In this document: positions 1 through 64,000 of the stretch, in pieces
How positions within the stretch are numbered: the stretch's first letter is position 1
Layout: each line of letters begins with the position of its first letter
Source: a virus
IMG/VR virus record: IMGVR_UViG_3300050343_000218
Length of the DNA: 64,000 nucleotides
Reading direction: 5' to 3' (one strand)
Position numbers and translations under genes: made by a program
The notes under the pieces: model-generated
Database searches by the model: none
Told to the model about the DNA's origin: nothing
What the model saw: only the letters and a program-made list of their open reading frames with translations

Positions 1-38
1 GGTTGTTGAGTAAAGTCTACAGGGTCAGGGGTAGGAAT

Positions 39-239
39 CTAGTAGCTTTGTGGCAGTTCGCTACGTGTCCCATATGGACCGCCCATCGCTGGACCGTCTC
101 CCTCTTCCTTGGGTCGTACCATAGCAGCGGCAGAATGGAGAGAATCCGATGCTGTGATCTGGATCCCCTCCCTGATGCTTTCATTAGTAACGACAGCACC
201 TGCAGCGAAAGCGGCAGCGTATGAAAGAATTTTAAGCAT
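39..239 (-). CDS. small hypothetical protein with hydrophobic N-terminus
   Basis: 66-aa ORF in a co-oriented run of small genes; starts MLKILSYAAAFAAGAVV. Confidence 0.55.
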   Translation of the reverse strand: MLKILSYAAAFAAGAVVTNESIREGIQITASDSLHSAAAMVRPKEEGDGPAMGGPYGTRSELPQSY

Positions 240-277
240 TTGGGTTTGGTTTGTTTGCTTGTGTGTATACTAGACGA

Positions 278-490
278 TCATAGGCAGTCGTCTATAGCTT
301 TAAAGACACTTCGCACATCGTCCATCTCATCCGAGATATCGTCACGATCAAACAAAGCATCCTCAATCAATGCCTCCAATGATGCATCCCTGCTGGCAGT
401 GTCAAAGATCTCACCAGCACAATCCTGAATTTCGTTCCACATAATTTTGTCGTAATGAAGGGCAATTGAACAGGGGTCGGAATAGGTCAC
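278..490 (-). CDS. acidic hypothetical early protein
   Basis: 70 aa; start overlaps the stop of the upstream ORF at 487-490. Confidence 0.7.
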   Translation of the reverse strand: MTYSDPCSIALHYDKIMWNEIQDCAGEIFDTASRDASLEALIEDALFDRDDISDEMDDVRSVFKAIDDCL

Positions 491-684
491 AGAATGCCTA
501 GGGCAACTGCTTCCATTACGTCGCCATACTCTCCGACGATTTCACCGAAGGAATCACGGATGTATGCATACTTACCAGATTCATCGTGCATAGCGTAGCA
601 GATGTCCATAGCACGGTCGATGTCCGTGGTGAACTCGGTCTCCCCTAGTGCAGGGCAGTTGATTTCGTAGGTTTCGTTTGTCAT
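487..684 (-). CDS. cyanophage-type hypothetical early protein
   Basis: Track ORF 487..741; ATG at 684 (MTNETYEINCPALGE) preferred because it avoids overlap with the upstream gene. Confidence 0.7.
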   Translation of the reverse strand: MTNETYEINCPALGETEFTTDIDRAMDICYAMHDESGKYAYIRDSFGEIVGEYGDVMEAVALGIL

Positions 685-712
685 ACAGACAGTATGGCAG
701 ATTTTGGGGCGT

Positions 713-913
713 TTAGGGGAAAAGGGTTGACACTTCTTCAACTGTCACAGCGGCGCTGAATTCGGCGTTGTAACGTGAGACAATGTAAGATAGATCTTTT
801 GAGTCTAGATCTTTGTACATAGTGTGGAGGGTGTCGATGTAAGGTTCGCCTGGTACTTCTTTCATTCGATGTACAACAAGCTCCTTAATCAGACTGTCTC
901 TAGTGATAGTCAT
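713..913 (-). CDS. hypothetical early protein
   Basis: Track ORF 713..952; ATG at 913 (MTITRDSLIKELV) is the likely start. Confidence 0.65.
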   Translation of the reverse strand: MTITRDSLIKELVVHRMKEVPGEPYIDTLHTMYKDLDSKDLSYIVSRYNAEFSAAVTVEEVSTLFP

Positions 914-959
914 TAGAGTGAATGTGTGATGGGGATATTTAGTCCCCATCATAATGTGA

Positions 960-1280
960 TCAAGCGAAGAGATAACCAGACTCGAAAGGTTTCACTTCGT
1001 TGTTGTCACGAATGAACCACTGAAAGTCTTTCTGAAAGACACCATCAGTGAGTGCATCACAGAACTCATTGATGATAACATTCAAACGAGACTTGGTGGT
1101 GTTAGACTGCCAACCGCCATCAAAGATGCGAACATTGTTATCAGTCACGGTTGCAATGTGATTGCCGTGAAGATAAACTAGTGAAGCATTGTTGTCGTTA
1201 GTGAAAACCTCGGTGTTAGCAGACTTCCAGCACTTGTTTGCTTGGATGGCGGCGAGCATTTGGGATTCGATCTTACGCAT
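960..1280 (-). CDS. conserved cyanophage early protein
   Basis: 106 aa MRKIESQM..VYLHGNHIA..DGGWQSNTTKSRLN, a pattern I recognise from cyanomyophage early genes; first gene after an early promoter. Confidence 0.85.
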   Translation of the reverse strand: MRKIESQMLAAIQANKCWKSANTEVFTNDNNASLVYLHGNHIATVTDNNVRIFDGGWQSNTTKSRLNVIINEFCDALTDGVFQKDFQWFIRDNNEVKPFESGYLFA

Positions 1281-1309
1281 TTGGTGTCGGAGTTGTTTGA
1301 CTTGAGATT

Positions 1310-1368
1310 AGTATGGCACCGATCAGGGTGCTTTGCAAGCGATAGTGGACACTAGGTCAACTGTCCAC
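1310..1368 (-). promoter_or_regulatory. early promoter with upstream palindrome (copy 1)
   Basis: -10 CATACT (1310-1315), 29-bp gap, perfect GTGGACA-N10-TGTCCAC (1345-1368). Confidence 0.75.
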
Positions 1369-1389
1369 GGGCGGCTGAATCAGTTTGTG

Positions 1390-1680
1390 TTACTTAGTCT
1401 CCACTAATTCCTGCTGATATGACATAAATTGCTCCTCTGTTGCTTCATCCACTGCCTCTTGAATCACTTGATAGATGTAATCAACGTTGCCTACATCATC
1501 AAAGATACGTGCAATCAGTGCAGGATTTTCTACCTGTTGATCATAATCAACCTCACCATCTTCATCCTTTACGTGTATATCTTCCTTGGTATAAATCCAC
1601 GCTGCACATTCTGCATCCTCTCCCTGTTCTTTGATCATCGATGATACTCGGTCTTGAAGTTGCTTGAGAGTGTAGTTCAA
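1390..1680 (-). CDS. acidic hypothetical early protein
   Basis: 96 aa directly downstream of promoter copy 2. Confidence 0.75.
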   Translation of the reverse strand: MNYTLKQLQDRVSSMIKEQGEDAECAAWIYTKEDIHVKDEDGEVDYDQQVENPALIARIFDDVGNVDYIYQVIQEAVDEATEEQFMSYQQELVETK

Positions 1681-1707
1681 AATGATACGAATTCATTTGA
1701 TGTATAC

Positions 1708-1765
1708 ACTATGGCATAAAAAAAGGGGTCTTGCAACCCCTAGTGGACAGCTTAGAAACTGTCAC
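1708..1765 (-). promoter_or_regulatory. early promoter with upstream palindrome (copy 2)
   Basis: -10 CATAGT (1708-1713), 29-bp gap, GTGGACA-N10-TGTCAC (1743-1765). Confidence 0.7.
1718..1740 (-). terminator. rho-independent terminator
   Basis: Minus strand GGGGT-TGCAAG-ACCCC-T7. Confidence 0.8.
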
Positions 1766-1774
1766 ATCAAATAG

Positions 1775-1806
1775 TTTTCCACAGGTTTCTGATGTAATGT
1801 GGAGCA
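1775..1806 (+). promoter_or_regulatory. DnaA-box-like site pair
   Basis: TTTTCCACA at 1775-1783 and inverted 7/9 copy at 1798-1806, intergenic. Confidence 0.45.
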
Positions 1807-1816
1807 CTGTGACGGT

Positions 1817-2215
1817 CTAGTCACCGACCACAACAGCATCAGGTGGCATTGTGCTACCTGTGAAACCGTCCCAACCCTTCTCAGTCATATCATCAGTGAG
1901 CTCTAGAATGTAATCTAGTTTTAGATTAGTCATACTAACTCTTTGATTAATAAACTTACCAATTGATACATCTTCTCTTTGGATTGTATCTTCTTCTGTT
2001 TCTAAAATGTTATCTTCTTCATCTCTATCTTGTTCAGCTTCTAGTTTACCACAGAGTTGCATAAAAGCTGACTGAAATTCATCTAAGTCTTCACATTTAT
2101 ATCCATATTGCTTACTAGTATTGCTTTTGTATACTAGTTTAACAACAGAACTATCGTAGTCTAGTTCCATATATTCAATAGCTGAACTAGGTAGTTCTTC
2201 GTACTTAGTAGTCAT
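1817..2215 (-). CDS. KTSC-like small protein with acidic insertion
   Basis: SSAIEYMELDYDSSVVKLVYKSNTSKQYGY ... SIGKFINQRV resembles the KTSC pattern SSxI..xYD....LxxxF.SG..YxY ... SxGxxxNxxI. Confidence 0.55.
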   Translation of the reverse strand: MTTKYEELPSSAIEYMELDYDSSVVKLVYKSNTSKQYGYKCEDLDEFQSAFMQLCGKLEAEQDRDEEDNILETEEDTIQREDVSIGKFINQRVSMTNLKLDYILELTDDMTEKGWDGFTGSTMPPDAVVVGD

Positions 2216-2236
2216 AGTAGTCTTAGTTATAGTAGT

Positions 2237-2245
2237 ATTATACCA
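2237..2245 (-). promoter_or_regulatory. host-like extended -10 promoter
   Basis: TGG-TATAAT about 20 nt upstream of the ATG at 2215. Confidence 0.6.
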
Positions 2246-2300
2246 TACTATAGGTATAGTATACGTGTAGTGTGGTTAAAGTTTAAAAAGTAAGATTTTA

Positions 2301-2385
2301 ACTTTTTGAACTTTCTTAATTTCTTATCTTTTTGAGTTTTTTGACTTTTTGGGATTTTGAACTTTCTGAGTTTCTTGACTTTCGG
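2301..2385 (+). repeat. degenerate tandem array of ten 7-9-bp T-tract units
   Basis: ACTTTTTGA ACTTTCTTA ATTTCTTA TCTTTTTGA GTTTTTTGA CTTTTTGG GATTTTGA ACTTTCTGA GTTTCTTGA CTTTCGG. Confidence 0.8.
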
Positions 2386-2486
2386 TAGATTGCGTGCTAA
2401 GACCCCAACAGTCCCGCAGCTAACCGTAGATAACTCATAGTATACGAAGAATAGAACACACTAGGTATGTTTATTTAACCATTTAG

Positions 2487-2544
2487 TTTTCCACAGGTTT
2501 TTCCACAACCTTTTCCACAGGCACTGTATAGTAACTGTGGAGAC
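2487..2544 (+). repeat. three direct TTTTCCACA boxes at 12-bp period plus one inverted degenerate box (candidate DnaA-box cluster)
   Basis: Perfect boxes start at 2487, 2499 and 2511; inverted 7/9 box at 2536-2544; TTTTCCACA is the cyanobacterial DnaA-box consensus. Confidence 0.7.
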
Positions 2545-2556
2545 ACTAGGTGGTGA

Positions 2557-2748
2557 CTAGGGAGCTGCTGTGCGGAGCACTACAGTATATTGTTCTAATG
2601 ATTGGTTAATGTTAGAGTATTTGGTTTGTATGTAAGGTGAGACGAATAGTTGTTTGAATGTAGTAGTTTTAATGATACGTATGTCATTAGTGGATAGTTT
2701 ACCCCATCTACAGTAAGCGAAGAGTAGTGTATAAGCTGTTAGTATCAT
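2557..2748 (-). CDS. doubtful hypothetical protein
   Basis: 63-aa ORF overlapping the stop of the upstream gene; unusual TA-rich composition. Confidence 0.35.
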   Translation of the reverse strand: MILTAYTLLFAYCRWGKLSTNDIRIIKTTTFKQLFVSPYIQTKYSNINQSLEQYTVVLRTAAP

Positions 2749-2969
2749 TTGTATTGATCTAACACTTGAGCAATGATTTTAATAGACTCTTGAAACTCTT
2801 CAGCATCTTGTCCACCTTGTACGATGTATGCTAGTTCTTCTAGTGCATCATCAACAGTTAGTCTATTGTTTAACGTTTCACGGTAGTGTGCAACAGCGAG
2901 CATTTCTTCGTGAGTCATTGCCTTATAGGTTGATGGTGTCATTATACAGGAGATGGGGGTGAGTGTCAA
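2745..2969 (-). CDS. hypothetical protein
   Basis: 74 aa, abuts the upstream ORF; the true start may be an internal Met. Confidence 0.6.
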   Translation of the reverse strand: MTLTPISCIMTPSTYKAMTHEEMLAVAHYRETLNNRLTVDDALEELAYIVQGGQDAEEFQESIKIIAQVLDQYK

Positions 2970-3224
2970 CTAGTATCTAGTAGGGATATTCTTAGATTGT
3001 GTCACTTGTTCTTGTGTCACAGTGTTGTCTAGATCAGTAGGGCGTTGACCTAAGATGAGAGACTGTACGACCTTCGCCTTTTTAATGTTATTATCCATTG
3101 CGTTAATAGATCTAGTGATGCACTCATTGATATCATCATACATTTCAGTTGATGTTGATAGAGGATCACAGATGTATGCATCTAGGATAATTTGTAGTTC
3201 AGCTTTCAGTTGTTGGGAAGACAT
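2970..3224 (-). CDS. helical hypothetical protein
   Basis: 84 aa; resembles the C-terminal part of ORF 4725..5120. Confidence 0.7.
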   Translation of the reverse strand: MSSQQLKAELQIILDAYICDPLSTSTEMYDDINECITRSINAMDNNIKKAKVVQSLILGQRPTDLDNTVTQEQVTQSKNIPTRY

Positions 3225-3654
3225 AGTATTTGTAATGGGTGAAAGGTTTAGGGTGATGTAAGGTTAGGAACTTAATAGCGTGTTCTTCACATTGAAACCA
3301 AGCTATACGTTTTTCAGACTTAAGTTCAACTCTATAAGGGAAGGTAGGATGAGGGAATAGTTTAAGTTCCCGTGATCTAGTAGGTTTAAACTCTAGTTTC
3401 TTTACCTTCGCTTTCCGAGTTGTACCAGAACTCTTCTTTGTCTTTTTCTGTTGCTGTGGTGATGTTAGGGTTGATAGGTTTTGGTTTAAGGACTGCTGTG
3501 TTTTTACCTTGGGTGCTGGTTTGGTTTTGTTCGAGGTAGTTTTTGATGAGGGCTTTAAAGTCTTCTTTGGTGTAGGTGTTGAGGATGCTTTCTTTCGGGT
3601 CTGTTTCATCCCAGTCGATGTTGAAGCTTCCGTCTTCGTTTTGCGTGACATCAA
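3199..3654 (-). CDS. K/S/T-rich protein with conserved-looking C-terminal domain (LFPHPTFPYRVEL..WFQCEEH)
   Basis: 151-aa ORF overlapping ORF 3386..3658 in another frame; true start uncertain. Confidence 0.6.
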   Translation of the reverse strand: MMSRKTKTEASTSTGMKQTRKKASSTPTPKKTLKPSSKTTSNKTKPAPKVKTQQSLNQNLSTLTSPQQQKKTKKSSGTTRKAKVKKLEFKPTRSRELKLFPHPTFPYRVELKSEKRIAWFQCEEHAIKFLTLHHPKPFTHYKYYVFPTTES

Positions 3655-3658
3655 TCAT
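3386..3658 (-). CDS. cyanophage-type hypothetical protein
   Basis: MIDVTQNEDGSFNIDWDETDPKESILN.. pattern familiar from cyanomyophages; TAGAAT -10-like element upstream. Confidence 0.7.
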   Translation of the reverse strand: MIDVTQNEDGSFNIDWDETDPKESILNTYTKEDFKALIKNYLEQNQTSTQGKNTAVLKPKPINPNITTATEKDKEEFWYNSESEGKETRV

Positions 3659-3695
3659 TGCCTAGTTAAATAGATGTAATTGAACGTATTCTACT

Positions 3696-3872
3696 ATGAG
3701 TTGTCGAAATTGCCAAGAGGTTGACTTGGATGATCTTGAAGATCAGATGTTTGCTCATTTGATAACAGAAATGGAAGAAGGCTTTACAGTGAAGCTAGAT
3801 GATGGTACAATCATTATCTTCGATAGTTTTGCGGAAGCAAAGGAGTTTATTTTTGATGGCGGATTACGCTAG
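3696..3872 (+). CDS. 58-aa acidic protein with N-terminal CxxC (not in ORF track)
   Basis: Manual translation MSCRNCQEVDLDDLEDQMFAHL..FIFDGGLR*; TTAAATA late-promoter-like box at 3666-3672. Confidence 0.6.
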   Translation: MSCRNCQEVDLDDLEDQMFAHLITEMEEGFTVKLDDGTIIIFDSFAEAKEFIFDGGLR

Positions 3873-4545
3873 AGAAGTAATAGAACATCGTACTGAGCAC
3901 GATACATTAATTAGAGAGTATCCTAATCATATACCACCACAAGTGTGTGATATGATTTGTGACTACACTGATCGCATTGAAGCAGGTCAGGAGCTTGGTG
4001 ATATCCATCGAGATAATGATACCTTCATCCGTAAAGATATCCAGTATTGGATGACTGAAGATTGCAATCCACGGTTACGTAATAGTATACTGAAAGGATG
4101 GGGTAAACTAATGAAGAATCAATATCTAAATGAGTTTACACAGCTTGGATTGAATGATTTCTGGATGAGTGCAGTTAAGATTCAGAAGACATATGCTGGT
4201 GGTGGATTTCATCGTTGGCACTATGATAACAATGGATTTGTAGTAATGGAACGTGAGTTTGTCATTACTTCATACCTTAATGATGTACATAATGGTGGAG
4301 AGACAGAGTTTCTTTATCAAGGTGTACGTGTGAAACCAGAGAAGGGAAAGACTGTAGTATTTCCAGCTGGTTATACACATATGCATAGAGGAAATCCCCC
4401 AATCGGTGGTACAAAATACATTGCAACAACGTGGGGGAATAGAATTCCTCGCATTGATGATAGAACAGAAGACCCAAGTATGGGTCATTATATCCGTCCT
4501 GCTGATCATATCATTGATCAGTATGGTGCTGGTGGATACGGTTAG
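3856..4545 (+). CDS. 2OG-Fe(II) oxygenase, prolyl-4-hydroxylase-like
   Basis: WHYD (HxD), SYLND, GGETEF, HMHRG, KYIATTW; AGGAG at 3841-3845 supports the ATG at 3856. Confidence 0.88.
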   Translation: MADYAREVIEHRTEHDTLIREYPNHIPPQVCDMICDYTDRIEAGQELGDIHRDNDTFIRKDIQYWMTEDCNPRLRNSILKGWGKLMKNQYLNEFTQLGLNDFWMSAVKIQKTYAGGGFHRWHYDNNGFVVMEREFVITSYLNDVHNGGETEFLYQGVRVKPEKGKTVVFPAGYTHMHRGNPPIGGTKYIATTWGNRIPRIDDRTEDPSMGHYIRPADHIIDQYGAGGYG

Positions 4546-4724
4546 AAATCCGTATCATATTTACTATAGAGATAAGCTAGCACCTCATCTCTATATTCTA
4601 GTAACTCGTTATAACACACTTGGTTGTGTGCACATTGACGAAGTGCAGAATCTGGTTTGTATACTGATTCAATAAACAAACCCAATGCACGTCTACGTTT
4701 ATCTTCCTTACATTCATCAGTCAT
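4542..4724 (-). CDS. conserved cyanophage hypothetical protein
   Basis: ALGLFIESVYKPDSALRQCAHNQVCYNELLEYR pattern; stop overlaps the oxygenase stop. Confidence 0.8.
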   Translation of the reverse strand: MTDECKEDKRRRALGLFIESVYKPDSALRQCAHNQVCYNELLEYRDEVLAYLYSKYDTDF

Positions 4725-5120
4725 TTATGATCTCCTCTTGTCAAATAAGTGTATTGATTGCTCGCCATCAAGATAAGCTAAGATAGCATTGGTGCGATTT
4801 AAGTGATCCTGAAAGTAATCCTGTAAACTGTACAATCTTGTCCTGAGATCCGACACGAAGTCGTATGGAGTAAACTCTGTATCGTTTGTAATGTACTCCA
4901 ACAGTATGTCATCCAGTGAACCCATCAGGTGCTCACGATATTTATCCTTCGGTGTTACTGATTCGTCCGAGTTCGTGTCCAAGGTAGAGGTAGAGGTCTC
5001 CACACTTGGTGTGATGACTACGCTCGATGGTTTTTTGTTGGGACTTTGAGAGGAACTGGAGGGCATCTGTGAGGACTTTAATTTCATTGGAGGAAAGAAG
5101 GACTGGTTGACGCATAACAA
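4725..5120 (-). CDS. hypothetical protein (true start uncertain, perhaps ATG 4925)
   Basis: S/P-rich N-terminal half overlaps ORF 4942..5115; C-terminal half is helical. Confidence 0.6.
   Translation of the reverse strand: MLCVNQSFFPPMKLKSSQMPSSSSQSPNKKPSSVVITPSVETSTSTLDTNSDESVTPKDKYREHLMGSLDDILLEYITNDTEFTPYDFVSDLRTRLYSLQDYFQDHLNRTNAILAYLDGEQSIHLFDKRRS
4942..5115 (-). CDS. 57-aa hypothetical protein (not in ORF track)
   Basis: MRQPVLLSSNEIKVLTDALQFLSKSQQKTIERSHHTKCGDLYLYLGHELGRISNTEG*; first ATG after the promoter at 5136-5165. Confidence 0.65.
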   Translation of the reverse strand: MRQPVLLSSNEIKVLTDALQFLSKSQQKTIERSHHTKCGDLYLYLGHELGRISNTEG

Positions 5121-5135
5121 TAATAAGTCAATGAC

Positions 5136-5165
5136 ATTATAACATAGAAGCTTCTATAATGTCTA
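5136..5165 (-). promoter_or_regulatory. host-like sigma70 promoter
   Basis: TAGACA-N18-TATAAT with extended TG. Confidence 0.65.
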
Positions 5166-5277
5166 ACATCTCTCCACACTCATCAGCAGTGTCCTCATCA
5201 GCTAACACTGCATAATCCTCAACTGCATCAGCGAGGATTTCCATCTGGACCTTAGTTAGTGTGATAGTATATTCCAT
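5137..5277 (-). CDS. 46-aa acidic protein (not in ORF track)
   Basis: MEYTITLTKVQMEILADAVEDYAVLADEDTADECGEMLDIIEASML*; start overlaps the upstream stop (TGATG). Confidence 0.65.
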   Translation of the reverse strand: MEYTITLTKVQMEILADAVEDYAVLADEDTADECGEMLDIIEASML

Positions 5278-5531
5278 CAACCCACTGCCATTGGAGTGTA
5301 CTCAGAGCGAGGCATCTGAGACATATTGTATCCATTAACTGTAGCACCGTTAGCGATGCGTGTCTCCCACTCGTTACGTGCTGTGAGTGATGTCACTGTG
5401 CTGTAGGACTTGAGACCGTTAGCATTCCAGGTGACACGCTTCTGGAAACGCTTGACGATCACGTCATCACCTTCAGCGATGAATGCCTCAGGGAAGAAAT
5501 CAACTGTGCAGACGTTGTTGGAGATTTGCAT
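5277..5531 (-). CDS. cyanophage early hypothetical protein
   Basis: 84 aa directly after early promoter copy 7. Confidence 0.75.
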   Translation of the reverse strand: MQISNNVCTVDFFPEAFIAEGDDVIVKRFQKRVTWNANGLKSYSTVTSLTARNEWETRIANGATVNGYNMSQMPRSEYTPMAVG

Positions 5532-5558
5532 TTGAGTGGGGTTGTTTGGTATGTACTT

Positions 5559-5616
5559 ATTATAGCGGGTCAGCGGGTCAGCGCAGCCCGTGTTGGGACA
5601 CTTCGACAGGTGTCAT
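5559..5616 (-). promoter_or_regulatory. early promoter with palindrome (copy 7)
   Basis: TATAAT 5559-5564, 29-bp gap containing tandem GCTGACCC x2, TGGGACA-N10-TGTCAT 5594-5616. Confidence 0.7.
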
Positions 5617-5814
5617 AGCCTGGACAGTGAGACGCTTCCATCCACGCACGTCGCGAATGCCTTCGATCATCTCGCTCACAACACGCTCCAGTTGACGCTC
5701 ACGACCCTTGACAGTGGTGCACTTGCCACACTTGCGGAACAGTTCGCTCACAGTGCTGTCTTCGTTGGTGATGAAGATGTGGTAGTGTGTGTGCTTGACT
5801 TGGGTGACTGCCAT
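5578..5814 (-). CDS. hypothetical early protein
   Basis: 78 aa directly after promoter copy 3. Confidence 0.7.
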   Translation of the reverse strand: MAVTQVKHTHYHIFITNEDSTVSELFRKCGKCTTVKGRERQLERVVSEMIEGIRDVRGWKRLTVQAMTPVEVSQHGLR

Positions 5815-5836
5815 TGGGTGCCTTGCTGATGTACTT

Positions 5837-5895
5837 ATTATAGCGTGTGGAGTGGATCAGACCATACGGACTGTGACACTATGAGTACCGTCCTT
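5837..5895 (-). promoter_or_regulatory. early promoter with degenerate palindrome (copy 3)
   Basis: TATAAT 5837-5842, 30-bp gap, GTGACA-N10-CGTCCTT 5873-5895. Confidence 0.65.
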
Positions 5896-6018
5896 ATCCA
5901 GCTGACGGCAGAGCAATTCGGAATGTATGCTACGTGCCAACTGCTGGTCAAGCGTCTCGTAGCACACTTCACCCTCTTCAGGAGTGACAGCATTGATCTG
6001 ATAGTAGGAACCGATCAT
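5857..6018 (-). CDS. 53-aa hypothetical protein (not in ORF track)
   Basis: MIGSYYQINAVTPEEGEVCYETLDQQLARSIHSELLCRQLDKDGTHSVTVRMV*; TGATG coupling. Confidence 0.6.
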   Translation of the reverse strand: MIGSYYQINAVTPEEGEVCYETLDQQLARSIHSELLCRQLDKDGTHSVTVRMV

Positions 6019-6170
6019 CAGTAGAGTTCTCCGTCTTTAGCTTTGGGGAAGGAATGCACAATCTCCACAATAGTCTGAACCATCTCACCTTGCGCATCTG
6101 CTGGCAGTGCGGTGACATAGAGCAGACCGAGACCGCAGATGAAGGTTGATAGCAACCAAGATTTGCGCAT
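6018..6170 (-). CDS. 50-aa protein with signal-peptide-like N-terminus (not in ORF track)
   Basis: MRKSWLLSTFICGLGLLYVTALPADAQG..; follows promoter copy 4. Confidence 0.6.
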   Translation of the reverse strand: MRKSWLLSTFICGLGLLYVTALPADAQGEMVQTIVEIVHSFPKAKDGELY

Positions 6171-6195
6171 CAGTGGGTTTCTTGCGTATGTACCT

Positions 6196-6254
6196 ATTAT
6201 AATGCCCCCATCACGAAGTGACAGGGGCTCTGTGCCAGCTCTTTAACTGAACAC
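6196..6254 (-). promoter_or_regulatory. early promoter with palindrome (copy 4)
   Basis: TATAAT 6196-6201, 30-bp gap with GC hairpin, GTGCCA-N10-TGAACAC 6232-6254. Confidence 0.7.
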
Positions 6255-6327
6255 TGGTAGGACATCGATGCACGTTATAGTGGGATCCTTAGCAAGGTTC
6301 TCCATAAGGTGCTCAACAGACTCAAGA

Positions 6328-6891
6328 TCATATAATACCACTGATTGGCGAGCGGTAAATCCACTTTTTTTCTTCGGTTGTCTCCACTGTACGCTCCACT
6401 TCATTGATTTTAGTGATGTAATTGTTTGTATAGGACCACCTCTGACCTGTCGTACCCCAACGAATCCACGAAAAAGATGCGTCTTGATACTGTTGGAGCG
6501 GAAGTCCTGGTGTGTTGAACACGGAACGCACTAACGTATAGTCATATTCATTGACTAGGTAGCGCATTTGTCCTTCAACAGTGCTGGGATCACACCCATA
6601 ATTGCTACAGAATGTACCAAGACCCTTGATACGTCCCGCAGATGTCCACTGAAGAAGACCAAATCCTCCGCTCGTGTTCTTATAGCAGTCCATATAGGAT
6701 ACTGCTAGCGTAGGAAAGTAACCCTCACACGCTAGCGGGTTGAATTGTGATTCTTGTTTAATGTTACCAAGAATAACAGCAGCTGCATTTTTATCTGTGA
6801 CGCCATCTTCTTGTAGGACATTTAAAACGGTGTTTTCAACAGGACTGCAAAGGGCACAAACAAGGGCAATTGGTGCAAGGGGACTAGTCAT
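6328..6891 (-). CDS. phage tail-lysozyme-2-like muramidase with hydrophobic N-terminus
   Basis: AAAVILGNIKQESQFNP ... GGFGLLQWT ... STVEGQMRYLVNE fits the Phage_lysozyme2 pattern, with a candidate catalytic Glu in QES. Confidence 0.75.
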   Translation of the reverse strand: MTSPLAPIALVCALCSPVENTVLNVLQEDGVTDKNAAAVILGNIKQESQFNPLACEGYFPTLAVSYMDCYKNTSGGFGLLQWTSAGRIKGLGTFCSNYGCDPSTVEGQMRYLVNEYDYTLVRSVFNTPGLPLQQYQDASFSWIRWGTTGQRWSYTNNYITKINEVERTVETTEEKKWIYRSPISGII

Positions 6892-6928
6892 AGGTTCTAG
6901 GGGTGTTGTAGGGGATTATAGAGGGGTC

Positions 6929-7126
6929 TCACGAGACCTGCTCGAAGTCTTCAATCTGATCTACACTCACACGATGCTCACCAGCAATCATATAATAATG
7001 ATTAGGGGTGCCATTCTCTTGCTCTTGTATACCAAGATACTTGAGTTCAGAGTCTTCAAAGTTGTGCTCACGCATTACAGCTTGTATCTTGAGATGCAAG
7101 AGTTCGTTCTTCTGAGGTACCAACAT
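6929..7126 (-). CDS. hypothetical protein
   Basis: 65 aa in a co-oriented operon. Confidence 0.65.
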   Translation of the reverse strand: MLVPQKNELLHLKIQAVMREHNFEDSELKYLGIQEQENGTPNHYYMIAGEHRVSVDQIEDFEQVS

Positions 7127-7355
7127 AGACCTTGTGCAATTGTGTAAGTGAAGTGATCTTTTTTTCGGGATGTACCACGCATTCCTTCCATTTATAACGT
7201 GGTACGACTACACACGTAATGTTATAGGGACAGCGTGCAAATTCATCTTGGAGCTCACATTTGATGGTGACGGTGATGTAATCATCATCCACAAACCATA
7301 CCATACCACTGATGTTACAGTGGGGGACATCTAACCAGTCTCCAATCTCAAACAT
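7068..7355 (-). CDS. hypothetical protein
   Basis: 95 aa; start coupled to the upstream stop. Confidence 0.65.
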   Translation of the reverse strand: MFEIGDWLDVPHCNISGMVWFVDDDYITVTIKCELQDEFARCPYNITCVVVPRYKWKECVVHPEKKITSLTQLHKVYVGTSEERTLASQDTSCNA

Positions 7356-7654
7356 CAGCTGTGAATAGGTGCAGTGATAGTATCTTTGACATAACAGCTC
7401 TTACCTGTCAACCATTTAGGATACTCTGCATCTTCCATTGCAAGTAGACATTGCATCTGATTGTCAAAATAGTATACATCGTGCCAATGGTTACTATATT
7501 CTCTCTTCTCTTGCAGACGATAGTCAGGCTCACCATTCTCTAGTGTGCCACACGAGACAAAGCGGAAACCGTCACGCTCAAGGATGGTTTTGGTCACAAT
7601 ACGTGCAATCATTGGATCAAGGGATAGTTTAATAGAAAATAGTTTGAATGTCAA
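7355..7654 (-). CDS. conserved cyanophage hypothetical protein
   Basis: GTLENGEPDYRLQ..YYFDNQMQCLLAMEDAEYPKWL pattern. Confidence 0.75.
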   Translation of the reverse strand: MTFKLFSIKLSLDPMIARIVTKTILERDGFRFVSCGTLENGEPDYRLQEKREYSNHWHDVYYFDNQMQCLLAMEDAEYPKWLTGKSCYVKDTITAPIHS

Positions 7655-8019
7655 CGATACAGGTAACCACCTGCCCAGTCACAATTCTCAAACAACCACT
7701 CACGCTCGGTGATGATTAAGAGATTAAAGCGCACACCCTTAGCAGGTGCTTTGTATGATGCTGGCTTGTATACTTCACCTGTCTTCTTGTCAATGAATGC
7801 GTGCACTGATTCAGTTTGACCATTGACGCACTGCATCACTTTGTGATACTTACGACCAGAAGAGATCAACGCATAAGAATAGTTCTGACCATTAGGATGT
7901 GAACGCTGATGAGACTGTTGCAGTGCATCGCACAACATCAAACCATACTTAGTGACGTTGAGTTGGTTGGTGTTGCGAGCATCTTGTGCTGCGCAGTATG
8001 TAGCGAAGTCAGTGGTCAT
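7651..8019 (-). CDS. conserved phage hypothetical protein
   Basis: SVHAFIDKKTGEVYKPASYKAPAKGVRF..DWAGGYLY, a widely seen phage motif. Confidence 0.85.
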   Translation of the reverse strand: MTTDFATYCAAQDARNTNQLNVTKYGLMLCDALQQSHQRSHPNGQNYSYALISSGRKYHKVMQCVNGQTESVHAFIDKKTGEVYKPASYKAPAKGVRFNLLIITEREWLFENCDWAGGYLYR

Positions 8020-8044
8020 TGCGTTGTCCCTCGATTACCTTTGT

Positions 8045-8103
8045 ATTATACAGCTGATGGGTGGTCAGTCATCGGTGTCTGTGCCACCTTCTGAACTGGT
8101 CAC
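8045..8103 (-). promoter_or_regulatory. early promoter with palindrome (copy 6)
   Basis: TATAAT 8045-8050, 30-bp gap, GTGCCA-N10-TGGTCAC 8081-8103. Confidence 0.75.
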
Positions 8104-8322
8104 CTTGCCGTAGTCTAGCTCAGCATCGTAGGCAGAATTGAATGCATCACACAAAAACTTGAGTGAGGGATCCTCTTGTGGTTTTGGTACAGCACCACGC
8201 TTACGGAGCTGTCTCCACGTCTGTGCAGGTTTGTGAGCACGCTGAGCACGGTAGAAGGGTTCAAGAGCAGCAGCATCCTTGACGCTGAGTGTGTGGCGAG
8301 GAGGGAGGGTGCCTTGTGTCAC
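8065..8322 (-). CDS. hypothetical protein (GTG start)
   Basis: 85 aa after promoter copy 5. Confidence 0.65.
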   Translation of the reverse strand: MTQGTLPPRHTLSVKDAAALEPFYRAQRAHKPAQTWRQLRKRGAVPKPQEDPSLKFLCDAFNSAYDAELDYGKVTSSEGGTDTDD

Positions 8323-8343
8323 AGGTCAATTGCGAATGATCAT

Positions 8344-8400
8344 AGTATACAACAAAAAACCCCCGCCAGTGGCAGGGGTGGACAGTTCACGAATCGGCAC
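8344..8400 (-). promoter_or_regulatory. early promoter with palindrome (copy 5)
   Basis: TATACT 8344-8349, 28-bp gap, GTGGACA-N10-CGGCAC 8378-8400. Confidence 0.7.
8354..8378 (-). terminator. rho-independent terminator
   Basis: Minus strand CCCCTGCC-ACT-GGCGGGGG-T6. Confidence 0.8.
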
Positions 8401-8632
8401 TAATTAATTTGTTTAGGATGGAATCGCTGTATCGTAGTTGAACTGTACGAAACACCTCACGCTTTTGCATATCAGTAGATTCACTAAACTTCAATGCAAC
8501 CATCTGTTCAGAGAACATAGTACGATAGGTTCGGATCATCTCTTTAAGATGACCCCGCTCCTCCAACGTGAGAGAAATCTCACGACATTGCATCATATCT
8601 TCGGTTGGTTGAGGAATAGAATGTGCGCCCAT
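8387..8632 (-). CDS. hypothetical protein
   Basis: 81 aa after the promoter at 8655-8684. Confidence 0.65.
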   Translation of the reverse strand: MGAHSIPQPTEDMMQCREISLTLEERGHLKEMIRTYRTMFSEQMVALKFSESTDMQKREVFRTVQLRYSDSILNKLISADS

Positions 8633-8654
8633 TTACTTTTTTAGCAACGCACAC

Positions 8655-8684
8655 ATTATATCACGACTGCTTGTATTGTTGCAA
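8655..8684 (-). promoter_or_regulatory. host-like sigma70 promoter
   Basis: TTGCAA-N18-TATAAT; the extended TG is the TGA stop of the upstream gene. Confidence 0.65.
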
Positions 8685-11600
8685 GTCTTTTGTGCGAACC
8701 GTGAATGTTCCTTCGTTATCCACATTAGCTACGGTGTTACCAGCATACGTTGACCACGATCCATTTGCACTGGTGCTACCCCAGTAGAATCTAGTCCCAT
8801 CATAGTATGATGCTGTGCCAAGTTGATCCAGTTCGATAGAAAACAGAGCTTTACCTGTGATTGTGAGTGAGAAGTCAGTTGCATCCCAATATACAAACTG
8901 CGAACCAACCTCGGTGTATGCACTATCTTTATTAGACATATCCAAGGGCAACTTAGCAGTCAAGATCTGACGATCATTGGGAGTACCAGAGTTAGCACAG
9001 GTTGATGCAACCATCAATGTACCATATTGTGGTCCAAGTACAGCAATACCACCTGGTTGAGTGATACCAGACGTACTGATCTTACCTGCTCGTGTGATGT
9101 TAGCAGCATCAGGTGTTCTTCTGTATCCATTAGTACGCTCAGGCAGTGATGCAGTAGTTAACTCCAACACATATGAGTCAAGCTGAGAGAACTGATTGGT
9201 GACAGACAATGCTGCAAACAATCTATCTTGATACGAACCTCTAGTGTAGAACGTGCTAACAGCATCAGTCTGGATAGTAGACTCACTATCTCTCTTGTCA
9301 TCACGTGAACCACTGTTATCATCCAATTGCTGGATTCCAGGAGTTTCCACAAATCCAAAGCGCAAGTCTTTAACGATGTCAGCACCATTACCATTGTTAA
9401 TAACAAACGATGTTGAGCTGTGAGGACCATCATTATGTGACTTAGAACCACCAGCGCGTCTTCTAATATTACCAACAATCACAACAGCATTGGTGTCACC
9501 TGCTTGAGTTTCATCACCACCAACAGCAAACTTAAGACCGAAATCATTGAGCTGTTTATCATAATCATCAACACCCTTGCTGAATGCAAATGTCGAGAGT
9601 CTTAGATCATCACCAACAATGTATGCCCAGTTCTCACTAGCAGTTGTAACAGGAGTAATTCCATTCCATTTAGTTACACCGTACATACCACGTGTGGTTG
9701 TACCTGTACTGTCGTAAGTCTTACCTGCGTAACCAACATACAAGCGGTTGCCATCAGTACTATTGACTTGAGTAACATCGATGCCAAACACACCATCAAC
9801 AGCGTTACCTGATTGAGCACCACCCAGTAGAATAGTTCCACTGCTGTTACCCATACCAACAACAGTAGCACCACCTGAACCAGTAATACTGAGAGGAATA
9901 GAAGCTATAGCTCCATACTGTGTATTAGTACCACTAGAGGTTCGTGAGTAATGACCACCAATAAACAATACTGCAGTATTAGATGTATCTAAAGTGACAG
10001 CACAAGCGTGAATCTGGAAGTTCTCTGTTGCTGTGTCGAGTGTGGTAGCATCAGAATTGACATACTGATAATCCCACTGGAATGTCATATCCTTATTGTA
10101 ACAAGTGATATAACCACACCCAAAGTTGTTGCTGTTAGTTGTATCAGCAGTCCAACCAACTGTATAGATGTTACCAACTTCATCCACACATACATCTTTA
10201 GGGTAAGTGTTAAAGCCCGTGTCATAGATACGAGACTCAACACCACCAGTAGGAGTGTGACGAGTTAGCAATTGCTTGCGCAGTCCAGTGTTACCATCCC
10301 AATACTGAGATACAGATACCATTGCATTGAAATTCTCTTGCTTAGATATCTCTTGTATATCACCTAGAACACCAGCAGCATTAGACTTGGCGTAACTAGA
10401 AACATCGAAGTCTGTCTTTGCATTGTCAGTGTTAACTGTCTGGTCAACATAAACATATGCACCACAAGACTTCTGTACTTCAATTGCACTAGTCTCTGTA
10501 GTCTCTTCATATGTTTGTAAGAAGATGTTAGAAGAGCTTCTACGATCAGCACGATCCCATTGTCTATTGGAAGTGCTATCAATCTGCAGGTTAGTTGTTG
10601 GTCCCTGCCATAAGAATCTACCAGCATATGTACCATTATCCAATGTCACTAATCTAGCACCAGATGCCATCCAAGCATTGTAATTTCCTTGTGTACTTAC
10701 GTTGCCAAGACTTGTGGGGTTAGTTGCATTGCTTGCGTGTGTATTCCACAGAGCACAACATCTTAGCAGCTTATATGTTTCAAGGTTAGTAGCATTAGTG
10801 ATGGTAGTATCATACTTTGTTTCTTCCCAACATCTAACAGTACTAGCAGGAGTATATGAGAATCTTCTAGTTACGTTATGCTCCGCATCTTCGACAAGGA
10901 TAGGACCAATCAGGTCACCATTGTGAGGCAGCTTGAGGATTACATTATCAATGTAGTTACCAACTGTACCTATCATTCTATCACTGAACGTACGAGCAGT
11001 GAGAATCATATTGTTGAACGCATCAAAGTTAATGCTATCCAACAACACACCACCATCAGTTAGTGGTTCGTACTCATACTTAGGTTTCTCAGTTGGACTT
11101 GAGACTACATCTTTCAGCCCTCTAACTTCTCTGATGTAATCAATAGTTCCATCAAATTTGATTTTTGCAACAAATCCAAAGTAACTAAGTTTGTTAGTAT
11201 ATGTACTTCCTGAAGGACCGTGGTTTGATAAAACTACGTTTCCTACGTAATAGATACCATTTGCAAAAACCTTACTATCAGCAAAGTGGATATCTGCAGT
11301 GAATGCAGTGCCTCTATCATTAGTACTACCATTGTTAAAGTAGTTGTTCATATCCCTAATGCTAGAATTAGGAACTGCAAAGAATGTTCTTACCCAATCA
11401 ATTGCATTGGTGCCAATGTTCTTCTTATTCAGCTGAATAAGGTTAGAGTGACGACCTATCTGTACACGAGTAGACTGTGGTTGATTATCTCTACTAGCGG
11501 TATATCTACCAAGAATAACGTTTGGTGCTGGAGTTAGACCACCAGTGGAAACATATTCGTAAACTGTACCTTCTGATGTAGGCTCTGGTTCAACCTTACA

Positions 11601-12836
11601 AACTTTGACTGGTGCAGTACCATCCTTAGCATACCAAGTAAAATCAAAGTCATCATTATCCCAGTCAACACGCATAAATGCGCCAGTGTTGCCAGTGTTA
11701 ATGTTATCAGTGGTAGTACCAGTATCAAATAGTCCGAGATAATTAGAAGCAGTTTGGTTCTTATATAATTCTTCTTTGTTAGTTCCAGTCCAAGGAATCA
11801 ACAACTTACCATCTTTATCAAGGGTGATCTTTGCATTCTGATCCCACCCACCAGGATACACTAATTCTTTCGCTTGCACAGCTACCCCATTGAAGGGAAT
11901 CTGAAGTGCTTGCAATGTACTACGAGACTTTGATAGATCTGTAGTGGTAGCATTACCTGCTACTAGGATATAAAATTTCTCATTGGCAATATCAATTGCA
12001 ATGTTTGATGTTGATTGTGGACGCCCACCAAATGCAGGACCGTCAAGTGAGAATGCTTCATAGCTTTCTTCACCACCAAATGCATATCCAAGATTAACTA
12101 GGTTATCAGTTGTAGGATTAACAAAGTTACTCTGAGAGTCGTGCATCGTATCCTGTTGAGGATGACGAGGTTCGCTTGATTCAAATCCAGTACCACGATA
12201 TGATCTTACCTTAGTAATCTTAAGATCAGGTGCACCCATCTTGGCAGTACACATCTCACTGCTAGTATCATTTCTATTCTCAAACACATTAGCGTGTTCA
12301 AAATTATTTGATACGTTGAGATTATTGATTGATGCAGGATATGTTGCAGAGTTAGATGAATTCCAGATGTTCTCCCATACTCTGTTACCAGCAGAGCTGA
12401 TCTTCATAATATGATAGGTCGCATCATTGGTGGAGTCATTCCACCCAACGTTGGAATAATTAAAACGCTTTAAGTTATAGTTATTGACACCGTTCTCATT
12501 TGTGGTCACCATAAAACAGACAAAGATACTATTGTCTGTTGTGTTACAAGCTAAAGCACAGGGATATACATTATTGGCAGATGAAAATGTATACTGCCAA
12601 GAAACAGCACCAATAGCACCAATCTTGGCAACTACAGTGTTGTATAAACCAGTAAGAGTATTTCTTTCTCCATTAACAGTGTACACCTCACCAGATGATG
12701 AGGTGGCGACATCATACATTCCAGATGGTTGTCTATAACTGGAATTATCGTGTGTGTCGCGCTTTGCTTCTACAAGGGTATAGAAATTTCCGCCGCCACC
12801 AGACGACATCATCCCTTTAGCTGCGAATAAAGGCAT
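8661..12836 (-). CDS. large beta-rich tail adhesin/receptor-binding protein (probable beta-propellers)
   Basis: 1391 aa; N-terminal MPLFAAKGMMSSGGGG; propeller-like repeats such as DVCVDEVGNIYTVGWT. Confidence 0.7.
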   Translation of the reverse strand: MPLFAAKGMMSSGGGGNFYTLVEAKRDTHDNSSYRQPSGMYDVATSSSGEVYTVNGERNTLTGLYNTVVAKIGAIGAVSWQYTFSSANNVYPCALACNTTDNSIFVCFMVTTNENGVNNYNLKRFNYSNVGWNDSTNDATYHIMKISSAGNRVWENIWNSSNSATYPASINNLNVSNNFEHANVFENRNDTSSEMCTAKMGAPDLKITKVRSYRGTGFESSEPRHPQQDTMHDSQSNFVNPTTDNLVNLGYAFGGEESYEAFSLDGPAFGGRPQSTSNIAIDIANEKFYILVAGNATTTDLSKSRSTLQALQIPFNGVAVQAKELVYPGGWDQNAKITLDKDGKLLIPWTGTNKEELYKNQTASNYLGLFDTGTTTDNINTGNTGAFMRVDWDNDDFDFTWYAKDGTAPVKVCKVEPEPTSEGTVYEYVSTGGLTPAPNVILGRYTASRDNQPQSTRVQIGRHSNLIQLNKKNIGTNAIDWVRTFFAVPNSSIRDMNNYFNNGSTNDRGTAFTADIHFADSKVFANGIYYVGNVVLSNHGPSGSTYTNKLSYFGFVAKIKFDGTIDYIREVRGLKDVVSSPTEKPKYEYEPLTDGGVLLDSINFDAFNNMILTARTFSDRMIGTVGNYIDNVILKLPHNGDLIGPILVEDAEHNVTRRFSYTPASTVRCWEETKYDTTITNATNLETYKLLRCCALWNTHASNATNPTSLGNVSTQGNYNAWMASGARLVTLDNGTYAGRFLWQGPTTNLQIDSTSNRQWDRADRRSSSNIFLQTYEETTETSAIEVQKSCGAYVYVDQTVNTDNAKTDFDVSSYAKSNAAGVLGDIQEISKQENFNAMVSVSQYWDGNTGLRKQLLTRHTPTGGVESRIYDTGFNTYPKDVCVDEVGNIYTVGWTADTTNSNNFGCGYITCYNKDMTFQWDYQYVNSDATTLDTATENFQIHACAVTLDTSNTAVLFIGGHYSRTSSGTNTQYGAIASIPLSITGSGGATVVGMGNSSGTILLGGAQSGNAVDGVFGIDVTQVNSTDGNRLYVGYAGKTYDSTGTTTRGMYGVTKWNGITPVTTASENWAYIVGDDLRLSTFAFSKGVDDYDKQLNDFGLKFAVGGDETQAGDTNAVVIVGNIRRRAGGSKSHNDGPHSSTSFVINNGNGADIVKDLRFGFVETPGIQQLDDNSGSRDDKRDSESTIQTDAVSTFYTRGSYQDRLFAALSVTNQFSQLDSYVLELTTASLPERTNGYRRTPDAANITRAGKISTSGITQPGGIAVLGPQYGTLMVASTCANSGTPNDRQILTAKLPLDMSNKDSAYTEVGSQFVYWDATDFSLTITGKALFSIELDQLGTASYYDGTRFYWGSTSANGSWSTYAGNTVANVDNEGTFTVRTKDLQQYKQS

Positions 12837-12839
12837 TTA

Positions 12840-13757
12840 TCAGAACTCCTGACCAGATGTGAACCCGTAGTAAACAGTACCGCCGTTAAATGTGGTAAAG
12901 AGGAAAATGTCAGTCGCGTTAGGGTTAGATGAAACAGTAGGAACCACTGCACCTGCCCATTTAACAGTTCTGCCAACAAATGTACTTAGATCAACAGTTC
13001 TACCGCCAGTACTATCTTGTGTCAACACAAGAACAAAGCTGGTAGATGCACCTGCTTGCTCTCCAGTAACCTGGAAAGTGGTAATATCCTCAGTAAGACT
13101 AACTGTATGGATAGCAGACTGAGACAGGTCAATAGAAACATTGCCTGTGCCAATTGAATCTAGAACGACAGTTTCAGAATAAGATGCGACGTGAACTCTA
13201 GCAGGATTTGATCCAACCAAATGAGTGAAGTAATCAGCACTTTCATCCCATACTACTTTAGAGTTTAGTGACGTGCCTCGCTCAACTTCGACACCAGCAA
13301 CACCATCAGCGTGAGTAACACCAGCTCCAGTCTCACCACTGTTCAGAACAATTGTGTTGTCTGCAATTGTTGTGTTAGTGGTATCAACTGTTGTAGTTGT
13401 TCCACTGACAGTGAGATTACCTGTAATAGTGGCATTGGGTGCTGTAAGTGTATCAGTCGCAGCATCATAACTGAATCCTGTTTCTCCACCAAACCCAGTG
13501 CCAGATTTATATTGTACTTGACCATCTGCATCACCACCTGAAGCAGACTCAGTACCACGTGCTAAGTATTCCCAGTGCGAATCAACCGCATTGTTTGTAG
13601 ATGGTACGTTTCCAGTAGTGTCCGTGACACAAATATATGCAGAGGTAGTAGCACCGTCATAATAACTAACGGCATCATCTATCTCATAAGCGGTGGCACC
13701 AGCGTAAGTACCTCTCCACTTAATTTTAATCTTGCCAACATCGATTGTGAGAGCCAT
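12840..13757 (-). CDS. short tail fibre, paralogue B
   Basis: N-terminal IDVGKIKIKWRG..Y.IDDAV and C-terminal ..KWAGAVVPTVS..ATDIFLFTT..GFTSGQEF domain. Confidence 0.8.
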   Translation of the reverse strand: MALTIDVGKIKIKWRGTYAGATAYEIDDAVSYYDGATTSAYICVTDTTGNVPSTNNAVDSHWEYLARGTESASGGDADGQVQYKSGTGFGGETGFSYDAATDTLTAPNATITGNLTVSGTTTTVDTTNTTIADNTIVLNSGETGAGVTHADGVAGVEVERGTSLNSKVVWDESADYFTHLVGSNPARVHVASYSETVVLDSIGTGNVSIDLSQSAIHTVSLTEDITTFQVTGEQAGASTSFVLVLTQDSTGGRTVDLSTFVGRTVKWAGAVVPTVSSNPNATDIFLFTTFNGGTVYYGFTSGQEF

Positions 13758-13786
13758 CTAACTCAAGGATACTTGTTCTCTTAGTT

Positions 13787-13793
13787 TATTTAT
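13787..13793 (-). promoter_or_regulatory. T4-type late promoter
   Basis: ATAAATA about 30 nt upstream of the start at 13757. Confidence 0.65.
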
Positions 13794-13799
13794 GGGCTA

Positions 13800-14429
13800 T
13801 TAGATTGTATAGTAGACAAAACAACGTTTGTACGTGCCTTGACAAGGGTCGCCATAAGAACCATTGTTAGAATTTACAGTAACTTCAGATACACCACCAT
13901 TAGATAGTAATTGTGATCCAGAATTACATCCACCAGTGGATGCAGTTATGGTCTGAGTTGCATCTTGCTGCTGCGATGTTAATCCACTCCAACTTGCATT
14001 AGGTGTGCCATACGATTCAAATTGTTTAGCAATTAGAGTAGAACCAATCTGTCTTTGAGTGAAGTCTCTAGTTTCACCATCAATAGTAATAGTGAAACTA
14101 AATGTTGACCCAAAATCTGAAGCTCTTAAAGTATAATTATTACCCTCATTCACCTGGTTTCCTGCATATCCAAATGCTGAGGTAGTTCCAGAAAGAACTA
14201 ACTCATAAGCTCCATTTGTCCCTAATGACAATCCAGGTAAGAGATTGCCATCTAAACGATATACATCAACATTCTCTGCTATAACAAAAGATACTATAGA
14301 TCCAGTTGATTGTTGAGGAAGTGCCGCATTATTAGCATAATTCCAAGAAAGTGGACCCAAATTAGCTCCACCACCACCAGATCCTGCTGCAAAAATAACA
14401 CCTTTTGAAAAACCAATCGGAGGACTCAT
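13800..14429 (-). CDS. small adhesin with C-terminal SUEL/rhamnose-binding-lectin-like domain
   Basis: Likely start MSPPIGFSKGVIFAAGSGGGG (ATGA overlap with upstream stop); C-terminal SYGTP ... YGDPCQGTYKRCFVYY. Confidence 0.7.
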   Translation of the reverse strand: MSPPIGFSKGVIFAAGSGGGGANLGPLSWNYANNAALPQQSTGSIVSFVIAENVDVYRLDGNLLPGLSLGTNGAYELVLSGTTSAFGYAGNQVNEGNNYTLRASDFGSTFSFTITIDGETRDFTQRQIGSTLIAKQFESYGTPNASWSGLTSQQQDATQTITASTGGCNSGSQLLSNGGVSEVTVNSNNGSYGDPCQGTYKRCFVYYTI

Positions 14430-15685
14430 TGGAAATCTAATCCTCCAACAAAACCAAGCCAAGAAAGACCATTGTTAGTAGTAGATAGAGTAACAACATC
14501 AATTCTACCTGAAGTTGTGGACATCGTAGGAATTGTACCACTTGCCCATTTAGTATTGGTTGGCCAAGCTACACTGTAACTACCGTTAGATGTCATTACC
14601 AATGTAATAGAGACAGCACGAGAGTTTTCAGGTAGAGTAACAGTCATAGAACTGATGATCTCTGTCCGTGTAATAGTAAACACAGAAGCAGTTGTTGCAT
14701 CAAGATCGACTACTCCAGAAGCGATAGTAACATTACTTACAGCTTCATCAAAGCAACCATTAATTCTAATTGGAGTATTGACTTGCAATAAAGCAGAGGT
14801 CAGCATAAACTTGTTAGTACCACCCAGATCCATATTGACCGTAGGAGCACTAGTATCTGCATTAGATAAAGTAAAGACACCACCGTCATTAACCAAGGAA
14901 ACTGGTTCATTTCTTAGTGAGTTTTTATGTAAATGAACACCAGATTTTTGTGCCTGTGATGTGTTTGGCATCACCTCAATGAACGTACCAAATGCATTGG
15001 TATGATCAGATCTAAAGCGAGCGACTACATCATCTGCAGTTGCAGTTGCAATTGATTTAACGTCCAATCGTACAGCAGGCACAGATGTACCAACACCAAC
15101 ACGATCATTGGTTGAATCAAACATCAAACCACTAGTTTTAACAGAAAATCCTGTACTAGAAGCTATAGTAGTGGCAGTGATAGTAGCAGGCAATCTTGCG
15201 TTATCAATAGTGCCACTAGTGATTTGAGGTCCACTAATATTATATGTGAGCTGATTAGCACCTTCCCAGATACTACTAGCACGGAACGTTCCCGTAACAT
15301 CCAGATCATATGCAGGAGATCCTGCAGCACTACCAGTCACTGCAATCGAAGGAACTGAGAGAAGATCAGTAGCAGGATCAAATGTAAATCCAGCTTCAGC
15401 ACCCAGTGCTAAACCAGATCGATACTGAACCTGATTAGATGTGGTACCACCAGGTTGCAAACCACCAGCGAGACCACCACCAGCAAATAGATTCCAGTAA
15501 CCAGTGTTTACTGTACCAGTGACTGATGGTCCTTGATTTGTATGTGCAGCAACGCAAATGTAAGTACTAACGGTACTTCCGTCGTCATACCATACTAGAT
15601 CATCAACCACATAGTCTGTGGAAGATGACCAGTTGCCTTGCCAAGTAAGTTTAATCTTACCAACGTCGATGAAAAATTCTGCCAT
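14426..15685 (-). CDS. tail fibre, paralogue A
   Basis: Shares N- and C-terminal domains with 12840..13757; fibre-type GVGTSVPAVRLDV repeat. Confidence 0.8.
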   Translation of the reverse strand: MAEFFIDVGKIKLTWQGNWSSSTDYVVDDLVWYDDGSTVSTYICVAAHTNQGPSVTGTVNTGYWNLFAGGGLAGGLQPGGTTSNQVQYRSGLALGAEAGFTFDPATDLLSVPSIAVTGSAAGSPAYDLDVTGTFRASSIWEGANQLTYNISGPQITSGTIDNARLPATITATTIASSTGFSVKTSGLMFDSTNDRVGVGTSVPAVRLDVKSIATATADDVVARFRSDHTNAFGTFIEVMPNTSQAQKSGVHLHKNSLRNEPVSLVNDGGVFTLSNADTSAPTVNMDLGGTNKFMLTSALLQVNTPIRINGCFDEAVSNVTIASGVVDLDATTASVFTITRTEIISSMTVTLPENSRAVSITLVMTSNGSYSVAWPTNTKWASGTIPTMSTTSGRIDVVTLSTTNNGLSWLGFVGGLDFQ

Positions 15686-17632
15686 TTATCTTACTGTGAC
15701 GACAAGATGCCCACTACTATCTATATTGAATTCCAGACCGCTTGGTGCGAAGAACTGGTGTGTATTCAAATTAGATGAATATTCGGCATAAGAAACGTTT
15801 GTTTGTCTACCAGCATATACAATTGTTAAGTTTGTATCACCTGGTTGAGGTTTGCGAATGATGTAATAATCACCAGCATCACCAGACTCTTTCCAGTTTG
15901 CACCGTTATAAGTCTTGAATGTACTTTGAGCAGTATTATAGAATACTTGACCCACTGTGGGTGCTGCAGGATCAACAGCACCACTGATATCAATCTTAGG
16001 TGATGTTACAGCGCCATTATCAAGTTTAGATGTCTCTACAGCACTGTCACGCATTGTAGCTGCAGTAACTGCTTGAGATCCAGGGGTTTGATTCAATTTA
16101 GGTTCAGTTACAGCTCCATTTTGGAGGTTATCTGTAATAATACCACCCTGAGCAATTTTAGCTGCAGTGACAGCATCATCTGCAAGTTTTGGTGTCGTTA
16201 CACTTAGGTTAATGATCTTATTGGTTGACACCGAAAGATCATCTAGTGTGTCTGTCTGGACTCTTGTGAAGTCTTGCAGCGTACCAGTTGCGGTTGAAGG
16301 CGACTGGAATACATACCCTGCTGAATAAGCAGAGTAGATGCTGCTATTATAATAACGAACCCTAACGTAATAGTTAGTGGAAGGACGAATAGAGTCAAGA
16401 GGAATTGGGAATGTAGTTTTGTTTGTATTATCTTCTGTTGCAACGATCACTAGATTGGCGAAAGCTGCATCAGTTGCAACTTGCCAGTCACTATTAATGT
16501 GTGATTGTGTCGTTGATTGTGTAGCAACAAATGGTGATGTAACCACGTCTAGTCTATCGTAGATAGTAGATTCGATAACACTACTAACAAACGGACACTG
16601 TATTTCTCCAGGAACAGCAACAGTATTAAACTGTACAGGTTCTGACCATTCAGAATACCAATACTGTGCCTGCAAGTCAACATACTCGTAACGAACACGT
16701 ACAAAGTATGTCTTAGCTTCTTCTAGGATACCTAAAGAAAGAGTGAGACTTGTCTTATTGTTAATGTCATTCTGTGCTCTATGTACAAGACCACTAGTAT
16801 TATCAATCTGTGGTGATGGTGCACCAGATGCTCCAGGTGCACTGCCTGAGCTGCTACCAAATGTAGGAGAAAATGCAACTTCCCAGGTACTTGATACGTG
16901 AGTAGCACCATTACTACCAGTAAATCCACTGGATGTAATTGTAGGTGTAATGATTACATTAGAAGCATCAGCTACAGGAGAAAGAATAGCAGGACGATTA
17001 ATCTTAGGGTTAACATTAATCTGAGTGTCAGTATAGAATGATACTGGACTACTATAACTTGAGTACGTACCCAGGTTATCCTTATATCTTATTCTCACAT
17101 AATATAGATTATTATATGAAAGAGTTTGTGGAGTATATTGCGTCAGACTTGAGGGTGAATCGATCAGCTCCTCAACTATAGTAGTAAAGAGAAGATCGCT
17201 AGCGATCTGCCAATCAGTTCTAGTGTGAGTATTACCACCAACAAATGCAGATGATGTAATAACAGGAATCAATGGGGTTGGAGAAGAGATAGTAACAACA
17301 GGTGTTTCAATTGGAAGACCCGTGTTAAATTCTGCTACCTGTGACCAGTTAGAAATCTCAGATGCATCATCGCGATGTCTAACACGAACATAATAGAACG
17401 TGTCAGATACTAACGTAGCAGCTGGAATTGTCAGACTATTTAAGTTGACAGTATCATTCTGATTGTAAACTAATGATGCTGATGAGAAGGTATCCGATGT
17501 GGCGACTTGCCAGTCTGTCGAGTCGTGAGTACCAACTCCAGCTTCCCCAAAGAACGTTGTAGCGTTCAATGTGGGAGTTAGGGAAGATGGTGACGGAATG
17601 CTTCCCAACGCTGGTGGGTAAATTAATGCCAT
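15686..17632 (-). CDS. virion fibre/decoration protein with four FnIII-like repeats
   Basis: Four copies of DWQVA..F......YYVRVRY.....S.WS....F.T followed by VT..KL fibre repeats. Confidence 0.75.
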   Translation of the reverse strand: MALIYPPALGSIPSPSSLTPTLNATTFFGEAGVGTHDSTDWQVATSDTFSSASLVYNQNDTVNLNSLTIPAATLVSDTFYYVRVRHRDDASEISNWSQVAEFNTGLPIETPVVTISSPTPLIPVITSSAFVGGNTHTRTDWQIASDLLFTTIVEELIDSPSSLTQYTPQTLSYNNLYYVRIRYKDNLGTYSSYSSPVSFYTDTQINVNPKINRPAILSPVADASNVIITPTITSSGFTGSNGATHVSSTWEVAFSPTFGSSSGSAPGASGAPSPQIDNTSGLVHRAQNDINNKTSLTLSLGILEEAKTYFVRVRYEYVDLQAQYWYSEWSEPVQFNTVAVPGEIQCPFVSSVIESTIYDRLDVVTSPFVATQSTTQSHINSDWQVATDAAFANLVIVATEDNTNKTTFPIPLDSIRPSTNYYVRVRYYNSSIYSAYSAGYVFQSPSTATGTLQDFTRVQTDTLDDLSVSTNKIINLSVTTPKLADDAVTAAKIAQGGIITDNLQNGAVTEPKLNQTPGSQAVTAATMRDSAVETSKLDNGAVTSPKIDISGAVDPAAPTVGQVFYNTAQSTFKTYNGANWKESGDAGDYYIIRKPQPGDTNLTIVYAGRQTNVSYAEYSSNLNTHQFFAPSGLEFNIDSSGHLVVTVR

Positions 17633-17656
17633 TTTGCTTGTTTGCTATACTTTAAT

Positions 17657-20600
17657 TTATGCGCAAGTGGGGTTACAATCGCCTAGGTAAGAGAACAGAA
17701 CTGGCCACGGAGCAGGGATCTGGAAGTCCAATGCTCTAGGTGCAATTCCATCAGTTACCTTAATTTGTGCAACACCTTCCATACCGATGATCGGTTGTTC
17801 ACCGTGACCACGGTCGCGGAGGGGTTTAATGAAGTTACAGAAGTAATCATTAGATGGTGTAATGCAAGCACCGTTAGAGGTGTATGCAAAATCATAAGTG
17901 TGGTCCTGGCAAGGATCAGCAACTGCCACAAGGTTAATCAAGTCAACCAAATCGAATGGAGACTCAACCAGCTCCACCCACAATGTGTAGACCTTTTGAG
18001 TACCACGTGCAGGGAAGATAGCAGGTTGAATGTCATTCTTAACAGAGAAGTCAACAGGAAGGTTGACGTTAGTGTCACCACGGAAAGGACACTCGCGAAG
18101 TACTCCAGTTGCCGCGGCCAATTGACCACTATAAGTAGAGAAGTCGCCAGTATTAACAATCGTAGGAGCGTTAGCGTGGGCAGGATTATTTGTAGTGTAA
18201 ACAGTTCTAGTACCACTATCAACGTTTTCCATATAAGGGAACTCATTGATCAGACGCAATCTCCAGGTAAACTGACCAGCATCGATTGTGTAAGAGACCG
18301 TCACATCTTGTGACTGGTTGTTACTCACAGTCAGATTCTGTGCACCTTTGTAGTAATCTTGTACTTGCAAGGTGTTGATGTCAATGTAAGGCAGTGCACT
18401 CAAAGGTGCAGGACCCACGTCAATAACGAAAGAGCGAACTAAGACGTTACCAAAGTAATCGCCACAAGTCAGAGTAGTATCAACGAAGCCTTGATCGTGA
18501 CGCAGATAACCATTAGAAACGGTACCAGTCCAACCATTAGCATACTCATACCACCACATACCCATTTCAGGTGGGTTAGCAATAGCACTGATTTCGTTCG
18601 ACACAGAAGATAATGCATCGCCATTACCAACCACAACTTGATAAGCATACGGGTCATTTACACCACTTGGGATGCCCTTACAAGGAAGGTCAGTAACACG
18701 AAGCACAGTACCATCGTTTGCCAACGGAGGCTGTAGTTGTGAAGAAGATTGAACAGGAATTTCAATCTGAGGACCACCATAGTTCACACGAAGTGGGAAG
18801 TCTTCATCGAATGAAACGTAGTTCGCTTCGTAGATGCTAGCACCATCGAGAACACAAGAAGAATGATATGCAGTAGTATTGTTACCGTAATCTCTCCTGG
18901 ATCTATAATGTGGTGACTTGAGAGGAACATAAGTAGAACTGGTGTTAGCAACAGTGTCCCAGTTATAGGACTTAACGCCAGTAGAGGTATCATAACTATA
19001 AAGCTTTCTGTACCAGTTGAACTCGATGTTCTGGTCAGTACAAACAAGATTCACTGGGTAACGACCATCCTTAGGGGATTTGTTACTAGACTGATACGGT
19101 AACGTGTTAGGGAAGTGTGTTAAAGCACCATACTCAGTCACAACAGAGTAAGAACTCGAAGTGATTGATGTAGCGCCAGATTCCATTGTCAGCAGAGGTT
19201 GTGCAGGAACTGCAGGGATATTAGTAAGACCAAGCTGTAACGTATTGGAAAGCAATGCATTGAATACGCTGGTGAAATCAAGGTGCTGTGTAGCAAATGT
19301 AGTACCACCTGCCTGACCGAAGTAGAAGACAGAACCAGCTTGAGCTTCATCAACGATAAGATCGACCCAAGCACCTGGTGTGCCAGGAGTACCGTAACGT
19401 CTAACGTTAGTGCCAATGTATGCACTACCAGTAGCAGATTCTCTCAGTTCTAGGTTCTTACCAACCCAGGAAGCATCGCTAATATCAAAGCGATACGTAG
19501 CACCTTTGGGTACTTCAAACACAGTAGAACCAGACTCGTTAATGACAGTAGCATAGTCATTACCAGTAGCAACTAGATTGAATGTCAAGCGATAACGCAT
19601 CTTGAGGCGGAAGAAATCTTGATCATAATTCCACCATTTGTTAACAATGAGGAAAGAGATTGCAATTTCGTGTCCTGTGACATCTTCAAAAGTCTCATTG
19701 TAAGAGTAGAATTGATCTCTCGCTGCCAAATTATTCTCGAACCAATCGCCTTCTTCAATCTGACAAGATTGACCAGCAGCAACAGGACCAGTAGAATACT
19801 CGTTAATGTTATGCCATATGAAACCTGCACCTTTATCTCCCCAAATTTGCCACTGAGGAAGATAATCAAATTGAGTATTTTCGTAACCAGTTTGATATGC
19901 AAGAACACTGAATGACTTATAGCTCAGAGGACGTGAATACCACTTATTCTCTTCCCAGATAAGATCATCATTAGGTTGTCCGTCTTTCTTAGTGACAGTC
20001 AAGTAATCAATTGTTCTCGAAGCACCACCAGTCTTCAGCGCAACATTCTGTACTGTAACAGTAGTGTTAGTAAGCTGAATAGTATACTCTTGAGTCTGAC
20101 CAGAAATATTTTCTTCTACAGTCAGTGTCAAGTCAAGGGTTGTGTTGTTGATCAACGTACCACTCAAGACACCAGTTTCGGTATCGAATGCAAGACCAGT
20201 ACCAACAATAGAATCACCAGTCAGTGAATAATCTCTATCGAGAATTGTCTCTGCAGCATATGTTCTTAAGAAAGAAACACCAAGCTGAAGGTTGATAACA
20301 TCACCGATGTTAAATGTACCCAAAGCACCTGCAGGTGTGTACCACGTGGTCAACAGGTTGATATAAGGAGAGAACAGACCGCGAACATAACCGCCATCAA
20401 CACCCTTATCTGTAGGAAGGTAAACGATCTCATCACCTTCACCATTTCCAGCATCTTCTTGAGCTTCAGTCTGGAAATATAGTTTGTTGCCAACAGGATT
20501 TTCATCCATCCAGCGTTGGATACCATCAGCACGTTGATGAGTACCGTTCAAATTAGCAATCTTGATCAGATTGCCACCAGTTTCAGACTGAACACCAGTA

Positions 20601-23600
20601 AACTGAGCAGCATCAGGTTCAATTGTAATTCTGCTGTTAGCAGTATCAACATCAGTAATGGTTTGCCAGTATCTCTGAAGCACGTTGAATTGCACACCAC
20701 CAATGTCATAGACATAGGAGGATCCTTCTACAGCATTACCACCAGGATAGACAGGATCTGAGTAGAAGTAGTCACCCATTATGTAAGGATATGCAGGAGC
20801 TCCATTCTGATCTTCAGTGATGAAGTAAGCATAGGTTCCATTCGGATAGTCAGGTGTCACACAGTAGCGACCATTTCTGCTATCAACGTCACCGATGATA
20901 ATACGCTCACCCATATTAGAGTGATTGTAGCAGAAGTAGTACAACACGTGGGGAGCATTTGATGCAGGAGTATACTCAATGCTTCTCAAAGTAGCAGTGT
21001 CAAATCCTGCGACATATTCAGAATATGTTACTACAACATCTTCCAACTTGTACACAACACCGATTGTATAAACAGCGTTAACATCACCAGGAGACGATCC
21101 TGCAACGTGCCAACCTTGTGCTTGAGCATCACCATTAGTTGATAGCAGCATCATATGGCTGGTATTTGAACTATCAGAAAGGTTAAAGGTATACTTTCTA
21201 CCTTTCTTAAAGTTAAATGATGGTTTCTCAGCAGAACCACTTAATGTTCCACCAGAGATATAATAGCGACCACCACTACCACTAACAGTAGCAGCTGCAG
21301 CTTGAACATTGTAAGTAATGTCAGTAATATTATCTTCTTCGCTACCGCCTTGGAATTCAAAGTCTTCGTTAAAAGATCCAATAGGATAGGTTGTTTTGTC
21401 TGGACGTGATCCAAACATATCAGGAACTCTATTCTCTAGTTTCGGCAGATATGCAGGCTTCATACGAATAACCGCACTGCTATTGTCATCACGATCAGAA
21501 TAACCGTAAGGACCATAGATTGGATAACCGTCAAATGTCATACCAAGAATCTTGGAGTGACCGTTAGTATGACGCTTGTAATCACCCTGAACATTGCTGT
21601 TCACGACAGATTGATTACCCATACGTGGATGATTCACACAGACATAATACAGCAATGCAGGAGAGTTTTGAGGAACAACGATTGTAACCGTACGAGTAGT
21701 AGCACTATTGAAGCTATTGCTGAAAGTAACAGCATCAACTGCAGCACCATCCAATCTGTAAGTAACACCATCGCTATAACGAACACCACCATTATGAATA
21801 CCATCATCAGTGGTGGAGAAGTACATCGGGTGATTATCATTAGAAGAATCACTTAGATCAAAGATGTAAGTGTTACCTCTAGTGAAGTCCAGTTGTGGAG
21901 CTTCAACGTTAACGGTGTACGTATCACCACGGAGTACATAGTTATTAAGACTACCTTGATTGTAGTAAGGAGCTGATGCTGACTTAGTATCAGTGGTAAT
22001 AATATAGTTAACAGTACGATATCCTAGATCGTAGTAAGATTGAGACAGATAGTTAGAACCAGAAACAGCAACGGTGCCGTATGCACTCAACAGTTTGCTT
22101 GAGTTATAACCATAAACGTTAGCAGCACTTGGATAACCACCATAAGAGTCTTCACCCACGAGGTTACCATTAGTAACTGTATTGTATGTCCAACCAGGAG
22201 TAGGACCATTCTCGAAGGAATAGTGGTACAGGAATGTACCAGTAGTAGTAATACCGAAAGCATTTACACTGCGTAAAGGCTTCATCTCTACCAAGCTGGC
22301 AGATGCATAGTTAGTACCACCTCTCCAGTTAAAGTTCTGGTTAAAGGATTGCTTATCAATACTATTTGGGTTACCTGCAGTAATAGCAATCTGTGCAACA
22401 GATGTTGCTTGCACACCACCACTAACGTTTGGAGGATTAATAGTAACAGTAGGAGAAGTTGTGTATCCAGAACCCTGTTCAATCAAGTTAAGACCAGAAA
22501 CATAACCATCTAGCACTGAGATATTAGGAGATGCTACTGTACCAACACCGCCGCCACCACTAAATGTGATGTTAGCGTAAGTATAACCAACACCTTGATC
22601 AGTTACATTAATAGTATCAACTACACCAATTTGTGTACCAATCGTACACACAGAAGATGCAGGTTGCTCAAAGATTGGGTTTTGCGGTGCAGTGTCAGCT
22701 TCAGTGACTGGTTCGCCGTAGTACCTATCTCCTAGAATATATGGGAATGCAGGATTAGCAGAAGCATCGAATGTAGTGAAGTATGCATATGTGCCGCCAG
22801 GGAATTCAGGAGTGACACAGTAGCGACCATTGCAACGATCTAAGTTGCCACCACCAAGGTACTGATAGTCTTCCACAAATGAACCCATCGGATATGCCGT
22901 AGTAGACGGAGCATAACCAACTGGTTCAGTCAGAGTAATCGTACCTGTCATTGCCTGATGATTTTCGCAGACGTAATAATAAGTTCCAGGGGCTGTAGTT
23001 GTAGTACTCCACAACAACGTAGCATTGTAGCTACCATTGTTAACAACACCAGCAACAACTTGTGCAGGGTTATAAGGTGCAGGAACTTTCTGAATCCAGA
23101 AAGGATGAGTAATTGTAGTTCCACCGCCACCACCAGCAGACTGGATAGTGATAGTACCGACCATACCGCCGTGATACTCACACTGATAATAGTAAGTACC
23201 AGCAGAACCAATACCTGGAGTCCAAGCGACAGTACCAGACTGAGTACCTTGATTACTAACACCAGAGATTTGATTGCCAGTACCAGTACCAGCTGCAGTT
23301 TTTAGATAGAATGGGTGACCAGATGCAGACACCGTGAAGTTAATAGTATCACCTTCATAGAATGTCAGACTAGGATCAGATCCACTAACGTTGCCAGTTC
23401 TATCAGAACCAGAGACAGTGTAATCGCTAAAACCACTTGCAGTAACAACTAAGTTATAAGTTGCAGGTGTACTACCACCGCCACCACCAGTAGTATAAGA
23501 AGCATTGACGTTGAACACAAGGTTGTCGCCAATGTTAGCAGCGATTGCAATATCACTACCAATTGCTTCTCCAGTAAAATCAAAGTCTAAGCTATCATCA

Positions 23601-26600
23601 GCAGTAACACCCCAGGTGTACGTAGATCCACTATATTGTGTCCCATCACGCTCTCCCTTAACACCCCAAGAACTTTGCATTCTTGAAAGTGTGGTGGGTG
23701 AACCAGGACTTGAATAACCAATAGGACCGTAGATTGGATAACCATCGTATGCATAACCAATCACAGGAGAGTGATGAGTTGCATTAATAATATCTGCAGT
23801 TGTATGCGAAGGAAGAGCTGCAGTGTTTGTAGTTGTAGTCACAGATGCAGCATTGCCGTATCCAGAATACAATGAGCAGTAGTAGTAGAGATTAGGGGTG
23901 TCAGGTTGAACTTGAAGATATAAACCTGTACCAGATACACCGTCACCAGGTGTACCTTGATAACGATATCCAATCTCGTATGCAACACCGCCTTGAGTAT
24001 GCACACCATCCTGAGTTTCAGAGATTCTGAAAGGATAACCAGCGTTACTTACATCACTCTGATCAAAGTAATAAGTATTACCTTCAGTGAGAATGATATT
24101 AGGTGTCAGACCATTGTTAAGGTAGTACTTGTTACCACCACCAGGATCATTAATGGTTACAGTATAGGTTGTAGAAGAACCTTTCCAAGTATTAACTAAG
24201 AAATTACCTGTAATGTAGTGATACATACCAGAACCATCTACAACACCGCTACCATTATCAGCGCCAAATGCAGTAGAGTTGAAAATTTTGTTGAAGGTAT
24301 ATCCATCAGGACAACCAGTACCATCAGGCAAATCAACATTCAAACCGTGCGAAAGATGACGCAGTTGTACACCATTCAGCGCCATACCAATAGAAGGTTG
24401 AGCTAAAGTAGATGTAGGAGATTCATCGGAAATATTTCTACCACCACGATAAACCCAGGTATGGTTGTAAGACTGACCTGTAATAGTATTGGAGTTATTG
24501 CTATTTGGGAAAGCTCCATACAATGCAGGTTGAGGCAGGTTATCTGCAATAACCGTCAGCAATCTTGTAGTCTGATTCAGTGACGAAGAGGTAGTAGAAC
24601 CACCGCCAGACACGAAAGAACTATCAGGAGCGTGGATAGTGTTACCTTGATTAGCTGCAGCAGAGATTGCAATGCCAACAGTAGGTGCCTCAGAATATCC
24701 TGATCCAGGATTAGAAATATTAACCGCACTAACGATACCATCAGTAATGACAGCTACAGCAGTAGCACCAGATCCACCACCACCAGTAAATGTAACTGCA
24801 GGAAGGTTTAGAGGATTATAACCAGAACCACCATTAGTAACCGTAACAGAATCAATACCACCACCAGTTAGAGAGATAACAGCTGTTGCAGTTGCGCCAG
24901 TACCATCACCAGCGATATCAACAGTAGGAGCTTCGGTATATCCAGCACCACTTTGATCAACGTTGATGCTTGTAATATTACCACCAGTCAGTGTGATGTC
25001 TGCGGTTGCAGTTGCACCAGTACCGCCACCACCAGTAAATGCAACAGATGGGACAATAGTATAACCAGAACCTTGATTCTGGATAGACAAGGTAGAAACA
25101 TAACCAGTAGTACCACCAGAAGGGAATACACCAGCAAGACCAGGAGCAGGATCGTTATCAGTGACAAGATTCAACAATCCGCCAGCTTGATAATATGCTG
25201 CTGTCGGTGATCCATCACTACTAACCCAAACGTCAGTGATGATATCCACTGAAGGAACTGCCTCAGGGATACGGAACTGCATCTTATCACCAACAGTAGC
25301 ATCGAATCTAGAGAATTCACTACCCAATGTGATAGACATTTCATTGGTGCCAGCACCAACAGCAATGTAAGTATTGATGCCATCGAGAGTAATCTCATCG
25401 ATGTCATTAGTAGGATAAACGTTTACACTACCACCACCATATTCTTCACCAACAGCGGATTGCGTTCTCTCGTAATCCCAATCAATTTCTCTACGAATCC
25501 ACTCTTTAGCAAGTTTAGGAACAGATTTGCCTTCATATGTTGCTCTGTTCTCATATCCTTTCTTGCCCAAATACTGCGCGATAACGCCAGCAGTCAGAGG
25601 ACCAGAGAATGAAGTACCACGAATATAAGCATAATAAATGGAACCAACAGAGCTGTAAGAACTGTTGGTGTTCCAATAATACTGAGGGCAGTAAATTGAT
25701 TCTCCAGGACCACTGGTGGTAACACCAGTACCATAGTTTGAGAATCCTGAGAATGTATTATTATATGCCGTAGCACCGACAGAAATCTTGTCGCTAATAC
25801 CCTCCATATTATATCTGTAGTCCTGAGGACCAGCAGTACGAGGACCAGGATTAAACTTAGCTTGGAATCCACCGTACTTAAAGTTATAACCGTAACCGTT
25901 ACCAGCAGAGCGAACGAATACGATTCCGTTTTCTACACAAAGATTTTCATAGTCGTCCATAGCAGTGTCTGCTTCATATGAACCACTATCGAATCCAGGT
26001 TCGTTCTGAGGAACGTAACGATAGACTTCAGACGGAATAGTACCAACACCCAGAGAAGCATTGATAATAGCTGGTCTAGTACTTCCTTTATAGTTAGGAT
26101 GAGCAGGATCGTTATGGTTGATGATTGCTAGTAGAGCAAACACATATGTGGACAATAGACCACTACCAGCGCTGTTCTGACATTTCAGTGCATAGAATCT
26201 AGTCTTACGTGCAACACCGTGCTCCAGACCACCAATTAGAATGGCACATTGACTACCGTGACCATTGTCATCTTCGTTAGAGTTTGCCTCACCATTTACA
26301 GTGTATCCTGAATTGTATCCAGGAACTTCATAGACACGATATTCAGCCTGATTAATAGCAGTATTGTAGTCATCAGCATAATCAGGGTGGAATAGTTCAG
26401 GGTGCAAGTTAGCACCAGTAACGTTAGTAGGACGTGATGCACCACGAATACCAGTATCAATAACATAACAGTCAACACCCTCACCGTGCTCGGTGTAAGA
26501 GTACAGACCATAATTCAGTGAATTTTGTTGCTGAGTGATACGTGCAAGATACCACTTACTAAAGATTGCGACTTTACAATGATCGGTAGCATTTAAGAAT

Positions 26601-27346
26601 CCACCGCCACGCAAACCAACTCTTGAGGTTTCGTTAGCATAAAGATAAAGCTGCTGCGGAGTTGTCTGCGAAACAGTTAGTGTTACTTCAGCACCAGTGG
26701 TACCAGGAGTAGCAGTTCTGGAGACACCAACCACATAGTTAGTACCGCCATTATGAGTACCATCAGGAGTCTCAGAGAAAGCTAAAGTATAACCAAAGTT
26801 AGAGTTATCAGAAACATCAATAACTAATTCGTGTCCAGGAAAAACATATGTCAGGTCAGGAGCTTGTGATCCGTTGATGTATAACTTAGGACCACTAGTA
26901 GTATTAACAACAGTAGCAGCGATTGAATACTGAGTACCAGAACCAACGTTATAAGGAATAACGTTGCCGTAATCGCTAGGTTTAATTTGACGTGCTAGCG
27001 CATCAATGTCTTCGTTGTCAGTTGATAAAGACTCTGCAATTGCTCTTCTATCAAAAGAACCACCTTGCACATCAACTTCTTCTAATCCATATGTCTGTGA
27101 ATCATCAGTTTCTACCCCCGTTAGGTAAATTTCTCTATCCCAAACAGCTCCAATAACCTCAGGGAATTCATCTCCCTTTAATATTTGTACAAAGTTATCG
27201 TCTTTTACGTCGAAATCTAAGAATAAAGTCTTAAGACGACTCAGATCTTCGGTGTTCTGAAGTGATGTAAAACGCTGTTTCGCTCTTTCGATGACAGCGC
27301 TGGCTTGATTTTCCTTAGAAATTCTCGCAATAATTCTATTGCTCAT
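17657..27346 (-). CDS. giant virion-type protein: I9-like prodomain, S8A subtilisin domain, two YHYH-like domains, several cupredoxin-like domains, Gly-rich repeats
   Basis: D297 (VIDTGI), H363 (NGHGSQ), N483 (SAGNG), S579 (GTSFSG); HSPVIGYAYDGYPIYGP-type motifs x2; CxxHxxM x4. Confidence 0.8.
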   Translation of the reverse strand: MSNRIIARISKENQASAVIERAKQRFTSLQNTEDLSRLKTLFLDFDVKDDNFVQILKGDEFPEVIGAVWDREIYLTGVETDDSQTYGLEEVDVQGGSFDRRAIAESLSTDNEDIDALARQIKPSDYGNVIPYNVGSGTQYSIAATVVNTTSGPKLYINGSQAPDLTYVFPGHELVIDVSDNSNFGYTLAFSETPDGTHNGGTNYVVGVSRTATPGTTGAEVTLTVSQTTPQQLYLYANETSRVGLRGGGFLNATDHCKVAIFSKWYLARITQQQNSLNYGLYSYTEHGEGVDCYVIDTGIRGASRPTNVTGANLHPELFHPDYADDYNTAINQAEYRVYEVPGYNSGYTVNGEANSNEDDNGHGSQCAILIGGLEHGVARKTRFYALKCQNSAGSGLLSTYVFALLAIINHNDPAHPNYKGSTRPAIINASLGVGTIPSEVYRYVPQNEPGFDSGSYEADTAMDDYENLCVENGIVFVRSAGNGYGYNFKYGGFQAKFNPGPRTAGPQDYRYNMEGISDKISVGATAYNNTFSGFSNYGTGVTTSGPGESIYCPQYYWNTNSSYSSVGSIYYAYIRGTSFSGPLTAGVIAQYLGKKGYENRATYEGKSVPKLAKEWIRREIDWDYERTQSAVGEEYGGGSVNVYPTNDIDEITLDGINTYIAVGAGTNEMSITLGSEFSRFDATVGDKMQFRIPEAVPSVDIITDVWVSSDGSPTAAYYQAGGLLNLVTDNDPAPGLAGVFPSGGTTGYVSTLSIQNQGSGYTIVPSVAFTGGGGTGATATADITLTGGNITSINVDQSGAGYTEAPTVDIAGDGTGATATAVISLTGGGIDSVTVTNGGSGYNPLNLPAVTFTGGGGSGATAVAVITDGIVSAVNISNPGSGYSEAPTVGIAISAAANQGNTIHAPDSSFVSGGGSTTSSSLNQTTRLLTVIADNLPQPALYGAFPNSNNSNTITGQSYNHTWVYRGGRNISDESPTSTLAQPSIGMALNGVQLRHLSHGLNVDLPDGTGCPDGYTFNKIFNSTAFGADNGSGVVDGSGMYHYITGNFLVNTWKGSSTTYTVTINDPGGGNKYYLNNGLTPNIILTEGNTYYFDQSDVSNAGYPFRISETQDGVHTQGGVAYEIGYRYQGTPGDGVSGTGLYLQVQPDTPNLYYYCSLYSGYGNAASVTTTTNTAALPSHTTADIINATHHSPVIGYAYDGYPIYGPIGYSSPGSPTTLSRMQSSWGVKGERDGTQYSGSTYTWGVTADDSLDFDFTGEAIGSDIAIAANIGDNLVFNVNASYTTGGGGGSTPATYNLVVTASGFSDYTVSGSDRTGNVSGSDPSLTFYEGDTINFTVSASGHPFYLKTAAGTGTGNQISGVSNQGTQSGTVAWTPGIGSAGTYYYQCEYHGGMVGTITIQSAGGGGGTTITHPFWIQKVPAPYNPAQVVAGVVNNGSYNATLLWSTTTTAPGTYYYVCENHQAMTGTITLTEPVGYAPSTTAYPMGSFVEDYQYLGGGNLDRCNGRYCVTPEFPGGTYAYFTTFDASANPAFPYILGDRYYGEPVTEADTAPQNPIFEQPASSVCTIGTQIGVVDTINVTDQGVGYTYANITFSGGGGVGTVASPNISVLDGYVSGLNLIEQGSGYTTSPTVTINPPNVSGGVQATSVAQIAITAGNPNSIDKQSFNQNFNWRGGTNYASASLVEMKPLRSVNAFGITTTGTFLYHYSFENGPTPGWTYNTVTNGNLVGEDSYGGYPSAANVYGYNSSKLLSAYGTVAVSGSNYLSQSYYDLGYRTVNYIITTDTKSASAPYYNQGSLNNYVLRGDTYTVNVEAPQLDFTRGNTYIFDLSDSSNDNHPMYFSTTDDGIHNGGVRYSDGVTYRLDGAAVDAVTFSNSFNSATTRTVTIVVPQNSPALLYYVCVNHPRMGNQSVVNSNVQGDYKRHTNGHSKILGMTFDGYPIYGPYGYSDRDDNSSAVIRMKPAYLPKLENRVPDMFGSRPDKTTYPIGSFNEDFEFQGGSEEDNITDITYNVQAAAATVSGSGGRYYISGGTLSGSAEKPSFNFKKGRKYTFNLSDSSNTSHMMLLSTNGDAQAQGWHVAGSSPGDVNAVYTIGVVYKLEDVVVTYSEYVAGFDTATLRSIEYTPASNAPHVLYYFCYNHSNMGERIIIGDVDSRNGRYCVTPDYPNGTYAYFITEDQNGAPAYPYIMGDYFYSDPVYPGGNAVEGSSYVYDIGGVQFNVLQRYWQTITDVDTANSRITIEPDAAQFTGVQSETGGNLIKIANLNGTHQRADGIQRWMDENPVGNKLYFQTEAQEDAGNGEGDEIVYLPTDKGVDGGYVRGLFSPYINLLTTWYTPAGALGTFNIGDVINLQLGVSFLRTYAAETILDRDYSLTGDSIVGTGLAFDTETGVLSGTLINNTTLDLTLTVEENISGQTQEYTIQLTNTTVTVQNVALKTGGASRTIDYLTVTKKDGQPNDDLIWEENKWYSRPLSYKSFSVLAYQTGYENTQFDYLPQWQIWGDKGAGFIWHNINEYSTGPVAAGQSCQIEEGDWFENNLAARDQFYSYNETFEDVTGHEIAISFLIVNKWWNYDQDFFRLKMRYRLTFNLVATGNDYATVINESGSTVFEVPKGATYRFDISDASWVGKNLELRESATGSAYIGTNVRRYGTPGTPGAWVDLIVDEAQAGSVFYFGQAGGTTFATQHLDFTSVFNALLSNTLQLGLTNIPAVPAQPLLTMESGATSITSSSYSVVTEYGALTHFPNTLPYQSSNKSPKDGRYPVNLVCTDQNIEFNWYRKLYSYDTSTGVKSYNWDTVANTSSTYVPLKSPHYRSRRDYGNNTTAYHSSCVLDGASIYEANYVSFDEDFPLRVNYGGPQIEIPVQSSSQLQPPLANDGTVLRVTDLPCKGIPSGVNDPYAYQVVVGNGDALSSVSNEISAIANPPEMGMWWYEYANGWTGTVSNGYLRHDQGFVDTTLTCGDYFGNVLVRSFVIDVGPAPLSALPYIDINTLQVQDYYKGAQNLTVSNNQSQDVTVSYTIDAGQFTWRLRLINEFPYMENVDSGTRTVYTTNNPAHANAPTIVNTGDFSTYSGQLAAATGVLRECPFRGDTNVNLPVDFSVKNDIQPAIFPARGTQKVYTLWVELVESPFDLVDLINLVAVADPCQDHTYDFAYTSNGACITPSNDYFCNFIKPLRDRGHGEQPIIGMEGVAQIKVTDGIAPRALDFQIPAPWPVLFSYLGDCNPTCA

Positions 27347-27380
27347 TGCACGAATTGAATACAGTACTTTCCCTGAAAGT

Positions 27381-27387
27381 TATTTAT
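27381..27387 (-). promoter_or_regulatory. T4-type late promoter
   Basis: ATAAATA upstream of the 3229-aa gene, overlapping the previous stop. Confidence 0.65.
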
Positions 27388-28049
27388 GATCTCAGATCGC
27401 CTTTAGTTCGTAGTAAATGCATTTTCTGTTCGTCTATGATTCTAACCATTTCCCATTCAGGAGAATCTGGACTGTATTCTGTATTAGTAATACATTCTTG
27501 CATTCTTGCAAATGCCAGACGATCCATAGGATCTTTGAGTCTAGACTGAGCCCAAAGCACTGCTACTTTCCTTTCACCAGCAGTTACAGGTTTAACTCTA
27601 TGTGGTATTCCAGTAGGGTAACTAAATGCCCACCCTGCTGGTAACTTAACACTAATCAGTTCAGTGCCAAGTTTAATCTCCAATTCCCCACCTTCATAGT
27701 CTTCATTTAAAAAAACTGTGGTACTAACATCAGATCGTAAATCTTGATTAGAACCCATATGTGCGTGATCGGTATGCCAATCATAATGGCATCCTACACC
27801 ATACTTACAAAAATGTGGTAACGTATAAGCACAGCTCAGCATTGAGTCGCGTACAACATCACAATTATCCATAGAACCTTCCAATATACTCCAGCACGCA
27901 TATGCAGACTGTTTGTCTATTTGGAAATTATTCTTTACTCGTTTATCGCTACTGCCAGATTCTTTACCATCCTCCCAGGTACCAGCATCACAAAGATTTA
28001 ATATATGCCCGACTTGGACGGAATTCAAAAGTTCATAACGATAAAACAT
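27384..28049 (-). CDS. PKHD-type 2OG-Fe(II) hydroxylase (YbiX/PiuC-like)
   Basis: WHTD, STTVFL, YEGGEL, HRVKPVTAGER. Confidence 0.88.
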   Translation of the reverse strand: MFYRYELLNSVQVGHILNLCDAGTWEDGKESGSSDKRVKNNFQIDKQSAYACWSILEGSMDNCDVVRDSMLSCAYTLPHFCKYGVGCHYDWHTDHAHMGSNQDLRSDVSTTVFLNEDYEGGELEIKLGTELISVKLPAGWAFSYPTGIPHRVKPVTAGERKVAVLWAQSRLKDPMDRLAFARMQECITNTEYSPDSPEWEMVRIIDEQKMHLLRTKGDLRS

Positions 28050-28051
28050 AA

Positions 28052-28702
28052 TTAAGAGGGTTTAGTAGGCCAACCAGTAAAGTTTTCAGGATCGTAGGGA
28101 TCATCTGTTTGAGCAGCAGGAAGATCTCTAAGTAATGTACGATATGCTGCCCATTCAGCTTTTTTCTCATCAGTAAGAGGAGAATCAGCCATCTGGGTCC
28201 AATCACAATCAAGTAGACGAGTGTGTCTCGCGTGCTTCAATGTTTTCATATTCTCAGGAACACCTTCGGTAAGGTATCTGTGAGCATCAAATTGTTCTTC
28301 TACAACTGCCGCCTCAGCTGCAATATGCTCTGCCGTAAGTTCTTCTAGTCTAGTCCTAAGAGCATTGTAAATCTTATCTGCTTCTGCCGTACTAGGACCA
28401 CCATTCAGAGGCGTTTTATTATAGTTACTAGGAATCTCTCCAGAACACTCTGTGTTCTCTGTGATATAAAAAGATGGTGAGATAATTCCGTCCCCATCAT
28501 CTGAAGATAACCAATAGTACATCATCTCAAATTGATCAACACCAGGAACATCCCAAATGCCAACCAAAAGAGGTGCCACTAATGTATTATATTCTTCGCC
28601 AATATCAAAGAAGAGAGTAGTTCCAAAAGGAGCGTGGTACGTACCAATCACCTTCTGAATATTGTTAATAACTAATGCTGCTTTTCCAAAATCTCTTGCC
28701 AT
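28052..28702 (-). CDS. tail fibre assembly chaperone
   Basis: C-terminal RLLDCDWTQMADSPLTDEKKAEWAAYRTLLRDLP..WPTKP is the Tfa/tail-APC signature. Confidence 0.85.
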   Translation of the reverse strand: MARDFGKAALVINNIQKVIGTYHAPFGTTLFFDIGEEYNTLVAPLLVGIWDVPGVDQFEMMYYWLSSDDGDGIISPSFYITENTECSGEIPSNYNKTPLNGGPSTAEADKIYNALRTRLEELTAEHIAAEAAVVEEQFDAHRYLTEGVPENMKTLKHARHTRLLDCDWTQMADSPLTDEKKAEWAAYRTLLRDLPAAQTDDPYDPENFTGWPTKPS

Positions 28703-28703
28703 T

Positions 28704-29351
28704 TTATGCGTTGTGATAGTACCAACCAGTCAAGATATATTTATTGCCTTTTAATACTGTATTTCCTCTGTGGGGATGCGTAAAACCAGCTGGCCAAACT
28801 ACAACAGTTCCTGCAGGAGGTTTAACCCGACGTTTTTGCATCAAAAACTCAGTCTCACCAGCTTCATAATCATCATTCAAATATATCGCCCACACTAAAC
28901 ACCGAGAAGAATGGTTAAGACCCATAGCCTCATAATGCCAGACGTGATATCCACCACCTTCCTCTGTTTTTTGCAACTTGATGCAACTACTAATCAGTGA
29001 TTCGCCTGCAAGCTGTGGAAACTCACCAATGTAATGTTCAACAGTTGATGCCAAATATTGATTAGTGCATTGCTGCAACTCAAGATTTTGATGAGTAATC
29101 AGGGTTTGTTTATCATATCTACCCTGCTTCCCTTGAGGAAACTGAAATCTACCGTCAGCAATATCACCGTTATCCATTGAGGATCCGATAACACTAGCGT
29201 GAGATTCTAGATCATCAAACCAATCAATATATTTCTGACACTCGGATTTGGGCATAAAACTATCCCAAACACCAATAAAATCATCAAAGTTTGATTTAGT
29301 CAAGTTCTCATCGAGCATCAGCTCTAGAGGACGAATAGGTGTAATGTCCAT
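28704..29351 (-). CDS. 2OG-Fe(II) oxygenase, P4H-like
   Basis: WHYE, IYLND, AGETEF, HPHRG, KYILTGW. Confidence 0.88.
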   Translation of the reverse strand: MDITPIRPLELMLDENLTKSNFDDFIGVWDSFMPKSECQKYIDWFDDLESHASVIGSSMDNGDIADGRFQFPQGKQGRYDKQTLITHQNLELQQCTNQYLASTVEHYIGEFPQLAGESLISSCIKLQKTEEGGGYHVWHYEAMGLNHSSRCLVWAIYLNDDYEAGETEFLMQKRRVKPPAGTVVVWPAGFTHPHRGNTVLKGNKYILTGWYYHNA

Positions 29352-29354
29352 TAA

Positions 29355-32246
29355 TTAAACGATTTTAAGTCCGCATTCTGTGTAGTTACCCTCAAGACCA
29401 CCATAGGTTGCCCTGAGAGCAATTTCATTGCTGGTACCAACTCCGATACCATTAGCATCATTATAGATCGCAGTGTTCAGATCTGTCAAGTTATTGTATG
29501 TGGTACCGAAATTATTGATGAAGTTGTTCATCCAACCATCAAAGGCAACAGCATCAGGTCTTCTATCAAGAATAACCTGATAACTACCGAGAATTTGCGT
29601 ACCAATCTGACCGTATGTAAATGTACCTACAGCTGTAGTATTTGCATATGAAGAATTGGTAGTCTGAACAAAGTATCGATTCTGACCAGCGTTAAATGCG
29701 TTAAGGGTACCATCATTATACTTGAGATAACCAAAGAATGTGTCACCATAACCTGCAGCACTTGTACCCGTACCAGTGGTGCAATTCACGGTCACTGTTA
29801 CTTCAGCATCAGCAACTCCTGCAGGACCAGACACATCGATATCATAGAGTGTAGTCTCTGTCGGAGAAACAGTAGTAGTACCACTAACAGTAGATGCACC
29901 GAAACTAGAACTTACAACAGTAGTAGCATCTGTAGATGTCCAAGTCAAAGTAGACGTGGAAACAGGATTTGTTGCTCCAGTGCCAATCTCAAGGACAGCT
30001 GGTACAGCAGATAGGACAACTGTAGGTAGTTGAGTTACGGATATAGTAACATTTTCCGTAGTAGTACCAGCAGCATTTGTAGCAGCAATAATAAATTGTG
30101 TACTAACATCTGGCGATATACTGATGGTAGTTCCACCCAGAGATGTCAAAGAATTCCATATTGTATTTGCAGGAACGGAAGAGTACGTAACACTATCAGC
30201 TCCACTAATCGTAAGTTCAATTTGTGCGCCAGGATCAGCACCTATATTAATAGAATTAATATCAGATGTCATCGTTACTACTGGTTGAGCAAGAGGATTG
30301 ACCGTAACAGTTATATTCTCTGTAGTAGATCCATTCGCATTACTCAACGTAACGTAGTACGAAGTGTCTGCCGTAAGTTGAACGTCTGCAAAAGCTTCTT
30401 TAGGATCATTGACTCCAGGAATGTCACTGCCAACAAATGTATCAGAATCTGGAGAAGCGTATTGAACACGTGTAAATCCATTATAATCAATTGTCTGTGG
30501 TGTCGCTGTAAGAGCGATCGTTGGTGCTGCACCAATATTAAGTGTAACGGGAATAGTTGCTGTTGTCTGACCATATGCATTACTAACAGTAACTGAATAT
30601 GTTATATCAGCAGTTGGAATAATAGAAATTGTTTCACCTGTCGGGACAGTAGCACCAAAGTTAGATCCGACAAGAGATGTTGCACCAGGAGCAGCATAAG
30701 TAATGCTTGTGGCGCTTCCAGGTTCGACAAGAGAAGGTAGTGCCGATATCGTAACTACTGGAGCAACAGCATATGTTACGCTGGCAGTTCCTGTTTTAAC
30801 TAAGTTAGTACCATCATAAATTTCAATCGTATAATTAGCAGCTGTCCCACCTAATGCAGGACCTTCAAGTACCATCGATACAGTATCACCAACAATATAT
30901 CCACTCTTAGTATTGGTACCTGTGCCCTGCACATTAATTGGTGTGGCACCAACATCAGCTCCACTAGTCTTCTTGACAAGGACGGTAAAACTATAAACAC
31001 CATCACAATCTGTAATCTGGAAAGATGTTGCAACAGTTCCAGATGCAGTGGCAACTGTTTCATCTAGAGGTCCAAAATCACCAGGAACGTTATCTCCAGT
31101 ATCAGCTGGTGGTGCAGGTGCAACATATGCTGCAGCACTTACGCCCAAGAAAATCATATAAGCTGTTTCTTGATAGGAAGGAGTAATCGTAGGGTCAGCA
31201 TTCAAACCAACACTGACACCTAAAGTAAATGATACATTATCAGCATTTGCCTGTTGCGAACCAGTAGTAAGTCCTACAGATCCACCACCAGCTTTAGCTT
31301 CAAGAATGCAATCTCCAGTGTTTTCTTGGCATTGACCTATGTTGTTAATATCTCCGTTAAGGAATGCAGCTCTCCACGCATCAATACCGCCTCGTTGTGC
31401 TTCCCAAGCTGTGCCCAAGTGAGCGTTACCAGCATTGGCTCCGATCGAATCGCCAAAACTTCTATGATAAGAAGTAGTAGCCCATATAGTACCGCTAAAA
31501 GCTATCCAATGCGCGTGAGGTTGTGATGTAAAAGCTCTATTACCTGCAGTAGCTGCAGCTAGATCTTGAAAATTTGAAGTGTGCGCAACGTTGGAATTAC
31601 TTTTAACCCCAGTTTCACCATTTCCAGGACTGGTTCTATCAAGAGTTTTACTATTACCACTTCCAGTATTAGTTACAATTGCTTTTCCCGTAGGGTCGTG
31701 ACTATGAGATGGATAGTTTTGCGCCGTGTGATTAGAAGTATGTCCACTATTCACCTTCAAGATACTGTTTGCAACCAAAGAGGTGGCAATAGTAGGCGAT
31801 GTTTTATTTAAAGTAATGCTAGGGTTGCCAATAACTTGCACTCTAGCGGCAACATCAGAAATACGCATAACGTTTTTACCGCCATACGTTCCACATACAT
31901 TCGTACCATAACCACTCGGACCACCTAAGTGAGCTTCCAATTGTGGAGATGAACTAACTTCTGGTCTAAGTCTACCTGTACCAATAGCTTTTTTATCTCT
32001 CAGGTCTGGTACTTTATACTTTCCACTAAGTTGTCCATAAATCGTACCACTAGCAGTGCCACCATAGGTATTACCAATAATTTGATACAATCCATAAAAC
32101 TCATTAGGATCTAATTCTCTGCCATTACATTCTTGCCATCCTGCAGGAGCAAAATAATCTCCATTGCTATCTTTCGGCATCATACAAATGGTGCCTACTT
32201 GAACTCCAGTCCAAGATGCTTGTGTTTGAGAGTAATACTTTGACAT
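29355..32246 (-). CDS. collar-domain tail fibre with four Ig/PKD-like repeats
   Basis: VGTI..APAGWQECNG..LYQIIGNTYGG..VPDLR collar motif; repeated ~80-aa units ending N..G.T...VTV. Confidence 0.82.
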   Translation of the reverse strand: MSKYYSQTQASWTGVQVGTICMMPKDSNGDYFAPAGWQECNGRELDPNEFYGLYQIIGNTYGGTASGTIYGQLSGKYKVPDLRDKKAIGTGRLRPEVSSSPQLEAHLGGPSGYGTNVCGTYGGKNVMRISDVAARVQVIGNPSITLNKTSPTIATSLVANSILKVNSGHTSNHTAQNYPSHSHDPTGKAIVTNTGSGNSKTLDRTSPGNGETGVKSNSNVAHTSNFQDLAAATAGNRAFTSQPHAHWIAFSGTIWATTSYHRSFGDSIGANAGNAHLGTAWEAQRGGIDAWRAAFLNGDINNIGQCQENTGDCILEAKAGGGSVGLTTGSQQANADNVSFTLGVSVGLNADPTITPSYQETAYMIFLGVSAAAYVAPAPPADTGDNVPGDFGPLDETVATASGTVATSFQITDCDGVYSFTVLVKKTSGADVGATPINVQGTGTNTKSGYIVGDTVSMVLEGPALGGTAANYTIEIYDGTNLVKTGTASVTYAVAPVVTISALPSLVEPGSATSITYAAPGATSLVGSNFGATVPTGETISIIPTADITYSVTVSNAYGQTTATIPVTLNIGAAPTIALTATPQTIDYNGFTRVQYASPDSDTFVGSDIPGVNDPKEAFADVQLTADTSYYVTLSNANGSTTENITVTVNPLAQPVVTMTSDINSINIGADPGAQIELTISGADSVTYSSVPANTIWNSLTSLGGTTISISPDVSTQFIIAATNAAGTTTENVTISVTQLPTVVLSAVPAVLEIGTGATNPVSTSTLTWTSTDATTVVSSSFGASTVSGTTTVSPTETTLYDIDVSGPAGVADAEVTVTVNCTTGTGTSAAGYGDTFFGYLKYNDGTLNAFNAGQNRYFVQTTNSSYANTTAVGTFTYGQIGTQILGSYQVILDRRPDAVAFDGWMNNFINNFGTTYNNLTDLNTAIYNDANGIGVGTSNEIALRATYGGLEGNYTECGLKIV

Positions 32247-33127
32247 CAGATTTTAATGATATACTCTAAAATTAAGTATGGTGTTGTTAAATGATCTAAA
32301 GATTTTCTAGCATCTGCCTGGATGTTAGCAGTTGCACTAGATCCGTTATAATTAATGGTAGTCGCAGCTCTAGTATACTGTAAGTTGTTCTCTACAGAAC
32401 CGCCAGTGACTGTATGATTATGTGTAATATTTGCACCACTGTGAGTGACCGTAGTTGTACTAGTTTGATACTTCACAATGTCAATTGAAGTACTATCCTG
32501 AAGGTCATTATCAAAACCTTCATCTCTCATATCAGATTCATACCACACGTCATTGTGAGTGTGAGCAGCAGTTTTTCCAATATCAATTGTATTTGTTGTC
32601 GATGTCCCGTTATTTTCAATGGCAAAAGTTGGTTGCCCAGAAATATTAGCTGTATAAACACTATCTTCAATGGTTCCGCTCATTGTTGTAGTAACCACTG
32701 ATGCTATGCTAGCAACATATCCTATACCAGCTCTTTCATAAATGCCGCCAGAAACATTGTTGCCCATAAATTCCTGCCCAGCTGAACTGTTAGGAACTAA
32801 GACTTTAGCACCTAGATTAGGAACTGCAAAACTACCTCCAGTAAAGTTGCCATCCGAATCAAACGTAGGGTTAATCAAAACTGAAGAGTCTATTCCAGGA
32901 TTAAAAGCACATCCAGGAACACCAGATCCTCCTGATGGACCAACCCCAATAACTCTAGCTAAACCAGGAAAATCTTGAGCTTGATAAACTTTGCCATCGC
33001 AACGTAAGTATCCACCAGGGACACGTTCTAATAAGTTTGCATCAGATTGACATTCCTTTGAAAAAGGAACAATCACTCCAGGTGCAACACCTTGAGCTCC
33101 TCTAATATTAGCATATACTTTCGCCAT
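32246..33127 (-). CDS. collar-domain short tail fibre (gp12-like)
   Basis: PGVIVPF..GGYLRCDG..FPGLARVIG..VPNL; C-terminal PYLILEYIIKI. Confidence 0.82.
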   Translation of the reverse strand: MAKVYANIRGAQGVAPGVIVPFSKECQSDANLLERVPGGYLRCDGKVYQAQDFPGLARVIGVGPSGGSGVPGCAFNPGIDSSVLINPTFDSDGNFTGGSFAVPNLGAKVLVPNSSAGQEFMGNNVSGGIYERAGIGYVASIASVVTTTMSGTIEDSVYTANISGQPTFAIENNGTSTTNTIDIGKTAAHTHNDVWYESDMRDEGFDNDLQDSTSIDIVKYQTSTTTVTHSGANITHNHTVTGGSVENNLQYTRAATTINYNGSSATANIQADARKSLDHLTTPYLILEYIIKI

Positions 33128-33146
33128 TGGTTGTGATGCCCTAAGA

Positions 33147-33153
33147 TATTTAG
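33147..33153 (-). promoter_or_regulatory. T4-type late promoter
   Basis: CTAAATA about 20 nt upstream of 33127. Confidence 0.5.
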
Positions 33154-33983
33154 TAAGCTTTAATCATATAAACTGCTGTTTGATGCGGTTGAGTAAAGTC
33201 CAAAACGGCATTACCCATACTATCATAATTATTAACCGACATATTATCAGAATTATAAGTATCAGAGTACGAATTAATTGCCATACTTCCCTTATCAATT
33301 ACAATCTGCATTGACTCGTGACCGTGAGCTTGGGGTGGTTTAGTCATTCTATTATTTTCAAAATCATTAGGACCACCAATTTTAACACCAGCACCCTGTC
33401 TGTTGATAATAGATCTAGCAGTTTGAAATGTAATATCACTACCACTTTCACCAGAAGGGTTTCCAGTATGCTGAGAATTTAACGCTTTAATATTAGGATT
33501 ATGCCCGTGACCAGGAAGGTTTTCGAGACTCATCATCCTACTTTGATAATGAATTTGTTTTCTAAAAATCGAATTAGAACTTGTCATCTGACCAGTAGCA
33601 TTTCCAGTTAAGGTCGATGAACTATATTGAATTACTTTATTGGGTCTACCATTAATAGACCAGTCTGCATTCAAACTCACATTTCCGCTATTATTATTTG
33701 AATCGCCAACGTAAGTAGATCCCTTATGGAAAGGTATCTTACCATTGTTTAAATCAGGGACTTGAAATTGACCTGATGCATCAGAACCACCATAAGTGTA
33801 TCCAATAACAGCTTTAAGTAAAGGATAATCATCATTGGCGTTGGCACCACCATCACACGCCAACCATCCAGGAGGAAGATCTGAACTACCTCCACCCCAC
33901 GCCATAATTGTACCGATCGCGGCATTTTTGAAGCCGCGAATTTCTTCTAGATTTTTTGACATTAGAGTTCGATTATACGCCAA
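33150..33983 (-). CDS. collar-domain short tail fibre (gp12-like)
   Basis: IGTIMAWGG..PPGWLACDG..YPLLKAVIGYTYGG..VPDL; C-terminal PHQTAVYMIKAY. Confidence 0.85.
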   Translation of the reverse strand: MAYNRTLMSKNLEEIRGFKNAAIGTIMAWGGGSSDLPPGWLACDGGANANDDYPLLKAVIGYTYGGSDASGQFQVPDLNNGKIPFHKGSTYVGDSNNNSGNVSLNADWSINGRPNKVIQYSSSTLTGNATGQMTSSNSIFRKQIHYQSRMMSLENLPGHGHNPNIKALNSQHTGNPSGESGSDITFQTARSIINRQGAGVKIGGPNDFENNRMTKPPQAHGHESMQIVIDKGSMAINSYSDTYNSDNMSVNNYDSMGNAVLDFTQPHQTAVYMIKAY

Positions 33984-36900
33984 CCAATAACAGAGTTGAT
34001 ATAAAGCAGACCGAAACCTGCGCCAGGTGTCTGAATAATTAATTCTCCACCAGCATCTCCTTGAATAGGATTGCTGCTGCCAGATCCTGTAGTAATCTTA
34101 ATTTGCTTATTGTAAGTCAAAGCATCAGTAACATCCAAGAAACGAATCTGATCACCTTTTTGAGGTGATGTAGGAAGTGTAACCACAACTTGCGTTCCAG
34201 TAAATGTAGTAACATAGTAATTAACGTTACTGACTACCGTGATGTCCGAATCAATTTCTTCCCACTTACGACCAGCAGTAGGTGTAAAGTAACCAGTAAC
34301 TTGATTTATGTCAATACTACCATCAGTATTAACTTTAAAGTTATTAGAGCCACCACTATTTACATCTAGTTGTCCGCCCTCAAGTTCAATATTGCCAGTG
34401 ACAATTTGATTTCCACCGACATTTAAGTCACCGAAGATACCAGCACCACCATCAACAATCAGAGCTCCAGAAGTAGAATTTGATGACGCTGCATTACTAT
34501 GAACTCTAAGTGTACCAGTATTATCACTGTCGTTACCAACAGCGGTATTACCAGTTGCAGAATCAATATAGAATGTTGTGTCTGTGGAAATATCTGCTTT
34601 CTTGACAGTAAAGTCATCTCCCAGAGTTAGGGATCCAGTAGAACCAATTCTAGAATTAGGAACACTAGCAGTACCATCACCAACAAAGTCAACCTGACCA
34701 GTAGGTGTTACCTTCAGTCGAAGATCACCGTCATCAAAGATAGTGAAGACTTCAGTAGCACTGATCTCAATTTTAGTAGAACCATTGACCCATAGTTTCT
34801 CCGTGGCGCTAGGAGTTGCTTCACCGATAGACACATTGCTATTGGCATCCATCTGGATACCACCGCTAGCATTACCGATACGAGCAGAACCATCTGCCTT
34901 AACAACTAGCTTCGCAGTAGAAGCATCGTCAAAATGATCATTGCCCCAAACTGCATCGCCAACAACAATGTTTTGACCAGCATATGTCACATAGTTTAGT
35001 GAATCATCTGCTTGTCTCTGATCAATGTCACTCTTAAGAGTAGAACCAGAGTCAATCTGGTACATCTTATTAAGACCGCCTCTTACATAGAGTGCCTTAG
35101 TGACTGTCAGATCACCAACCATCTCGTGTTGACCACCACTGAGGGCAGTGAATGTGCCATCGATAGTTAAGCTACCACTAGATTGACCACCACCGACTGC
35201 CTCGCTCTCTCCACTGCCTACAGCACCAGCTCGGGCAATGATATCACCACCAACCCAAAGACCGATGGATCCAACAACTTCAGCTGTATCACCCGTGTTG
35301 ATAGAGACACGACCCACGCCGTTGCCATCATCATCGAAAGCACGGAAGGTGTGGATACCAGTTGGGTTAAGGTTATCGCCACCAGCCCATAGAGAGTTGC
35401 GGAAGATACCAGAACCCTCAACGTCCAGAGTCTGCAGAGGAATCACGCTACCGTTGGTAACGCGAGTATTCTTCAGGTTGACCCCCAGACGCATATCGTT
35501 GCCTGTAGCAATCGAAGTAGAACCAGTGCCAGTGGTGTACGTGGTTAGTGCGTCCGCACCAATAACACCCCACTCTCTCCATCCATAGGAGGGAGTCTCA
35601 CCTTGCTGGAATCCATCAGTCTGACACCAGATCCAACCCACCGTGGTGTTATAGTTGACATTAGCAATTCTATGTGCTTCACCAACAGTTTCAGTACCAC
35701 GCAGTTCAATTGTACCCTCTTGCTTAAAGCTTTCGGATGCAGGAACTGTCTTGTCTTTCGATGTCTTGATCGAATAATTAAGACCAGAGGAAATGTTTCT
35801 GGGGTTAAGTTCCCAAACAGCGAACTGAATAGTGTTTGGTTTAAATGGAGGGTTGAAGACCATATCAGTCTCAACCAGTGCAGGGTCAACACCAGCAATA
35901 CCAGTGTTAGCAACTGACTTAATTGTCAGAGAACCAGGGTCATCGGAGCTGTCAGCAAACTGATCACCAACCTCAATCGTAACAGGGGTAGAGAAGAATG
36001 TACCACCAGGTGCAGAGATCTGGAAGTCATTGATCAAGTCAAACTTAACTTTGTTGTTGACAGTTAGAGTGTCAACTGTGACATCGTTAGTGTTGGACTC
36101 TTCATCTTGGTTCTCACCAGCGACTCGCAGCACGGAGTCATCAATCTTAGTCTCTTCACCAGAGATAGCGTTGATACGCTGGTTACCCACGAACAGGTCA
36201 CCGTTAGCGTTCAGACCAGAGTAGAAGACCACACCGCCGTCTTGACGCTTCGCCTGAGAGAACAGGACTTCATCGTCAGAGAGCACATACTCCTGTCTAG
36301 AGGGGAATGCAGTGGAGTAGTTACCAGGACCGAAACCAGTGTATTCAAAAGTATGGTTGCCAGAACGTGCCTGTGAAGGACGACGCAGCTCCATATAGAT
36401 TCGTCTATCAGCAACAGCACTACTAGTACCCTCAACACCGATTAGACGATCTTCGCGAGAAGCAACCGCCTTACCATCCATTGCACTGAGAGTAACAGTC
36501 GTATTTCTCTCTACGTTGAGAAGGAGAGATTCAACTGCTTCTTTTGTGACACTGTTCTTGTTATCATCAGCAACCACGAGACCGTGGACATAGTTATCAG
36601 CAACAGAATTACTGGCAGGAGCATCTTTAATCTGCGATCCATCACCATCAGGGTCAAACCACAGAGGATCGTCAGCAAATAGCTCAGGATACAGTCTTTC
36701 GGTAGGATGTCCGAACTTGAATGTATTAAACTCAGAAACTGAAGGCGAGAAGTCACCACGTAAACAAGTCAGGTAGTAAATACCATCCTGTTGGTTATAG
36801 ATTCTGCGGCGCAGAGTCTTAACGCGATACACATAGTAAGTGTTTTCAACTTCCTCAACATCAGTAACACTGACAATCTTATAATCTTTCTGGTTACCGT

Positions 36901-39900
36901 CAGCTTCATCACGAACAAAGTCTCCAGGAGTCAGCGTGTAAGCAGGGGCATTACGGATAACATACTGTTTGCCGAGATCAGATTCGTAATCTTTAAAGTC
37001 GTCACGACCACCATTGGGTTTCTCAGCGAGAATACCAGTTGCAGAACCACTAGCAAAAATAGTAGTGGTACTATCATTATACTTCAGAGTAGGCAGTAGA
37101 GGGAAATCACTACGAAGGACTAAACGAGTAGTACCACCCTCAATATAAACTTTATGAACGACAGGCAAGTTGCCACTAATCTCACTGCTATCAGAGAAAC
37201 CAGACCAAGCAACTGCAAGTCCTAGCGTGAAAGTACCTGTAACACTGGAGAGTTTAACCTCAGTTAAAATTGTACCTGATGCTAAAGCTGTACCAGCAGC
37301 AATATTAGTATTAATTGTGTGATCGAAGACCGTCAATTCAATGCGATCGGTACCACTAATATTCTTTAGTCTGGCAGATTCGATGGTAAATTTGATACCA
37401 CAATCAGACACCAAAGACTTGCTGTTGCCAGTCAGATAGGGATCGTAATTATAATCTGCTTCAATTGCGAGGTTGTCTCCACTAGCAGGATCAACAGTCG
37501 GAGAATCACCAAAGAAGACGGGAATATCAGTAGTTGCATCAACAGCTTCCAGAACAATCTTCTGAGGTCTTAGTCTTCTATTCTCGTCAGTTCTGACCTT
37601 AAGGACATAACCGAGCAAGGGTTCTCTAACGTTGTCAATTTCCTTTGGTACAACGTATCTGAGTCTATAGATACGGTCATCTTCCCTACGGCGATCGTTG
37701 ACACGCTTGATATAGGTGTTGGAAGTTGTGATGACTTCTTCATTAACATACTCCGCAAGAGTGGAAACACGTTGATAGATTTGGTTTGGTTGCTGAGCTG
37801 TGTTTAGTACATTCAGATACCACAGACCATTACGACCAGGAGATGCAGTCATCTCAGGGTCATATTTTAGAGGATGCCTAGTATTACAGGAGAAGATAAA
37901 GACTTCATCTTGATTGGTAACACCAACAGTACCACTAGATGTAAATGAATATGGAACACCACCACCTTGAATAGCAAGTGCTGATGACAATGCAACCTTT
38001 AACTTATTAGTATTACCAGCAGTATTATCGTAAATGGCATAATACATCTTGTTCGCATCAATACCACCAGGCAGTTGCGAACCAGGCTTAGCACGGAAGA
38101 AAACAGGAGTTGCTGCTTTAGTAGCAAAACCTTTATCAAAAACGTGAGAAGATTCTAAAGTAAATTCATTAGTAGCAGGGTCAGCATTGACGACCTTGTA
38201 CTTAAATGGAGTTGGGTTGACATCAAAGATGTACTGCTGCATCGAGATCTGAACGCCAGCGTTCAATGCCTCGGGGATATTAATTGCGTTACCCGCAGCT
38301 GCATCATCCTCAGATGCTGCCAGAAGGAATGTGTTGAGGTCTTCTGTAGGGAAAGTCTGATCGGGCGGTACAGGCGCTGTATGGCGACCAGGAGCAATTA
38401 CATAATAAACAGTGTTTGCTTCCAGACCTTTAGGTAGTCTGACTAGTTCGTTGCCAATATTAGGATTGACCCGTGTTGGAACTAAACGAACAGGTGTGCC
38501 TGTATACAGACCGTGTGCTTCAGGGCAGGAGAAGATCGTAGCACGATATACAATAGTCTCACCCAGAGCATTCTGCACTGACTGAGTAGCAGTTGCCAGA
38601 CTGCTCACCGTAAAGGTGTCGAAACCAGATGGAGTAAGTTGTGCTGACCTTTCCTGAGGACCAGATTCACCAGCAGAAATATCAGGATCTAGCTTAGCAT
38701 AAATTCTATCTTCACGCTTAGAACCAACTTTATAATCCTGCAGAATGTAAGTTGGTGTGCTATCAGGATCAGCAATTTCCTCAGGTTCGCCTGAAAGGTA
38801 AACACGAGTAGAACCAGCTGGTTCCTTAGAACCAAGAATATCAATACCGTAGTATGGAGGTTGGGTAGTATCGTCTAGATCAATTGTTTGTGGAGGAACA
38901 ATATCAGTAACGAAACCGTGCTTGTCTTGGAAGAAAGCAAATCCCTTAAATCCGATAGCATCCAGAGCGGTGTTACCGAAGTTAGAGTTAGAGTTGGTGA
39001 TTGAAATGTCAGCACCAGACTCAATCAGGAAGTGATCTGCAAAACCCACCGCGAAGATGGACACAGCCTGAATGAACGCATCATTCGACAATCTAACGTG
39101 AGCGTTTCTCCACTCATTCTTAAAGTATGCTCTACCATCTGTGTGATAAGGAGTGGTAGCAAACGAACCAGTTGCCAGTTCTTCAGGGTCAGTAACAGCA
39201 ACACCGTTCCAAGCAGATTCAAACTGCGCAGTTTCTTCGTTGAACTTAGTAAACGCACGATCGTCTTTCTGCAACGAAACGCCCGTGTACTGAGCACACA
39301 CCATCGACTTGAATCCAGTAACCTTGGATCCATCAGCGTGCATACCTGCCAGACCCCAAGTAGAACGGATCGACAGGTTAAAGATATAAGGAGATGCAGA
39401 GTCAACAGTATCAATCTCTGCCTGAACAACAGCGTTCTCATTCAGTCTGTTAGGAGGAAGAGAAGCTGTCGTATATGTCTGACCAGAGATCAATGTCGGA
39501 ATTGACTGGTTGACACGATAGTAGAAAAGAGTGTTATCTGCGGGATCCAGACGTGTAATCAGGAATGAACCGTGCAGATCATTAGTTAGTCCAGTATCAT
39601 CGATGGTAACAAATTGAGCTACGAAATAACCGTGAGGTGCTTTCGTTTTAACTCTAATTTCAGTTGCATTACCACCCAATGCCTGTGGAGTGATCGACTC
39701 AATAACCTTTTTGTCAGAGAGTGGACCCACAATACGGTTTTCAAGATCCGTCTCTTGAATAGCACCGTCAACGTTAATATCGACGACCATATTTTCATAT
39801 GCGTCACCAATTTTGTCGTAGTAGAGTTGCAGATCTTCAGCATCTGCAAACTCAAAGTTTGTAATCTTGTGGTGAGAAAAAGTTGGGTCAGCTTTATTTC

Positions 39901-40447
39901 CAGAAGCATCAAAGTATACCTTCTGCTTACCATCAAAGATAGAGAATTGCCAGAAGTAACACCCACCAGTTACATTAAAAATAGATGTCTTTGGAACCGA
40001 CACATCTGTTGGGTTTGGCACATACAGAGGACGAATCTTTGTCTTCCTGAGGTCCATACCCACCAAGGAGGTACCTCTAGGAACAATAACACCACCAGTT
40101 GTTGAGTTAAACTTGTAGAGATCGTTTTGGGAGTTGCCTAAGTCAAAGTTCACATTAGATGTGAAATCTGCGATATCGTTAACAGAAAGAACACCAGGAC
40201 GGTTGTCAATATAGTGGTCTCCAGGAGACAACACGACTGTAAATTCGTCAAATCGATCGTTATCAGGACCCGATTTATACGAAAATCTAGCAACTTCGAG
40301 AAAAGCTCGCTGAATACTCTTAAATGGTCGAGTTGGGGAGTTGCCCCTGTTGTTCACATCATCCGACGCATTAAAGTCATCAGGAGAAACATAAACAAAA
40401 CGCCCAGTTTTACTGGAAATTAGATTCTCTAGTCTGGTAAGTGCCAT
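33962..40447 (-). CDS. large cyanophage virion structural/tail fibre protein
   Basis: 2161 aa; N-terminal LTRLEN..YVSPDDFNASD..NRGNSPTRPFKSIQRA; C-terminal VTLPTSPQKGDQIRFLD..GWRIIEL fibre-type domain. Confidence 0.8.
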   Translation of the reverse strand: MALTRLENLISSKTGRFVYVSPDDFNASDDVNNRGNSPTRPFKSIQRAFLEVARFSYKSGPDNDRFDEFTVVLSPGDHYIDNRPGVLSVNDIADFTSNVNFDLGNSQNDLYKFNSTTGGVIVPRGTSLVGMDLRKTKIRPLYVPNPTDVSVPKTSIFNVTGGCYFWQFSIFDGKQKVYFDASGNKADPTFSHHKITNFEFADAEDLQLYYDKIGDAYENMVVDINVDGAIQETDLENRIVGPLSDKKVIESITPQALGGNATEIRVKTKAPHGYFVAQFVTIDDTGLTNDLHGSFLITRLDPADNTLFYYRVNQSIPTLISGQTYTTASLPPNRLNENAVVQAEIDTVDSASPYIFNLSIRSTWGLAGMHADGSKVTGFKSMVCAQYTGVSLQKDDRAFTKFNEETAQFESAWNGVAVTDPEELATGSFATTPYHTDGRAYFKNEWRNAHVRLSNDAFIQAVSIFAVGFADHFLIESGADISITNSNSNFGNTALDAIGFKGFAFFQDKHGFVTDIVPPQTIDLDDTTQPPYYGIDILGSKEPAGSTRVYLSGEPEEIADPDSTPTYILQDYKVGSKREDRIYAKLDPDISAGESGPQERSAQLTPSGFDTFTVSSLATATQSVQNALGETIVYRATIFSCPEAHGLYTGTPVRLVPTRVNPNIGNELVRLPKGLEANTVYYVIAPGRHTAPVPPDQTFPTEDLNTFLLAASEDDAAAGNAINIPEALNAGVQISMQQYIFDVNPTPFKYKVVNADPATNEFTLESSHVFDKGFATKAATPVFFRAKPGSQLPGGIDANKMYYAIYDNTAGNTNKLKVALSSALAIQGGGVPYSFTSSGTVGVTNQDEVFIFSCNTRHPLKYDPEMTASPGRNGLWYLNVLNTAQQPNQIYQRVSTLAEYVNEEVITTSNTYIKRVNDRRREDDRIYRLRYVVPKEIDNVREPLLGYVLKVRTDENRRLRPQKIVLEAVDATTDIPVFFGDSPTVDPASGDNLAIEADYNYDPYLTGNSKSLVSDCGIKFTIESARLKNISGTDRIELTVFDHTINTNIAAGTALASGTILTEVKLSSVTGTFTLGLAVAWSGFSDSSEISGNLPVVHKVYIEGGTTRLVLRSDFPLLPTLKYNDSTTTIFASGSATGILAEKPNGGRDDFKDYESDLGKQYVIRNAPAYTLTPGDFVRDEADGNQKDYKIVSVTDVEEVENTYYVYRVKTLRRRIYNQQDGIYYLTCLRGDFSPSVSEFNTFKFGHPTERLYPELFADDPLWFDPDGDGSQIKDAPASNSVADNYVHGLVVADDNKNSVTKEAVESLLLNVERNTTVTLSAMDGKAVASREDRLIGVEGTSSAVADRRIYMELRRPSQARSGNHTFEYTGFGPGNYSTAFPSRQEYVLSDDEVLFSQAKRQDGGVVFYSGLNANGDLFVGNQRINAISGEETKIDDSVLRVAGENQDEESNTNDVTVDTLTVNNKVKFDLINDFQISAPGGTFFSTPVTIEVGDQFADSSDDPGSLTIKSVANTGIAGVDPALVETDMVFNPPFKPNTIQFAVWELNPRNISSGLNYSIKTSKDKTVPASESFKQEGTIELRGTETVGEAHRIANVNYNTTVGWIWCQTDGFQQGETPSYGWREWGVIGADALTTYTTGTGSTSIATGNDMRLGVNLKNTRVTNGSVIPLQTLDVEGSGIFRNSLWAGGDNLNPTGIHTFRAFDDDGNGVGRVSINTGDTAEVVGSIGLWVGGDIIARAGAVGSGESEAVGGGQSSGSLTIDGTFTALSGGQHEMVGDLTVTKALYVRGGLNKMYQIDSGSTLKSDIDQRQADDSLNYVTYAGQNIVVGDAVWGNDHFDDASTAKLVVKADGSARIGNASGGIQMDANSNVSIGEATPSATEKLWVNGSTKIEISATEVFTIFDDGDLRLKVTPTGQVDFVGDGTASVPNSRIGSTGSLTLGDDFTVKKADISTDTTFYIDSATGNTAVGNDSDNTGTLRVHSNAASSNSTSGALIVDGGAGIFGDLNVGGNQIVTGNIELEGGQLDVNSGGSNNFKVNTDGSIDINQVTGYFTPTAGRKWEEIDSDITVVSNVNYYVTTFTGTQVVVTLPTSPQKGDQIRFLDVTDALTYNKQIKITTGSGSSNPIQGDAGGELIIQTPGAGFGLLYINSVIGWRIIEL

Positions 40448-40483
40448 TACCTAAAAATTATTATGATGGTGGTCCTGTCTTGG

Positions 40484-40490
40484 TATTTAT
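40484..40490 (-). promoter_or_regulatory. T4-type late promoter
   Basis: ATAAATA upstream of 40447. Confidence 0.65.
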
Positions 40491-40744
40491 CAGACGAACA
40501 TTCCTTTGTCTGACATATATCGAAGTGTAGTCTTCATATCGCCAATGTGCGTCATACCAATTGCACATTGAGGATAAGTTGCTTCATTTCCAAATTCATT
40601 TCTGAATTGATAATCTTCAAAGTCTTTTCCTAGCTCATATCTATGAAAGTCTTCAACACCTTCAATTTTCTTCAAAAGTTGTGCCATACGATCACACTCT
40701 TGACTACTGTTAGAGTATATAACTGCGGTTTTAGTTAGTACCAT
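40490..40744 (-). CDS. glutaredoxin-fold protein lacking the first Cys of CxxC
   Basis: AVIYSNSSQECDRMAQLL ... ATYPQ..IG..HIG; ATG at 40744. Confidence 0.75.
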   Translation of the reverse strand: MVLTKTAVIYSNSSQECDRMAQLLKKIEGVEDFHRYELGKDFEDYQFRNEFGNEATYPQCAIGMTHIGDMKTTLRYMSDKGMFV

Positions 40745-41027
40745 ATTGACCCCAAAGTTTACGAACAGATTGAGTAATTGGCAAACCACCAATTCGTTTT
40801 TCCAGCAATAGTCCTGAGGGAGAAATAACTAGAAAAACAGGAGTAGCAGTTACGCCATATTTTTTAGCAAGAGCAAGATTTTCTTCTGGAATAGGAGTAT
40901 CACTGAAGTCTTCCAACTCTATTTGTTCAATCAGACTCTCTCTTTCATCGTGAAGAGCTTTGATGTATTTTTTAACTAAACCACAAGGACCACAGGAGTC
41001 CTTGGTAAACAGCAAAAATCGGTTCAT
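40731..41027 (-). CDS. thioredoxin-like protein
   Basis: CGPC active site; KYGVTATPVFL cis-Pro motif. Confidence 0.85.
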   Translation of the reverse strand: MNRFLLFTKDSCGPCGLVKKYIKALHDERESLIEQIELEDFSDTPIPEENLALAKKYGVTATPVFLVISPSGLLLEKRIGGLPITQSVRKLWGQYGTN

Positions 41028-41173
41028 TACTTCTCCTTGTGATCGTAGGTAATTACAATTTTCTGATGTTGGGTCTTTTTATCAGTGCAAATATAGTGAG
41101 TTGCTTCACCACCCAATATTTTGCATATGTTATCTAGTTGGATTTCGAGTGCGAATTTAGCAGCATCTTTCAT
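41027..41173 (-). CDS. 48-aa cyanophage hypothetical protein (not in ORF track)
   Basis: MKDAAKFALEIQLDNICKILGGEATHYICTDKKTQHQKIVITYDHKEK*; coupled to neighbours at both ends. Confidence 0.7.
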   Translation of the reverse strand: MKDAAKFALEIQLDNICKILGGEATHYICTDKKTQHQKIVITYDHKEK

Positions 41174-41412
41174 AAGTCAAGCTCAAGTTGCAGTTTGCGT
41201 TCTTCTTCTATTCTATTGTGCTCTGCCCACATTTCAGCAACCATATCTATTGGTGGGGGTGTCTGATAAGGTGGTGATGGTTGTGATTGCCACTTATCAA
41301 TCGTTTCCTGTGTAGGGACAGTAATTCGGAAGGGATAATCTTCCTCCTCAAACTCCTTATTCATATCAATATATGTTTGAGGAGTGATCTCAACTCTTTC
41401 CATTTTGTTCAT
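41170..41412 (-). CDS. hypothetical protein
   Basis: 80 aa in operon. Confidence 0.7.
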   Translation of the reverse strand: MNKMERVEITPQTYIDMNKEFEEEDYPFRITVPTQETIDKWQSQPSPPYQTPPPIDMVAEMWAEHNRIEEERKLQLELDL

Positions 41413-41617
41413 ACCAAGGGTGTTGATACAGCTTCAGAATTGAATCTTCTCCGTTTTCATAATGTTTGACCAATCTGTCAACTTGCTTTCGGTCAGCTCC
41501 ACAAGGAGCGTTCTTCAAACACATAATAATTAAATCTGTATCACTGATAGCGGGTTTAATCGTAAACCCCCACTTATCAACTTCACCTTCAATAGGTGCT
41601 TCTGGACTATCGAACAT
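41390..41617 (-). CDS. hypothetical protein
   Basis: 75 aa; VDKWGFTIKP..CLKNAPCG pattern. Confidence 0.7.
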   Translation of the reverse strand: MFDSPEAPIEGEVDKWGFTIKPAISDTDLIIMCLKNAPCGADRKQVDRLVKHYENGEDSILKLYQHPWYEQNGKS

Positions 41618-41624
41618 CGTTTTT

Positions 41625-41840
41625 CTACGACAATAATTTGGACAATGAAATAACTAAGAGGAATGTAACCATAATAACGATGTCCCAAGATTTTGTCATT
41701 ACAAAGTAAGGGAGTGTAGCACAGTCACCCAAGAAATTGAGTGCGACACCGAACGTTGTATTGATATGGAGGATAGTAAAATAAGCAATGATCACGAGAC
41801 CACTGCCCAATACTCTCATAGGGACAATCACATTTGTCAT
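41625..41840 (-). CDS. small membrane protein
   Basis: 71 aa with three hydrophobic segments. Confidence 0.75.
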   Translation of the reverse strand: MTNVIVPMRVLGSGLVIIAYFTILHINTTFGVALNFLGDCATLPYFVMTKSWDIVIMVTFLLVISLSKLLS

Positions 41841-42151
41841 AATGTTCTTTCTAATCTGTTTGTAGCTTGATCTGGAAAGTCTCTTGGTCTACTATCAGTG
41901 GCATTATCAGTTTTAGGAGAACCTTCGTTCGCCTTCATTGTATGCTGATAGTTTGGTCTCGGATATCTCATATAGAATGGATCAGGCATCCAATAGGTAA
42001 CTTGCCATTCTTGTTCGGGACACAGCTCAAGATGTTTATCTACACTATGGCAGAAACTACCGAGTTGAATGTATCCATCGTGAGTGATGCATTTGTTGTC
42101 GCCATTAGCAACTAAGAACATCATCTTACTACTCAATCTCGCTGCCTCCAA
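41837..42151 (-). CDS. hypothetical protein
   Basis: 104 aa; WQVTYWMPDPFYMRYPRPNYQHTMK. Confidence 0.7.
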   Translation of the reverse strand: MEAARLSSKMMFLVANGDNKCITHDGYIQLGSFCHSVDKHLELCPEQEWQVTYWMPDPFYMRYPRPNYQHTMKANEGSPKTDNATDSRPRDFPDQATNRLERTL

Positions 42152-42447
42152 TCATCAGGTTTGTCTCGTTGAAACCAATCTTTAATGTCATCAGCACTGT
42201 TGAACCCCGTTTTATGATTGGATGGATCGGGGTCTCCTAAACCCATCCTATTCAGAAAATCGTCGGTACTACCTTCTTCAATGTCTTGTGCTGCTTGGCG
42301 TCGTGCTTGCTTTAACCAATCCCTAGCAAGTGTGTGAGATTTAGCAAGCTTTTCTGCCCAGATCATATCGTCTAATTGTACTTCCTCCTTGTTTGCGATC
42401 TTTTTACAAATACCTTCTAGTCGAAGGCGATAGGCGGTAGAAAGCAT
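42133..42447 (-). CDS. conserved cyanophage/cyanobacterial hypothetical protein
   Basis: MLSTAYRLRLEGIC..DMIWAEKL..MGLGDPDPSNH..DDWRQRD. Confidence 0.85.
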   Translation of the reverse strand: MLSTAYRLRLEGICKKIANKEEVQLDDMIWAEKLAKSHTLARDWLKQARRQAAQDIEEGSTDDFLNRMGLGDPDPSNHKTGFNSADDIKDWFQRDKPDDWRQRD

Positions 42448-42452
42448 AAGAT

Positions 42453-42653
42453 TTAGTCTCTAAAATCTAGTTTTAGCTCAAGATCCTCTAATTTGAGGTA
42501 TTCGGCGTGTGCAGTCTCTTGACGCTCACACACAATATTTAGAATATCAGTCATTATTGTGTCATTGTCAACATAGTCATCGATATACTTGTATATCGCT
42601 TCTTTCAAGTACCGATATCGATGCCATTCTGGCGAATAAGGTTTGTAAGACAT
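42453..42653 (-). CDS. hypothetical protein
   Basis: 66 aa; YKPYSPEWHR motif. Confidence 0.75.
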   Translation of the reverse strand: MSYKPYSPEWHRYRYLKEAIYKYIDDYVDNDTIMTDILNIVCERQETAHAEYLKLEDLELKLDFRD

Positions 42654-42668
42654 AATTAAAATAATAAA

Positions 42669-42740
42669 CTCCTGAGGCAGGATTTGAACCTGCGACCAAA
42701 CGATTAACAGTCGTCCGCTCTGCCACTGAGCTACTCAGGA
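42669..42740 (-). tRNA. trnN-GUU: tRNA-Asn (GTT)
   Basis: Acceptor TCCTGAG/CTCAGGA, anticodon loop CTGTTAA, T-arm GCAGG-TTCAAAT-CCTGC; no encoded CCA. Confidence 0.95.
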
Positions 42741-42764
42741 TTGAGAAGGGGGCAGTGCCCCCAT

Positions 42765-42773
42765 ATTATATCA
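42765..42773 (-). promoter_or_regulatory. extended -10 promoter for tRNA-Asn
   Basis: TGA-TATAAT, where TGA is the stop of 42771..43946; followed by hairpin GGGGGC-ACT-GCCCCC. Confidence 0.55.
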
Positions 42774-43946
42774 GAAGAACCTTTGTTCTGCAATGTTTTG
42801 CAGTTGAGGGCGAATCAGTGAATTAGCAGACGAAATGAACTTAACCCAACAGCTGTTGTCAGACCCGTTGAACGGAATTGCCGTCTGTTGATTCCCAGGA
42901 AATTCAAGACCTGTAGAATCTACATATGCATTATAAAGACAGACGAAACGTGCAACAGCAGGTTCCCACTTCTTATAATCAGTAGTTGCTCCAGTAATAT
43001 CCTCTTGAGTAACGTTACGTGCTTTCTTACCGTAAATAGGACGAGACTTATCACCCCAGTCACAGAAATAGTAACGTAGGCAACCTGCAAAAGAGTCGCA
43101 GCTGTTCAATTCATCAACTTTGTTGATGTACTTAGAGAAATACTTTAGGAACATTGCACCAGCAAGAGTACAACTACCACCAATTTCTTTAGAACAATCG
43201 TTCTCAGTAAACGCCTTTAAATAGCGTTCCGTTTGTCCTTGAGCGTCCTTTACCGCATTAGCGATATAGGTGTGACGAGGAGCGTGGAACGCAGCGTCAG
43301 GAAGTGTTCCAGCGATACCGATGTTAAACTTGGCGCAGAACTCATATAGAGCAACTGCTTTCGGGTCGCGAGCATAAAATGCGGACTTAAATCGGTGATC
43401 ACCAGTTTGATTGGTGCGATAGTTCGCATCAACATTGTGATCATTAGATTCGACGCGAATCATCTCTTCCACAGAGAGATCACGTGAATGGAATTTTAGT
43501 GAAATCGCAATACGGGCATCGAGATCTTGAGTAACTCCGTAGAGCATAGAAACACGATTGTTTCCTTTAGTTACAGATACAAACTTCTGTCCAGGGCGAT
43601 AAAACCCAGAAAGAGTATCAGCTGAACCATAAGAAAACCCGCCACGATTAGCGAGATGGACACGATGATTTCCGTACTTCAATTCGAGAATACGGTTGTA
43701 ATAAGGCGAACTCATAAGATCGCCAATTCGTGCTAATACAATAACAATATCGTTGTCGAAATAATTGTTTCCGCTTTCATAATCGCGGATAACATCCTCC
43801 ATTAGGGGGAGGTTTTCAGGACAACGGTCAAGTACAGTGAAATTGGAAAAATAATCCCTATCTGTACCTTTTACCTTTTGGTCGAACACATCAACGATGC
43901 GTACCAATTCATCCATACGGATGATTTCGGACATTGTAATAGACAT
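42771..43946 (-). CDS. ParB/Srx-like (DUF6551-like) hypothetical protein
   Basis: 391 aa; VTKGNNRVSM in place of DGxHR, then E....N....R.....F.A...A.D..A pattern; tentative. Confidence 0.5.
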   Translation of the reverse strand: MSITMSEIIRMDELVRIVDVFDQKVKGTDRDYFSNFTVLDRCPENLPLMEDVIRDYESGNNYFDNDIVIVLARIGDLMSSPYYNRILELKYGNHRVHLANRGGFSYGSADTLSGFYRPGQKFVSVTKGNNRVSMLYGVTQDLDARIAISLKFHSRDLSVEEMIRVESNDHNVDANYRTNQTGDHRFKSAFYARDPKAVALYEFCAKFNIGIAGTLPDAAFHAPRHTYIANAVKDAQGQTERYLKAFTENDCSKEIGGSCTLAGAMFLKYFSKYINKVDELNSCDSFAGCLRYYFCDWGDKSRPIYGKKARNVTQEDITGATTDYKKWEPAVARFVCLYNAYVDSTGLEFPGNQQTAIPFNGSDNSCWVKFISSANSLIRPQLQNIAEQRFF

Positions 43947-44047
43947 TTAATTTTACTCTTAGTGACGGATTCCCGTCGTGAATAGGGCTAGACAATCTAG
44001 AAGTTGAGAGTCTAGGAGCAGTTTAGAGTCATACTCGGGACTTTTAA

Positions 44048-44212
44048 TTAATGAGAGTACTCTTGCAAGTGCTTCAATACTTCACTCAAAGCGTGATGTG
44101 CGCCATCGTGCCATTGACCTGTTTTATCTTGATGTTTACCATCATACAGCTCTGTCTTGAGTTTGTAAACCTTTGCCTCAAGATCAATTTTAGACAATCT
44201 AGTACGTGGCAT
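44048..44212 (-). CDS. 54-aa cyanophage hypothetical protein (not in ORF track)
   Basis: MPRTRLSKIDLEAKVYKLKTELYDGKHQDKTGQWHDGAHHALSEVLKHLQEYSH*; TGATG coupling. Confidence 0.75.
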   Translation of the reverse strand: MPRTRLSKIDLEAKVYKLKTELYDGKHQDKTGQWHDGAHHALSEVLKHLQEYSH

Positions 44213-45051
44213 CAGAACCAGTCAGAAGACCACTCTTCCTTACCAGCTGCTGACTGAGGAGCTTGGGTAGTTCCCTCTAGAGGAATGCTGTTGTCATCAG
44301 GATTAGTCTGAGGAGCATTTGCCATCTGGTCTCCCATACGCTCAGTTGCTTCCTGTTCACTAACTAGATCAACGTTAAAAGAGAATGTGATACGAATTGT
44401 ACCATCAGGATTCTTATCAATTCCAGGTTGCCTATGAACAAGATGATCAAGCTGAGAAGGGAAGAGAACAACGTCACCTTCTTCAATAGAAAGTGTCATT
44501 TCCTCTTTATAGCAACCATAACCCATCATATCAGGATCAAAGAATTGCTTCGCATAACGAGGTCCTTCCGTGTACATACGGTCAGGATTTAGGAAACTAG
44601 TTCCCTTATGGACCTTTGGATCAAAGTTAATATAATAGATTCCAGACAGATGTGATGGAATATGGTTATGGGACTCTTGATTCTGCCCAGGTCCATATGC
44701 ATTGAACCACTGCTGCGAAACCATAAAAGCGTGAGGATAAAACTCCGCAAGCTTGATAGATTCTTGAATATTGATTGAAAGATCTTGCAGAAGACCTTGA
44801 ATGTCGATTTCTGTTTCTTGAGTATGGTCTTGTAGACTATTATCGAAGAAAGTGGTGTAGCAATCACACTCCCAGCAAGCAGGACCGTCATCAACGTTGC
44901 TATTAGACTTAATAGCGTTCCAACGTTCTTGAATAACAGGCTCAATCAGGTTCTTCCATTTCTCGTGCGTTTGAAGTCGTCCACGATATACGAACTTTGG
45001 AAAAACTGAAAACAGACCATACTGGTCTTGCTTGTTTGTTTGTTGTGCCAT
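44212..45051 (-). CDS. 2OG-Fe(II) oxygenase, TIGR02466-like
   Basis: WFNAY, HNHIPSHLSGIYY, EGDVVLFPSQLDHLV, RITFSFN. Confidence 0.85.
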   Translation of the reverse strand: MAQQTNKQDQYGLFSVFPKFVYRGRLQTHEKWKNLIEPVIQERWNAIKSNSNVDDGPACWECDCYTTFFDNSLQDHTQETEIDIQGLLQDLSINIQESIKLAEFYPHAFMVSQQWFNAYGPGQNQESHNHIPSHLSGIYYINFDPKVHKGTSFLNPDRMYTEGPRYAKQFFDPDMMGYGCYKEEMTLSIEEGDVVLFPSQLDHLVHRQPGIDKNPDGTIRITFSFNVDLVSEQEATERMGDQMANAPQTNPDDNSIPLEGTTQAPQSAAGKEEWSSDWF

Positions 45052-45083
45052 AACGAAGTTATTACGGAGAAGTGTTCTAGACG

Positions 45084-45090
45084 TATTTAT
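45084..45090 (-). promoter_or_regulatory. T4-type late promoter
   Basis: ATAAATA upstream of 45051. Confidence 0.6.
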
Positions 45091-45150
45091 TGTACAGTAT
45101 GTGGGCGGTTTTTACAACCACCCTGTGTGAATAAAATCACAAAACCCTAT

Positions 45151-45190
45151 GGGTCAAAAAAATGTCGGAGTTTTTTTTCCGACTTTCTGG
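45151..45190. repeat. dispersed 40-bp intergenic element, copy 1 (terminator-like)
   Basis: 29/40 ungapped identity to 50433-50472; minus strand GTCGGA-N8-TCCGAC-A-T7. Confidence 0.7.
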
Positions 45191-45200
45191 TAACTGGAAG

Positions 45201-45410
45201 TCAATTTTCCACAGCTTCGAGAAAATCTGTAGGTTCACAGTAGACCATATAATCCTCGCCTTCGCTCTTGCACATCTGCATCAACCTCAGGAACGCTTCG
45301 TAATCATCAGAGCAATCAAGGGTCTTAAACTCACCTTCATCTGACACAAGGTGGATGGCACGGGTTTGCACATCAACGATGATCTTGTCAACGACTGAGT
45401 TGTCAGGCAT
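45201..45410 (-). CDS. small acidic hypothetical protein
   Basis: 69 aa after the promoter at 45433. Confidence 0.7.
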   Translation of the reverse strand: MPDNSVVDKIIVDVQTRAIHLVSDEGEFKTLDCSDDYEAFLRLMQMCKSEGEDYMVYCEPTDFLEAVEN

Positions 45411-45432
45411 AGGTCTTTGTTAGTACTCCGTT

Positions 45433-45441
45433 ATTATAGCA
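45433..45441 (-). promoter_or_regulatory. extended -10 promoter
   Basis: TGC-TATAAT-AAC, identical core to the gp32 promoter. Confidence 0.6.
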
Positions 45442-45454
45442 GAGTATAGAGGGG

Positions 45455-46369
45455 TTAGTTCAGGAAGATGGACGCTCCAGCAATTGTCACATTAGCTGTG
45501 GCAGTGATGGTGGCGTTCACACCTGCAGCTATTGTAGCAGATCCTGCCGCTGCTGTCATCACATTGTTACCAGCGACAACGTTTGTGATCTTATTGCCCA
45601 CGACCACAGAGCATATGTCGTTACCCGTCATAATCTTCTCTACCCTACCAGCACCACCAGAAGCACCGATGATCAGGGTCTTAGCAGGAGCACCAGGAGG
45701 AATGCTAGGCAGAGGAGGGATAGGTGGGATGCCAATGATCTTCTCAGACTCTCGACCACCCACAACCTTCTCGTGGTCACCTTTAATCACAGTGACCATA
45801 TGCCCTAAACTGAGCAGAGAGAACGTACCTCTAGGATCAGTCATCGCGATGGTTCTCTCACCAAAGATCTTATCCTCTTGAGGACCAGTAACTGTAGTGT
45901 CTGTCATATCAGCCAAACTAGTCTCCTTAGGTGCTGATCTAACAATTTTAGATTTACTATTCAAGGCGAGTGCTTGATCAGCAGTAAGCGTAAGGTTTTT
46001 GCCAGCATTAATATTGAAATTGCCCTCTGCTCTGATATTGATGTCCTTATAACACTGAATATCAATGTCATTATCAGCTTCTACCTTTGTTTTACCTGCA
46101 ACTTCAATAATTGCATCATTTCCCAATTTAATTGCGGCATCACCTTCACAGTGAACAACTAGCATCCCTCCCTTTTGATTTGTCGAAGGAGACTTAACTG
46201 CTTTGATGCAAACAGCTCCATCATCGCGTAACCATAAGTGATGCCCTGCTCGGTGCATCATAAGCATATATGGTTTGTCTTCTGAATCGCAGACCTGCCA
46301 TATGTGACCAGATCTGCTGATTGTAGAAGTTGTTGTAGGTTCTGTTGGTTTGCTTTTCGATGATGACAT
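45455..46369 (-). CDS. gp5 C-terminal-like beta-helix spike protein
   Basis: VxG 8-residue-type repeats ending GASIFLN; TAATG overlap with the gp5 stop favours a start at 46369. Confidence 0.7.
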   Translation of the reverse strand: MSSSKSKPTEPTTTSTISRSGHIWQVCDSEDKPYMLMMHRAGHHLWLRDDGAVCIKAVKSPSTNQKGGMLVVHCEGDAAIKLGNDAIIEVAGKTKVEADNDIDIQCYKDINIRAEGNFNINAGKNLTLTADQALALNSKSKIVRSAPKETSLADMTDTTVTGPQEDKIFGERTIAMTDPRGTFSLLSLGHMVTVIKGDHEKVVGGRESEKIIGIPPIPPLPSIPPGAPAKTLIIGASGGAGRVEKIMTGNDICSVVVGNKITNVVAGNNVMTAAAGSATIAAGVNATITATANVTIAGASIFLN

Positions 46370-49300
46370 TAGGGACAATCCACATAGTTGGCAGGATCTT
46401 TGGCGAGACCTTGCAGAATAAGTTCGGAACGATCTTCAGGAACACATTGAAGATCTGCTTTGGCACGGGCACCAAACCCGTCTCCTCCAGTAATTATAAC
46501 CTCAGGAATCTCAACATATTGCATACCTCCCTTGATTAAAACAATATTATCAACAAATCCCTCTGAACTGAGAGATGCTTTGGCAATAGAGCTATCACCA
46601 TTTACATAAACTGTCGGTGCTTTCGTATACAATCCACCTACATTCTGCAAAGAGAATCCAACTAGTTGGCAAATAATACCACCAGGAATTAAATTGCCAG
46701 TGTAACCTTGACCACCTCTAATAACTCTAACTCGGGTAAGATATCCCTGACTATTCAAAATAGGTTCAACGAATCCACCAAAACCTGTGTTACTTTCAAG
46801 AGATATAAAAGGTAAAGCAGTATATCTAAATCCAGGTTTAGTTACAGGGATGTCAACGATTCCACCGTCGTTGTTGATTATAGGAGTGCCAAACTCAGGT
46901 GTCCCGTCACCAAAACCATCATCATCGTCACCAAAACCATCATCATCATCATCACCGCCGCCAGTACTAGTATCGGTATCGGCATCCTCACTAGCCATAA
47001 GAACAGCTGTTGCACTAGCACCAAACTCATCGATAGAAAATGTAAGATTCTCTGGAACGTCAGCAAATCGATCAGGGCGAACCGTAATTGTAAATTTCGC
47101 TTCACCATCTTCAAAACAAACTACTCCAGTTAGAGGTTGAACGATATCCTCTGGAGTAATGCCAGCACCAAATATAGTATAAGGAAGACAAAGCCCATCA
47201 TCAATGGTGCCGATGATTGTAACGACAGCCTCGCAACCAGGTTCAGAGCAAATTTCTGGAGGATCAATTGTGATATCGGTAATCACCCCTGTTGGCTCAG
47301 GTACCGATGATTCTCCAGATGGATCCTCAACCAGACACGAAGCAGATATACCCAATCCATTTAGTTGAACGATAACTTGTTCTTGAACCTCAGAATCTGA
47401 TTCATCTACATCGTCTTGACGCAATTTAATTTCAACAAAATCAGACCCATCTTCAGCAACTGTGAATGTTCCTGCCAAATCAGCAGCAGAATTCACCATT
47501 TGTATTGGACCACCGCTTTGCTTAATCCATTCAATGTCTCCAAAAGTAATACCAGTCTCAGCTCTACCAATTGTATAGTTAACTGTCGATCCCGTATCCA
47601 CATTAACAGTATTCATTGTAAAGACAACCGTTTCTCCTTCGTTTACTTTCGATTTATCAGCTGATAAAGTATAGAAAGAGTTGTTATCAGGCAACAATGG
47701 AGGTACTATAGGAGGAAGGAAAGGTGGAGTAGTTGGTGGTACTTCTGGTAATGTTGGTGGTGGATTTGTGGGAGGTGGGCAAACTAAAACAATACCAGTT
47801 TTCTTTCTGACTTTTCCACAACCATCATTAAGTTTCATTTTCACATAGAAGTACTTACATTCCTTCTCTTTCTCCTTCAGAGTTCTAGTTTCTCCAGGTC
47901 TTCTAAAACCACCGCCAGAACTTTTATCTTTAGTTGCAAATACAATTAAAGCTTTTCCTGACTGACTAAACTTAGCTTCGCCTCCTTTCACACTAAGGAT
48001 TCTGATGCGTGCGTTTTTATCTTTACGATCATCACCTCTATCATCCTTAAGCCAAATTTGACTCTGCTTTAACTTTACCTTGATAGGTTTGTTAGTAGGA
48101 TTTAAGTTCTCATAAGAGATAAGATAACGTCTTCTACCCTTTCTACCCTCTCCAAAAGGAGCTTGAAGTTTTACTTTTTTGATAACACTATTTTCTTCTC
48201 TAGTGTTTCTATAGATCTGACCTTCGCCATCTTTACCAGTTCTTTTCTTTCGCCTCCAAGTTTTGTTACCAACACTAAATGAATCTAAAGCAACTCCGTG
48301 TTTTTCAGCATCATCATCAGTCCACATCTCAATCTCTACGGTAACTTCACCAGTAGTTTTGTTGCGACTTGAATTATTAATAGTTCGGATAGGAATTACT
48401 TTGCTACGATCACCCCGACCAAACCCCATAAATCCAGAGGTAGCACAATAGTCTTCACCAGCTTTTGCAGTACCATCAGCCGTGTAAAAAGTAACTGCAG
48501 ATGAAGTAGTCAAATCACCTGATCTAAAGATAGGCATATTTGCAGTTTGACCACCGAAAATGTTAATATCACCTGCTCTAAAGAAGCGACGGAAACAACG
48601 TGCTTTTCTTTTACCCCTACGGCGAACACCTGTAGGAGTTTTACCTCTCTTATCAGAGTCGAAAGGAAATTTTTCTTTCTTGCCAGTTTTTTTATTTTTC
48701 TTTCTTCTTCTTCTCCTCCTCCTATCATTATTGTTAGGATCGTCATCATCATCTAGATCATTGATGTCATCAAAACTACCTTCTCCTATTTCATCGGGGA
48801 CTTGTATTCCCCAAATATTCACATCAGTTTGTGGTGCAGGAGCAACCGTTGCAGCATCACAAACACCATCGATCGGGAACTGATCACCATCTTGTAACGA
48901 TGCGAGAAGTTCATCCAGATCATTGTATCCAGCTTTGAGTCCCGCGAATGTACCAGACTTAGTAGATCTCTTGGGAGGTCCGTCAGAACAAGAAGCAATA
49001 CCTGTGCAAGAGATGCCCAGGAGTTCCATCACTGCACTGATTGCACCACCAACTACATCACCAATCGAACCAATAGCACCAAGGACAGATGAAATACTAC
49101 CAAAGATGTCGTCAATAACACCTGTGATTTCCTGCATTACTTTGCCGAGCAGTCCATCAACTAGACGCTTTGTCTGACAAGCAGCCCAGTTAACAACACT
49201 ACCAATGTAACCCATCAAAGTTTCTTCGATGAAGTCTTCCATCCTTTCAAAGATGTCAGTCATCGAACAACCCATTCTTTCTAGGGCCTCAGTAAACCAA

Positions 49301-50181
49301 TCAACAACTTGCTTTAAACAACCAGGAAGAGGTTGAAGAACTGCCTTGATTAATTTTTGAATAACTTCCTTCAGTTTTGCCATCAGCATACCGAAAGATC
49401 TAGAGATGACAGCTTCTATAATTGTCTGTATTCTAGTAATGTATCCTTTAGCAATCGTCTGAAGGTCAAATAGTTCACCAGTATACTTACTAACATAGTA
49501 AGAACCAATGTTGCCATTAGTAGACTGAACTGCACCAAAAAATTCAGCTAAAACTATCTCAGTCTTGGTTGCTGGATTAGTTGCGCACTTACCATCAGCT
49601 ACAGCAACATCAACAGCACCCTGTGGATTACCACCAGGAGAATATGCTTCTACCAGACCAGCAATCTTTCTATTGACATCATCATCTCCATAAGCACCAA
49701 TAGGTTTAGTGCCAAAGTTTTTATTCTTTTCTTTTTGATCGTCAGTAACGTGAGATGTTGGATCGGGAAGATCGCCTGTCCTACTATCCTGCGAAATATA
49801 TCTTTGTAGAGGTGCGTATCCAGCTTCTGGTCTCTTTGCACTGGCATTAGCAACAGCACCTTGTGAACCTACGACTAATCTCTGACGTGAATCACCATTA
49901 ATAAAGAAGCACCAAACAATGTCCCCTTTTCTAATGTTGTGACTAGAACAACTAGTGGCAGTACCACCAGATGCATTACTAGGCATCAAAACAGCTGCCC
50001 AAGGAAGATCCTGCGTGGCAGGGACAGGAATAAATTCTCCAGATTGACCAGTACGAAACTCTTTATTAATGATTCGTACTTTGACTCGACCTGAAGCTTT
50101 AGGGTCCTTTACATCCTCAATAAAACCTTTTTGCATTCCAAAAAGGTCTCTCATTCCAGCAGCGTTGTGAGAGTTATCCAA
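46369..50181 (-). CDS. gp5: baseplate hub/spike gp5 N-terminal protein with Calx-beta-like domains
   Basis: GFIEDVKDP..GRVKVRI..DLPWA..GDIVWCFF..VVGS OB-fold; RSGD..V.F.T.DGTAKAGEDY Calx-beta motif. Confidence 0.75.
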   Translation of the reverse strand: MDNSHNAAGMRDLFGMQKGFIEDVKDPKASGRVKVRIINKEFRTGQSGEFIPVPATQDLPWAAVLMPSNASGGTATSCSSHNIRKGDIVWCFFINGDSRQRLVVGSQGAVANASAKRPEAGYAPLQRYISQDSRTGDLPDPTSHVTDDQKEKNKNFGTKPIGAYGDDDVNRKIAGLVEAYSPGGNPQGAVDVAVADGKCATNPATKTEIVLAEFFGAVQSTNGNIGSYYVSKYTGELFDLQTIAKGYITRIQTIIEAVISRSFGMLMAKLKEVIQKLIKAVLQPLPGCLKQVVDWFTEALERMGCSMTDIFERMEDFIEETLMGYIGSVVNWAACQTKRLVDGLLGKVMQEITGVIDDIFGSISSVLGAIGSIGDVVGGAISAVMELLGISCTGIASCSDGPPKRSTKSGTFAGLKAGYNDLDELLASLQDGDQFPIDGVCDAATVAPAPQTDVNIWGIQVPDEIGEGSFDDINDLDDDDDPNNNDRRRRRRRKKNKKTGKKEKFPFDSDKRGKTPTGVRRRGKRKARCFRRFFRAGDINIFGGQTANMPIFRSGDLTTSSAVTFYTADGTAKAGEDYCATSGFMGFGRGDRSKVIPIRTINNSSRNKTTGEVTVEIEMWTDDDAEKHGVALDSFSVGNKTWRRKKRTGKDGEGQIYRNTREENSVIKKVKLQAPFGEGRKGRRRYLISYENLNPTNKPIKVKLKQSQIWLKDDRGDDRKDKNARIRILSVKGGEAKFSQSGKALIVFATKDKSSGGGFRRPGETRTLKEKEKECKYFYVKMKLNDGCGKVRKKTGIVLVCPPPTNPPPTLPEVPPTTPPFLPPIVPPLLPDNNSFYTLSADKSKVNEGETVVFTMNTVNVDTGSTVNYTIGRAETGITFGDIEWIKQSGGPIQMVNSAADLAGTFTVAEDGSDFVEIKLRQDDVDESDSEVQEQVIVQLNGLGISASCLVEDPSGESSVPEPTGVITDITIDPPEICSEPGCEAVVTIIGTIDDGLCLPYTIFGAGITPEDIVQPLTGVVCFEDGEAKFTITVRPDRFADVPENLTFSIDEFGASATAVLMASEDADTDTSTGGGDDDDDGFGDDDDGFGDGTPEFGTPIINNDGGIVDIPVTKPGFRYTALPFISLESNTGFGGFVEPILNSQGYLTRVRVIRGGQGYTGNLIPGGIICQLVGFSLQNVGGLYTKAPTVYVNGDSSIAKASLSSEGFVDNIVLIKGGMQYVEIPEVIITGGDGFGARAKADLQCVPEDRSELILQGLAKDPANYVDCP

Positions 50182-50183
50182 TA

Positions 50184-50411
50184 TTAGTCCTCGTAAATTC
50201 TACATTCGTCTGCTTCTGGTTCCATCTCACAGTATAGTTCCAGAGGAGTGGGATCGTGATGATCTCCTGCTTCAATCTCTGCTTTATGGTTAGTAGCATA
50301 GACTTCTAGCTCTTTCAATTCACCTTCAATGTGACGACGTTGCTGTGGAGATGTAGATGCATTGTCTAGGATCTCTTTGTCTTTTGCGATGTGCTTTTCG
50401 ATGCTTTCCAT
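50184..50411 (-). CDS. cp12: phage CP12, Calvin-cycle inhibitor
   Basis: PQQRRHIEGEL..L..Y and C-terminal LYCEMEPEADECRIYED. Confidence 0.95.
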   Translation of the reverse strand: MESIEKHIAKDKEILDNASTSPQQRRHIEGELKELEVYATNHKAEIEAGDHHDPTPLELYCEMEPEADECRIYED

Positions 50412-50432
50412 TGTTTGGGAAGAAAACTTAAA

Positions 50433-50472
50433 GGGGTAAAATTTTGGCGGGACTTTTTTTCCGAAATTCTGG
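50433..50472. repeat. dispersed 40-bp intergenic element, copy 2
   Basis: GGGGTAAAATTTTGGCGGGACTTTTTTTCCGAAATTCTGG. Confidence 0.7.
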
Positions 50473-50474
50473 TG

Positions 50475-50481
50475 TATTTAT
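50475..50481 (-). promoter_or_regulatory. T4-type late promoter
   Basis: ATAAATA upstream of cp12. Confidence 0.55.
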
Positions 50482-50702
50482 TCCGAAATTGCCACGTTTT
50501 CGATGACTTCTACAACTTCTGTGTCATCATCAGAGTTTTCGATGTTCTTTTTCAGAGCCTCAAGTCCTAAGGCAAGTTGTCCATACAGTTTAGCAAGTAC
50601 AACTTCATCCTTCTCTTCAGATAGTTTATCGAGGATCGCGCTGAGTCCACGAGTCATATGAGAAGGGTATTGATCTAGAAATTCTTTGTTCATTGTTAAC
50701 AA
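50478..50702 (-). CDS. acidic hypothetical protein
   Basis: 74 aa. Confidence 0.65.
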   Translation of the reverse strand: MLTMNKEFLDQYPSHMTRGLSAILDKLSEEKDEVVLAKLYGQLALGLEALKKNIENSDDDTEVVEVIENVAISE

Positions 50703-52045
50703 TTTTTGTTCATAGAATCCTTAACGAGTGTCATAGAAGTGAAGCATTCGCGAGGTGTCATACTATATCTATGCGCCAATCTAAAGACTAGATATGCGCC
50801 ACTCCTACGAAGGTCTTCATCGTCAGCATCCTTAGCGTGATCAGGTTTAGAAGACTGGATGTGCAATTTAATTTTTTGTCCAGCTCTAAGTTCTGAATTG
50901 CCAGGTACGACAACGTTAGTTACATTCATTGCCATAGTAGCACGACGTGCGTTGTATTGGCAAATTGTATACGGACCCCAGTCAGGGTACTCTGTTTCTA
51001 CATCACTACCATCTCTTCCAACAGTATCTCCTGCAGCTTCTTCTTCATCAAAGAACGCTTCATTAGTTGTGTCAATTTTAAATGTTTTAACTGCTTGAGT
51101 ATTATTAGATGTAGAAGTTTGATAGTCCTCCAACCACTGCAACATCCAGATAGGAAATCTGTCTTGTGTACCTATGTGTCCCCATTGTTTCCAATGTTCT
51201 TTTAGGTTCCACCTTTCTTCTTTAAATTCTTGGGTGTCCGTGTTGGTTACTGCCATTATAGCAGAGAAGACTCCTTTGTCTGCCATTGCTTTGAGATCAC
51301 CATCTCTTTGCACATTATAGTTATTGATAATCAAATGAGCTGGAATTTGATTGGTGTTTGCAGGTGACTGATAGTATTCCCAATGGGGTTTGACACCATC
51401 AAACGCATCGTCTCCTGTAGACAACAGATAATCAATGGAAGCAAAGTTATATCCATCTCTCGTTCCCCAAAGAAAATATCCACAAGTATTAGCTTGCTCA
51501 CCTGCTTTAGGAATCGATTGAGTGCATACTCTCCTCGCCATCTTATCAAGCGAGATACCTTCGCCAGCGATGTGTAGCTTATTAAATGGTGCGGAACCAC
51601 GTAATTGCACCCTACTACTCATCGATGCATCTTGAAATGCTGTGGCAATTACAATATCTCCTGTTCCCTTATAGGTATTCATTGCCTTATAGGTGGAGAA
51701 AGACTTACTATCTTTTTTGATCAGGTTAATTGTAGTAAGCTTACCTTTAAAGTCAACGAAAGGAGTGGAATTTGATCCAACAACAAACTCATACTCAACT
51801 TCTTTACCAGAGGTTTGATCTGTCTCTAGAGTGATGACAAACTCTTCTCCTCCTGCCAAAGGTAAGTCAGTTGATCCTAGATCATTAAGGACTGCCACTG
51901 CAGTAGGACAGATCCTTTCTAAGTCTTCGTAGTAAGTGAACGATGCTAGGTTAGGGGTAAGATTGATAATTGCACCCGAGGTCATTGTTAATTTAATACC
52001 AATTAACTTCCAGCCAATTTGAGCATCAGAAGAAGGTGCAGCCAT
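50696..52045 (-). CDS. baseplate hub protein (gp27/gpD-like)
   Basis: 449 aa; YFLWGTRDGYNFASID and C-terminal VPGNSELRAGQKI..SGAYLV..LAHRY; lies between the TMP-like gene and gp5. Confidence 0.65.
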   Translation of the reverse strand: MAAPSSDAQIGWKLIGIKLTMTSGAIINLTPNLASFTYYEDLERICPTAVAVLNDLGSTDLPLAGGEEFVITLETDQTSGKEVEYEFVVGSNSTPFVDFKGKLTTINLIKKDSKSFSTYKAMNTYKGTGDIVIATAFQDASMSSRVQLRGSAPFNKLHIAGEGISLDKMARRVCTQSIPKAGEQANTCGYFLWGTRDGYNFASIDYLLSTGDDAFDGVKPHWEYYQSPANTNQIPAHLIINNYNVQRDGDLKAMADKGVFSAIMAVTNTDTQEFKEERWNLKEHWKQWGHIGTQDRFPIWMLQWLEDYQTSTSNNTQAVKTFKIDTTNEAFFDEEEAAGDTVGRDGSDVETEYPDWGPYTICQYNARRATMAMNVTNVVVPGNSELRAGQKIKLHIQSSKPDHAKDADDEDLRRSGAYLVFRLAHRYSMTPRECFTSMTLVKDSMNKNC

Positions 52046-55000
52046 TAAATATCTCCTTGGAATACGTGACCACCATCTCTAACAGGAGAGGTTGTCGGGA
52101 ACATAGCAACATCACCAGATCCTTGCATACCAGGATCTTGTGGAGACATAGTACCTCCACCAGCATTTGAATTTGCAGCTGACATAAGCAACTGCGGAAT
52201 ACTTGCCAGCGGTGCGAGAGCACCAGCAATACTATCTGCTAATCCACTTTCCATACCTGACTTCTGTAGAGCGTCTGAACGATTAGCAATGTTGGAAGAC
52301 ATACTGCTAGCAGTACTTGCCATCCCCCGTAGCGCACTAGTGATAGGTGATACTGACAGAGCAGCTGCTGATGCTTCTCGTCCTGGAGTACTACCATCAG
52401 CAGAGTAAGAAGAAGAACTACTACTATCCAGCGAAGGAGTACCAGGACCATCCTTAGTGAAAGGAGCGTACTTATTATATTTCGATAGAGGTTCAAACAA
52501 ACTTCGACCAGAGCGACCTACGTCACGTTCTTTAGTTGCTGTTTCCCAATGAAGGTGTGGACCATAGGAGTTACCAGTGTTACCAACCTCACCAACTTTT
52601 GTTCCTGCTGCATATGTTTTACCAACTTTCAATTTACTCTGGGACTTCATATGACCGTACATATGAGTAATACCATCTTCTGTAGTAAAGTAAATCGAAT
52701 TGCCATACCCAGCTCCGTTTGCGGTAGCACGATTGTCCACAATCTTAGCGCCTAAAGGCAGGAACATTGGAGTTCCTGATCTAGCAGCGATATCTGTACC
52801 TTGATGCATCTTCCACAATCCTGACCCTGGTGCCGTTCGCATACCACGCTTAGAAGTGACAGTAATATTAGGTCTGTTACCAGTAGCTCCACCCATACCA
52901 GGTAGTTTAATAAACTCACTACTACTAGTAGGACTAGCAGGACCACCTTGTCCACGCAGTTTCCTCATCATTTCTTCTTGCTGCTTTCTTCTATTGTATA
53001 GTTTTCCAGCAAGAGTATCGTTACTTACATTATCCAAGTCACCTGTGGTTGCTTTCTGTGCATCACCACTGAACCAAGACATTGGATTCAACATATTAAA
53101 TCCACCACCTTTACCACGAACAGAATTCTGTACAGGACCACCTTCTCCTTCATCACTTGTACCATCAACAAAGTTGTTTATCTTACCGAGAACATCACCT
53201 GACATCGCCCCCTCCATACCAGAAACCATACCACGAAGAGCATCACCACCCAACCAGGAAGGAACATTGTCAATTAGACCTTTAATAAATCCCATACCAG
53301 CTTGAACAACTGTGCTGATGGTTTTGACAATGTTAGTGACTAGATCAACAACACTTCTGATTGAACTGATAACAAGATTAAGTACTGGTGCTAAGGTCTT
53401 CAGCAGAACTTTGGCAATAATACCAATAATTCTACCAATGTTTTGAAGAGCTGTGACAAATCCACCACTTCCATCTTTTCCGTTACCCTTAATACCAAAA
53501 GCACCCGCGACAGTATCCAATGCACCTGTGATAGAACCAGCAAGTCCTTTAAAGTTATCAATCACAGGACCAAAAGTACCACCCCAGTCGAATGACTTGA
53601 ATGTGTTGGCGAATCCTTCACCCAAGAACTTACCAACGTTCTCACCTAACCAAGCACCAGCTGCTGCACCCAGAGCAGTACCGATAGGACCGAGAGCACT
53701 ACCCAGGATACCACCCACCACAGTACCGACACCAGCACCCACACCAGCACCAGCAGATCTACCAACGATCTTTGCTTTGTCTTTCTTCAGACTACCATCA
53801 GCAAGACCAGCTTTAATTTGTTCCTCATCCATCTGAGGATTCTCTGCCCTCAGTCTCTCCATTTCCTCTGTGTTTGCATCCATAGCGCCAAACCCAGCAG
53901 AGATTAGGGAACCGAGAATAGGAATTCTCTTCGCCAAACTACCAGCACCTTTTGCAACACTAGCAATACCTTTCGCATTCTTTATAGTAGATACTGCTTG
54001 TGGTGTTGCTGTTCTCGCTGCCCTAATTGTGTCACCAAGTTTCGCAGCAACACCAGGAGTAGCACGAGCACCAGCTGCACCAAGTCTAGCAGCACCCTGA
54101 ACACCACGTGATCCAAGTTTAGATACTTGTGTAGCAGCTTTACCTAAGTCAAAGTTCTTAAGAGCAGTCTTAGCAGTGGTTCCAAAACCTTTTACTGCTG
54201 TAGTTAAATTTTTAAACTGTCCAGGCAATGCTTTTATTACATTACCAAAACTAGTAATAGTTTTTACCTTAAGGTTCTTAAGGTTCTTAACGATATCATC
54301 AAAGGTACCAAGGATTGCAGCTTGAGGACCAGCAGCTTTCGAGACTGCCATAAACTGCTTGACTCCCTGCGGAGTTGCTGCAGAGACTGCTTGTCTAGTA
54401 GCGCTAGCTGCATTACGAGCACTTGTAACAGTACCCTGAATACCTGTTCTAATACCTCTACCAGCACGGAAGACACCACCCGCTTCCATCCCAACATCAC
54501 CAACACCACGAGCAATGTTCGGGAACGGACGACCTGCAGTGCGAAGAACATCGACATCACGAGCACCAGTAAGTCCTTGCCCAAAGAGTTTAGCTTGTGT
54601 AGGAAGATTTTTTAATCCAGCTACACGTGTAGCTACACCTCTCTGTACTCCCTCTACACCTCTCTGTGCTCCCTGTCTCGCACCACTTACAAAACCAGCA
54701 GCTCTTTCTCTAGTAGTTTTTACAGCAGCGACAAGAGAATCTTTTAAAGTCTTAGGAGTAATAGTAGTTGGGAGAGTACTGCTACCTGCACGTGCTCCCT
54801 GTCTGATAGCAATGTCATCTAATTTAGATGCAAGCTTGCTAGTATCTGACCTTCCAACCGCTTCAGCAATTGCTTGGGTTCCTCTAACAGGAAGCATCGC
54901 AGTTGACTTAGCAGCTCCAGCTATTCCCTTGCCGATTGCTCCACGAACTGCACCACCAGTCTTTGCATACTTACCAGACTTCGCAGCATCGACTCCCATC

Positions 55001-55524
55001 GATATCTGACGAAGACCAAACATCGAGAACCCATCTATGGGGGTCAAGATATCCTGAAGTCTAGTTAAAAACCTTGCTGTTTTTTCCCTAAAGTTACTTA
55101 GTTTTTCTCTAAGATCTATCTCAAATTCTTCTAAATTATCTGCCCACCCATCAAGAGTATCAGCAATACCTGCAGCTCCATCAGAAAACTTTGATGCTGC
55201 AGCAGTAAGAGCACCAATACCAAGTGCTATTGCACCAAGACCTAGAGCTTTCTTTAAATCTACCTTAGATTTTTTCTTTGTCTTTCCTCCCTTATCCTTT
55301 CCACCTACACCACCTATATTATACTTCTCAATTGCATTCTCTTGCGCAGTAAACTTGCTAGCAGAGATAGACTTTCTCGACAAAGAAATTTGCTGTCGAA
55401 GAAGATTGTTAGTCGTTAGCTGAGAGTTTACAACATCAGACAGGATACTATTAGTAATCTTCTGCGCGTTCAATTGCGCAGAAGAAAGAGTTGTCAGAAC
55501 TTTAATGCTAGACTCTAGTGACAT
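52045..55524 (-). CDS. tape-measure-like/gp29-like protein with C-terminal M23 peptidase
   Basis: Long G/A-rich helical body; HQGTD (HxxxD), GYGN, YGHM, GPHLHWE (HxH). Confidence 0.75.
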   Translation of the reverse strand: MSLESSIKVLTTLSSAQLNAQKITNSILSDVVNSQLTTNNLLRQQISLSRKSISASKFTAQENAIEKYNIGGVGGKDKGGKTKKKSKVDLKKALGLGAIALGIGALTAAASKFSDGAAGIADTLDGWADNLEEFEIDLREKLSNFREKTARFLTRLQDILTPIDGFSMFGLRQISMGVDAAKSGKYAKTGGAVRGAIGKGIAGAAKSTAMLPVRGTQAIAEAVGRSDTSKLASKLDDIAIRQGARAGSSTLPTTITPKTLKDSLVAAVKTTRERAAGFVSGARQGAQRGVEGVQRGVATRVAGLKNLPTQAKLFGQGLTGARDVDVLRTAGRPFPNIARGVGDVGMEAGGVFRAGRGIRTGIQGTVTSARNAASATRQAVSAATPQGVKQFMAVSKAAGPQAAILGTFDDIVKNLKNLKVKTITSFGNVIKALPGQFKNLTTAVKGFGTTAKTALKNFDLGKAATQVSKLGSRGVQGAARLGAAGARATPGVAAKLGDTIRAARTATPQAVSTIKNAKGIASVAKGAGSLAKRIPILGSLISAGFGAMDANTEEMERLRAENPQMDEEQIKAGLADGSLKKDKAKIVGRSAGAGVGAGVGTVVGGILGSALGPIGTALGAAAGAWLGENVGKFLGEGFANTFKSFDWGGTFGPVIDNFKGLAGSITGALDTVAGAFGIKGNGKDGSGGFVTALQNIGRIIGIIAKVLLKTLAPVLNLVISSIRSVVDLVTNIVKTISTVVQAGMGFIKGLIDNVPSWLGGDALRGMVSGMEGAMSGDVLGKINNFVDGTSDEGEGGPVQNSVRGKGGGFNMLNPMSWFSGDAQKATTGDLDNVSNDTLAGKLYNRRKQQEEMMRKLRGQGGPASPTSSSEFIKLPGMGGATGNRPNITVTSKRGMRTAPGSGLWKMHQGTDIAARSGTPMFLPLGAKIVDNRATANGAGYGNSIYFTTEDGITHMYGHMKSQSKLKVGKTYAAGTKVGEVGNTGNSYGPHLHWETATKERDVGRSGRSLFEPLSKYNKYAPFTKDGPGTPSLDSSSSSSYSADGSTPGREASAAALSVSPITSALRGMASTASSMSSNIANRSDALQKSGMESGLADSIAGALAPLASIPQLLMSAANSNAGGGTMSPQDPGMQGSGDVAMFPTTSPVRDGGHVFQGDI

Positions 55525-55694
55525 TATCCTGTTTGCTGTTTAAGTTTTTCGTCTTCAAGATAAGCGATAAGTAATGCAACATATACTTCTCTTTCCCACG
55601 GCATCATATTTTCAATCTCAGTAAGACTATACTTATGATGCTGCATTAAAGCAAAGTTTGTCCTAAAATAATTCTCTAAGGAATTATAGGACAT
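55524..55694 (-). CDS. gp51: gp51-like baseplate hub assembly protein (not in ORF track)
   Basis: MSYNSLENYFRTNFALMQHHKYSLTEIENMMPWEREVYVALLIAYLEDEKLKQQTG*. Confidence 0.85.
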   Translation of the reverse strand: MSYNSLENYFRTNFALMQHHKYSLTEIENMMPWEREVYVALLIAYLEDEKLKQQTG

Positions 55695-55696
55695 CA

Positions 55697-56410
55697 CTAC
55701 CCGAAAAAAGATGCCAAACCCTCAAGTGTATACTCACAATCCACATTCGTATTAGGATTAGTTACGGTGAATGTGTGAGATAGCTTAGGCATATTCACAA
55801 AGAACGTTTGCATAGATGCAAACTGAGATGATGTAAGACTATCGATGAAAGCAATCATCTCTTTCCTGCTAGAATTAGCAGACTCATATACTTCATCACC
55901 ATCAATAATCTGATCGATACAATCAGCAATAAGTTCAAACACTTCATCAGGTTTAGTTTCAACATCACCAAAATTATTTTTGATGAACTGATCCAAAGAA
56001 GGGTACTTCATTTTGAGAGCAATGTTCTCAGTCAATTCGATAGTATCGGTACTACCTTCTGGTTTAATAACCTCTACATCTTCCAAGCTAATAAGAGCAT
56101 CAACCTCAGTCTCATTGTCATCCGTACAGATAACTTTGAGTTCTAGTTCTTCACCCACTGACTTGGCACGAATCTTCAGAAACAAATACTCAAGATCAAA
56201 CATCGCAAGATTCTTAATAACCAATCTACTTGTGATGCAATTAGTTAGTAGTGTTACAACTGCATTCTGAATCTGTTGTGTGTCTTCCGATTCTAAAGCT
56301 AAGAGAAGAGTTTTTTCTTCCTTAACCAAGAAGGGACGATACTTCACTGTCTGTCCCGTAGAAGGGAGAGTAGTAGAGTACGAAGGCACTTCAATTTTTG
56401 GTAAAGGCAT
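55697..56410 (-). CDS. gp26: baseplate hub assembly protein gp26
   Basis: LPSTGQTVKYRPFLVKEEK..DLEYLFLKIRAKSVGE..MKYPS..FF..MPKL..EGLASFF. Confidence 0.9.
   Translation of the reverse strand: MPLPKIEVPSYSTTLPSTGQTVKYRPFLVKEEKTLLLALESEDTQQIQNAVVTLLTNCITSRLVIKNLAMFDLEYLFLKIRAKSVGEELELKVICTDDNETEVDALISLEDVEVIKPEGSTDTIELTENIALKMKYPSLDQFIKNNFGDVETKPDEVFELIADCIDQIIDGDEVYESANSSRKEMIAFIDSLTSSQFASMQTFFVNMPKLSHTFTVTNPNTNVDCEYTLEGLASFFG
55703..55709 (-). other. candidate -1 slippery heptamer T TTT TTC
   Basis: In frame 0 of gp26, one codon before the stop; the -1 frame reads F-R-V-V-M into gp51. Confidence 0.55.
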
Positions 56411-56425
56411 AGTATTTCAATTCGA

Positions 56426-56433
56426 TATTTATA
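56426..56433 (-). promoter_or_regulatory. T4 late promoter (perfect TATAAATA)
   Basis: Plus strand TATTTATA; CTAAATA adjacent. Confidence 0.8.
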
Positions 56434-56442
56434 TTTAGGGGG

Positions 56443-57213
56443 TCATTCAAAAGCGTTCTTTAAATTCTTAGAGAACTTTTTAGTACTGTCATCAATACCT
56501 CTCAAAGCTTTGCGTAGTTTCTTTGGAAGAGGATACTTATCAAGTTTAGACATAGACTTGAAATTCTGAAGAGCATCTTCATACTGAATCTCAAACTTTT
56601 CATAGTACATATTAACAGTACAGGTAACCAATGTAGTAGCACCTGCATCTAGAGGAACAGCATCAATAGAATATGGATATGCTTTCTGAAACCAGTACCT
56701 CATCGACTTAGATTGAGATCGATTGACAGGTCCAGGTTCAAACTTATCAATCAGAACTGACATCTGATACTCATCAGGATATCTAACTCTAACATATCTA
56801 TTTCTATCTCTATCAGGACTGTTAGTCCATCCTTCCATCATATCAATTTCATCACCACCATTATCAAACTCCTGGAAAATTTTATCAAACCAAGCGTGGA
56901 AAACTTTGTAAGCTGTCATATTAGCATCACAGATGAAGGACAGTGACAAATCATTGTACATCTTCATCGTAGGATACTTCATACTATGCCCAGTATAGTA
57001 TCCATTTACTTGTCCAGTAGCTGCCTGCACACTAGGAAGGGAAACCGAGTTGCAAAGAAGCTCCATCGATTCTCTCGTGGCATTACTCACATCTGGCAGT
57101 CCCTGAAGATCCAGTTGCCATATAGCAGGAATAGTGCATCTAAATTGATTAGACTTTGCAACTCCACCACCACGATTAAGTTGTTTAGCTAGATCTGAGT
57201 AGAGATTCGCCAT
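56443..57213 (-). CDS. tail tube initiator (gp54/gp19 fold)
   Basis: GGVAKSNQF..LLCNSVSLPS..KYP..YNDLSLSF..AYPYSI..L..TV.M.YE. Confidence 0.8.
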   Translation of the reverse strand: MANLYSDLAKQLNRGGGVAKSNQFRCTIPAIWQLDLQGLPDVSNATRESMELLCNSVSLPSVQAATGQVNGYYTGHSMKYPTMKMYNDLSLSFICDANMTAYKVFHAWFDKIFQEFDNGGDEIDMMEGWTNSPDRDRNRYVRVRYPDEYQMSVLIDKFEPGPVNRSQSKSMRYWFQKAYPYSIDAVPLDAGATTLVTCTVNMYYEKFEIQYEDALQNFKSMSKLDKYPLPKKLRKALRGIDDSTKKFSKNLKNAFE

Positions 57214-57244
57214 CTAAATAAGCTTTGGCATACATTTTATTTAT
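57214..57244. promoter_or_regulatory. overlapping divergent late promoters
   Basis: CTAAATA on plus (57214-57220) and ATAAATA on minus (57238-57244). Confidence 0.65.
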
Positions 57245-57683
57245 GGCGTACTCTGGACAATACAAACCAGTGAACTACCATAAGTATAAGGGTGATTTCC
57301 GCAGAATATTCTACAGATCATCGTGGGAACTTATGTTTATGAAGTACTGCGATAGGGAAAATAATGTATTAGAGTGGGGTAGTGAAGAGATAATCATACC
57401 GTATCGTTGTCCTACTGACGGTAGAGTACATAGATATTATCCAGATTTTTATGTAAAAGTCAGGGATAAAGATGGTTCTCTTAAAAAATATATTGTTGAG
57501 GTGAAACCAAAGAAACAAACAAAACCACCTAAAGCACCTCAACGTAAAACTAGAAGATATTTGCAAGAGGTAAATACTTTTATGAAGAACACTGCTAAGT
57601 GGAAGGCAGCAAAAAATTACTGTGATGATAGAAGAATGGACTTTCTAATTCTCACGGAGGATCATCTTGGAATCGGTCTTTGA
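57243..57683 (+). CDS. gp4: head completion nuclease gp4
   Basis: YSGQYKP.N..KYKGD..I.YRSSWE..W.SEE..IPY..HRYYPDF..EVKP..N.AKW..A; ATG at 57243. Confidence 0.93.
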   Translation: MAYSGQYKPVNYHKYKGDFRRIFYRSSWELMFMKYCDRENNVLEWGSEEIIIPYRCPTDGRVHRYYPDFYVKVRDKDGSLKKYIVEVKPKKQTKPPKAPQRKTRRYLQEVNTFMKNTAKWKAAKNYCDDRRMDFLILTEDHLGIGL

Positions 57684-58263
57684 AAAGCTAGAGAAAGCAC
57701 AAGCAGGTGAAGATCGTAGTCCTGCTTGGTGGAGACAAGCAGGTAAGGTTGCGATGCGTTCTGCATTAGCAGACGGTGCAAAGGATGCCATCATCACAAA
57801 CGAAACTGTCAATCGTGATGATGACAATGAGGTGTCTTTCTATCCCAAGAGAGGAAAGCTTATGATGTTTGAATATAATGCACGAGTGAGTAAGCAAGTT
57901 CTTCCTTACTACGATCAGTTACCATTGACCTTAGTATTAGAAGTAAAAACTGATCACTTCTGGGGTGCGAACTTACATTACATCAGTCCAAAGAAAAGAT
58001 TAAAAACTATAGAAGCATTACTAAAGGGTAAGATTGATATACCTCGCAAAATCATTCATAAATACTTGAAACGTGATGTAAAGAACGGTGGTCTCTTTGT
58101 AGACATCGCAGAAAGTGATTGGGACTCAGCAATCTATCTACCAACTGAACAGTTTGTTGCTGCCGTTGGAAAAATAGAGATACCATATCAATCTAAGAAA
58201 GTATGGAATCACTATGATCCTCTTACCAAATATAGATTCAAAGCTAAAAGAAAGGTTAACTAA
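57667..58263 (+). CDS. gp2: DNA end protector gp2
   Basis: GKLMMFEY.A..LPYYDQLPL..FWGANLHY..IHKYL. Confidence 0.85.
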   Translation: MESVFEKLEKAQAGEDRSPAWWRQAGKVAMRSALADGAKDAIITNETVNRDDDNEVSFYPKRGKLMMFEYNARVSKQVLPYYDQLPLTLVLEVKTDHFWGANLHYISPKKRLKTIEALLKGKIDIPRKIIHKYLKRDVKNGGLFVDIAESDWDSAIYLPTEQFVAAVGKIEIPYQSKKVWNHYDPLTKYRFKAKRKVN

Positions 58264-59213
58264 TGTCACTACTTGATCGCAATAAGAAAAAGAATGGTGG
58301 TGGTAAGAGGGCACTTAGATTCCCTCGGGATAAAGTAACGGATCACGATGATTATATGATGTTTACCATCTATAAGTATCAACCTCCTTTCCGTAAAGCA
58401 AACTGCATCGGAAAATCTGGTGGTAACCTATGGGGTAGTAGATATTCTAGTTACGATACTACTGGGTTTGGCGGAGGAGAATTAGAGTCTTCTAAGTATA
58501 AAAATATGGTCCTCTATATGCCAGAGGATATTAGCGATGCGCATACAAGAAACTGGGGTGAAGTTTCTGTCAATAACATACAGCGTGCTGCTTTAAGAGC
58601 ATTTGGATCTGGTCTAGATGCTGCTCCTGGTTTGATGGACAACTTGACCACAGAGGGAGTCAAACAAGCTGCCAAAAGTATGCTACCTAAAGATACTGTA
58701 TCTCAAGGCAAGGCATTTATGAAACAACTAGCAGTAGAAGGAGCATCAGCTGCTGCAGGTGTCGATTCTAATGTTGCTTTCGGTGGTGTGATGGGTCAAG
58801 TTGCTAACCCCAACTTGGAAGTTCTATTTGAAAACGTTGGGCTGAGAACATTTAGTTTCAACTGGACAATGGTGCCCAGAAATCAAAAAGAATCTCTAAT
58901 TATTAAAGAGATGATTTGGCAATTCAAAAAAGCATCTGCACCAGAGATGGAAGCAGATGGTTGGTTTATGAAAGTTCCACACGTATTTAATATCGAATAC
59001 AAGCAAGGTTCCTCCACAAACCATTGGTTAAATAGAATGAAAGCTTGTGCACTGCAAGGTATTTCTGTTAACTATAGTGCTGGTGGCAGTTACGCCAGTT
59101 TGTCTGACGGAGCACCTGTTGCAGTGACAATTGGTTTGCAGTTCAAAGAACTGAAGATGATTCTCTCACAAGATTTTGGTGATTCATTTAGTCAAGGACA
59201 GCAATACTACTAA
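58263..59213 (+). CDS. gp48: baseplate tail-tube cap gp48
   Basis: LYMPE..NPNLEVLFENVGLRTFSFNW.MVPRNQKES..I..F..P.VF.IEY..L.FKEL. Confidence 0.88.
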   Translation: MSLLDRNKKKNGGGKRALRFPRDKVTDHDDYMMFTIYKYQPPFRKANCIGKSGGNLWGSRYSSYDTTGFGGGELESSKYKNMVLYMPEDISDAHTRNWGEVSVNNIQRAALRAFGSGLDAAPGLMDNLTTEGVKQAAKSMLPKDTVSQGKAFMKQLAVEGASAAAGVDSNVAFGGVMGQVANPNLEVLFENVGLRTFSFNWTMVPRNQKESLIIKEMIWQFKKASAPEMEADGWFMKVPHVFNIEYKQGSSTNHWLNRMKACALQGISVNYSAGGSYASLSDGAPVAVTIGLQFKELKMILSQDFGDSFSQGQQYY

Positions 59214-61294
59214 TGCCATACTTCAGTTATCTACCAGACATTGATCTAGCAGTTCGACCTATCAAATTTCCTTGGTCGGAACAGCAATACAAAGTAGCAA
59301 AAAATATTTTTAGAAGATTTAAAGTTAGCGAAACTTCTTTAGATACAATGACATACTTTAAAAAGTATGTTATCGATGACTCAGATCGTCCTGATATTAT
59401 TTCAGAGATTGTGTATGGTAGATCTGATTATGATTGGATCATTATGATGTGCAATAACATCATCAATCCATATTACGATTGGCCAATGAGTCAATCAACG
59501 TTGATGGAATATATTAGTACGGAGTATGATAATCCGTATGCAATTAAACACTACGTCACAAGAGAAGTAAAGAACACTGCAGGCGACGTGGTTCTTCCTG
59601 CAGGACAAATTGTTGACGAGGGTTTCTACAACTCTCCTTATTGGGTAGAGTATGACAGAAGTGATGTTGAGTTTCCAATACCAGAGAACAAAACAGAGCT
59701 CATTGTAACTAGACAGCTTGGTGTTAATCACGTTCAATTAAAATCTTGCAGTTGGGGCGTCTGTTTCCCACGAGATGTAGCTGGTGGTGGATATGAATCA
59801 GCACCTACGATATCATTCCGATCACCATATTCACAACTAGGTGAGCTGCCAGCTGTAAGAGCAACAGGTTTTGCAACACTGAGTGATACGGGATACCTAA
59901 AACGCTTTGACATTACATCTCCTGGTGAAAACTATACATATCCTCCCATTGTTACTTTCGATGGTGGGTTAGCAGGTCAAGGTGCTACAGCAACAATCAA
60001 TAGTAGCGGTCAAGTAACAGAGATTCGTCTCGATGGTTTGTCATATGATACTACCGTGGCAGATAACATCTATGAATTTGGAGGAGGTGCTACTCTTGCT
60101 CCTAATGGTAGTGGAACAGGATATACTGGAGGATTTGACCTTGGCACTACACACCTTAGATTAGGAGACTCATACGGAACACGTTATGCTACTATTAACA
60201 AAGTAGATATGACAACTTTCGATACTGTTCGTGTCTATGCTATTCGTGGTAACGGTAGTAATGGTGGAGAAACACCTGACATCAATGGTGTAGAAGATCT
60301 ATATTTAAGATATCAAATTACTGAAAATGTAAACCCTGATCCTAGTGCGTGGGTTAACCTTGGTATTGTGATCGAAGCTGTGCCCAATGGTAGTGGTAGT
60401 GGTGTCCTTGACAACTACGACTTTACTGTGCCAGCAAATGTAAGGACAGAAAATGTGTTCTTCCAGTTATATCAACCTGGTAACAGTGGTCCTTCATACG
60501 ATCACTACGGTATCACAACTATCAACTTCATCAACAACAGTGCTGAATACACAGACTCTAACGTATACCTAACAAACAATCCTCTTGATTCTACAGGTAG
60601 TGGAGCAACTGCAGTTGCTGTATTAGGTAAGCGTCTGACTGGTGTAACTGTAACCAACCCAGGTTCTTATGGTGGTGGTTACTATGTTAATATAGGTGCT
60701 TCTGGTGGCAACCCCGATTACGAAGCTTACTTTGATGCAGTAGCGGAACCAAATCCTAATTCATTTGCAGCTGATGATGTAATTACTTTCAGCAATGGTG
60801 TTACTGCTACGATCATTGAATATAATGAGCTATCTAATGGGCAAAGCGATAGTATGACAATCAAAATGGATACTATCGATCCTAATAATCCTATCGCTAG
60901 CAGTATGGCATTCACTACTGCAACTTCTACTGCTGTTGTACACACAGTGGTGTCTACTGTACAATCCGAACCAACTTTTATAGACAAAGTTGGAAACTTG
61001 TTTAGATATCAACTACTACGAACGTCTGGTACTGGTGGATGGGAGAAGCTAATACGTGACAGTTACCGTTACTATGACGAAGATCTTCAGCTAGTAGTAC
61101 CCAAGGTAGGAAAAGAAATTTCCTACCCTGTTACCTTCCACGAGTACGAGACTGAACAAAACGATAAAAAGCGCGAGATATTTATCTTAAAGAAAAGATA
61201 TATCGCACGCTTTTTGGCAGAGATGAAAGAGCAACTGCCGTATAAAAAATCTTCAGATTACATTAGTTCAACTCTGAAGAGATCAAGTATCTGA
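59213..61294 (+). CDS. gp53: baseplate wedge gp53 with large internal insertion
   Basis: DRPDIIS..YG...YDWIIMM.NNI.NPYYDWP N-terminus; EYE..QND.KREI.ILK C-terminus; 693 aa. Confidence 0.85.
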   Translation: MPYFSYLPDIDLAVRPIKFPWSEQQYKVAKNIFRRFKVSETSLDTMTYFKKYVIDDSDRPDIISEIVYGRSDYDWIIMMCNNIINPYYDWPMSQSTLMEYISTEYDNPYAIKHYVTREVKNTAGDVVLPAGQIVDEGFYNSPYWVEYDRSDVEFPIPENKTELIVTRQLGVNHVQLKSCSWGVCFPRDVAGGGYESAPTISFRSPYSQLGELPAVRATGFATLSDTGYLKRFDITSPGENYTYPPIVTFDGGLAGQGATATINSSGQVTEIRLDGLSYDTTVADNIYEFGGGATLAPNGSGTGYTGGFDLGTTHLRLGDSYGTRYATINKVDMTTFDTVRVYAIRGNGSNGGETPDINGVEDLYLRYQITENVNPDPSAWVNLGIVIEAVPNGSGSGVLDNYDFTVPANVRTENVFFQLYQPGNSGPSYDHYGITTINFINNSAEYTDSNVYLTNNPLDSTGSGATAVAVLGKRLTGVTVTNPGSYGGGYYVNIGASGGNPDYEAYFDAVAEPNPNSFAADDVITFSNGVTATIIEYNELSNGQSDSMTIKMDTIDPNNPIASSMAFTTATSTAVVHTVVSTVQSEPTFIDKVGNLFRYQLLRTSGTGGWEKLIRDSYRYYDEDLQLVVPKVGKEISYPVTFHEYETEQNDKKREIFILKKRYIARFLAEMKEQLPYKKSSDYISSTLKRSSI

Positions 61295-61495
61295 TTTCTT
61301 ATAGAAACCAAATGGACCGACTTTTTCTTTCACTCGGTTCTTCATAACAACACCAGCAAGAGACTCCATAATTTTCAGGACATCTTCTGCCTTAGCACCT
61401 TCACCAAGTTCTTTGGCAACATAGAAATACTTATCAAAGAACTCTTGACCGTGTTCTTTGTAGTCTTCAACGGTGATTGGTTGATCTTTCATCAT
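61283..61495 (-). CDS. conserved cyanophage hypothetical protein
   Basis: 70 aa ending KVGPFGF; follows gp32. Confidence 0.8.
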   Translation of the reverse strand: MMKDQPITVEDYKEHGQEFFDKYFYVAKELGEGAKAEDVLKIMESLAGVVMKNRVKEKVGPFGFYKKSDT

Positions 61496-62412
61496 TCTTC
61501 CTCAGCAAGGCGAGCGAAGTATGACAATTGATCTTCATCACCACTAGGAGTGATGTCAGGTGCATTGAATCCCGCATCCACAGTTTCAGTCTTCCTCTCA
61601 AAGTTAGGAGTGAAGCTAGGAGTGGAGGGTACAACAGGTTCAAACTCTTCGTCATCAACAGTAGGAGCAGCACTCCGCTTATTGATACCAAGCACTTCAT
61701 TCAGACGTGATTGGAGTTCTTCGTATGTTTTGAACTGATCAGCAGTAGTAAAAGCAGACAGAGAATACTGTTGCTTCCAAGTTGCTTCCAGCACGTCATC
61801 ATCCTGATGCAATGCACTGGTACTATCAAACTCAGACTTGTCATAGTTCCAGTAACCTGCAACCTTACAGATCTTCAGCTTGAAGTTAGCACCTTCCCAC
61901 ATATCAAAAGGATTGATAGGGGTTTCGTCTTCAAACTCAGGTTGCATTGCTGCAGTGATCTTGTCATAGATCTTCTTACCAAACTTGTAGAGGAAGACTT
62001 TACCTTCGTTCTGAGGATTGGCAGGGTCACGCACAACAAAGATGTTGGTGTAGTAAGAGAGCTTACGCTTCTGCTTACGTGCGACTTCTTTATCTGCATC
62101 GATGCCAGAGTTCCACAGCTTACGATTGACTTCACCGACAGGATCCTTGCCACCAATAGTAGTCAGGGAGTTCTCGATATACCAACCACCAGGACCCTGG
62201 AAGGCGTGGGAGTACACCTTCGCCCAAGGCATTTCCTCTCCATCAGGAGCAGGAAGGAAACGAATGACAGCGTAACCGTTGCCAGAGTTATCGAGTTCAG
62301 GTTTCCAGAGACGATCGTCTCCACCCTTACTAGACTTATTGATCTTCTCTGCCTCCTGGACTAGTGCTTGGAGAGACGAGGTTGAACGCTTTTTAAGATC
62401 GCTAAAAGACAT
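61492..62412 (-). CDS. gp32: single-stranded DNA-binding protein gp32
   Basis: DDRLWKP..GNGYAVIRFLP..PGGWYIENSLTT..NYDKSEF; acidic tail SYFARLAEEE. Confidence 0.97.
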   Translation of the reverse strand: MSFSDLKKRSTSSLQALVQEAEKINKSSKGGDDRLWKPELDNSGNGYAVIRFLPAPDGEEMPWAKVYSHAFQGPGGWYIENSLTTIGGKDPVGEVNRKLWNSGIDADKEVARKQKRKLSYYTNIFVVRDPANPQNEGKVFLYKFGKKIYDKITAAMQPEFEDETPINPFDMWEGANFKLKICKVAGYWNYDKSEFDSTSALHQDDDVLEATWKQQYSLSAFTTADQFKTYEELQSRLNEVLGINKRSAAPTVDDEEFEPVVPSTPSFTPNFERKTETVDAGFNAPDITPSGDEDQLSYFARLAEEE

Positions 62413-62486
62413 TAGATTCTTAGATTGAATTGGATTTGGTTTTAGTGTTGGGTCTTACGCTGAATACTGTGCAGCCCAACGGAGTT

Positions 62487-62495
62487 ATTATAGCA
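62487..62495 (-). promoter_or_regulatory. extended -10 promoter of gp32
   Basis: TGC-TATAAT abutting the 3' end of tRNA-Asp. Confidence 0.65.
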
Positions 62496-62569
62496 CGGGA
62501 TTGATGGGACTTGAACCCACGACTTCTTGCGTGACAGGCAAGCGCTCTAACCAGCTGAGCTACAACCCC
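62496..62569 (-). tRNA. trnD-GUC: tRNA-Asp (GTC)
   Basis: Acceptor GGGGTTG/CAATCCC, arm CTTGC-CTGTCAC-GCAAG, T-loop TTCAAGT. Confidence 0.95.
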
Positions 62570-62573
62570 AAGG

Positions 62574-62655
62574 TGGGCAGGGAGGGATTTGAACCCCCGT
62601 AGGCAGAGCCAGTGGATTTACAGTCCACCTCCATTAACCACTCGGACACCTACCC
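62574..62655 (-). tRNA. trnY-GUA: tRNA-Tyr (GTA), long variable arm
   Basis: Acceptor GGGTAGG/CCTGCCC, arm GTGGA-CTGTAAA-TCCAC. Confidence 0.95.
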
Positions 62656-62835
62656 TTGTTCCCGTTTGAGTTTGAAGTAAAGTTTATAATAAACTTTCTT
62701 CATATCATTGAGAGTATTCATATCCTCTTCAAACCCCATATATTTGAGGAGCTGAGAGGACCCTTCTAACTCACTGAGTAATCTTAGCACGTTGACGGGG
62801 TGTCTGTCAAGACCCCCGAAATCATACTGACTCAT
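62650..62835 (-). CDS. conserved cyanophage hypothetical protein
   Basis: YDFGGLDRHPVNVLRLLSELEGS..LKYMGF; last codon and stop lie inside tRNA-Tyr. Confidence 0.8.
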   Translation of the reverse strand: MSQYDFGGLDRHPVNVLRLLSELEGSSQLLKYMGFEEDMNTLNDMKKVYYKLYFKLKREQG

Positions 62836-63125
62836 AAGTCTCCGAATTGATCACGCATATCTTCCATTGATTTTTTCTTTGCGGAGTACACACCATCAAT
62901 GTATCCAGACCTATATTCCCAGGTAGTTCCACCCTCAAGTCCTTTCGATGGGTTGATACAGGTTTCATCACCCAGTTTGTTGCAAACTAATCCAGCAAGA
63001 TCTAGTTCACTTTTATCATAGGATGCAGCTGTACCACTGAAGACGTGCTTACCATTAATCCAGATCGCACTGCATTTAGGACATTCTTTTCTCTCAAGTT
63101 TGAGATCCGACAGTTCCTTATCCAT
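62832..63125 (-). CDS. Cys-containing hypothetical protein
   Basis: CPKC..WING..DLAGLVCN..CINP. Confidence 0.8.
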   Translation of the reverse strand: MDKELSDLKLERKECPKCSAIWINGKHVFSGTAASYDKSELDLAGLVCNKLGDETCINPSKGLEGGTTWEYRSGYIDGVYSAKKKSMEDMRDQFGDL

Positions 63126-63348
63126 CTTTGTTTAATTCTTTTATGAGTTTGTTGTATTCTGGCAAGTCTTTAATGAGTTGCTGCTTTAATTTCCTACGCA
63201 TCAACATCATTCTAAACTTTACCCAAGAATAGCGAATATGCAAATCGACAAATGCGAACAGTCGCATTGTTTCTTCCGTACCTGCATAGGCTACCAACAG
63301 AATAATTATTAGAGCTGTAATCGAGAGTCCAGTAGTAGATGGATCCAT
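63118..63348 (-). CDS. small membrane-anchored protein
   Basis: N-terminal TM segment; late promoter ATAAATA at 63371-63377. Confidence 0.75.
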   Translation of the reverse strand: MDPSTTGLSITALIIILLVAYAGTEETMRLFAFVDLHIRYSWVKFRMMLMRRKLKQQLIKDLPEYNKLIKELNKDG

Positions 63349-63396
63349 TAAGCACAGAGCTACGTTGACTTATTTATTGTAGCACTGCTATACAGA

Positions 63397-63738
63397 TCAG
63401 TCAAGTTCTGCAATAGTTCTTTTCAAGGTGTCAATCATCTCATCGATATTATTGAAAACGTCTTTGACACAAACGTCTTTGGGGATTCCAATGGCATCCA
63501 TTACCTTACGGACATCACTAGCCATCAGTGCTGCTGTTTCGTCATCATTCTTTGACAATTCAACACGCATCCACAATATCCTTTGCTTTTCCAGCAAAGC
63601 TTCAATGAGATTTACATACTCTTCCCGCTCGTCAGCTGTCATAGCGGGAAAGGCAAGCGTCATCTCAGCAAGTTGATCTTGCATCGAGTTAATAACTTTA
63701 ACTTCTTGCTGAACGACTTCAGATTCCTTGAAATTCAT
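63397..63738 (-). CDS. DUF1825-family protein
   Basis: F.ESEVVQQE ... LEKQRILWMRVELS..D..A; ATG at 63738. Confidence 0.8.
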   Translation of the reverse strand: MNFKESEVVQQEVKVINSMQDQLAEMTLAFPAMTADEREEYVNLIEALLEKQRILWMRVELSKNDDETAALMASDVRKVMDAIGIPKDVCVKDVFNNIDEMIDTLKRTIAELD

Positions 63739-63739
63739 T

Positions 63740-63994
63740 TCAAAATAGCAGCTTAGCACGACTAGTTTTCTTGATAAAGTTAAGACGCTGAGCATCAAAC
63801 TTTAGTTTTTCTTTTAGCGGTTTCGAGATTAGTTTATTGACAGTATCAATTTCGATACTATTCATTTCGCAAAAGTGAACTACAGCATCGATGTAGTTCA
63901 TTTCATTGTTATCAATAACTAATTTTTCAATTTCACCAGCAAATTTTGTAGCAGTCATAAAAGAATTTTCTATTTCATCAGGTTGTTGAGGCAT
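63740..63994 (-). CDS. gp33: late transcription coactivator gp33
   Basis: F..EIE.LV....NYIDAVVHFCE.N.IE...V.KLISKPLKEKL..DA..LNF. Confidence 0.9.
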   Translation of the reverse strand: MPQQPDEIENSFMTATKFAGEIEKLVIDNNEMNYIDAVVHFCEMNSIEIDTVNKLISKPLKEKLKFDAQRLNFIKKTSRAKLLF

Positions 63995-64000
63995 TTGACA

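Follow-up and report, generated by a model that had tools for sequence, protein, structure and literature searches.

The window, as we call the whole 64,000-nt stretch of DNA analysed here from a T4-like marine cyanophage (IMG/VR record IMGVR_UViG_3300050343_000218), holds in its early region three exact copies of the 9-mer TTTTCCACA on the + strand, at positions 2487–2495, 2499–2507 and 2511–2519. They lie in a gap without any ORF (2216–2556); no other non-coding gap in the early region is as large. All nearby genes and ORFs are on the − strand. The gap may reach as far as 2744, since the 63-aa − strand ORF at 2557–2748 matches no Pfam or PHROG family; this ORF is perhaps no gene, in which case the gap would measure 529 bp. 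The same ORF overlaps conserved non-coding blocks. The flanking small genes had no functional match in Pfam or PHROG either. The elements in and around the gap are as follows.

1724–1741, − strand: intrinsic terminator at the end of the early transcription unit in which the array lies
1775–1806, + strand: secondary site read in the sequence, an exact box plus a 7/9 inverted copy
2237–2245, − strand: extended −10-like TGGTATAAT, before gene 2215–1817 and below the T-tract array
2296–2383, no strand assigned: T-tract repeat array, ~10 units of 8–9 bp (17-bp double units), the AT-richest part of the gap (80–83%)
2375–2403, + strand: P1, a predicted promoter-like element seen in the alignment (TTGACT, 17-nt spacer ending in TGC, TAAGAC)
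2461–2486, no strand assigned: AT-rich block (73% AT) directly 5' of box 1, conserved in a 25-sequence alignment
2487–2519, + strand: three exact DnaA boxes with 3-bp spacers; relatives carry the array with different spacers
2527–2532, + strand: possible second −10 hexamer, TATAGT, 7 nt past box 3
2536–2544, − strand: degenerate inverted box (7/9), TGTGGAGAC, convergent with box 3
2555–2577, no strand assigned: conserved block with a small CACT/AGTG-type palindrome followed by TGCGGA, seen in two alignments
2941–2969, − strand: early promoter with a 12/12 consensus match; its transcript would cross the array in the leftward direction

The box array and its surroundings

The boxes of the main array repeat with a period of 12 bp and are separated by the spacers GGT and ACC. 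The degenerate inverted copy lies 16 bp past box 3, or 14 bp past the GG extension of the motif, and relatives carry an exact inverted box 3–5 or 14–15 bp beyond the last direct box. At the secondary site, an exact box (1775–1783) is followed by TGTGGAG (1798–1804), 12 bp past the GG extension. This site is found between the stop of gene 2215–1817 and the terminator of the same gene, and 9 bp separate it from the dyad that belongs to the next early promoter. An exact search bore out the three perfect boxes and their period, the inverted copy and the second site as an earlier, sequence-only reading of this DNA had described them, and the lack of an ORF in 2216–2556 agrees with its placing of the array in a long non-coding stretch of the early region. 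In total the window contains six exact copies of TTTTCCACA, against 1.02 expected from dinucleotide-preserving shuffles, and six copies were reached in 0 of 100 shuffles. The two distant copies had been described as lying inside coding sequence. That holds for the copy at 47812, which is within a 1270-aa ORF; the copy at 45205 is at the extreme end of a 69-aa ORF, adjoining a terminator-like hairpin, and is therefore not clearly coding.

The consensus promoter at 2969–2941 and the terminator at 1741–1724 place the array inside a leftward early transcription unit. Within this unit, TGGTATAAT at 2237–2245 is likely the sense promoter of gene 2215–1817; it was not listed by the consensus promoter scan because it has no −35 hexamer. 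The T-tract array fills the gene-proximal half of the gap. It could serve as iterons, as bent DNA ahead of the sense promoter, or as an A-rich leader of the − strand RNA. T-tract arrays are present in most relatives, and the equivalent array of S-PM2 (L247, 2155–2309) also consists of 17-bp units.

Secondary boxes directly upstream of early-promoter dyads were seen in the window, in Syn1/S-RIM44 and in S-RIM32, and Syn1/S-RIM44, S-RIM32 and S-CREM1 have extra boxes 0.6–1 kb from the main cluster. In the window the dyad concerned is GTGGACA ... TGTCAC (1743–1765), of the type that precedes several early promoters here.

Conservation of the cluster

When positions 1700–3000 of the window were compared with 50,697 phage records by sensitive blastn, 29 records of T4-like cyanophages from several genera were matched, with 86–95% identity at 2452–2529. 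The match is limited to this interval, that is, to the array and ~35 bp before it, in 27 of the 29 records, and only Sf-CH11 and Sf-CH1a match ~200 bp of the upstream gap as well. Positions 2452–2529 are thus the only widely conserved piece within 1.3 kb around the site. The best overall record match in the phage collection had 79–92% identity over 5–13% of the query. A shorter query of 71 nt found 100 records, 94 of which are cyanophage by organism name. Where relatives are annotated, the match always falls between small early genes, in a gap of 270–570 bp, and a gene for a 2OG-Fe(II) oxygenase is usually close by.

For an unbiased sample, 15 Kyanoviridae genera were chosen via the neighbouring gp90 (Kyano_Gp96) gene, not via the boxes, and whole records were searched. 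At least two perfect boxes were present within ~1.5 kb of gp90 in 10 of these genera (Syn9, S-SM2, S-RIM2, S-ShM2, S-E7, Syn30, S-IOM18, S-CAM22, S-CAM8 and S-RIM8). A single box was found near gp90 in S-SSM6b and S-PRM1 (2/15), and no perfect box near gp90 in P-RSM4, S-CAM4 and S-T4 (3/15). Two perfect boxes within 100 bp of each other did not occur outside the early-gene neighbourhood in any record searched. Totals of perfect boxes per record were usually above those of a reversed control word, e.g. 7, 12, 12 and 8 compared with 2, 2, 0 and 1. The cluster that the sequence-only reading described in one virus is therefore conserved across many Kyanoviridae genera rather than absent from related phages.

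Several further observations were made in viral records. ACG-2014d has a second array (L248, 1579–1620) of four inverted boxes, two perfect and two with one mismatch, at an exact period of 11 bp; the main pair, at a distance of 0.9 kb, has an 11-bp period as well. In the S-PM2 record (NC_006820, L247), annotated tRNA genes at 17.4–19.3 kb overlap protein-coding genes and the DnaA-box array, which looks like a shift of the tRNA coordinates. An unrelated group of viral contigs from IMG/VR (L025, L050, L068, L100, L111 and L114) has 3–5 DnaA boxes arranged in a common way, with GGG-spaced pairs followed by one more single box. Many further viral contigs carry their own box arrays.

DnaA as the likely binder

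Across 29 distinct versions of the cluster the 9-mers are letter-perfect and the spacers vary. The third box is direct in Syn1, S-RIM44, the Sf phages and the window, inverted 4–5 bp away in S-CAM3, S-RIM32 and S-PM2, inverted 14–15 bp away in S-CREM1, Syn9, S-RIM2 and S-ShM2, and missing in S-CAM1; in S-MbCM6 the entire cluster is flipped. The boxes are thus conserved as exact 9-mer units in either orientation. Since the 9-mers stay exact while the spacers, the number of boxes and their orientation change, the array has the character of a site for a protein that binds duplex DNA, and an RNA element would not tolerate such change. A structured RNA or tRNA was considered separately and dropped, with no Rfam hit in 1–8000 and no tRNA nearby. 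RNAalifold gave no consensus RNA structure on either strand for the block that follows the boxes (2555–2577).

The 9-mer TTTTCCACA is the published cyanobacterial DnaA-box consensus, whose general form is TTWTNCACA (also bioRxiv 10.1101/866236), and the boxes of the main array match it at 9/9 positions. Exact tandem pairs with 2–3-bp gaps were found in 109 of 401 cyanobacterial genomes, compared with 0 for a control word, and in complete cyanobacterial genomes such pairs often lie 1.5–1.9 kb from base 1. The pair with a 3-bp gap occurs in many bacterial phyla; a dnaA signature was present within ~1 kb of the pair at 22 of 120 bacterial loci, and one bacterial cluster adjoins dnaN (Pfam). The phage layout of two direct boxes plus one inverted box is also seen in many bacterial examples. 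Together, the published consensus, the tandem pairs and their position beside dnaA or dnaN corroborate the earlier naming of the 9-mer as a cyanobacterial DnaA box.

The picocyanobacterial genomes of host type (1.75–2.9 Mb, with dnaN at base 174) present a different picture. Their thrC-dnaN origins have TTTTCCNCA variants with 1–2 mismatches and only 0–1 perfect box, and perfect boxes are not enriched in these genomes (16–25, versus 24–27 for the control word). Two other loci were noted in host-type genomes (L251–L254, ~3750–4080 of each, and L263–L265), both far from the dnaN-side origin. One, beside a GNAT gene, has three perfect boxes, arranged as a single box, ~285 bp and then a tandem pair 2 bp apart; the other has a convergent box pair 35 bp apart. 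These extra loci may be regulatory or titration sites for host DnaA.

The identity of the boxes, their conservation and the bacterial layouts make DnaA the likely binder, and related phages probably dock the DnaA of their host at the array. A different binder, either a small early protein of the phage or another host factor, would make the DnaA-box identity a coincidence or a case of mimicry. The lack of a functional match for the flanking small genes leaves room for such a protein, and direct repeats of 11–12 bp could suit one of response-regulator type. Against this stand the 9/9 match to the DnaA consensus in dozens of diverged phages and layouts identical to those beside dnaA in many bacterial phyla. 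Moreover, no DnaA-type DNA-binding domain was found in the five related phage genomes examined, and a DnaA-like binder encoded by the phage was dropped as a candidate. We regard a binder other than DnaA as very improbable.

A promoter-like element opposed to the early genes

The most constant neighbour of the boxes is P1, which faces them and runs opposite to the flanking genes. P1 is made up of TTGAC(A/T) and TAAGAC, separated by 17 nt of which the last three are TGC, and this spacing is invariant in 24 distinct sequences; the hexamers and the 17-bp spacing are also present in four phages found by synteny alone. All 29 distinct sequences, the four from synteny alone among them, have P1 upstream of the boxes, and this linkage is fixed. 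The boxes begin 30–127 nt downstream of P1, most commonly at 43 nt. From an alignment of 25 related gaps, the four synteny loci and the window itself, the order of the module on the + strand is T-tract repeats, a GC-rich piece, P1, an AT-rich block, the boxes and the conserved block at 2555–2577. In every case the AT-rich block separates P1 from the boxes, and the block at 2555–2577 is kept in 15 distinct relatives. The GC-rich piece carries the early-promoter dyad in most relatives; in the window this is absent.

In several early promoters the dyad, GTGNCA-N10-TGNCAC, precedes the −10 by ~30 nt. The same dyad precedes the antisense P1 in most relatives (e.g. L001, ~2415–2440). Its presence at both kinds of promoter suggests, at the level of sequence, that one regulator may be common to the sense and antisense promoters.

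Some features of P1 and its surroundings fit less well with an antisense promoter. The second hexamer, TAAGAC, ends in C, without the usual final T, and the early promoters of the phage itself carry TATAAT. In S-SM2 and two metagenomic contigs, TTGACA is found 10 bp further upstream and is paired with a different hexamer, although the word GCTAAGAC is kept; since it is kept while TTGACA shifts, this word may serve as something other than a −10. In ACG-2014d the boxes lie 5 bp upstream of a sense promoter instead. No + strand terminator that would yield a short antisense RNA was found in 1600–3100, nor was a conserved hairpin found after the boxes. RNAalifold gave no consensus fold for the P1 block on either strand, and an apparent covarying hairpin noticed by eye around the GCTAAGAC word was dropped.

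A second promoter on the + strand was also considered. The hexamer TATAGT begins 7 nt past box 3, so the boxes would fall in its −35 region. Among 29 distinct relatives, a TAnnnT hexamer starting 3–9 nt past the last box is present in 12, against a background of 13.5%. With a suitable hexamer in just these 12, this promoter was set aside and kept only as a weak candidate.

The leftward transcription unit offers another role for the boxes, in which DnaA bound to all three would halt or slow RNA polymerase coming from 2969–2941 and make expression of gene 2215–1817 DnaA-dependent. DnaA-box complexes block transcribing polymerase in E. coli, and the array does lie within a unit that starts at a consensus promoter and ends at an intrinsic terminator. 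However, the orientation of the boxes relative to sense transcription differs among phages, and gene 2215–1817 appears to have its own extended −10 promoter. A block of this kind would also leave the conserved P1 unexplained, and we consider it quite improbable.

Relation to cellular origins

In bacterial origins the basal unwinding system comprises tandem boxes, a short GC spacer, DnaA-trios and an AT-rich element (PMC8287927, PMC6669920). The phage array resembles it in having tandem consensus boxes at most 3 bp apart, but differs in having neither DnaA-trios nor a 3' AT-rich element, and in the orientation of its boxes, which is not fixed. DnaA-trios, defined here as three or more repeats of CTA on the same strand as the boxes and within ~16 bp on their 3' side, were absent in every frame after box 3 of the window, and Syn1 and S-RIM44 have at most one CTA 3' of the boxes. 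Three cyanobacterial origins that served as positive controls (L255, L258, which is beside dnaN, and L262) show runs of CTA 3' of the box. The DNA 3' of the phage boxes is 40–57% AT, and the AT-rich block lies instead 5' of box 1; the AT-richest DNA, the T-tract array, is 160–200 bp from the boxes. With the trios absent and the AT-rich block on the wrong side, the array is not a copy of oriC, and that candidate was ruled out.

The sequence-only reading had proposed that the array is either a replication origin or a sink for host DnaA. As a true origin, the site would let DnaA open nearby AT-rich DNA or stabilise an R-loop at P1, in the manner of T4 oriF and oriG, and the phage helicase would be loaded there for the first round. 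The largest early non-coding gap, with its box array, AT-rich block, iteron-like T-tracts and non-coding promoter, would suit such a function, and tandem boxes 2–3 bp apart are typical of cyanobacterial origins. To our knowledge, cyanophages do not have the MotA/AsiA system that lies behind the T4 origin promoters, and we know of no cyanomyovirus origin that has been mapped; both points leave room for an origin here. Yet the trios and the 3' AT-rich element, both plain in the three control origins, are lacking, and the AT-rich block is 5' of the boxes, the wrong side for a basal unwinding system. The orientation of the boxes relative to this block varies among phages, and reversed boxes inactivate the B. 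subtilis origin. The cluster is also missing from three genera. Cumulative GC skew, which had been suggested as a check for an origin, has no extremum at 2.5 kb, although skew is weak evidence in T4-like phages; the sole turning point of GC and AT skew, at 6–8 kb, is where gene direction switches, which makes the skew uninformative. Taken together, we find an origin at this site unlikely.

As a sink, the many copies of the phage genome, each with 3–4 consensus boxes, would titrate DnaA from the weaker host origin and so stop new rounds of host replication. The boxes are perfect in the phages, versus 0–1 perfect box in the thrC-dnaN origins of the host type, and perfect boxes are enriched in most of the phage genomes searched and not in the host-type genomes. 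A sink, however, would not require a fixed neighbour, and the boxes invariably occur with P1 and in a single genomic neighbourhood. Each genome has just 2–4 boxes, and the secondary boxes are found at promoters. Titration would moreover act late, after the rise in copy number, whereas the site is in the early region. We judge a sink to be improbable as well.

Of the original proposal the identity of the boxes stands, and the cluster proved to be conserved; an origin or a sink found no support in the form proposed. An antisense promoter-like element constantly accompanies the boxes, and secondary boxes occur just upstream of early promoters; both facts indicate control of transcription at least equally.

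Discussion

The features that remain constant among these phages are perfect boxes and an opposed promoter-like element that reads into them, and they lead us to favour a DnaA-gated antisense promoter module, resembling the pO/oop region of lambda together with the DnaA-box pairs of T5-like phages. We put the probability of this reading at roughly 40%. The array would then be a set of conserved high-affinity sites for host DnaA within a non-coding control module. Soon after the phage DNA has entered the cell, host DnaA would occupy the boxes 30–130 nt downstream of P1, and P1 would fire against the direction of the early genes. Bound DnaA would set the amount or the extent of a non-coding antisense transcript, as at the pO boxes of lambda, and this transcript could tune the opposed early operon, or activate or prime phage replication. 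In both cases DnaA would couple the outcome to the state of host replication. We infer DnaA binding, the firing of P1 and all the steps downstream of them from the arrangement of the conserved elements. Against such a module count the atypical −10 of P1, the retention of GCTAAGAC elsewhere, the lack of an antisense terminator, the sense promoter of ACG-2014d and the three genera without a perfect cluster. The antisense module and the alternatives weighed above are not all mutually exclusive.

DnaA boxes in phage control regions are already known from lambda and T5. At lambda pO, DnaA-box-like sequences downstream of the promoter are footprinted by DnaA, and the activity of pO modulates replication from ori-lambda. 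This is the closest documented case, an antisense promoter in the early region with DnaA boxes just downstream. In lambda there are just two boxes, both degenerate, the RNA is terminated at 77 nt, and the phage supplies its own initiator, O, at an origin that has been mapped. The cyanophage array has three perfect boxes and no known phage initiator, and no terminator was found for it.

Among lytic phages, the T5-like group comes closest in structure, with pairs of DnaA boxes 3 bp apart in a conserved untranslated injection-stop region (bioRxiv 10.1101/866236). T5-like phages are strictly lytic too, and their boxes, like those of the window, form pairs with a gap of exactly 3 bp, within a non-coding early region whose conservation exceeds that of the genes around it. 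In T5, by contrast, eight boxes lie in large inverted repeats (IRC/IRD) within the terminal repeat, and the hypothesised role is to stop the injection of DNA. No large inverted repeats were noticed by eye around the cyanophage array, in a window that contains no genome end. T4-like genomes are circularly permuted, so the injection-stop role does not transfer.

Within the T4 lineage, the R-loop origins of T4, oriF (uvsY) and oriG (gene 34), consist of a promoter followed by an easily melted stretch, and the cyanophage module likewise combines these two elements in a T4-like genome. The T4 origins differ in using MotA-dependent middle promoters and no DnaA, whereas the cyanophage module has a σ70-type element with DnaA boxes after it. 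The titration and inactivation sites of cellular DnaA, datA of E. coli and the DnaA-box clusters of B. subtilis, resemble the array in that high-affinity boxes are grouped at a distance from an unwinding element. Those clusters are chromosomal, have more boxes and, in the case of datA, an IHF site, whereas the cyanophage cluster is carried by a virus and tied to a promoter.

In the literature searched, we found no paper that links cyanophages with DnaA boxes and none relevant on cyanophage origins. A tentative and somewhat doubtful extension of our data is that T4-like cyanophages use host DnaA as an input, either at a first-round origin that is transcript-primed and DnaA-assisted, or as a sensor of the replication phase of the host. 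A sensor would couple early phage transcription and replication to the host replication phase, and hence to the day-night cycle, and either version would be the first dependence on DnaA described in the T4 lineage. A large proportion of marine Synechococcus is killed by T4-like cyanophages. As a conserved place where DnaA could dock, the array would be a concrete, mutable element that bears on the dependence of these phages on host DnaA, on the reading of the cell cycle through DnaA and on the disabling of host replication. Together with lambda and T5, the array adds to the evidence that DnaA boxes may be a widespread control device of phages.

What the first reader, a model, noticed from the sequence alone, without database searches (positions are those of the whole stretch)
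20880..24700. Four intact type-1 (blue) copper ligand sets nested inside two YHYH domains
Seen: CxxHxxM at C1389/H1392/M1395, C1460/H1463/M1466, C1903/H1906/M1909 and C2139/H2142/M2145, each with an upstream His (GHPF, THPF, NHPM, SHMM). At least three sister domains have lost ligands (for example YYYCSLYSGY). These domains are inserted between the successive motifs of two YHYH-type domains (YHY / H..GY..DGYPIYGP / NGRYCVTP..P.GTYAYF). Knowledge: His plus CxxHxxM is the short-loop cupredoxin site. Inference: a multi-copper or redox-active virion appendage, possibly a copper analogue of the proposed iron-carrying tail fibres, a metal sponge, or an electron-transfer chain.
Basis: partly seen in the sequence, partly recalled or inferred. 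Interest (0 to 1): 0.8.

Follow-up and report, generated by a model that had tools for sequence, protein, structure and literature searches.

The report
Blue-copper domains in cyanophage tail protein
A 3,229-residue tail/baseplate-type protein of an uncultured marine cyanobacterial virus carries seven plastocyanin-like domains; four keep all four copper-binding residues, and the same module sits on baseplate proteins of hundreds of cultured cyanophages, so these virus particles probably carry bound copper, though no one has tested this and its role is unknown.

Summary
The gene at 17657-27346 (-) has exactly four C-x2-H-x2-M motifs (0.003 expected by chance). Each lies about 45-75 residues after a His, in a domain that models as a cupredoxin and aligns ligand for ligand with plastocyanin.

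The domains are inserted into two YHYH scaffolds. One copper domain sits inside another, which sits inside a YHYH domain.

In about 20 metagenomic orthologues, sites 1 and 4 never change despite synonymous codon turnover. Sites 2 and 3 are either intact, carry Met-to-Gln, or have lost several ligands at once.

The module is a large family, with 8,218 clusters in a 1.84-billion-protein library. It occurs in gp9 and the gp10-position baseplate protein of cultured Synechococcus and Prochlorococcus myoviruses, and in a giant-virus contig.

I found no multicopper-oxidase features and no partner redox site, so an electron-transfer chain is unsupported.

My best reading is metal-locked (probably copper) tip modules on a virion appendage. 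Copper binding, ligand geometry and virion location were not tested.

This scan has found the same module before on other DNA, including an orthologue of this protein. I found no paper describing it.

The parts
17657..27346 (-). Giant late structural gene, 3229 aa (P0001). It holds an N-terminal subtilase, Gly-rich SGY repeats, two YHYH units with cupredoxin inserts, and an unassigned C-terminal 1000 aa.
   Evidence: The PHROG hits are to baseplate wedge subunit, gp9 connector, virion structural protein and protease families.
22712..24574 (-). YHYH unit 1 (aa 925-1545). Motifs are YHYI (1042-1045), HHSP..DGYPIYGP (1190-1208) and NGRYCVTP..GTYAYF (1506-1523).
   Evidence: Pfam PF14240; alignment with insert-free YHYH domains; AF core pLDDT 70-90.
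23849..24139 (-). Ligand-less cupredoxin-like insert at site A of unit 1 (aa 1070-1166). The ligand positions read Y/C/Y/Y.
   Evidence: Family HMM 87 bits; pattern YCYY is conserved in orthologues; the AF model of it is poor.
23498..23620 (-). N-terminal fragment of copper domain 2 (aa 1243-1283), cut off from the rest by the insertion of domain 1.
   Evidence: It matches HMM positions 12-41 only. Splicing it in silico to aa 1410-1480 gives one contiguous match of 86.3 bits.
23138..23470 (-). Copper domain 1 (aa 1293-1403). Ligands are H1344, C1389, H1392 and M1395. It is flanked by invariant Gly5 linkers.
   Evidence: PF00127 above cut-off; phmmer alignment to plastocyanin with all four ligands matched; AF pLDDT 73-83 and rusticyanin Z 8.6, rmsd 2.3 A, 96 aa; ligands invariant in 26/26 sequences.
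22925..23116 (-). C-terminal two thirds of copper domain 2 (aa 1411-1474). Ligands are H1414, C1460, H1463 and M1466.
   Evidence: HMM positions 40-105. It is intact here and in 14 aligned sequences; 7 orthologues have Cys to Ser and His to Ala together. The AF model is poor.
20747..22384 (-). YHYH unit 2 (aa 1655-2200). The YHYH position reads YGYN (1745-1748). Other motifs are HTNGHSK..DGYPIYGP (1926-1946) and NGRYCVTP..GTYAYF (2158-2175).
   Evidence: Pfam PF14240; alignment. The AF core is poorly modelled.
21599..22012 (-). Copper domain 3 (aa 1779-1916), at insert site A of unit 2. Ligands are H1839, C1903, H1906 and M1909.
   Evidence: AF pLDDT 80-94; cupredoxin matches at Z 7-8. It is lost as a set in two orthologue clades, and one orthologue has Met to Gln.
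20891..21325 (-). Copper domain 4 (aa 2008-2152), at insert site B of unit 2. Ligands are H2064, C2139, H2142 and M2145.
   Evidence: AF pLDDT about 75-94; rusticyanin Z 7.7. His, Cys and His are kept in all 21 aligned sequences; the 20 true orthologues keep Met and L024 has Gln. The same type sits in gp10-position proteins of 284 cultured cyanophage records.
26621..26899 (-). N-terminal ligand-less cupredoxin-like domain (aa 150-242).
   Evidence: Family HMM 53.6 bits; pattern Y/A/T/-.
19313..19549 (-). C-terminal weak ligand-less copy (aa 2600-2678).
   Evidence: Family HMM 14.9 bits, E 0.002. This is the weakest of the seven copies.
25457..26557 (-). Subtilase (S8) region, aa about 264-630.
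   Evidence: PHROG 3677 'protease' 2e-28. Pfam Peptidase_S8 scores 20.2 bits, just under its 21.8 cut-off.

Best explanation
Gene and protein. This is a late structural gene of an uncultured T4-like marine cyanomyovirus. The protein is probably a baseplate-attached appendage. It holds seven cupredoxin-fold modules of one viral family. Two YHYH domains serve as scaffolds, each with one module inserted at the same two loops. In unit 1 the second insert is itself split by a further complete module hung on two Gly5 hinges.

The sites. Four modules keep the full type-1 ('blue') copper ligand set: His, then Cys-x2-His-x2-Met, the shortest loop, as in amicyanin. I propose that these four sites bind a metal ion, most likely copper, in the mature particle.

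Proposed geometry (from what I know of cupredoxin structures, not measured here). Both chain ends of a cupredoxin lie at the pole opposite the metal. An inserted module would therefore point its metal site and ligand loop away from the scaffold. The metal would then lock that distal loop into a rigid, stable tip. A tip of this kind suits an extracellular appendage that cannot use disulfides, and it may serve in host-surface contact.

It is not a multicopper oxidase, a nitrite-reductase-like enzyme or a wired electron-transfer chain.

Shown: the motifs, the fold of three of the four intact modules, the nesting by profile evidence, ligand conservation and joint loss, and the family's distribution.

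Inferred: copper as the metal, virion location, outward orientation, and a stabilising or binding role.
For: - Motifs: four observed against 0.003 expected.
- Sequence: PF00127 above its cut-off. All four residues of domain 1 align with the plastocyanin ligand columns.
- Fold: AF2 models of domains 1, 3 and 4 reach pLDDT 73-94. Nearly all of the top 50 structural matches are cupredoxins: rusticyanin Z 8.6 (rmsd 2.3 A, 96 aa, 28% id), plastocyanin Z 6.5, amicyanin Z 6.7; Foldseek gives laccases and nitrite reductase at E 1e-5 to 1e-6.
- Nesting: the two flanking fragments match complementary halves of the family HMM (12-41 and 40-105). Joined, they give one match of 86.3 bits, against 67.1 for the C-terminal piece alone. 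The layout and the Gly5 linkers are conserved in all orthologues.
- Selection: sites 1 and 4 never change in 20-23 orthologues of 62-82% identity, while their codons alternate CAC/CAT and TGT/TGC.
- Loss pattern: sites 2 and 3 are intact, Met to Gln, or lost at two or more ligands at once.
- Family-wide: 228 of 277 full-length copies keep four ligands and 28 keep one. Cys and the loop His are both kept in 235, both lost in 35 and discordant in 7. The axial residue is Met 205, Gln 23, Phe 2, which are axial residues I know from natural type-1 sites.
- Conservation rank: the ligand columns are among the nine most conserved in the family.
- Context: tail-fibre block; PHROG hits to gp10-type and gp9-type baseplate families; the same intact module in gp9 and the gp10-position protein of S-ShM2, Syn19, P-RSM4 and ACG-2014d, and in the gp7-like giants of P-HM1 and MED4-213.
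Against: - No metal was measured, and no model coordinates were available, so ligand geometry is unchecked.
- AF2 did not give a confident model of domain 2 or of the ligand-less insert (pLDDT under 50). The nesting therefore rests on sequence profiles only.
- As far as I know, all type-1 copper proteins are metallated outside the cytoplasm. Virion proteins fold in the cytoplasm, where free copper is essentially absent. Loading would need a chaperone route or uptake after lysis, and zinc could occupy the site instead.
- Ligand-less sister domains show that the fold does not need the metal. A purely stabilising role does not by itself explain why particular positions never lose it.
- Virion presence of this protein has no direct evidence, and no cultured phage has an orthologue.
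- The family counts come from a profile seeded with ligand-bearing copies and from related sequences. The percentages and the Fisher P value are therefore inflated.
Confidence: 0.5

Rival explanations
1. Redox-active copper. The type-1 centres cycle between Cu(I) and Cu(II) at the host surface. They could sense the redox or light state of the cell to trigger infection, or feed electrons to an oxidative activity of the appendage.
For: Every type-1 site I know of serves electron transfer. The axial ligand toggles Met/Gln/Phe, which tunes potential in known proteins. The sites are retained at fixed positions even though the fold survives without them. The module is confined to phages of phototrophs among cultured phages: 284 records, all Synechococcus or Prochlorococcus phages.
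Against: No partner redox centre was found. There is no H-C-H or His-Cys bridge motif (the Cys neighbours are Q/E, V/E, V/V and F/Y). The YHYH His pair is lost in unit 2 and in gp10-type proteins. No haem or flavin family hits appeared in the gene. The distance between sites could not be measured.
Confidence: 0.2
2. Same sites, different metal. The His2-Cys-Met pocket is filled by zinc or another ion acquired in the cytoplasm and acts only as a structural clamp, so the particle is not 'blue'.
For: Virion proteins fold in the cytoplasm, where copper is tightly buffered. From what I know, heterologously made cupredoxins often carry Zn. Phage fibres are known to use structural Fe or Zn, but this was not tested here.
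Against: As far as I know, the exact ligand set and the short loop in a cupredoxin fold occur in nature only with copper. Met/Gln axial variation is typical of copper sites.
Confidence: 0.12
3. No metal in vivo. The modules are Ig-like spacers or adhesion domains, and the ligand residues persist for packing reasons or because of recent descent from a plastocyanin-like ancestor.
For: Three of seven copies in this protein and about a quarter of family copies have no site yet persist. Sites 2 and 3 have been lost in some orthologues without loss of the domain.
Against: Synonymous turnover without any amino-acid change at eight ligand codons. Ligands are kept at 23-36% domain identity across thousands of clusters. 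Joint rather than piecemeal loss. A lone exposed Cys is otherwise rare in this protein, at 0.84% Cys.
Confidence: 0.13
4. Copper carriage. The virion uses the sites to scavenge, buffer or deliver copper. This would be a copper counterpart of the proposed iron-carrying fibres, or a sponge protecting the particle or host.
For: Only the presence of several high-affinity-type sites per chain and many chains per particle. Hosts are copper-sensitive and copper-requiring phototrophs (my own knowledge).
Against: There would be a few tens of atoms per particle at most. No link to any host copper-uptake receptor was found. Nothing in the gene neighbourhood concerns copper handling.
Confidence: 0.05

Closest known systems
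Plastocyanin (PF00127; e.g. Prochlorothrix 1b3i, Chlamydomonas 7zqe chain M)
   Same: It is the best solved-structure match by sequence (E 0.006). It aligns end to end with domain 1, with His, Cys, His and Met in the ligand columns, and shares the C-terminal Y-x-C..H..GM-G-T-I-T pattern. The structural match is Z 6.5 at 27% identity.
   Different: The loop here is two residues shorter (C-x2-H-x2-M against C-x2-H-x4-M). Pro rather than Asn follows the first His. The domains here sit inside a 3229-aa virion-type protein rather than in a soluble lumenal carrier. Sequence E-values are weak.
Amicyanin (1aac)
   Same: It has an identical ligand spacing, C-x2-H-x2-M, which is the shortest natural type-1 loop I know of. 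The structural match is Z 6.7, and domain 2 aligns to it at E 0.04-0.2.
   Different: There is no significant sequence relationship and no methylamine dehydrogenase partner. The context is viral and structural.
Rusticyanin (1cur)
   Same: It is the top structural match to domains 1 and 4 (Z 8.6 and 7.7).
   Different: It has a longer ligand loop and an N-terminal extension. The Z values are only middling for this tool, so the match shows the fold and not kinship.
YHYH domain, PF14240 (predicted tail-associated metal-dependent hydrolase; Iyer et al. 2021, PMC7824862)
   Same: Both scaffold units match the family (E 1.7e-40). The GHS..DGYPIYGP and NGRYCVTP..GTYAYF motifs are invariant. The family is known to be fused to phage tail and baseplate proteins.
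   Different: The histidines that give the family its name are reduced to one (unit 1) or none (unit 2 and gp10-type). Each unit is interrupted by cupredoxin inserts at two loops. The paper does not mention cupredoxin inserts in the passage I read.
Metal-bearing T4 fibres (His-x-His iron or zinc sites of gp37 and gp12) and the 'Ferrojan horse' idea
   Same: Both concern metal ions built into phage appendages.
   Different: Those sites are inter-chain octahedral His clusters in trimeric fibres. Here the sites are intradomain His2-Cys-Met sites of the blue-copper type. This comparison comes from my own knowledge and was not tested here.

Membership tests
Cupredoxin fold / type-1 blue copper proteins | Greek-key beta-sandwich cupredoxin fold | tested here: met
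   AF2 domains 1, 3 and 4 reach pLDDT 73-94. Nearly all top VIA and Foldseek matches are cupredoxins. Domain 2 was not modelled confidently.
Cupredoxin fold / type-1 blue copper proteins | Ligand set of an upstream His plus Cys-Xn-His-Xm-Met in the C-terminal loop, at homologous positions | tested here: met
   Present in four domains. Domain 1 ligands align with the plastocyanin ligand columns. All four domains align with each other at these columns.
Cupredoxin fold / type-1 blue copper proteins | Pfam PF00127 above its gathering score | tested here: met
   30.3 bits against 21.2 for the piece with domains 1 and 2. Domains 3 and 4 gave no PF00127 hit.
Cupredoxin fold / type-1 blue copper proteins | The four ligands converge on one point with trigonal N2S plus axial S geometry | not testable with these tools
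   The structure tool returns no coordinates.
Cupredoxin fold / type-1 blue copper proteins | Binds copper, with a roughly 600 nm charge-transfer band and small A-parallel in EPR | not testable with these tools
   This needs an experiment.
Multicopper oxidase / copper nitrite reductase | His residues flanking the type-1 Cys (H-C-H, or His-Cys) that bridge to a type-2/3 site, plus HxH motifs in partner domains | tested here: not met
   The Cys neighbours are Q-C-E, V-C-E, V-C-V and F-C-Y. The structural resemblance to laccases is only two cupredoxin domains with rmsd above 20 A overall.
YHYH domain PF14240 | Profile match and the C-terminal conserved motifs | tested here: met
   E 1.7e-40. GHS..DG.PIYGP and NGR.C.TP..P.GTYAYF are invariant in 30 sequences.
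YHYH domain PF14240 | The name-giving Y-H-Y-H histidine pair, part of the metal triad predicted in PMC7824862 | tested here: not met
   Unit 1 reads YHYI, unit 2 reads YGYN and gp10-type proteins read YFYT at the aligned position.
T4 gp9 / gp10 baseplate proteins | Full-length homology to gp9 or gp10, or the gene position between gp9 and gp8 | tested here: not met
   Only domain-level PHROG matches, to 677 and 708. The gene lies in the fibre block rather than between gp9 and gp8.

The most novel reading that the evidence does not exclude
The particles of the ocean's dominant cyanobacterial viruses, and of some giant algal viruses, carry working blue-copper redox centres on their baseplates and fibres. 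These centres take part in infection. They might read the redox or light state of the host surface to license adsorption or tail firing, or support oxidative chemistry on the cell envelope.
Probability: 0.15. Interest if true: 0.9.

Novelty: new variant of a known kind. Interest (0 to 1): 0.66.

Why it matters
Every blue copper protein I know of is a soluble or membrane-tethered electron carrier, or an enzyme domain, of cells. A conserved, complete type-1 site on virion proteins of T4-like cyanophages would be a new setting for this classic metal centre. These phages are among the most abundant viruses in the sea.

It would give marine virus particles a trace-metal content that nobody has counted. 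It would also pose a clear question about what copper does during infection of copper-sensitive phototrophs.

The test is cheap. Cultured phages (Syn19, S-ShM2, P-RSM4, P-HM1) carry the same module in gp9 and in the gp10-position protein. A 100-residue domain either turns blue with copper or it does not.

The cupredoxin-in-cupredoxin-in-YHYH arrangement is also an unusually deep example of domain insertion.

Tried and rejected
- Near-identity DNA search in cultured phages found nothing. No cultured phage has an orthologue: the best match is 32% identity over 68% of the region, and the C-terminal 1029 aa match only short pieces.
- A PDB sequence search found no solved YHYH relative. The fold searches were filled by cupredoxin matches, so the YHYH fold was not assessed.
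- AF2 with 30-row alignments modelled the YHYH core of unit 2, domain 2 and the ligand-less insert poorly.
- Model coordinates are not exposed, so Cu-ligand distances and inter-site distances could not be measured.
- The window's whole genome is not held, so its own gp9, gp10 and petE could not be examined.
Occurrence in cells was therefore not tested.
- I considered and rejected a multicopper oxidase or nitrite-reductase-like enzyme, because there is no bridging His.
- I considered a type-1 site feeding a YHYH metal centre, but the YHYH His pair is degenerate exactly where the inserts occur.
- I considered a chance motif (0.003 expected).
- Six literature searches found no description of the module: YHYH+phage; cupredoxin with cyanophage, baseplate or tail fiber; blue copper+virion+bacteriophage; plastocyanin-like+cyanophage.


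Full report
**Observation**

The finding lies in one ORF, 17657-27346 on the minus strand, encoding 3229 aa.

- The pattern C-x2-H-x2-M occurs at C1389, C1460, C1903 and C2139.
- It occurs nowhere else in the protein or in any other ORF of 100 aa or more in the window.
- Shuffling the protein 20,000 times gave a mean of 0.003 such motifs.
- The upstream histidines are H1344, H1414, H1839 and H2064.
- Pfam reports YHYH (PF14240, E 1.7e-40, five stretches).
- On the piece holding the first two sites, Pfam reports Copper-bind (PF00127) at 30.3 bits, above its 21.2 cut-off.

**What the domains are**

A profile built here from the window and its relatives finds seven copies of one domain family in the protein: aa 150-242, 1070-1166, 1306-1401, 1411-1472, 1800-1912, 2026-2151 and, weakly, 2600-2678.

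- Against the PDB by sequence, the best matches of domain 1 are plastocyanins (E 0.006). The alignment runs end to end and places all four residues in the plastocyanin ligand columns. Domain 2 aligns best to amicyanin, which has the same short loop.
- AlphaFold2 on 30-row alignments gave confident models of domain 1 (pLDDT 73-83), domain 3 (80-94) and domain 4 (about 75-94).
- Nearly all of the top 50 matches among about 48,000 PDB representatives are cupredoxins. Examples are rusticyanin Z 8.6 (rmsd 2.3 A, 96 aa, 28% identity), ascorbate oxidase, small laccase, nitrite reductase, plastocyanin Z 6.5 and amicyanin Z 6.7.
- Foldseek gives laccases, factor V/VIII and nitrite reductase at E 1e-5 to 1e-6.
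- These Z values are middling for the tool. The uniformity of the list, together with the sequence evidence, settles the fold.
- No coordinates are returned, so the geometry of the four residues could not be measured.

**Architecture**

Insert-free YHYH domains from other viral contigs are about 270 aa long. Aligning them with the two units here (aa 925-1545 and 1655-2200) shows inserts at the same two loops in each unit.

- Site A follows the YHYH position.
- Site B lies between DGYPIYGP and NGRYCVTP.
- Unit 2 holds domain 3 at site A and domain 4 at site B.
- Unit 1 holds the ligand-less copy at site A and a compound insert at site B.

In that compound insert, aa 1243-1283 match only positions 12-41 of the family profile, and aa 1411-1472 match only positions 40-105. 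A complete domain 1 sits between them, flanked by Gly5 runs. Joining the two fragments in silico gives one contiguous match of 86.3 bits, against 67.1 for the C-terminal piece alone.

Domain 1 is therefore inserted into domain 2, a few residues before its first His ligand, and domain 2 is inserted into YHYH. All orthologues keep this layout and the Gly5 linkers. AlphaFold did not model domain 2 confidently, so the nesting rests on profile evidence.

- The YHY at 1707 is not the family's motif.
- At the homologous position, unit 2 reads YGYN, unit 1 reads YHYI and gp10-type proteins read YFYT.
- The only invariant His of these scaffolds is the one in GHS.
- Iyer et al. (PMC7824862) predicted a three-His-plus-Asp metal site and a hydrolase role for YHYH. 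That site looks degenerate exactly where the cupredoxin inserts occur.

**Selection on the ligands**

IMG/VR holds about 20 orthologues at 62-82% identity.

- Site 1 is unchanged in 26 of 26 aligned sequences.
- At site 4, His, Cys and the loop His are unchanged in all 21 aligned sequences. The 20 true orthologues also keep Met, and the more distant L024 has Gln.
- The codons at these positions alternate between CAC/CAT and TGT/TGC.
- Only 42-49% of columns in these domains are invariant.
- Site 2 has lost Cys (to Ser) and His (to Ala) together in one clade.
- Site 3 has been lost in two clades, with three or four ligands changed each time.
- The only single change is Met to Gln, which I know as an alternative axial ligand in type-1 sites.

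**The wider family**

A profile of 13 diverse ligand-bearing copies (23-36% identity to the first sequence; the only invariant columns are a core Phe, the Cys and the loop His) was searched against 1.84 billion cluster representatives.

- It found 8,218 proteins at E 0.001 or better and 2,680 at 1e-10 or better.
- The best 150 proteins hold 317 copies.
- 228 of 277 full-length copies keep four ligands, 28 keep one and only 18 keep two or three.
- Cys and the loop His are both present in 235, both absent in 35 and discordant in 7.
- The axial residue is Met 205, Gln 23, Phe 2.
- The ligand columns rank among the nine most conserved.
- These numbers are inflated by the ligand-bearing seed and by relatedness, but the bimodal pattern is what a working metal site predicts.

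**Distribution and context**

- The window is a T4-like cyanomyovirus. It has a gp5-like hub, gp53, collar fibres and fibre genes around the gene, and its neighbours match cyanophages.
- The gene follows two 2OG-Fe(II) oxygenases that bracket a tail-assembly-chaperone gene. The same order is seen in an NCBI assembly that holds an orthologue.
- PHROG matches of the protein are to 'baseplate wedge subunit' (708, 514 bits), 'baseplate wedge tail fiber protein connector' (677, matching aa 1247-1402), virion structural protein families and a protease family.
- Domain 4 alone finds 284 records among 50,697 cultured phage genomes. All are Synechococcus or Prochlorococcus phages.
- In S-ShM2, Syn19, P-RSM4 and ACG-2014d, the C-terminal domain of gp9 and the protein encoded between gp9 and gp8 each carry an intact His/Cys/His/Met copy.
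- In P-HM1 and MED4-213, an intact copy sits in the giant gp7-like protein.
- BFVD structure matches include P-SSM2 fibre-like proteins, an S-TIM5 'virion structural protein' and 'beta-sandwich proteins' of metagenomic giant viruses.
- One top hit's cluster mate lies on a 202-kb contig with an NCLDV major capsid gene and carries four intact copies.
- IMG's pipeline has named some members 'plastocyanin', including a 2999-aa orthologue.
- I found no paper describing the module in any virion protein.

**Mechanism**

The evidence supports four real type-1-type metal sites under selection on a protein that is very probably part of the particle.

It does not support a catalytic or wired redox device:

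- No His flanks the Cys, as it does in multicopper oxidases and nitrite reductase.
- The gene matches no other cofactor family.
- The scaffold's own histidines are degenerate.

From what I know of cupredoxin structures, both termini lie opposite the metal. An inserted module should therefore present its metal site and ligand loop outward. My best reading, at about 0.5, is that the metal rigidifies and stabilises the distal tip of these modules on an extracellular appendage that cannot rely on disulfides, and that the tip may be a contact surface.

A redox or sensing role (about 0.2) stays open. The fold survives without the site, yet particular positions never lose it, and the axial ligand varies as it does in potential-tuned proteins.

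The main biochemical objection to copper is that virion proteins fold in the cytoplasm. Zinc occupancy or loading after lysis are both possible.

**Relation to earlier notes of this scan**

The same module has been reported before on other DNA, including a 3,228-aa orthologue of this protein and subtilase-cupredoxin fusions in other cyanophages. My tests were run independently and agree.

New here:

- the nested insertion;
- the joint-loss pattern in orthologues;
- the degenerate YHYH histidines;
- the gp9 and gp10-position survey in named cultured phages;
- the giant-virus occurrence.

Noticed in passing
L113:10001-14620 (ENA contig of 202 kb): A 1539-aa protein with about nine copies of the same domain, four of them intact His/Cys/His/Met. 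It lies on a contig that also encodes an NCLDV major capsid protein and a B-family DNA polymerase. The module therefore also occurs in giant viruses of eukaryotes.
   Followed up: partly
L001:7042-8241; L116:491-1435; L119:1-742; L120:1-775: The gp9 'tail fibre connector' of cultured cyanomyoviruses (ACG-2014d, S-ShM2, Syn19, P-RSM4) ends in an intact His/Cys/His/Met copy of the domain.
   Followed up: partly
window 25457-26557 (-): The giant protein begins with a subtilase-like region. PHROG 'protease' scores 2e-28 and Pfam S8 falls just under its cut-off. A ligand-less cupredoxin-like domain precedes it at aa 150-242. Other notes of this scan report subtilase-cupredoxin fusions in other cyanophages.
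   Followed up: partly
window 27384-29351 (-); L115:960-2963: Two 2OG-Fe(II) oxygenase genes bracket a middle gene directly upstream of the giant gene. In the L115 orthologue locus the same order is kept and the middle gene is a Phage_tail_APC chaperone.
   Followed up: no
window 23117-23137 and 23471-23497 (-), aa 1284-1292 and 1404-1410: The Gly5 runs on both sides of the nested domain 1 are nearly invariant in all orthologues. This suggests a hinge that matters.
   Followed up: no
L012 (site 3) and L024 (site 4): The axial Met is replaced by Gln with the other three ligands kept. Family-wide there are 23 Gln and 2 Phe among 233 copies that keep His/Cys/His.
   Followed up: yes
window aa about 745-895 and 1575-1650 of P0001 (about 24660-25110 and 22395-22620, -): Gly-rich repeats of the type G-SGYT..P.V.F.GGGG.GA.A precede each YHYH unit. 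They also open the gp10-position proteins, and they match PHROGs annotated as virion structural or head-closure proteins.
   Followed up: no
P0164 and P0015: IMG's automatic annotation names a 2999-aa orthologue and a 358-aa three-copy protein 'plastocyanin'. Pfam PF25489 (At5g54830-like domain) weakly matches several family members.
   Followed up: no

What the first reader, a model, noticed from the sequence alone, without database searches (positions are those of the whole stretch)
25470..27346. Complete proteinase-K-family protease with prodomain at the head of a 3229-aa late protein
Seen: D297, H363, S579 and oxyanion N483 are all present in S8A context (YLARITQ..YSY...GEGVDCYVIDTGI). The first ~75 aa resemble an I9 propeptide, and a ligand-less cupredoxin-like domain separates it from the catalytic domain. 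No signal peptide is evident; the gene has a late promoter and sits in the fibre block. Inference: a self-maturing virion-borne protease that could cut host S-layer or surface proteins or process fibres. T4-like phages normally carry only the gp21 prohead protease.
Basis: partly seen in the sequence, partly recalled or inferred. Interest (0 to 1): 0.8.

Follow-up and report, generated by a model that had tools for sequence, protein, structure and literature searches.

The report
Pro-subtilisin head on cyanophage tail protein
A giant late tail-region protein of an uncultured marine cyanobacterial virus begins with a complete, apparently working subtilisin-type protease and its folding/inhibitor prodomain; the gene family was briefly noted in 2010 but never studied, so these viruses may carry a protein-cutting enzyme on the particle.

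Summary
ORF 17657-27346 (-) encodes 3229 aa. Its first 626 aa contain a proteinase-K-type S8 subtilase domain (Pfam PF00082, E 4e-22; family profile versus aqualysin, E 3e-26). D297, H363, N483 and S579 are invariant in 30 homologues down to 35% identity.

- **Prodomain:** residues 1-75 fold as a beta-alpha-beta-beta-alpha-beta domain. AlphaFold2 docks it on the catalytic domain as in pro-subtilisin E and PCSK9. No sequence model identifies it as I9.
- **Insert:** a variable linker (76-135) and a cupredoxin-like module with all four copper ligands replaced (136-250) lie between prodomain and enzyme.
- **Context:** the gene sits in the fibre/baseplate block of a T4-like cyanomyovirus behind a CATAAATA late-type motif. 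Its P-HM2 orthologue is transcribed late.

Not shown: presence in virions, activity, substrate.

The family is not new. Sullivan et al. 2010 list an S8 peptidase in P-HM1/P-HM2, S-BM3 has one annotated, and more than 100 metagenomic relatives exist. This scan also noted the same family on other DNA.

Verdict: a real pro-subtilase module with an unusual split layout. The virion-protease role is plausible but untested.

The parts
17657..27346 (-). Whole gene: 3229-aa late tail/baseplate-module protein. Order: pro-subtilase head, Ig-like repeats, two YHYH units with nested cupredoxin domains, then a highly conserved C-terminal ~330 aa.
   Evidence: PHROG hits: phrog_27200 (E 7e-174), phrog_708 baseplate wedge subunit, phrog_4406 virion structural protein.
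27381..27388 (-). CATAAATA, a 7/8 match to the T4 late promoter TATAAATA, 34 nt upstream of the ATG. It overlaps the stop codon of the upstream 2OG-Fe(II) oxygenase gene.
   Evidence: Of 12 ATAAATA in the window, 11 are on the coding (-) strand and at least 7 lie 16-40 nt upstream of ORF starts.
27122..27346 (-). aa 1-75: prodomain-like beta-alpha-beta-beta-alpha-beta domain (I9-like by fold and predicted docking).
   Evidence: (pLDDT 80-88).
26942..27121 (-). aa 76-135: poorly conserved, low-confidence linker. Its start is the inferred autocleavage zone, just after the W69-D70-x-E72 motif.
   Evidence: (36% identity against 69% for the S8 domain).
26597..26941 (-). aa 136-250: cupredoxin-like beta-sandwich with all four type-1 copper ligand positions replaced (Y186, A237, T240, V243).
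   Evidence: Homologous copies in relatives keep H/C/H/M. Pfam PF00127 and the source name 'plastocyanin' appear on relatives.
25469..26560 (-). aa 263-626: S8A proteinase-K-type catalytic domain. It begins with WYLARITQ (compare WGLDRIDQ of aqualysin) and has family-specific insertions at about 306-345, 433-461 and 484-516.
26456..26458 (-). Catalytic Asp297 codon (GAT).
26258..26260 (-). Catalytic His363 codon (CAC).
25898..25900 (-). Oxyanion-hole Asn483 codon (AAC).
25610..25612 (-). Catalytic Ser579 codon (TCA).

Best explanation
The first ~626 residues are a zymogen-form proteinase-K-type subtilase fused to the head of a giant tail/baseplate appendage protein of a T4-like cyanomyovirus.

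Shown:
- An intact S8 fold and catalytic tetrad under strong conservation.
- An N-terminal ferredoxin-like domain predicted to sit on the catalytic domain where I9 prodomains sit.
- A linker plus a ligand-less cupredoxin module inserted between the two.
- Late-gene and fibre-module context.

Inferred mechanism: the protein is made late in the cytoplasm without a signal peptide. The prodomain assists folding and keeps the enzyme inhibited. The enzyme cuts its own chain just after the prodomain's last strand, around residues 72-80. The rest of the chain (cupredoxin, protease and a 2600-aa body) is built into the virion, probably anchored through its most conserved C-terminal ~330 aa. Once the prodomain is lost, the exposed protease cuts proteinaceous material on the cyanobacterial surface, which aids access to the receptor or outer membrane.

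The confidence given (0.45) is for this full reading, including the virion-displayed, trans-acting role. The core claim alone, a catalytically competent pro-subtilase head on a late structural-module protein, I put at about 0.85.
For: - S8 identity: Pfam PF00082, E 4e-22. The family profile scores aqualysin 3e-26 and proteinase K 2e-21, against about 1e-12 for subtilisins. Foldseek top hits are proteinase-K-like enzymes.
- Conservation: D297/H363/N483/S579 and the substrate-cleft segments (S392, S395, N429, S431, G433) are invariant or nearly so in 30 relatives down to 35% identity.
- Prodomain: a beta-alpha-beta-beta-alpha-beta fold at pLDDT 80-88. Single-chain pro-forms give the top structural matches, with about 50-75 more aligned residues than mature enzymes at the same rmsd. 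PCSK9 5vla_A: Z 28.9, 298 aligned, model 1..645. Unprocessed pro-subtilisin E 3whi_A: Z 27.0, 315 aligned. ProN-Tk-SP 3afg: Z 25.9, 318 aligned. Mature enzymes: Z about 25, about 245-250 aligned, mostly starting at model residue 262-264.
- The N-domain profile matches the N-termini of relatives in which that domain directly abuts S8 (hhalign probability 89%, E 2e-6).
- Structural context: PHROG hits to baseplate wedge and virion structural proteins. Neighbours are fibre, collar, chaperone, gp5-like and gp48-like genes.
- Timing: late-type motif. The orthologue PHM2_106 falls in the Late (E) cluster with g13 (PMC5082946 S2 Table).
- The head module (N-domain, cupredoxin, S8) is kept on at least three different protein bodies of about 3230, 1950-2080 and 1830 aa.
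Against: - No virion proteomics, activity or processing data exist for any member.
- The N-domain is a generic ferredoxin-like fold. ACT/RAM domains score Z 9, against 7.7-7.8 for convertase prodomains. Pfam I9 and PDB sequence profiles do not detect it.
- The docking comes from an AlphaFold2 model of only moderate confidence (mean pLDDT 63, pTM 0.65). It may reflect learned priors, and no PAE or coordinates could be inspected.
- Several catalytic-domain loops, including the stretch that starts at N483, have pLDDT below 50.
- A 185-aa insertion between prodomain and enzyme is not the classical layout.
- The best structural match, PCSK9, uses its triad only for self-cleavage.
- No proteinaceous surface layer is documented here for the hosts of the cultured members.
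Confidence: 0.45

Rival explanations
1. Self-processing only (PCSK9-like or intramolecular-chaperone-like). The triad serves a single autocleavage that accompanies folding and assembly of the giant protein. Afterwards the prodomain stays bound, or the head is discarded. The domain then acts as a structural or binding module and has no substrate in trans.
For: PCSK9 chains are the top structural matches (Z 28.2-28.9). Triad invariance is equally expected if only autocleavage is selected. Phage fibres commonly use self-cleaving chaperone domains (established knowledge: Peptidase_S74 of endosialidases and T5 pb1).
Against: Substrate-cleft segments and the oxyanion Asn are conserved as in broad-specificity proteinase-K enzymes. 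Known fibre auto-chaperones are C-terminal and are not S8. The module is kept on very different protein bodies, which suits an enzyme cassette better than a body-specific chaperone.
Confidence: 0.28
2. Cytoplasmic morphogenetic protease. The head trims other late proteins (fibres, baseplate parts) during assembly inside the cell and is not needed on the finished particle.
For: Late expression and a position among fibre genes, beside a fibre-assembly chaperone and two 2OG-Fe(II) oxygenases. No signal peptide.
Against: It is fused in one reading frame to 2600 aa of structural-type domains in every relative. No separate free-standing form of this clade was seen apart from short metagenomic fragments. 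T4-type tail and fibre assembly has no known need for such a protease (established knowledge).
Confidence: 0.15
3. Inactive relic. The S8 domain is a pseudo-enzyme kept for its fold only.
For: Large insertions with low model confidence interrupt the domain. The Asp aligned with the FSNYGS(C)VD calcium-site region of aqualysin is replaced by T in GVTT (alignment; the ligand assignment is from memory).
Against: All four catalytic residues and their flanking glycines are invariant across relatives down to 35% identity, while neighbouring domains diverge freely.
Confidence: 0.05

Closest known systems
T4-GC519 / phrog_27200 proteins of cyanomyoviruses: P-HM1 PHM1_104, P-HM2 PHM2_106, the MED4-213 orthologue and S-BM3 SBM3_00202 ('peptidase S8')
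   Same: They share the N-domain, cupredoxin and S8 head at 35-41% identity over aa 4-692 (P-HM1, P-HM2) or 171-692 (MED4-213), with phrog_27200 at E 7e-174. They lie in the structural gene region and are expressed late in P-HM2. The MED4-213 BFVD model superposes over 671 columns.
   Different: The body behind the head differs. Here it is 2600 aa with YHYH and copper-type domains; in P-HM1 it is about 1200 aa with Ig domains. The cupredoxin copy here has lost its ligands. In S-BM3-type proteins the prodomain abuts S8, and a ligand-bearing cupredoxin sits inside the catalytic domain.
Secreted proteinase-K-type subtilases with I9 propeptide (aqualysin I 4dzt, proteinase K 1ic6/8rse, Meiothermus keratinase 5wsl; MEROPS S8A)
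   Same: Same fold, triad order, oxyanion Asn, WxLxRI start of the mature domain and substrate-cleft segments. An N-terminal beta-alpha-beta-beta-alpha-beta domain is predicted in the I9 position.
   Different: There is no signal peptide. A 185-aa linker plus cupredoxin insertion separates the prodomain from the enzyme. Three family-specific insertions lie inside the domain. It is fused to a giant phage structural protein. The prodomain is not detectable by I9 sequence models.
PCSK9 and unprocessed pro-subtilisins (5vla, 3whi, 3afg, 2e1p)
   Same: These are the best whole-module structural matches, with prodomain and catalytic domain superposed together (Z 24-29, 298-327 aligned residues).
   Different: Only 19-22% identity. 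PCSK9 is a binding protein after a single self-cleavage. Whether the phage enzyme turns over substrates is unknown.
Enzyme-armed phage tail fibres and tailspikes (glycan depolymerases) and self-cleaving fibre chaperones (Peptidase_S74)
   Same: A catalytic domain built into a tail appendage protein, which is the functional analogy behind the proposed role.
   Different: Those enzymes cut polysaccharide, or cut only themselves. None is an S8 subtilase, and the S74 domain is C-terminal. No homology was found or tested beyond the domain searches.

Membership tests
Peptidase S8 (subtilase), Pfam PF00082 | Score above the curated gathering threshold | tested here: met
   79.2 bits against 21.8, E 4.2e-22, aa 295-598. 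Not reported when the full 3229-aa protein is scanned.
Peptidase S8 (subtilase), Pfam PF00082 | Catalytic triad in the order Asp-His-Ser, plus the oxyanion-hole Asn | tested here: met
   D297, H363, N483 and S579 align to aqualysin and keratinase motifs and are invariant in 30 relatives.
Peptidase S8 (subtilase), Pfam PF00082 | Subtilase alpha/beta fold | tested here: met
   Foldseek E 1e-11 and TMt 0.65-0.69 to 2b6n, 5wsl, 1sh7 and 4dzt. VIA Z about 25 over about 245-250 residues.
Peptidase S8 (subtilase), Pfam PF00082 | Proteolytic activity | not testable with these tools
   Needs enzyme assays or activity-based probes.
Proteinase K subfamily of S8A | Closer to proteinase K/aqualysin than to true subtilisins, thermitases or kexins | tested here: met
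   The family profile scores aqualysin 3.4e-26 and proteinase K 2e-21, the best subtilisin 1.7e-12 and thermitase 1e-7. The mature-domain start WYLARITQ aligns with WGLDRIDQ.
Peptidase inhibitor I9 propeptide (PF05922) | Beta-alpha-beta-beta-alpha-beta fold N-terminal to an S8 domain | tested here: met
   E3-9, H12-25, E29-35, E40-45, H50-57, E64-69 at pLDDT 80-88.
Peptidase inhibitor I9 propeptide (PF05922) | Sequence match to the I9 family | tested here: inconclusive
   No Pfam I9 hit at E<=10. hhalign against four Pfam-I9-positive propeptides gives E 0.08. The profile finds nothing in PDB. Genuine propeptides of cellular relatives also score at or below threshold.
Peptidase inhibitor I9 propeptide (PF05922) | Docks on the catalytic domain as in pro-subtilisins | tested here: met
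   In the AF2 model only. Pro-forms align over model residues 1..645 with about 50-75 more residues than mature enzymes, at equal rmsd. The model has moderate confidence (pTM 0.65).
Peptidase inhibitor I9 propeptide (PF05922) | Directly precedes the catalytic domain, with the cleavage site at the junction | tested here: not met
   A 185-aa linker plus cupredoxin module intervenes. S-BM3-type relatives do have the direct junction.
Peptidase inhibitor I9 propeptide (PF05922) | Autocatalytic removal and inhibition of the enzyme | not testable with these tools
   Needs expression of wild type against S579A and N-terminal mapping.
Type-1 copper cupredoxin (PF00127), for the module at aa 136-250 | His, Cys, His and Met copper ligands | tested here: not met
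   Y186, A237, T240 and V243 occupy the columns where H is present in 24, C in 18, H in 18 and M in 20 of the 30 aligned sequences. The fold is kept but no copper site is possible in this copy.
Cyanomyovirus T4-GC519 / phrog_27200 | Significant full-head homology to P-HM1/P-HM2 proteins | tested here: met
   phrog_27200 at E 7e-174. tblastn against P-HM1 gives E 9e-84 over 98% of aa 1-700.
Virion-associated enzymes of tail appendages | Presence in the purified particle | not testable with these tools
   Only context and PHROG names of the fused domains are available. No proteomics was found.

The most novel reading that the evidence does not exclude
T4-like cyanophage particles carry a self-activating, catalytically active subtilase on a giant baseplate appendage and use it to cut host surface proteins during adsorption. 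This would be a proteolytic counterpart of glycan depolymerases. The recurrent pairing with cupredoxin modules (two different insertion topologies) may make its activity metal- or redox-responsive.
Probability: 0.35. Interest if true: 0.8.

Novelty: new variant of a known kind. Interest (0 to 1): 0.55.

Why it matters
Phage particles are known to carry sugar-cutting enzymes and peptidoglycan hydrolases. A broad-specificity protease displayed on the tail has not been studied. If it is active on virions, it would point to a protein barrier or protein receptor-masking layer on Prochlorococcus or Synechococcus that these abundant ocean viruses must cut through, and it would add a new determinant of host range.

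The family is common in marine viromes (at least 112 IMG/VR contigs). Domain pipelines miss it on the full-length protein. It has culturable representatives (P-HM1, P-HM2, MED4-213, S-BM3), so the idea can be tested directly.

Tried and rejected
- Megablast of the region against cultured phages found no match. The phage is uncultured, and its nearest gp32 DNA is about 76% identical to ACG-2014e and S-CAM3.
- A Pfam scan of the whole 3229-aa protein does not list S8. Only the 700-aa piece does.
- Foldseek with the N-domain alone found nothing at E<=1e-3.
- The wide VIA search with the N-domain gives only generic ferredoxin-like ties. ACT/RAM domains score Z 9 and convertase prodomains Z 7.7-7.8. 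The fold alone therefore cannot name it I9.
- The N-domain profile against PDB sequences found nothing. hhalign against Pfam-I9-positive propeptides found nothing.
- A whole-genome search for gp21 or other S8 genes could not be run, because no genome is held for this window.
- Literature searches for the locus tags, for S8 with tail fibre, and for virion-associated subtilisin-like phage proteins found nothing relevant.
- No second S8 was found among the other large ORFs of the window that were scanned.
- A calcium-triggered activation idea was considered. It is not supported by the one calcium-site position I could align, and it was not pursued.

Full report
**What is there.** The window's - strand carries an ORF at 17657..27346 encoding 3229 aa. 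The finding's span, 25470-27346, corresponds to residues 1-626. By position, D297, H363, N483 and S579 sit in VIDTGIR, NGHGS, SAGNG and GTSFSGP.

Scanned alone, the first 700 aa hit Pfam Peptidase_S8 at 79.2 bits against a cut-off of 21.8 (E 4e-22). The same model is not reported when the full-length protein is scanned. The precomputed Pfam labels of the ~3230-aa relatives also lack PF00082. This probably explains why the protease goes unannotated.

phmmer against PDB ranks aqualysin-1, Meiothermus keratinase and proteinase K first, with all three catalytic motifs aligned. A profile of 30 family members scores aqualysin at 3e-26 and proteinase K at 2e-21. True subtilisins score about 1e-12 and thermitase 1e-7. 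The proteinase-K subfamily assignment is therefore sound.

**Is it more than chance, and is it conserved?** A word-indexed search found 120 long relatives. A full HMMER pass found 2405 hits at E<=1e-3, 18 of them below 1e-30. IMG/VR holds at least 112 contigs that encode the head module.

In an alignment of 30 N-terminal regions at 35-79% identity (A1), the four catalytic residues are invariant, as are G299, G362, G364, G482, G484, G577, T578 and P583. The cleft-forming segments (S392, S395; N429, S431, G433) are invariant or nearly so. Within the ~3230-aa class the S8 domain is 69% identical on average and the N-domain 68%. The linker at 76-135 is only 36% identical. This pattern indicates selection on catalysis.

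**Structure.** AlphaFold2 on A1 gave a model with mean pLDDT 63 and pTM 0.65.
- A confident beta-alpha-beta-beta-alpha-beta domain at 1-75.
- A low-confidence stretch at 76-135.
- An all-beta domain at 136-250.
- The subtilase core at 263-626, interrupted by low-confidence insertions at 306-312, 433-461, 482-516 and 525-543.

Foldseek's best PDB hits are proteinase-K-like enzymes (E 1e-11).

In the VIA re-alignment, the top matches are chains that contain both prodomain and catalytic domain.
- PCSK9 5vla_A: Z 28.9, 298 aligned, model range 1..645.
- Unprocessed pro-subtilisin E 3whi_A: Z 27.0, 315 aligned.
- ProN-Tk-SP 3afg_A: Z 25.9, 318 aligned.
- Pro-Tk-subtilisins: about 320 aligned.
- Mature enzymes: only about 245-250 residues aligned, mostly starting at model residue 262-264, at the same rmsd of about 3 Å.

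The extra 50-75 residues are the N-domain. In the model it therefore occupies the I9 position.

Folded alone (pLDDT 82), the N-domain is a generic ferredoxin-like fold. Foldseek finds nothing significant. In the wide VIA search, ACT/RAM domains (Z 9) outrank the PC1/3 and PCSK9 prodomains (Z 7.7-7.8). Sequence tests for I9 are negative or weak, although genuine propeptides of cellular relatives are also near threshold.

The N-domain profile does match the N-termini of relatives in which the domain is joined directly to S8, such as S-BM3-type proteins (hhalign probability 89%, E 2e-6). My reading is that this is a functional prodomain analogue, very probably a divergent I9. That rests on predicted docking and position, not on sequence membership.

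**The inserted module.** Residues 136-250 align with copies that in most relatives carry the four type-1 copper ligands. The counts in the four ligand columns are H in 24, C in 18, H in 18 and M in 20 of 30 sequences. The window's copy has Y186, A237, T240 and V243, so 'ligand-less cupredoxin-like' is right.

In S-BM3-type proteins the prodomain abuts S8. There, a ligand-bearing plastocyanin-like domain is inserted inside the catalytic domain, at the place of the window's loop 433-461. S8 and cupredoxin are thus paired in two different topologies.

**Context and timing.** The neighbours are:
- fibre-like proteins (12840-13757, 14426-15685, 15686-17632);
- two 2OG-Fe(II) oxygenases flanking a fibre-assembly chaperone (27384-29351);
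- collar-domain fibres (29355-33983);
- a 2161-aa fibre (33962-40447);
- a gp5-like hub (46369-50181);
- an M23-peptidase protein (52045-55524);
- gp48-like and baseplate wedge-like (phrog_232) genes;
- gp32.

The phage is an uncultured T4-like cyanomyovirus. Its region has no near DNA match, and its gp32 is about 76% identical to ACG-2014e and S-CAM3.

CATAAATA lies 34 nt upstream of the ATG. ATAAATA is not over-represented in the window (12 observed against 13.6 expected). However, 11 of the 12 are on the coding strand, and at least 7 lie 16-40 nt upstream of ORF starts. The P-HM2 orthologue PHM2_106 falls in the Late (E) expression cluster with g13 (PMC5082946, S2 Table).

**What is known.** Sullivan et al. 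2010 list 'an S8 peptidase' among genes shared only by P-HM1 and P-HM2 (PMC3037559). The paper writes T4-GC518, whereas the GenBank record gives GC 519 for PHM1_104. S-BM3 SBM3_00202 is annotated 'peptidase S8'. BFVD/UniProt name S8/S53-domain proteins in ACG-2014e and ACG-2014h, and in Agrobacterium phage Atu_ph07.

Among cultured phages, only P-HM1, P-HM2, MED4-213 and S-BM3 carry this head. They account for the 7 of 13 matching records that cover the S8 domain. By contrast, 377 records share other parts of the protein. I found no experimental work on any member.

Earlier notes of this scan describe the same family in other genomes, and S8 genes in tail modules of unrelated phages. I treated these as leads only.

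**Mechanism.** The core is well supported at about 0.85: a catalytically competent pro-subtilase head on a late structural-module protein. The role is inferred.
- I favour a virion-displayed protease that self-activates and cuts host surface protein (0.45).
- Next is a self-processing-only, PCSK9-like or chaperone-like module (0.28).
- Then a cytoplasmic morphogenetic protease (0.15).
- Least likely is a dead relic (0.05).

One orientation clue: the last ~330 aa are the most conserved part of the ~3230-aa class (85% identity). That fits a virion-anchoring C-terminus and a distal N-terminal enzyme head, but it is weak evidence.

**Verdict.** This is a new variant of a known kind: a subtilase zymogen with a module inserted between prodomain and enzyme, fused to a giant cyanophage appendage. 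It belongs to a gene family already listed in the literature but never characterised.

Noticed in passing
window 17657-27346 (whole protein): Pfam reports Peptidase_S8 on the first 700 aa but not on the full 3229-aa query. Precomputed Pfam labels of the ~3230-aa relatives also lack PF00082. Automatic annotation therefore misses the protease.
   Followed up: partly
P0131, P0133, P0128 (S-BM3-type relatives); L002:9737-17683: In S-BM3-type proteins the prodomain-like N-terminus abuts S8. A plastocyanin-like domain with Cys/His/Met ligands is inserted inside the catalytic domain, at the position of the window's loop 433-461. This is a second, independent S8-cupredoxin topology.
   Followed up: partly
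window 17660-18646 (aa 2901-3229): The C-terminal ~330 aa are the most conserved part of the protein among 17 full-length relatives (85% identity, against 36% for the linker and 69% for S8). This is the opposite of a variable receptor-binding tip.
   Followed up: partly
window 20880-24700 (aa ~880-2155): Four C-x2-H-x2-4-M motifs (C1389, C1460, C1903, C2139) lie in cupredoxin-like modules nested in two YHYH units. Pfam Copper-bind hits at aa 1447-1472.
   Followed up: no
window 15686-17632 (-): Residues 18-184 of the next gene match the extreme C-terminus (positions 1656-1828 of 1832) of phrog_27200, the P-HM1-type S8 protein. A module fused in P-HM1 is a separate gene here.
   Followed up: no
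window 13787, 27381, 28738, 40484, 45084, 56426, 57238 (- strand): ATAAATA motifs lie 16-40 nt upstream of ORF starts. Of 12 copies in the window, 11 are on the coding strand although the total count equals chance. This is consistent with NATAAATA-type late promoters.
   Followed up: partly
window 27384-29351 (-): Two different 2OG-Fe(II) oxygenase genes flank a tail-fibre assembly chaperone (PF16778) immediately upstream of the protease gene.
   Followed up: no
window 52045-55524 (-): A 1159-aa protein next to the gp5-like hub carries a Peptidase_M23 domain (aa 905-1001). It is probably a tail-associated peptidoglycan endopeptidase, and so a second peptidase domain in the structural module.
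   Followed up: no

Follow-up and report, generated by a model that had tools for sequence, protein, structure and literature searches.

How does an uncultured, T4-like cyanophage encode gp26 and gp51: as two genes, or as one gene read in two frames? We addressed this question for a locus on the minus strand of the window (the whole stretch of viral DNA analysed, 64,000 nucleotides from IMG/VR record IMGVR_UViG_3300050343_000218), in which a short open reading frame (ORF) annotated elsewhere as gp51 lies in the −1 frame at the end of gp26. The best explanation as a whole, to which we assign a probability of roughly 0.85, is that gp26 is a tail assembly chaperone (TAC) with a −1 programmed frameshift to a long form.

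Layout of the chaperone locus

The features of the locus, in the order of transcription, are as follows.

56443–57213, minus strand: tail-tube-fold gene, 256 aa (PF23849 Phage_TTP_2, E = 7e-36; PF06841 gp19, E = 1.5e-6; phrog_45, tail tube)
55697–56410, minus strand: gp26, the short chaperone form (TAC-N), 237 aa, zero frame (PF12322 T4_baseplate, E = 9e-70; phrog_150)
55719–55723, minus strand: Shine–Dalgarno (SD)-like GAGGG, candidate 5′ stimulator, 9 nt upstream of the heptamer (GAG/GGG codon bias)
55703–55709, minus strand: slippery heptamer T TTT TTC (X XXY YYZ; from the sequence and in-register conservation among relatives)
55697–55699, minus strand: gp26 zero-frame stop TAG (from the sequence)
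55655–55698, minus strand: predicted RNA hairpin 3′ of the heptamer, candidate 3′ stimulator (main stem 55659–55693; 9 nt spacer)
55524–55703, minus strand: −1 frame extension, 59 codons plus TAA, the ‘gp51’ of other annotations; C-terminal module, TAC-NC (phrog_634, E = 8e-28; phrog_150 positions 240–276)
52045–55524, minus strand: tape-measure-like gene, 1159 aa, with a C-terminal M23 peptidase domain (PF01551, E = 8e-18; tape-measure phrogs)

As in loci of the lambda G/GT type, the chaperone unit (55524–56410) lies between the tube-fold gene, which is directly upstream of the chaperone gene, and the tape-measure-like gene, whose ATG overlaps the TAA of the −1 ORF (TAATG). Pfam and PHROG profile matches agree with the gene order given in a preliminary description of this DNA (tube-fold, gp26, gp51, tape-measure-like). 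The PF12322 match of gp26 covers profile positions 2–218 of 219, and the 64-kb window contains a single gp26-like copy.

The 3′ end of gp26 reads ...GCA TCT TTT TTC GGG TAG. In the zero frame the site is read as TTT TTC after a TCT codon, whose last T opens the heptamer; the X XXY YYZ register is thus correct, and the TAG stop follows one codon (GGG) past the heptamer. The post-slip −1 frame (CGG GTA GTG ATG...) is open to the TAA at 55524–55526, giving a fusion of 236 + 59 = 295 aa beside the 237-aa short form; the stand-alone ‘gp51’ ORF in this frame has 57 codons. Both the heptamer at 55703–55709, one codon before the stop, and the 295-aa −1 fusion of gp26 and gp51 had been put forward in the preliminary description, and are borne out by the sequence and the open frame, respectively. 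The predicted short form ends in ...EGLASFFG, the predicted junction of the long form reads ...EGLASFFR followed by VVMSYNSLENYFR, and a separately started gp51 is predicted to begin MSYNSLENYFR. The diagnostic tryptic peptide had been wrongly said to start at C; it begins LSHTF..., after the Lys of MPK. In the window, TTTTTTC occurs 10 times against 12.7 expected. A single heptamer is thus not beyond chance, and its significance rests only on comparison with relatives.

Conservation of the slip site and its surroundings

Alignment of the junction among relatives, a check proposed with the original claim, revealed a T6-type heptamer, present and in register, and an open −1 frame in 82/82 related loci (50–66% protein identity), with no stop between heptamer and extension. 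Codon-level counts were based on the 78 unique contexts among these loci. The codon before the heptamer is TCT, AGT, AAT, GGT or GCT (Ser, Asn, Gly or Ala) and always ends in T, compared with 42% T at third positions generally. Likewise, the Phe-Phe pair at the site is always TTT TTC, against a TTT:TTC usage of 73:27 elsewhere, and the T run consists of exactly six Ts closed by C in 78/78 cyanophage loci. Pairwise identity at third positions upstream of the site is only 47%, with all 60 columns below 99%. When the region was compared with cultured phages by megablast, only 55593–55730 of 6 kb was shared (84% over 138 nt), a segment that spans the site.

An ATG, GTG or TTG lies within 4 codons of the slip in 45 of the 78 loci and is missing there from the other 33; 9 loci have no gp51 start codon of any kind within 9 codons of the slip, and an upstream start in the −1 frame was found in 0 loci. 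Despite the start-less loci, the extension peptide is conserved from the first residue after the slip.

The surroundings of the heptamer also carry signals. The Glu codon of the SD-like element is GAG in 62 of 78 loci, compared with a GAG share of 31% elsewhere in the gene, and where it is GAA, the rare GGG comes next in 13 of 15 loci. Downstream, the hairpin of the window has a predicted energy of −16.1 kcal/mol over 82 nt, which on its own is unremarkable (z = −1.46). Across the 78 loci, the mean folding energy of the 50 nt 3′ of the site is −10.7 kcal/mol, compared with −6.2 kcal/mol in control windows, and the mean z is −2.1, compared with −0.15 to −0.86. RNAalifold predicted no pairs on 59 gap-free junctions. 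A single hairpin for all loci, modelled on the ‘VHMD’ subclade (columns 18–22 with 27–31), was rejected, with 59% of cells paired compared with 58% in shuffles; the 3′ structures are thus lineage-specific. The predicted hairpin is absent in one subclade (L006, L035, L036, L048, L058 and L070). The SD-like GAGGG, the near stop and the 3′ hairpin probably help the slip.

One gene or two in T4-like phages

T4 gp26 (208 aa) and T4 gp51 (249 aa) both match PF12322 and are paralogues; a review lists the two as hub assembly chaperones, with gp51 absent from the particle (PMC3004832). The match between the 57-aa ORF of the window and T4 gp51 is confined to the C-terminal tail of the latter (residues 210–244 by BLASTP and hhalign), and residues 147–246 of T4 gp51 match phrog_634. 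In the alignment, T4 gp26 stops 3 residues past the homologous FF, while T4 gp51 runs on in frame, colinear with the frameshift fusions. Judged by this alignment, T4 gp51 corresponds to the fusion but is encoded in a single frame. The two systems share PF12322, phrog_150 and phrog_634, and they have the same pair of products, the long form being equal to the short one plus a helical tail of ~45–60 aa. They differ in that T4 uses two divergently transcribed paralogues without a slip site (the T4 sequence there is GAG TTC TTT, with no heptamer), whereas this phage has one gene with a −1 extension.

Among complete genomes, P-SSM2, Mosig, phiN3, KVP40, VmeM-32, AsFcp_1 and RSP15 each combine a heptamer and a −1 extension with one PF12322 copy. 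T TTT TTC is also the site in KVP40, Mosig, ACG-2014d and AsFcp_1, and T TTT TTT is found in phiN3, RSP15 and VmeM-32; these seven are cultured phages belonging to other genera. Two PF12322 copies were identified in T4, JSE and Aeromonas phage 25, and an annotated gene 51 in a Klebsiella phage, IME08 and fHyAci03; all six of these two-gene phages lack the heptamer and have stops in the −1 frame. The two-gene phages were drawn from GenBank; searching IMG/VR with T4 gp26 yielded no more than 7 loci, all near-identical. Phylogenetic analysis placed the single-copy genes on one side of the tree (support 99/95) and the gp26 and gp51 of the two-gene phages in two groups on the other, a topology that fits one duplication. 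One gene with a slip site and two genes without one thus form a natural experiment, and the contrast supports the view that selection maintains the ratio of short to long form, not the frameshift itself.

We used an AF2 model of gp26 (pLDDT 90) to examine its fold. In VIA-align, residues 1–90 matched 3KLU (Z 7.1, rmsd 3.8, 85 aligned), the HK97 tail assembly chaperone 2OB9 (Z 6.9, rmsd 3.7, 84 of 104) and 3FGX (Z 6.3); an unrelated chain came next, at 3.7. All of these Z-scores are below 8, and thus of moderate strength, and the TAC matches came only from the exhaustive VIA search. Foldseek gave a probability of 0.8 (E = 0.7) for the model against 2OB9 and nothing at E ≤ 0.001 against the PDB, and a sequence search of the PDB with gp26 returned no match at E ≤ 1. 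These model comparisons suggest, with moderate strength, that the gp26 N-domain has a TAC-like fold, the best matches being solved tail assembly chaperones. The extension is predicted to be a small three-helix domain (pLDDT 79). The preliminary description had likened a gp51 motif to P2 E′ motifs, a resemblance that did not hold up in Pfam: even at E ≤ 10, neither the P2 E′ nor the lambda gpT family matched the extension, the only hit being a chance-level one to Stealth_CR2.

Proposed mechanism, alternatives and known systems

Heptamer invariance, start-less gp51 ORFs, the colinearity of T4 gp51, the link between heptamer and copy number and the TAC-like fold together support the frameshift mechanism, and every comparative test run is in line with the initial proposal of a −1 programmed frameshift in a G/GT-like unit upstream of the tape measure. 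From the sequence evidence, one gene of this phage very probably yields two chaperone forms, a short one of 237 aa and, by a −1 slip, a long one of 295 aa. Most ribosomes would stop at the TAG and release the short form, while a minority, decoding UUU UUC on U UUU UUC, would slip back one base, probably aided by the GAGGG 9 nt upstream, the zero-frame stop one codon on and the 3′ hairpin. The slipped ribosomes would then read CGG GUA GUG AUG... and complete the long form, whose last 59 residues correspond to the database ‘gp51’. If lambda G/GT is a guide, the N-domain common to both forms would coat the product of the adjacent tape measure gene, and the additional helical module at the C-terminus of the long form would bring in the tube or hub. 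In T4 and its close relatives, which have lost the slip site, the same two proteins come from the paralogous genes 26 and 51.

Alternatively, gp51 could be a separate 57-aa protein, started by termination–reinitiation coupling at the GTG or ATG overlapping the gp26 stop, with the T run merely encoding Phe-Phe. Own initiation is possible in the window, where GTG-ATG overlaps the stop (TAGTGATG), and would be open to the 45 of 78 loci with a start codon no more than 4 codons from the site; moreover, two genes are annotated in all GenBank records examined, including one from 2025. We nevertheless consider a separate gp51 highly improbable, given the 33 loci without such a start and the 9 with none before the conserved internal Met, since the first 18 residues are conserved all the same. 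Also against it are the codon-level invariance of T TTT TTC, kept while the preceding residue varies, and the loss of the heptamer in precisely those phages that carry a full-length gene 51 as a separate gene. In addition, the same two modules are covalently joined in T4 gp51, and the ORF is mis-started or unannotated in Mosig and ACG-2014d.

An identical product (..SFFR..) would arise if RNA polymerase added an extra U on the T6 run, so that a minority of mRNAs encoded the fusion in one frame. The homopolymeric run, which reaches T7 in phiN3, RSP15 and VmeM-32, is compatible with such transcriptional slippage. However, efficient polymerase slippage usually needs runs of ~8–9 or more, and the run is fixed at six Ts and a C in 78/78 cyanophage loci. 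Two further features, an SD-like element spaced as in dnaX and more RNA structure 3′ of the site than in controls, are directed at the ribosome, and a passage of PMC10885494 takes ‘other mechanism’ to mean two separate genes. We therefore regard slippage during transcription as quite unlikely. Finally, a lone TTTTTTC is expected in AT-rich DNA (10 observed, 12.7 expected), and the heptamer and open −1 frame could in principle be functionless products of chance or hitch-hiking; all the comparative conservation results speak against this, leaving it a negligible probability and refuting it for practical purposes.

With programmed frameshifting as the preferred reading, the locus resembles lambda gpG/gpGT in its place between the tube and tape measure genes, in an X XXY YYZ site near the end of the upstream ORF and in a minor long form with a shared N-terminus, which is predicted in this phage. 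It differs in having no detectable sequence similarity, in its larger N-domain (237 aa, with extra domains past the TAC-like first 90 residues) and in its heptamer, U UUU UUC here and G GGA AAG in lambda. P2 gpE and gpE+E′, which use a T6G slip site, are likewise a myovirus chaperone pair in which the ribosome slips by −1 on a T6N run and the tape measure gene comes next, although the extension found here has no Pfam match to the P2 E family at E ≤ 10. In the E. coli dnaX cassette, a homopolymeric heptamer is preceded at ~10 nt by an SD-like element and followed by a 3′ hairpin and a nearby stop. Its layout resembles that of the elements inferred here from conservation; dnaX is, however, an unrelated gene, and its shifted product is the shorter one. 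Conservation of the −1 frameshift in tail assembly chaperone genes was reportedly described by Xu, Hendrix and Duda in 2004 (Mol Cell 16:11).

A search of the open literature for gp26/gp51 or ‘baseplate hub assembly catalyst’ together with frameshift found no paper describing the cyanophage site. According to statements in PMC10885494 and PMC12846349, Vladimirov, Gautam and Davidson (2022, Virology 566:9–15; PMID 34826709) identified the TAC genes of T4-like phages, dealing with both the two-gene arrangement and poly-T slip sites within TAC-N genes. It therefore appears that the pairing of gp26 and gp51 as chaperones in T4-like phages, and the poly-T slip site with it, were already published in 2022, and the earlier remark that the mechanism was not described for T4-like phages does not stand. 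It is unlikely, though conceivable should that paper not cover Kyanoviridae or the signal architecture, that new content lies in a dnaX-like three-part cassette across T4-like phages (SD-like AGGG 9–10 nt upstream; U UUU UUC with a stop one codon later; lineage-specific 3′ hairpins) whose slip site disappeared a single time, when a duplication gave rise to genes 26 and 51.

The frameshift signal is real and is missing from database annotation; it is a well-supported new example of a frameshifted chaperone, not a new principle. It would explain the long-puzzling T4 ‘hub assembly catalyst’ gp51, which in most T4-like phages would be the frameshifted long form of the chaperone. In hundreds of cyanophage records the extension is mis-annotated: it is listed as a 57-aa gene in its own right, given a wrong start or omitted altogether. 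A simple annotation rule is to look for T TTT TTY at the end of a PF12322 gene, together with a −1 ORF that matches phrog_634.

Layout of the putative chaperone locus and its heptamer

The gene for gp26, a putative short tail assembly chaperone, and the ORF named 'gp51' in databases lie between a tube-fold gene and a tape-measure-like gene.

Features of the putative chaperone locus
56443-57213, minus strand: tail-tube-fold gene, 256 aa (PF23849, weak gp19, phrog_45)
55697-56410, minus strand: gp26, 237 aa (PF12322 T4_baseplate, E 9e-70)
55524-55697, minus strand: 57-codon ORF, 'gp51' in databases (phrog_634, E 8e-28)
52045-55524, minus strand: tape-measure-like gene, 1159 aa (M23 peptidase domain, residues 905-1001)
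minus strand: tail protein (phrog_350)

Homologues of gp4, gp2, gp48 and gp53 diverge from the locus on the plus strand, which is therefore syntenic with T4-like cyanomyoviruses such as P-SSM2. In a 693-aa ORF (59213-61294), only the first 141 residues resemble the gp53-type baseplate wedge family; the remaining ~550 residues had no PHROGs family match. The tube-fold gene is a putative second tube paralogue, whose counterpart is annotated as duplicated gp19 in KVP40 and as 'tail tube initiator' in the Pelagibacter phage Mosig.

The 3' end of gp26 reads GCA TCT TTT TTC GGG TAG, with TTTTTTC at 55703-55709 in the X XXY YYZ register. Slipping by -1 leads into CGG GTA GTG ATG..., open until the TAA at 55524-55526, and gives a fusion of 236 + 59 = 295 aa; on all these points the preliminary description was accurate. 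The ATG of the tape-measure-like gene overlaps this TAA (TAATG), so that the stop of the long form and the start of the tape-measure-like gene have 1 nt in common. With 10 copies of TTTTTTC observed in the window against 12.7 expected, the heptamer by itself is not above chance, and comparison with relatives is decisive.

Conservation of the junction and reading of the extension

The junction comparison that the preliminary description had proposed was run on 80 IMG/VR loci (50-66% protein identity), P-SSM2 and the window, which provide 78 unique contexts. The heptamer was in register in 82 of 82 sequences, followed one codon later by a zero-frame stop in 77 of the 78 contexts. Although the preceding codon (TCT in 37, AGT in 30, AAT in 8, GGT in 2 and GCT in 1) varies across four amino acids, with Ser drawn from two unrelated codon families, it always ends in T, compared with 42% T at third positions in general. 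Phe-Phe is likewise invariably encoded as TTT TTC, while TTT:TTC is 670:246 in the rest of these genes. Third positions of the 60 upstream codons showed 47% pairwise identity, with none of the 60 columns conserved at 99%. When 6 kb of sequence was compared by megablast with 50,697 phage records, one common stretch was found (window 55593-55730), with the site at its centre.

No upstream start codon was found in the -1 frame in any of the 78 loci, and in most of them this frame is open for just 4-8 codons ahead of the heptamer. Downstream, ATG, GTG and TTG are all missing from the first four codons in 33 of the 78, and from the first nine in 9, where the earliest falls at codon 14-19, codon 19 being a conserved Met inside the peptide. 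Even so, conservation of the peptide begins at residue one, R-[IVL]-x-[ML]-x-[HYQ]-x-x-L-E-x-Y-[FY]. Independent initiation of gp51 is possible as an additional route in this phage. Heptamer conservation, start-less extensions and colinearity with T4 gp51 all support the -1 frameshift suggested initially, and we put the probability that the fusion is made by ribosomal -1 slippage at about 0.85. Polymerase slippage at the same run of T residues is the main residual rival.

We infer that 3' RNA structure and an upstream GAGGG stimulate ribosomal slippage. The 50 nt starting 3 nt past the heptamer had a mean folding energy of -10.7 kcal/mol vs -6.2 kcal/mol in control windows tiled through the same genes, and fell within the locus's own lowest decile in two thirds of loci. 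Dinucleotide shuffles gave a mean z of -2.1 here vs -0.15 to -0.86 at four control positions. The stems vary between subclades, RNAalifold found no common structure across the junctions, and one candidate hairpin failed as a general element when tested over all sequences. The window's own hairpin (55655-55698, with a 9-nt spacer from heptamer to main stem) is unremarkable alone (z -1.46). GAGGG lies 9 nt upstream of the heptamer in the window, a spacing similar to that of the dnaX cassette. At this position, 62 of 78 loci use GAG for Glu, vs 31% GAG elsewhere, and where the codon is GAA, the rare GGG codon follows in 13 of 15, so AGGG is kept. One subclade (L006, L035, L036, L048, L058 and L070) had no predicted 3' hairpin (dG 0 to -6), and slipping there is possibly stimulated by the SD-like element and the adjacent stop. 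Its extensions start R-I-[SA]-L-[FS]-H-E, with no start codon within nine codons.

One gene with a slip site and two genes without

PF12322 and phrog_150 each recognise T4 gp26 (208 aa) as well as T4 gp51 (249 aa), gp51 alone of the pair reaching into phrog_634; the window's small ORF aligns to T4 gp51 residues 210-244 only. When both T4 proteins were aligned with the predicted fusion proteins of the window, P-SSM2, Mosig, KVP40, phiN3 and RSP15, T4 gp26 stopped three residues past the homologous Phe-Phe, while T4 gp51 read on in the same frame and was colinear with the -1 extensions. By this alignment, the predicted frameshift product is thus equivalent to T4 gp51 and the unshifted product to T4 gp26. 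A review lists both T4 proteins as hub assembly chaperones and describes gp51 as 'essential, of unknown function' and as missing from the particle (PMC3004832).

Among phages that have the -1 extension, the heptamer is T TTT TTC in KVP40, Mosig, ACG-2014d, AsFcp_1 and P-SSM2 and T TTT TTT in phiN3, RSP15 and VmeM-32, and each of seven searched complete genomes of this kind has a single PF12322 copy. Two copies were found in T4, JSE and Aeromonas phage 25, and the annotations of IME08, Acinetobacter fHyAci03 and a Klebsiella Jiaodavirus include a divergent gene 51. At the corresponding position, gene 26 of each of these six two-gene phages has GAG TTC TTT, GAA TTC TTT, GAA TTT GTT, AGT TTC CTT or unrelated sequence; the -1 frame is closed and gene 25 comes next. 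The T4 TTC TTT amounts to the synonymous 'mutant' envisaged in the preliminary description. In a maximum-likelihood tree, a branch with support 99/95 separated the 13 single-copy genes from two groups of proteins of the two-gene phages, gp26 (89/83) and gp51 (100/99). This topology is consistent with one duplication accompanied by slip-site loss; because the tree is unrooted, the direction of change is one that we infer.

Fold, prior descriptions and annotation

AlphaFold2 produced a confident model of gp26 (pLDDT 90), whose BFVD matches were 'baseplate hub (assembly chaperone)' models from many myoviruses. Foldseek against the PDB returned nothing significant, the top probability (0.8) being for the HK97 tail assembly chaperone 2OB9. 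In a VIA exhaustive search, model residues 1-90 matched 3KLU (YqbN; Z 7.1), 2OB9 (Z 6.9) and 3FGX (Z 6.3), followed by 5IR0 at 4.7 and unrelated chains from 3.7. In a Bacillus prophage, the gene for YqbN is flanked by those for the tube and the tape measure. The scores are moderate, but the top matches are mutually consistent and fit the gene order, giving moderate support to a predicted chaperone fold. The extension is modelled as a small three-helix module (pLDDT 79). By analogy with lambda G/GT, the N-domain would coat the tape measure and the extension would recruit tube or hub proteins.

The preliminary description knew of no account of such frameshifting in T4-like phages. Judging from two papers citing Vladimirov, Gautam and Davidson (Virology 2022), the principle is already published, and very probably the heptamer site itself; in one summary, some T4-like phages do without frameshifting and encode a short gene and a longer fusion gene (PMC10885494), and the other refers to poly-T slip sites in TAC-N genes of T4-like phages (PMC12846349). 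In GenBank, the gp26 homologue of Acinetobacter phage Abraxas (MT385367.1) is named 'tape measure protein assembly chaperone', so this reading has reached some annotators.

The present example is of value mainly for annotation. Slip annotation was absent from all GenBank records examined, and gp51 is begun at an ATG if present, begun too late (Mosig) or left unannotated (ACG-2014d). In Mosig (L087 1480-1690), the zero frame continues 8 codons past the heptamer, and the annotated 'hub assembly catalyst' starts ~15 codons too late, cutting off conserved residues.
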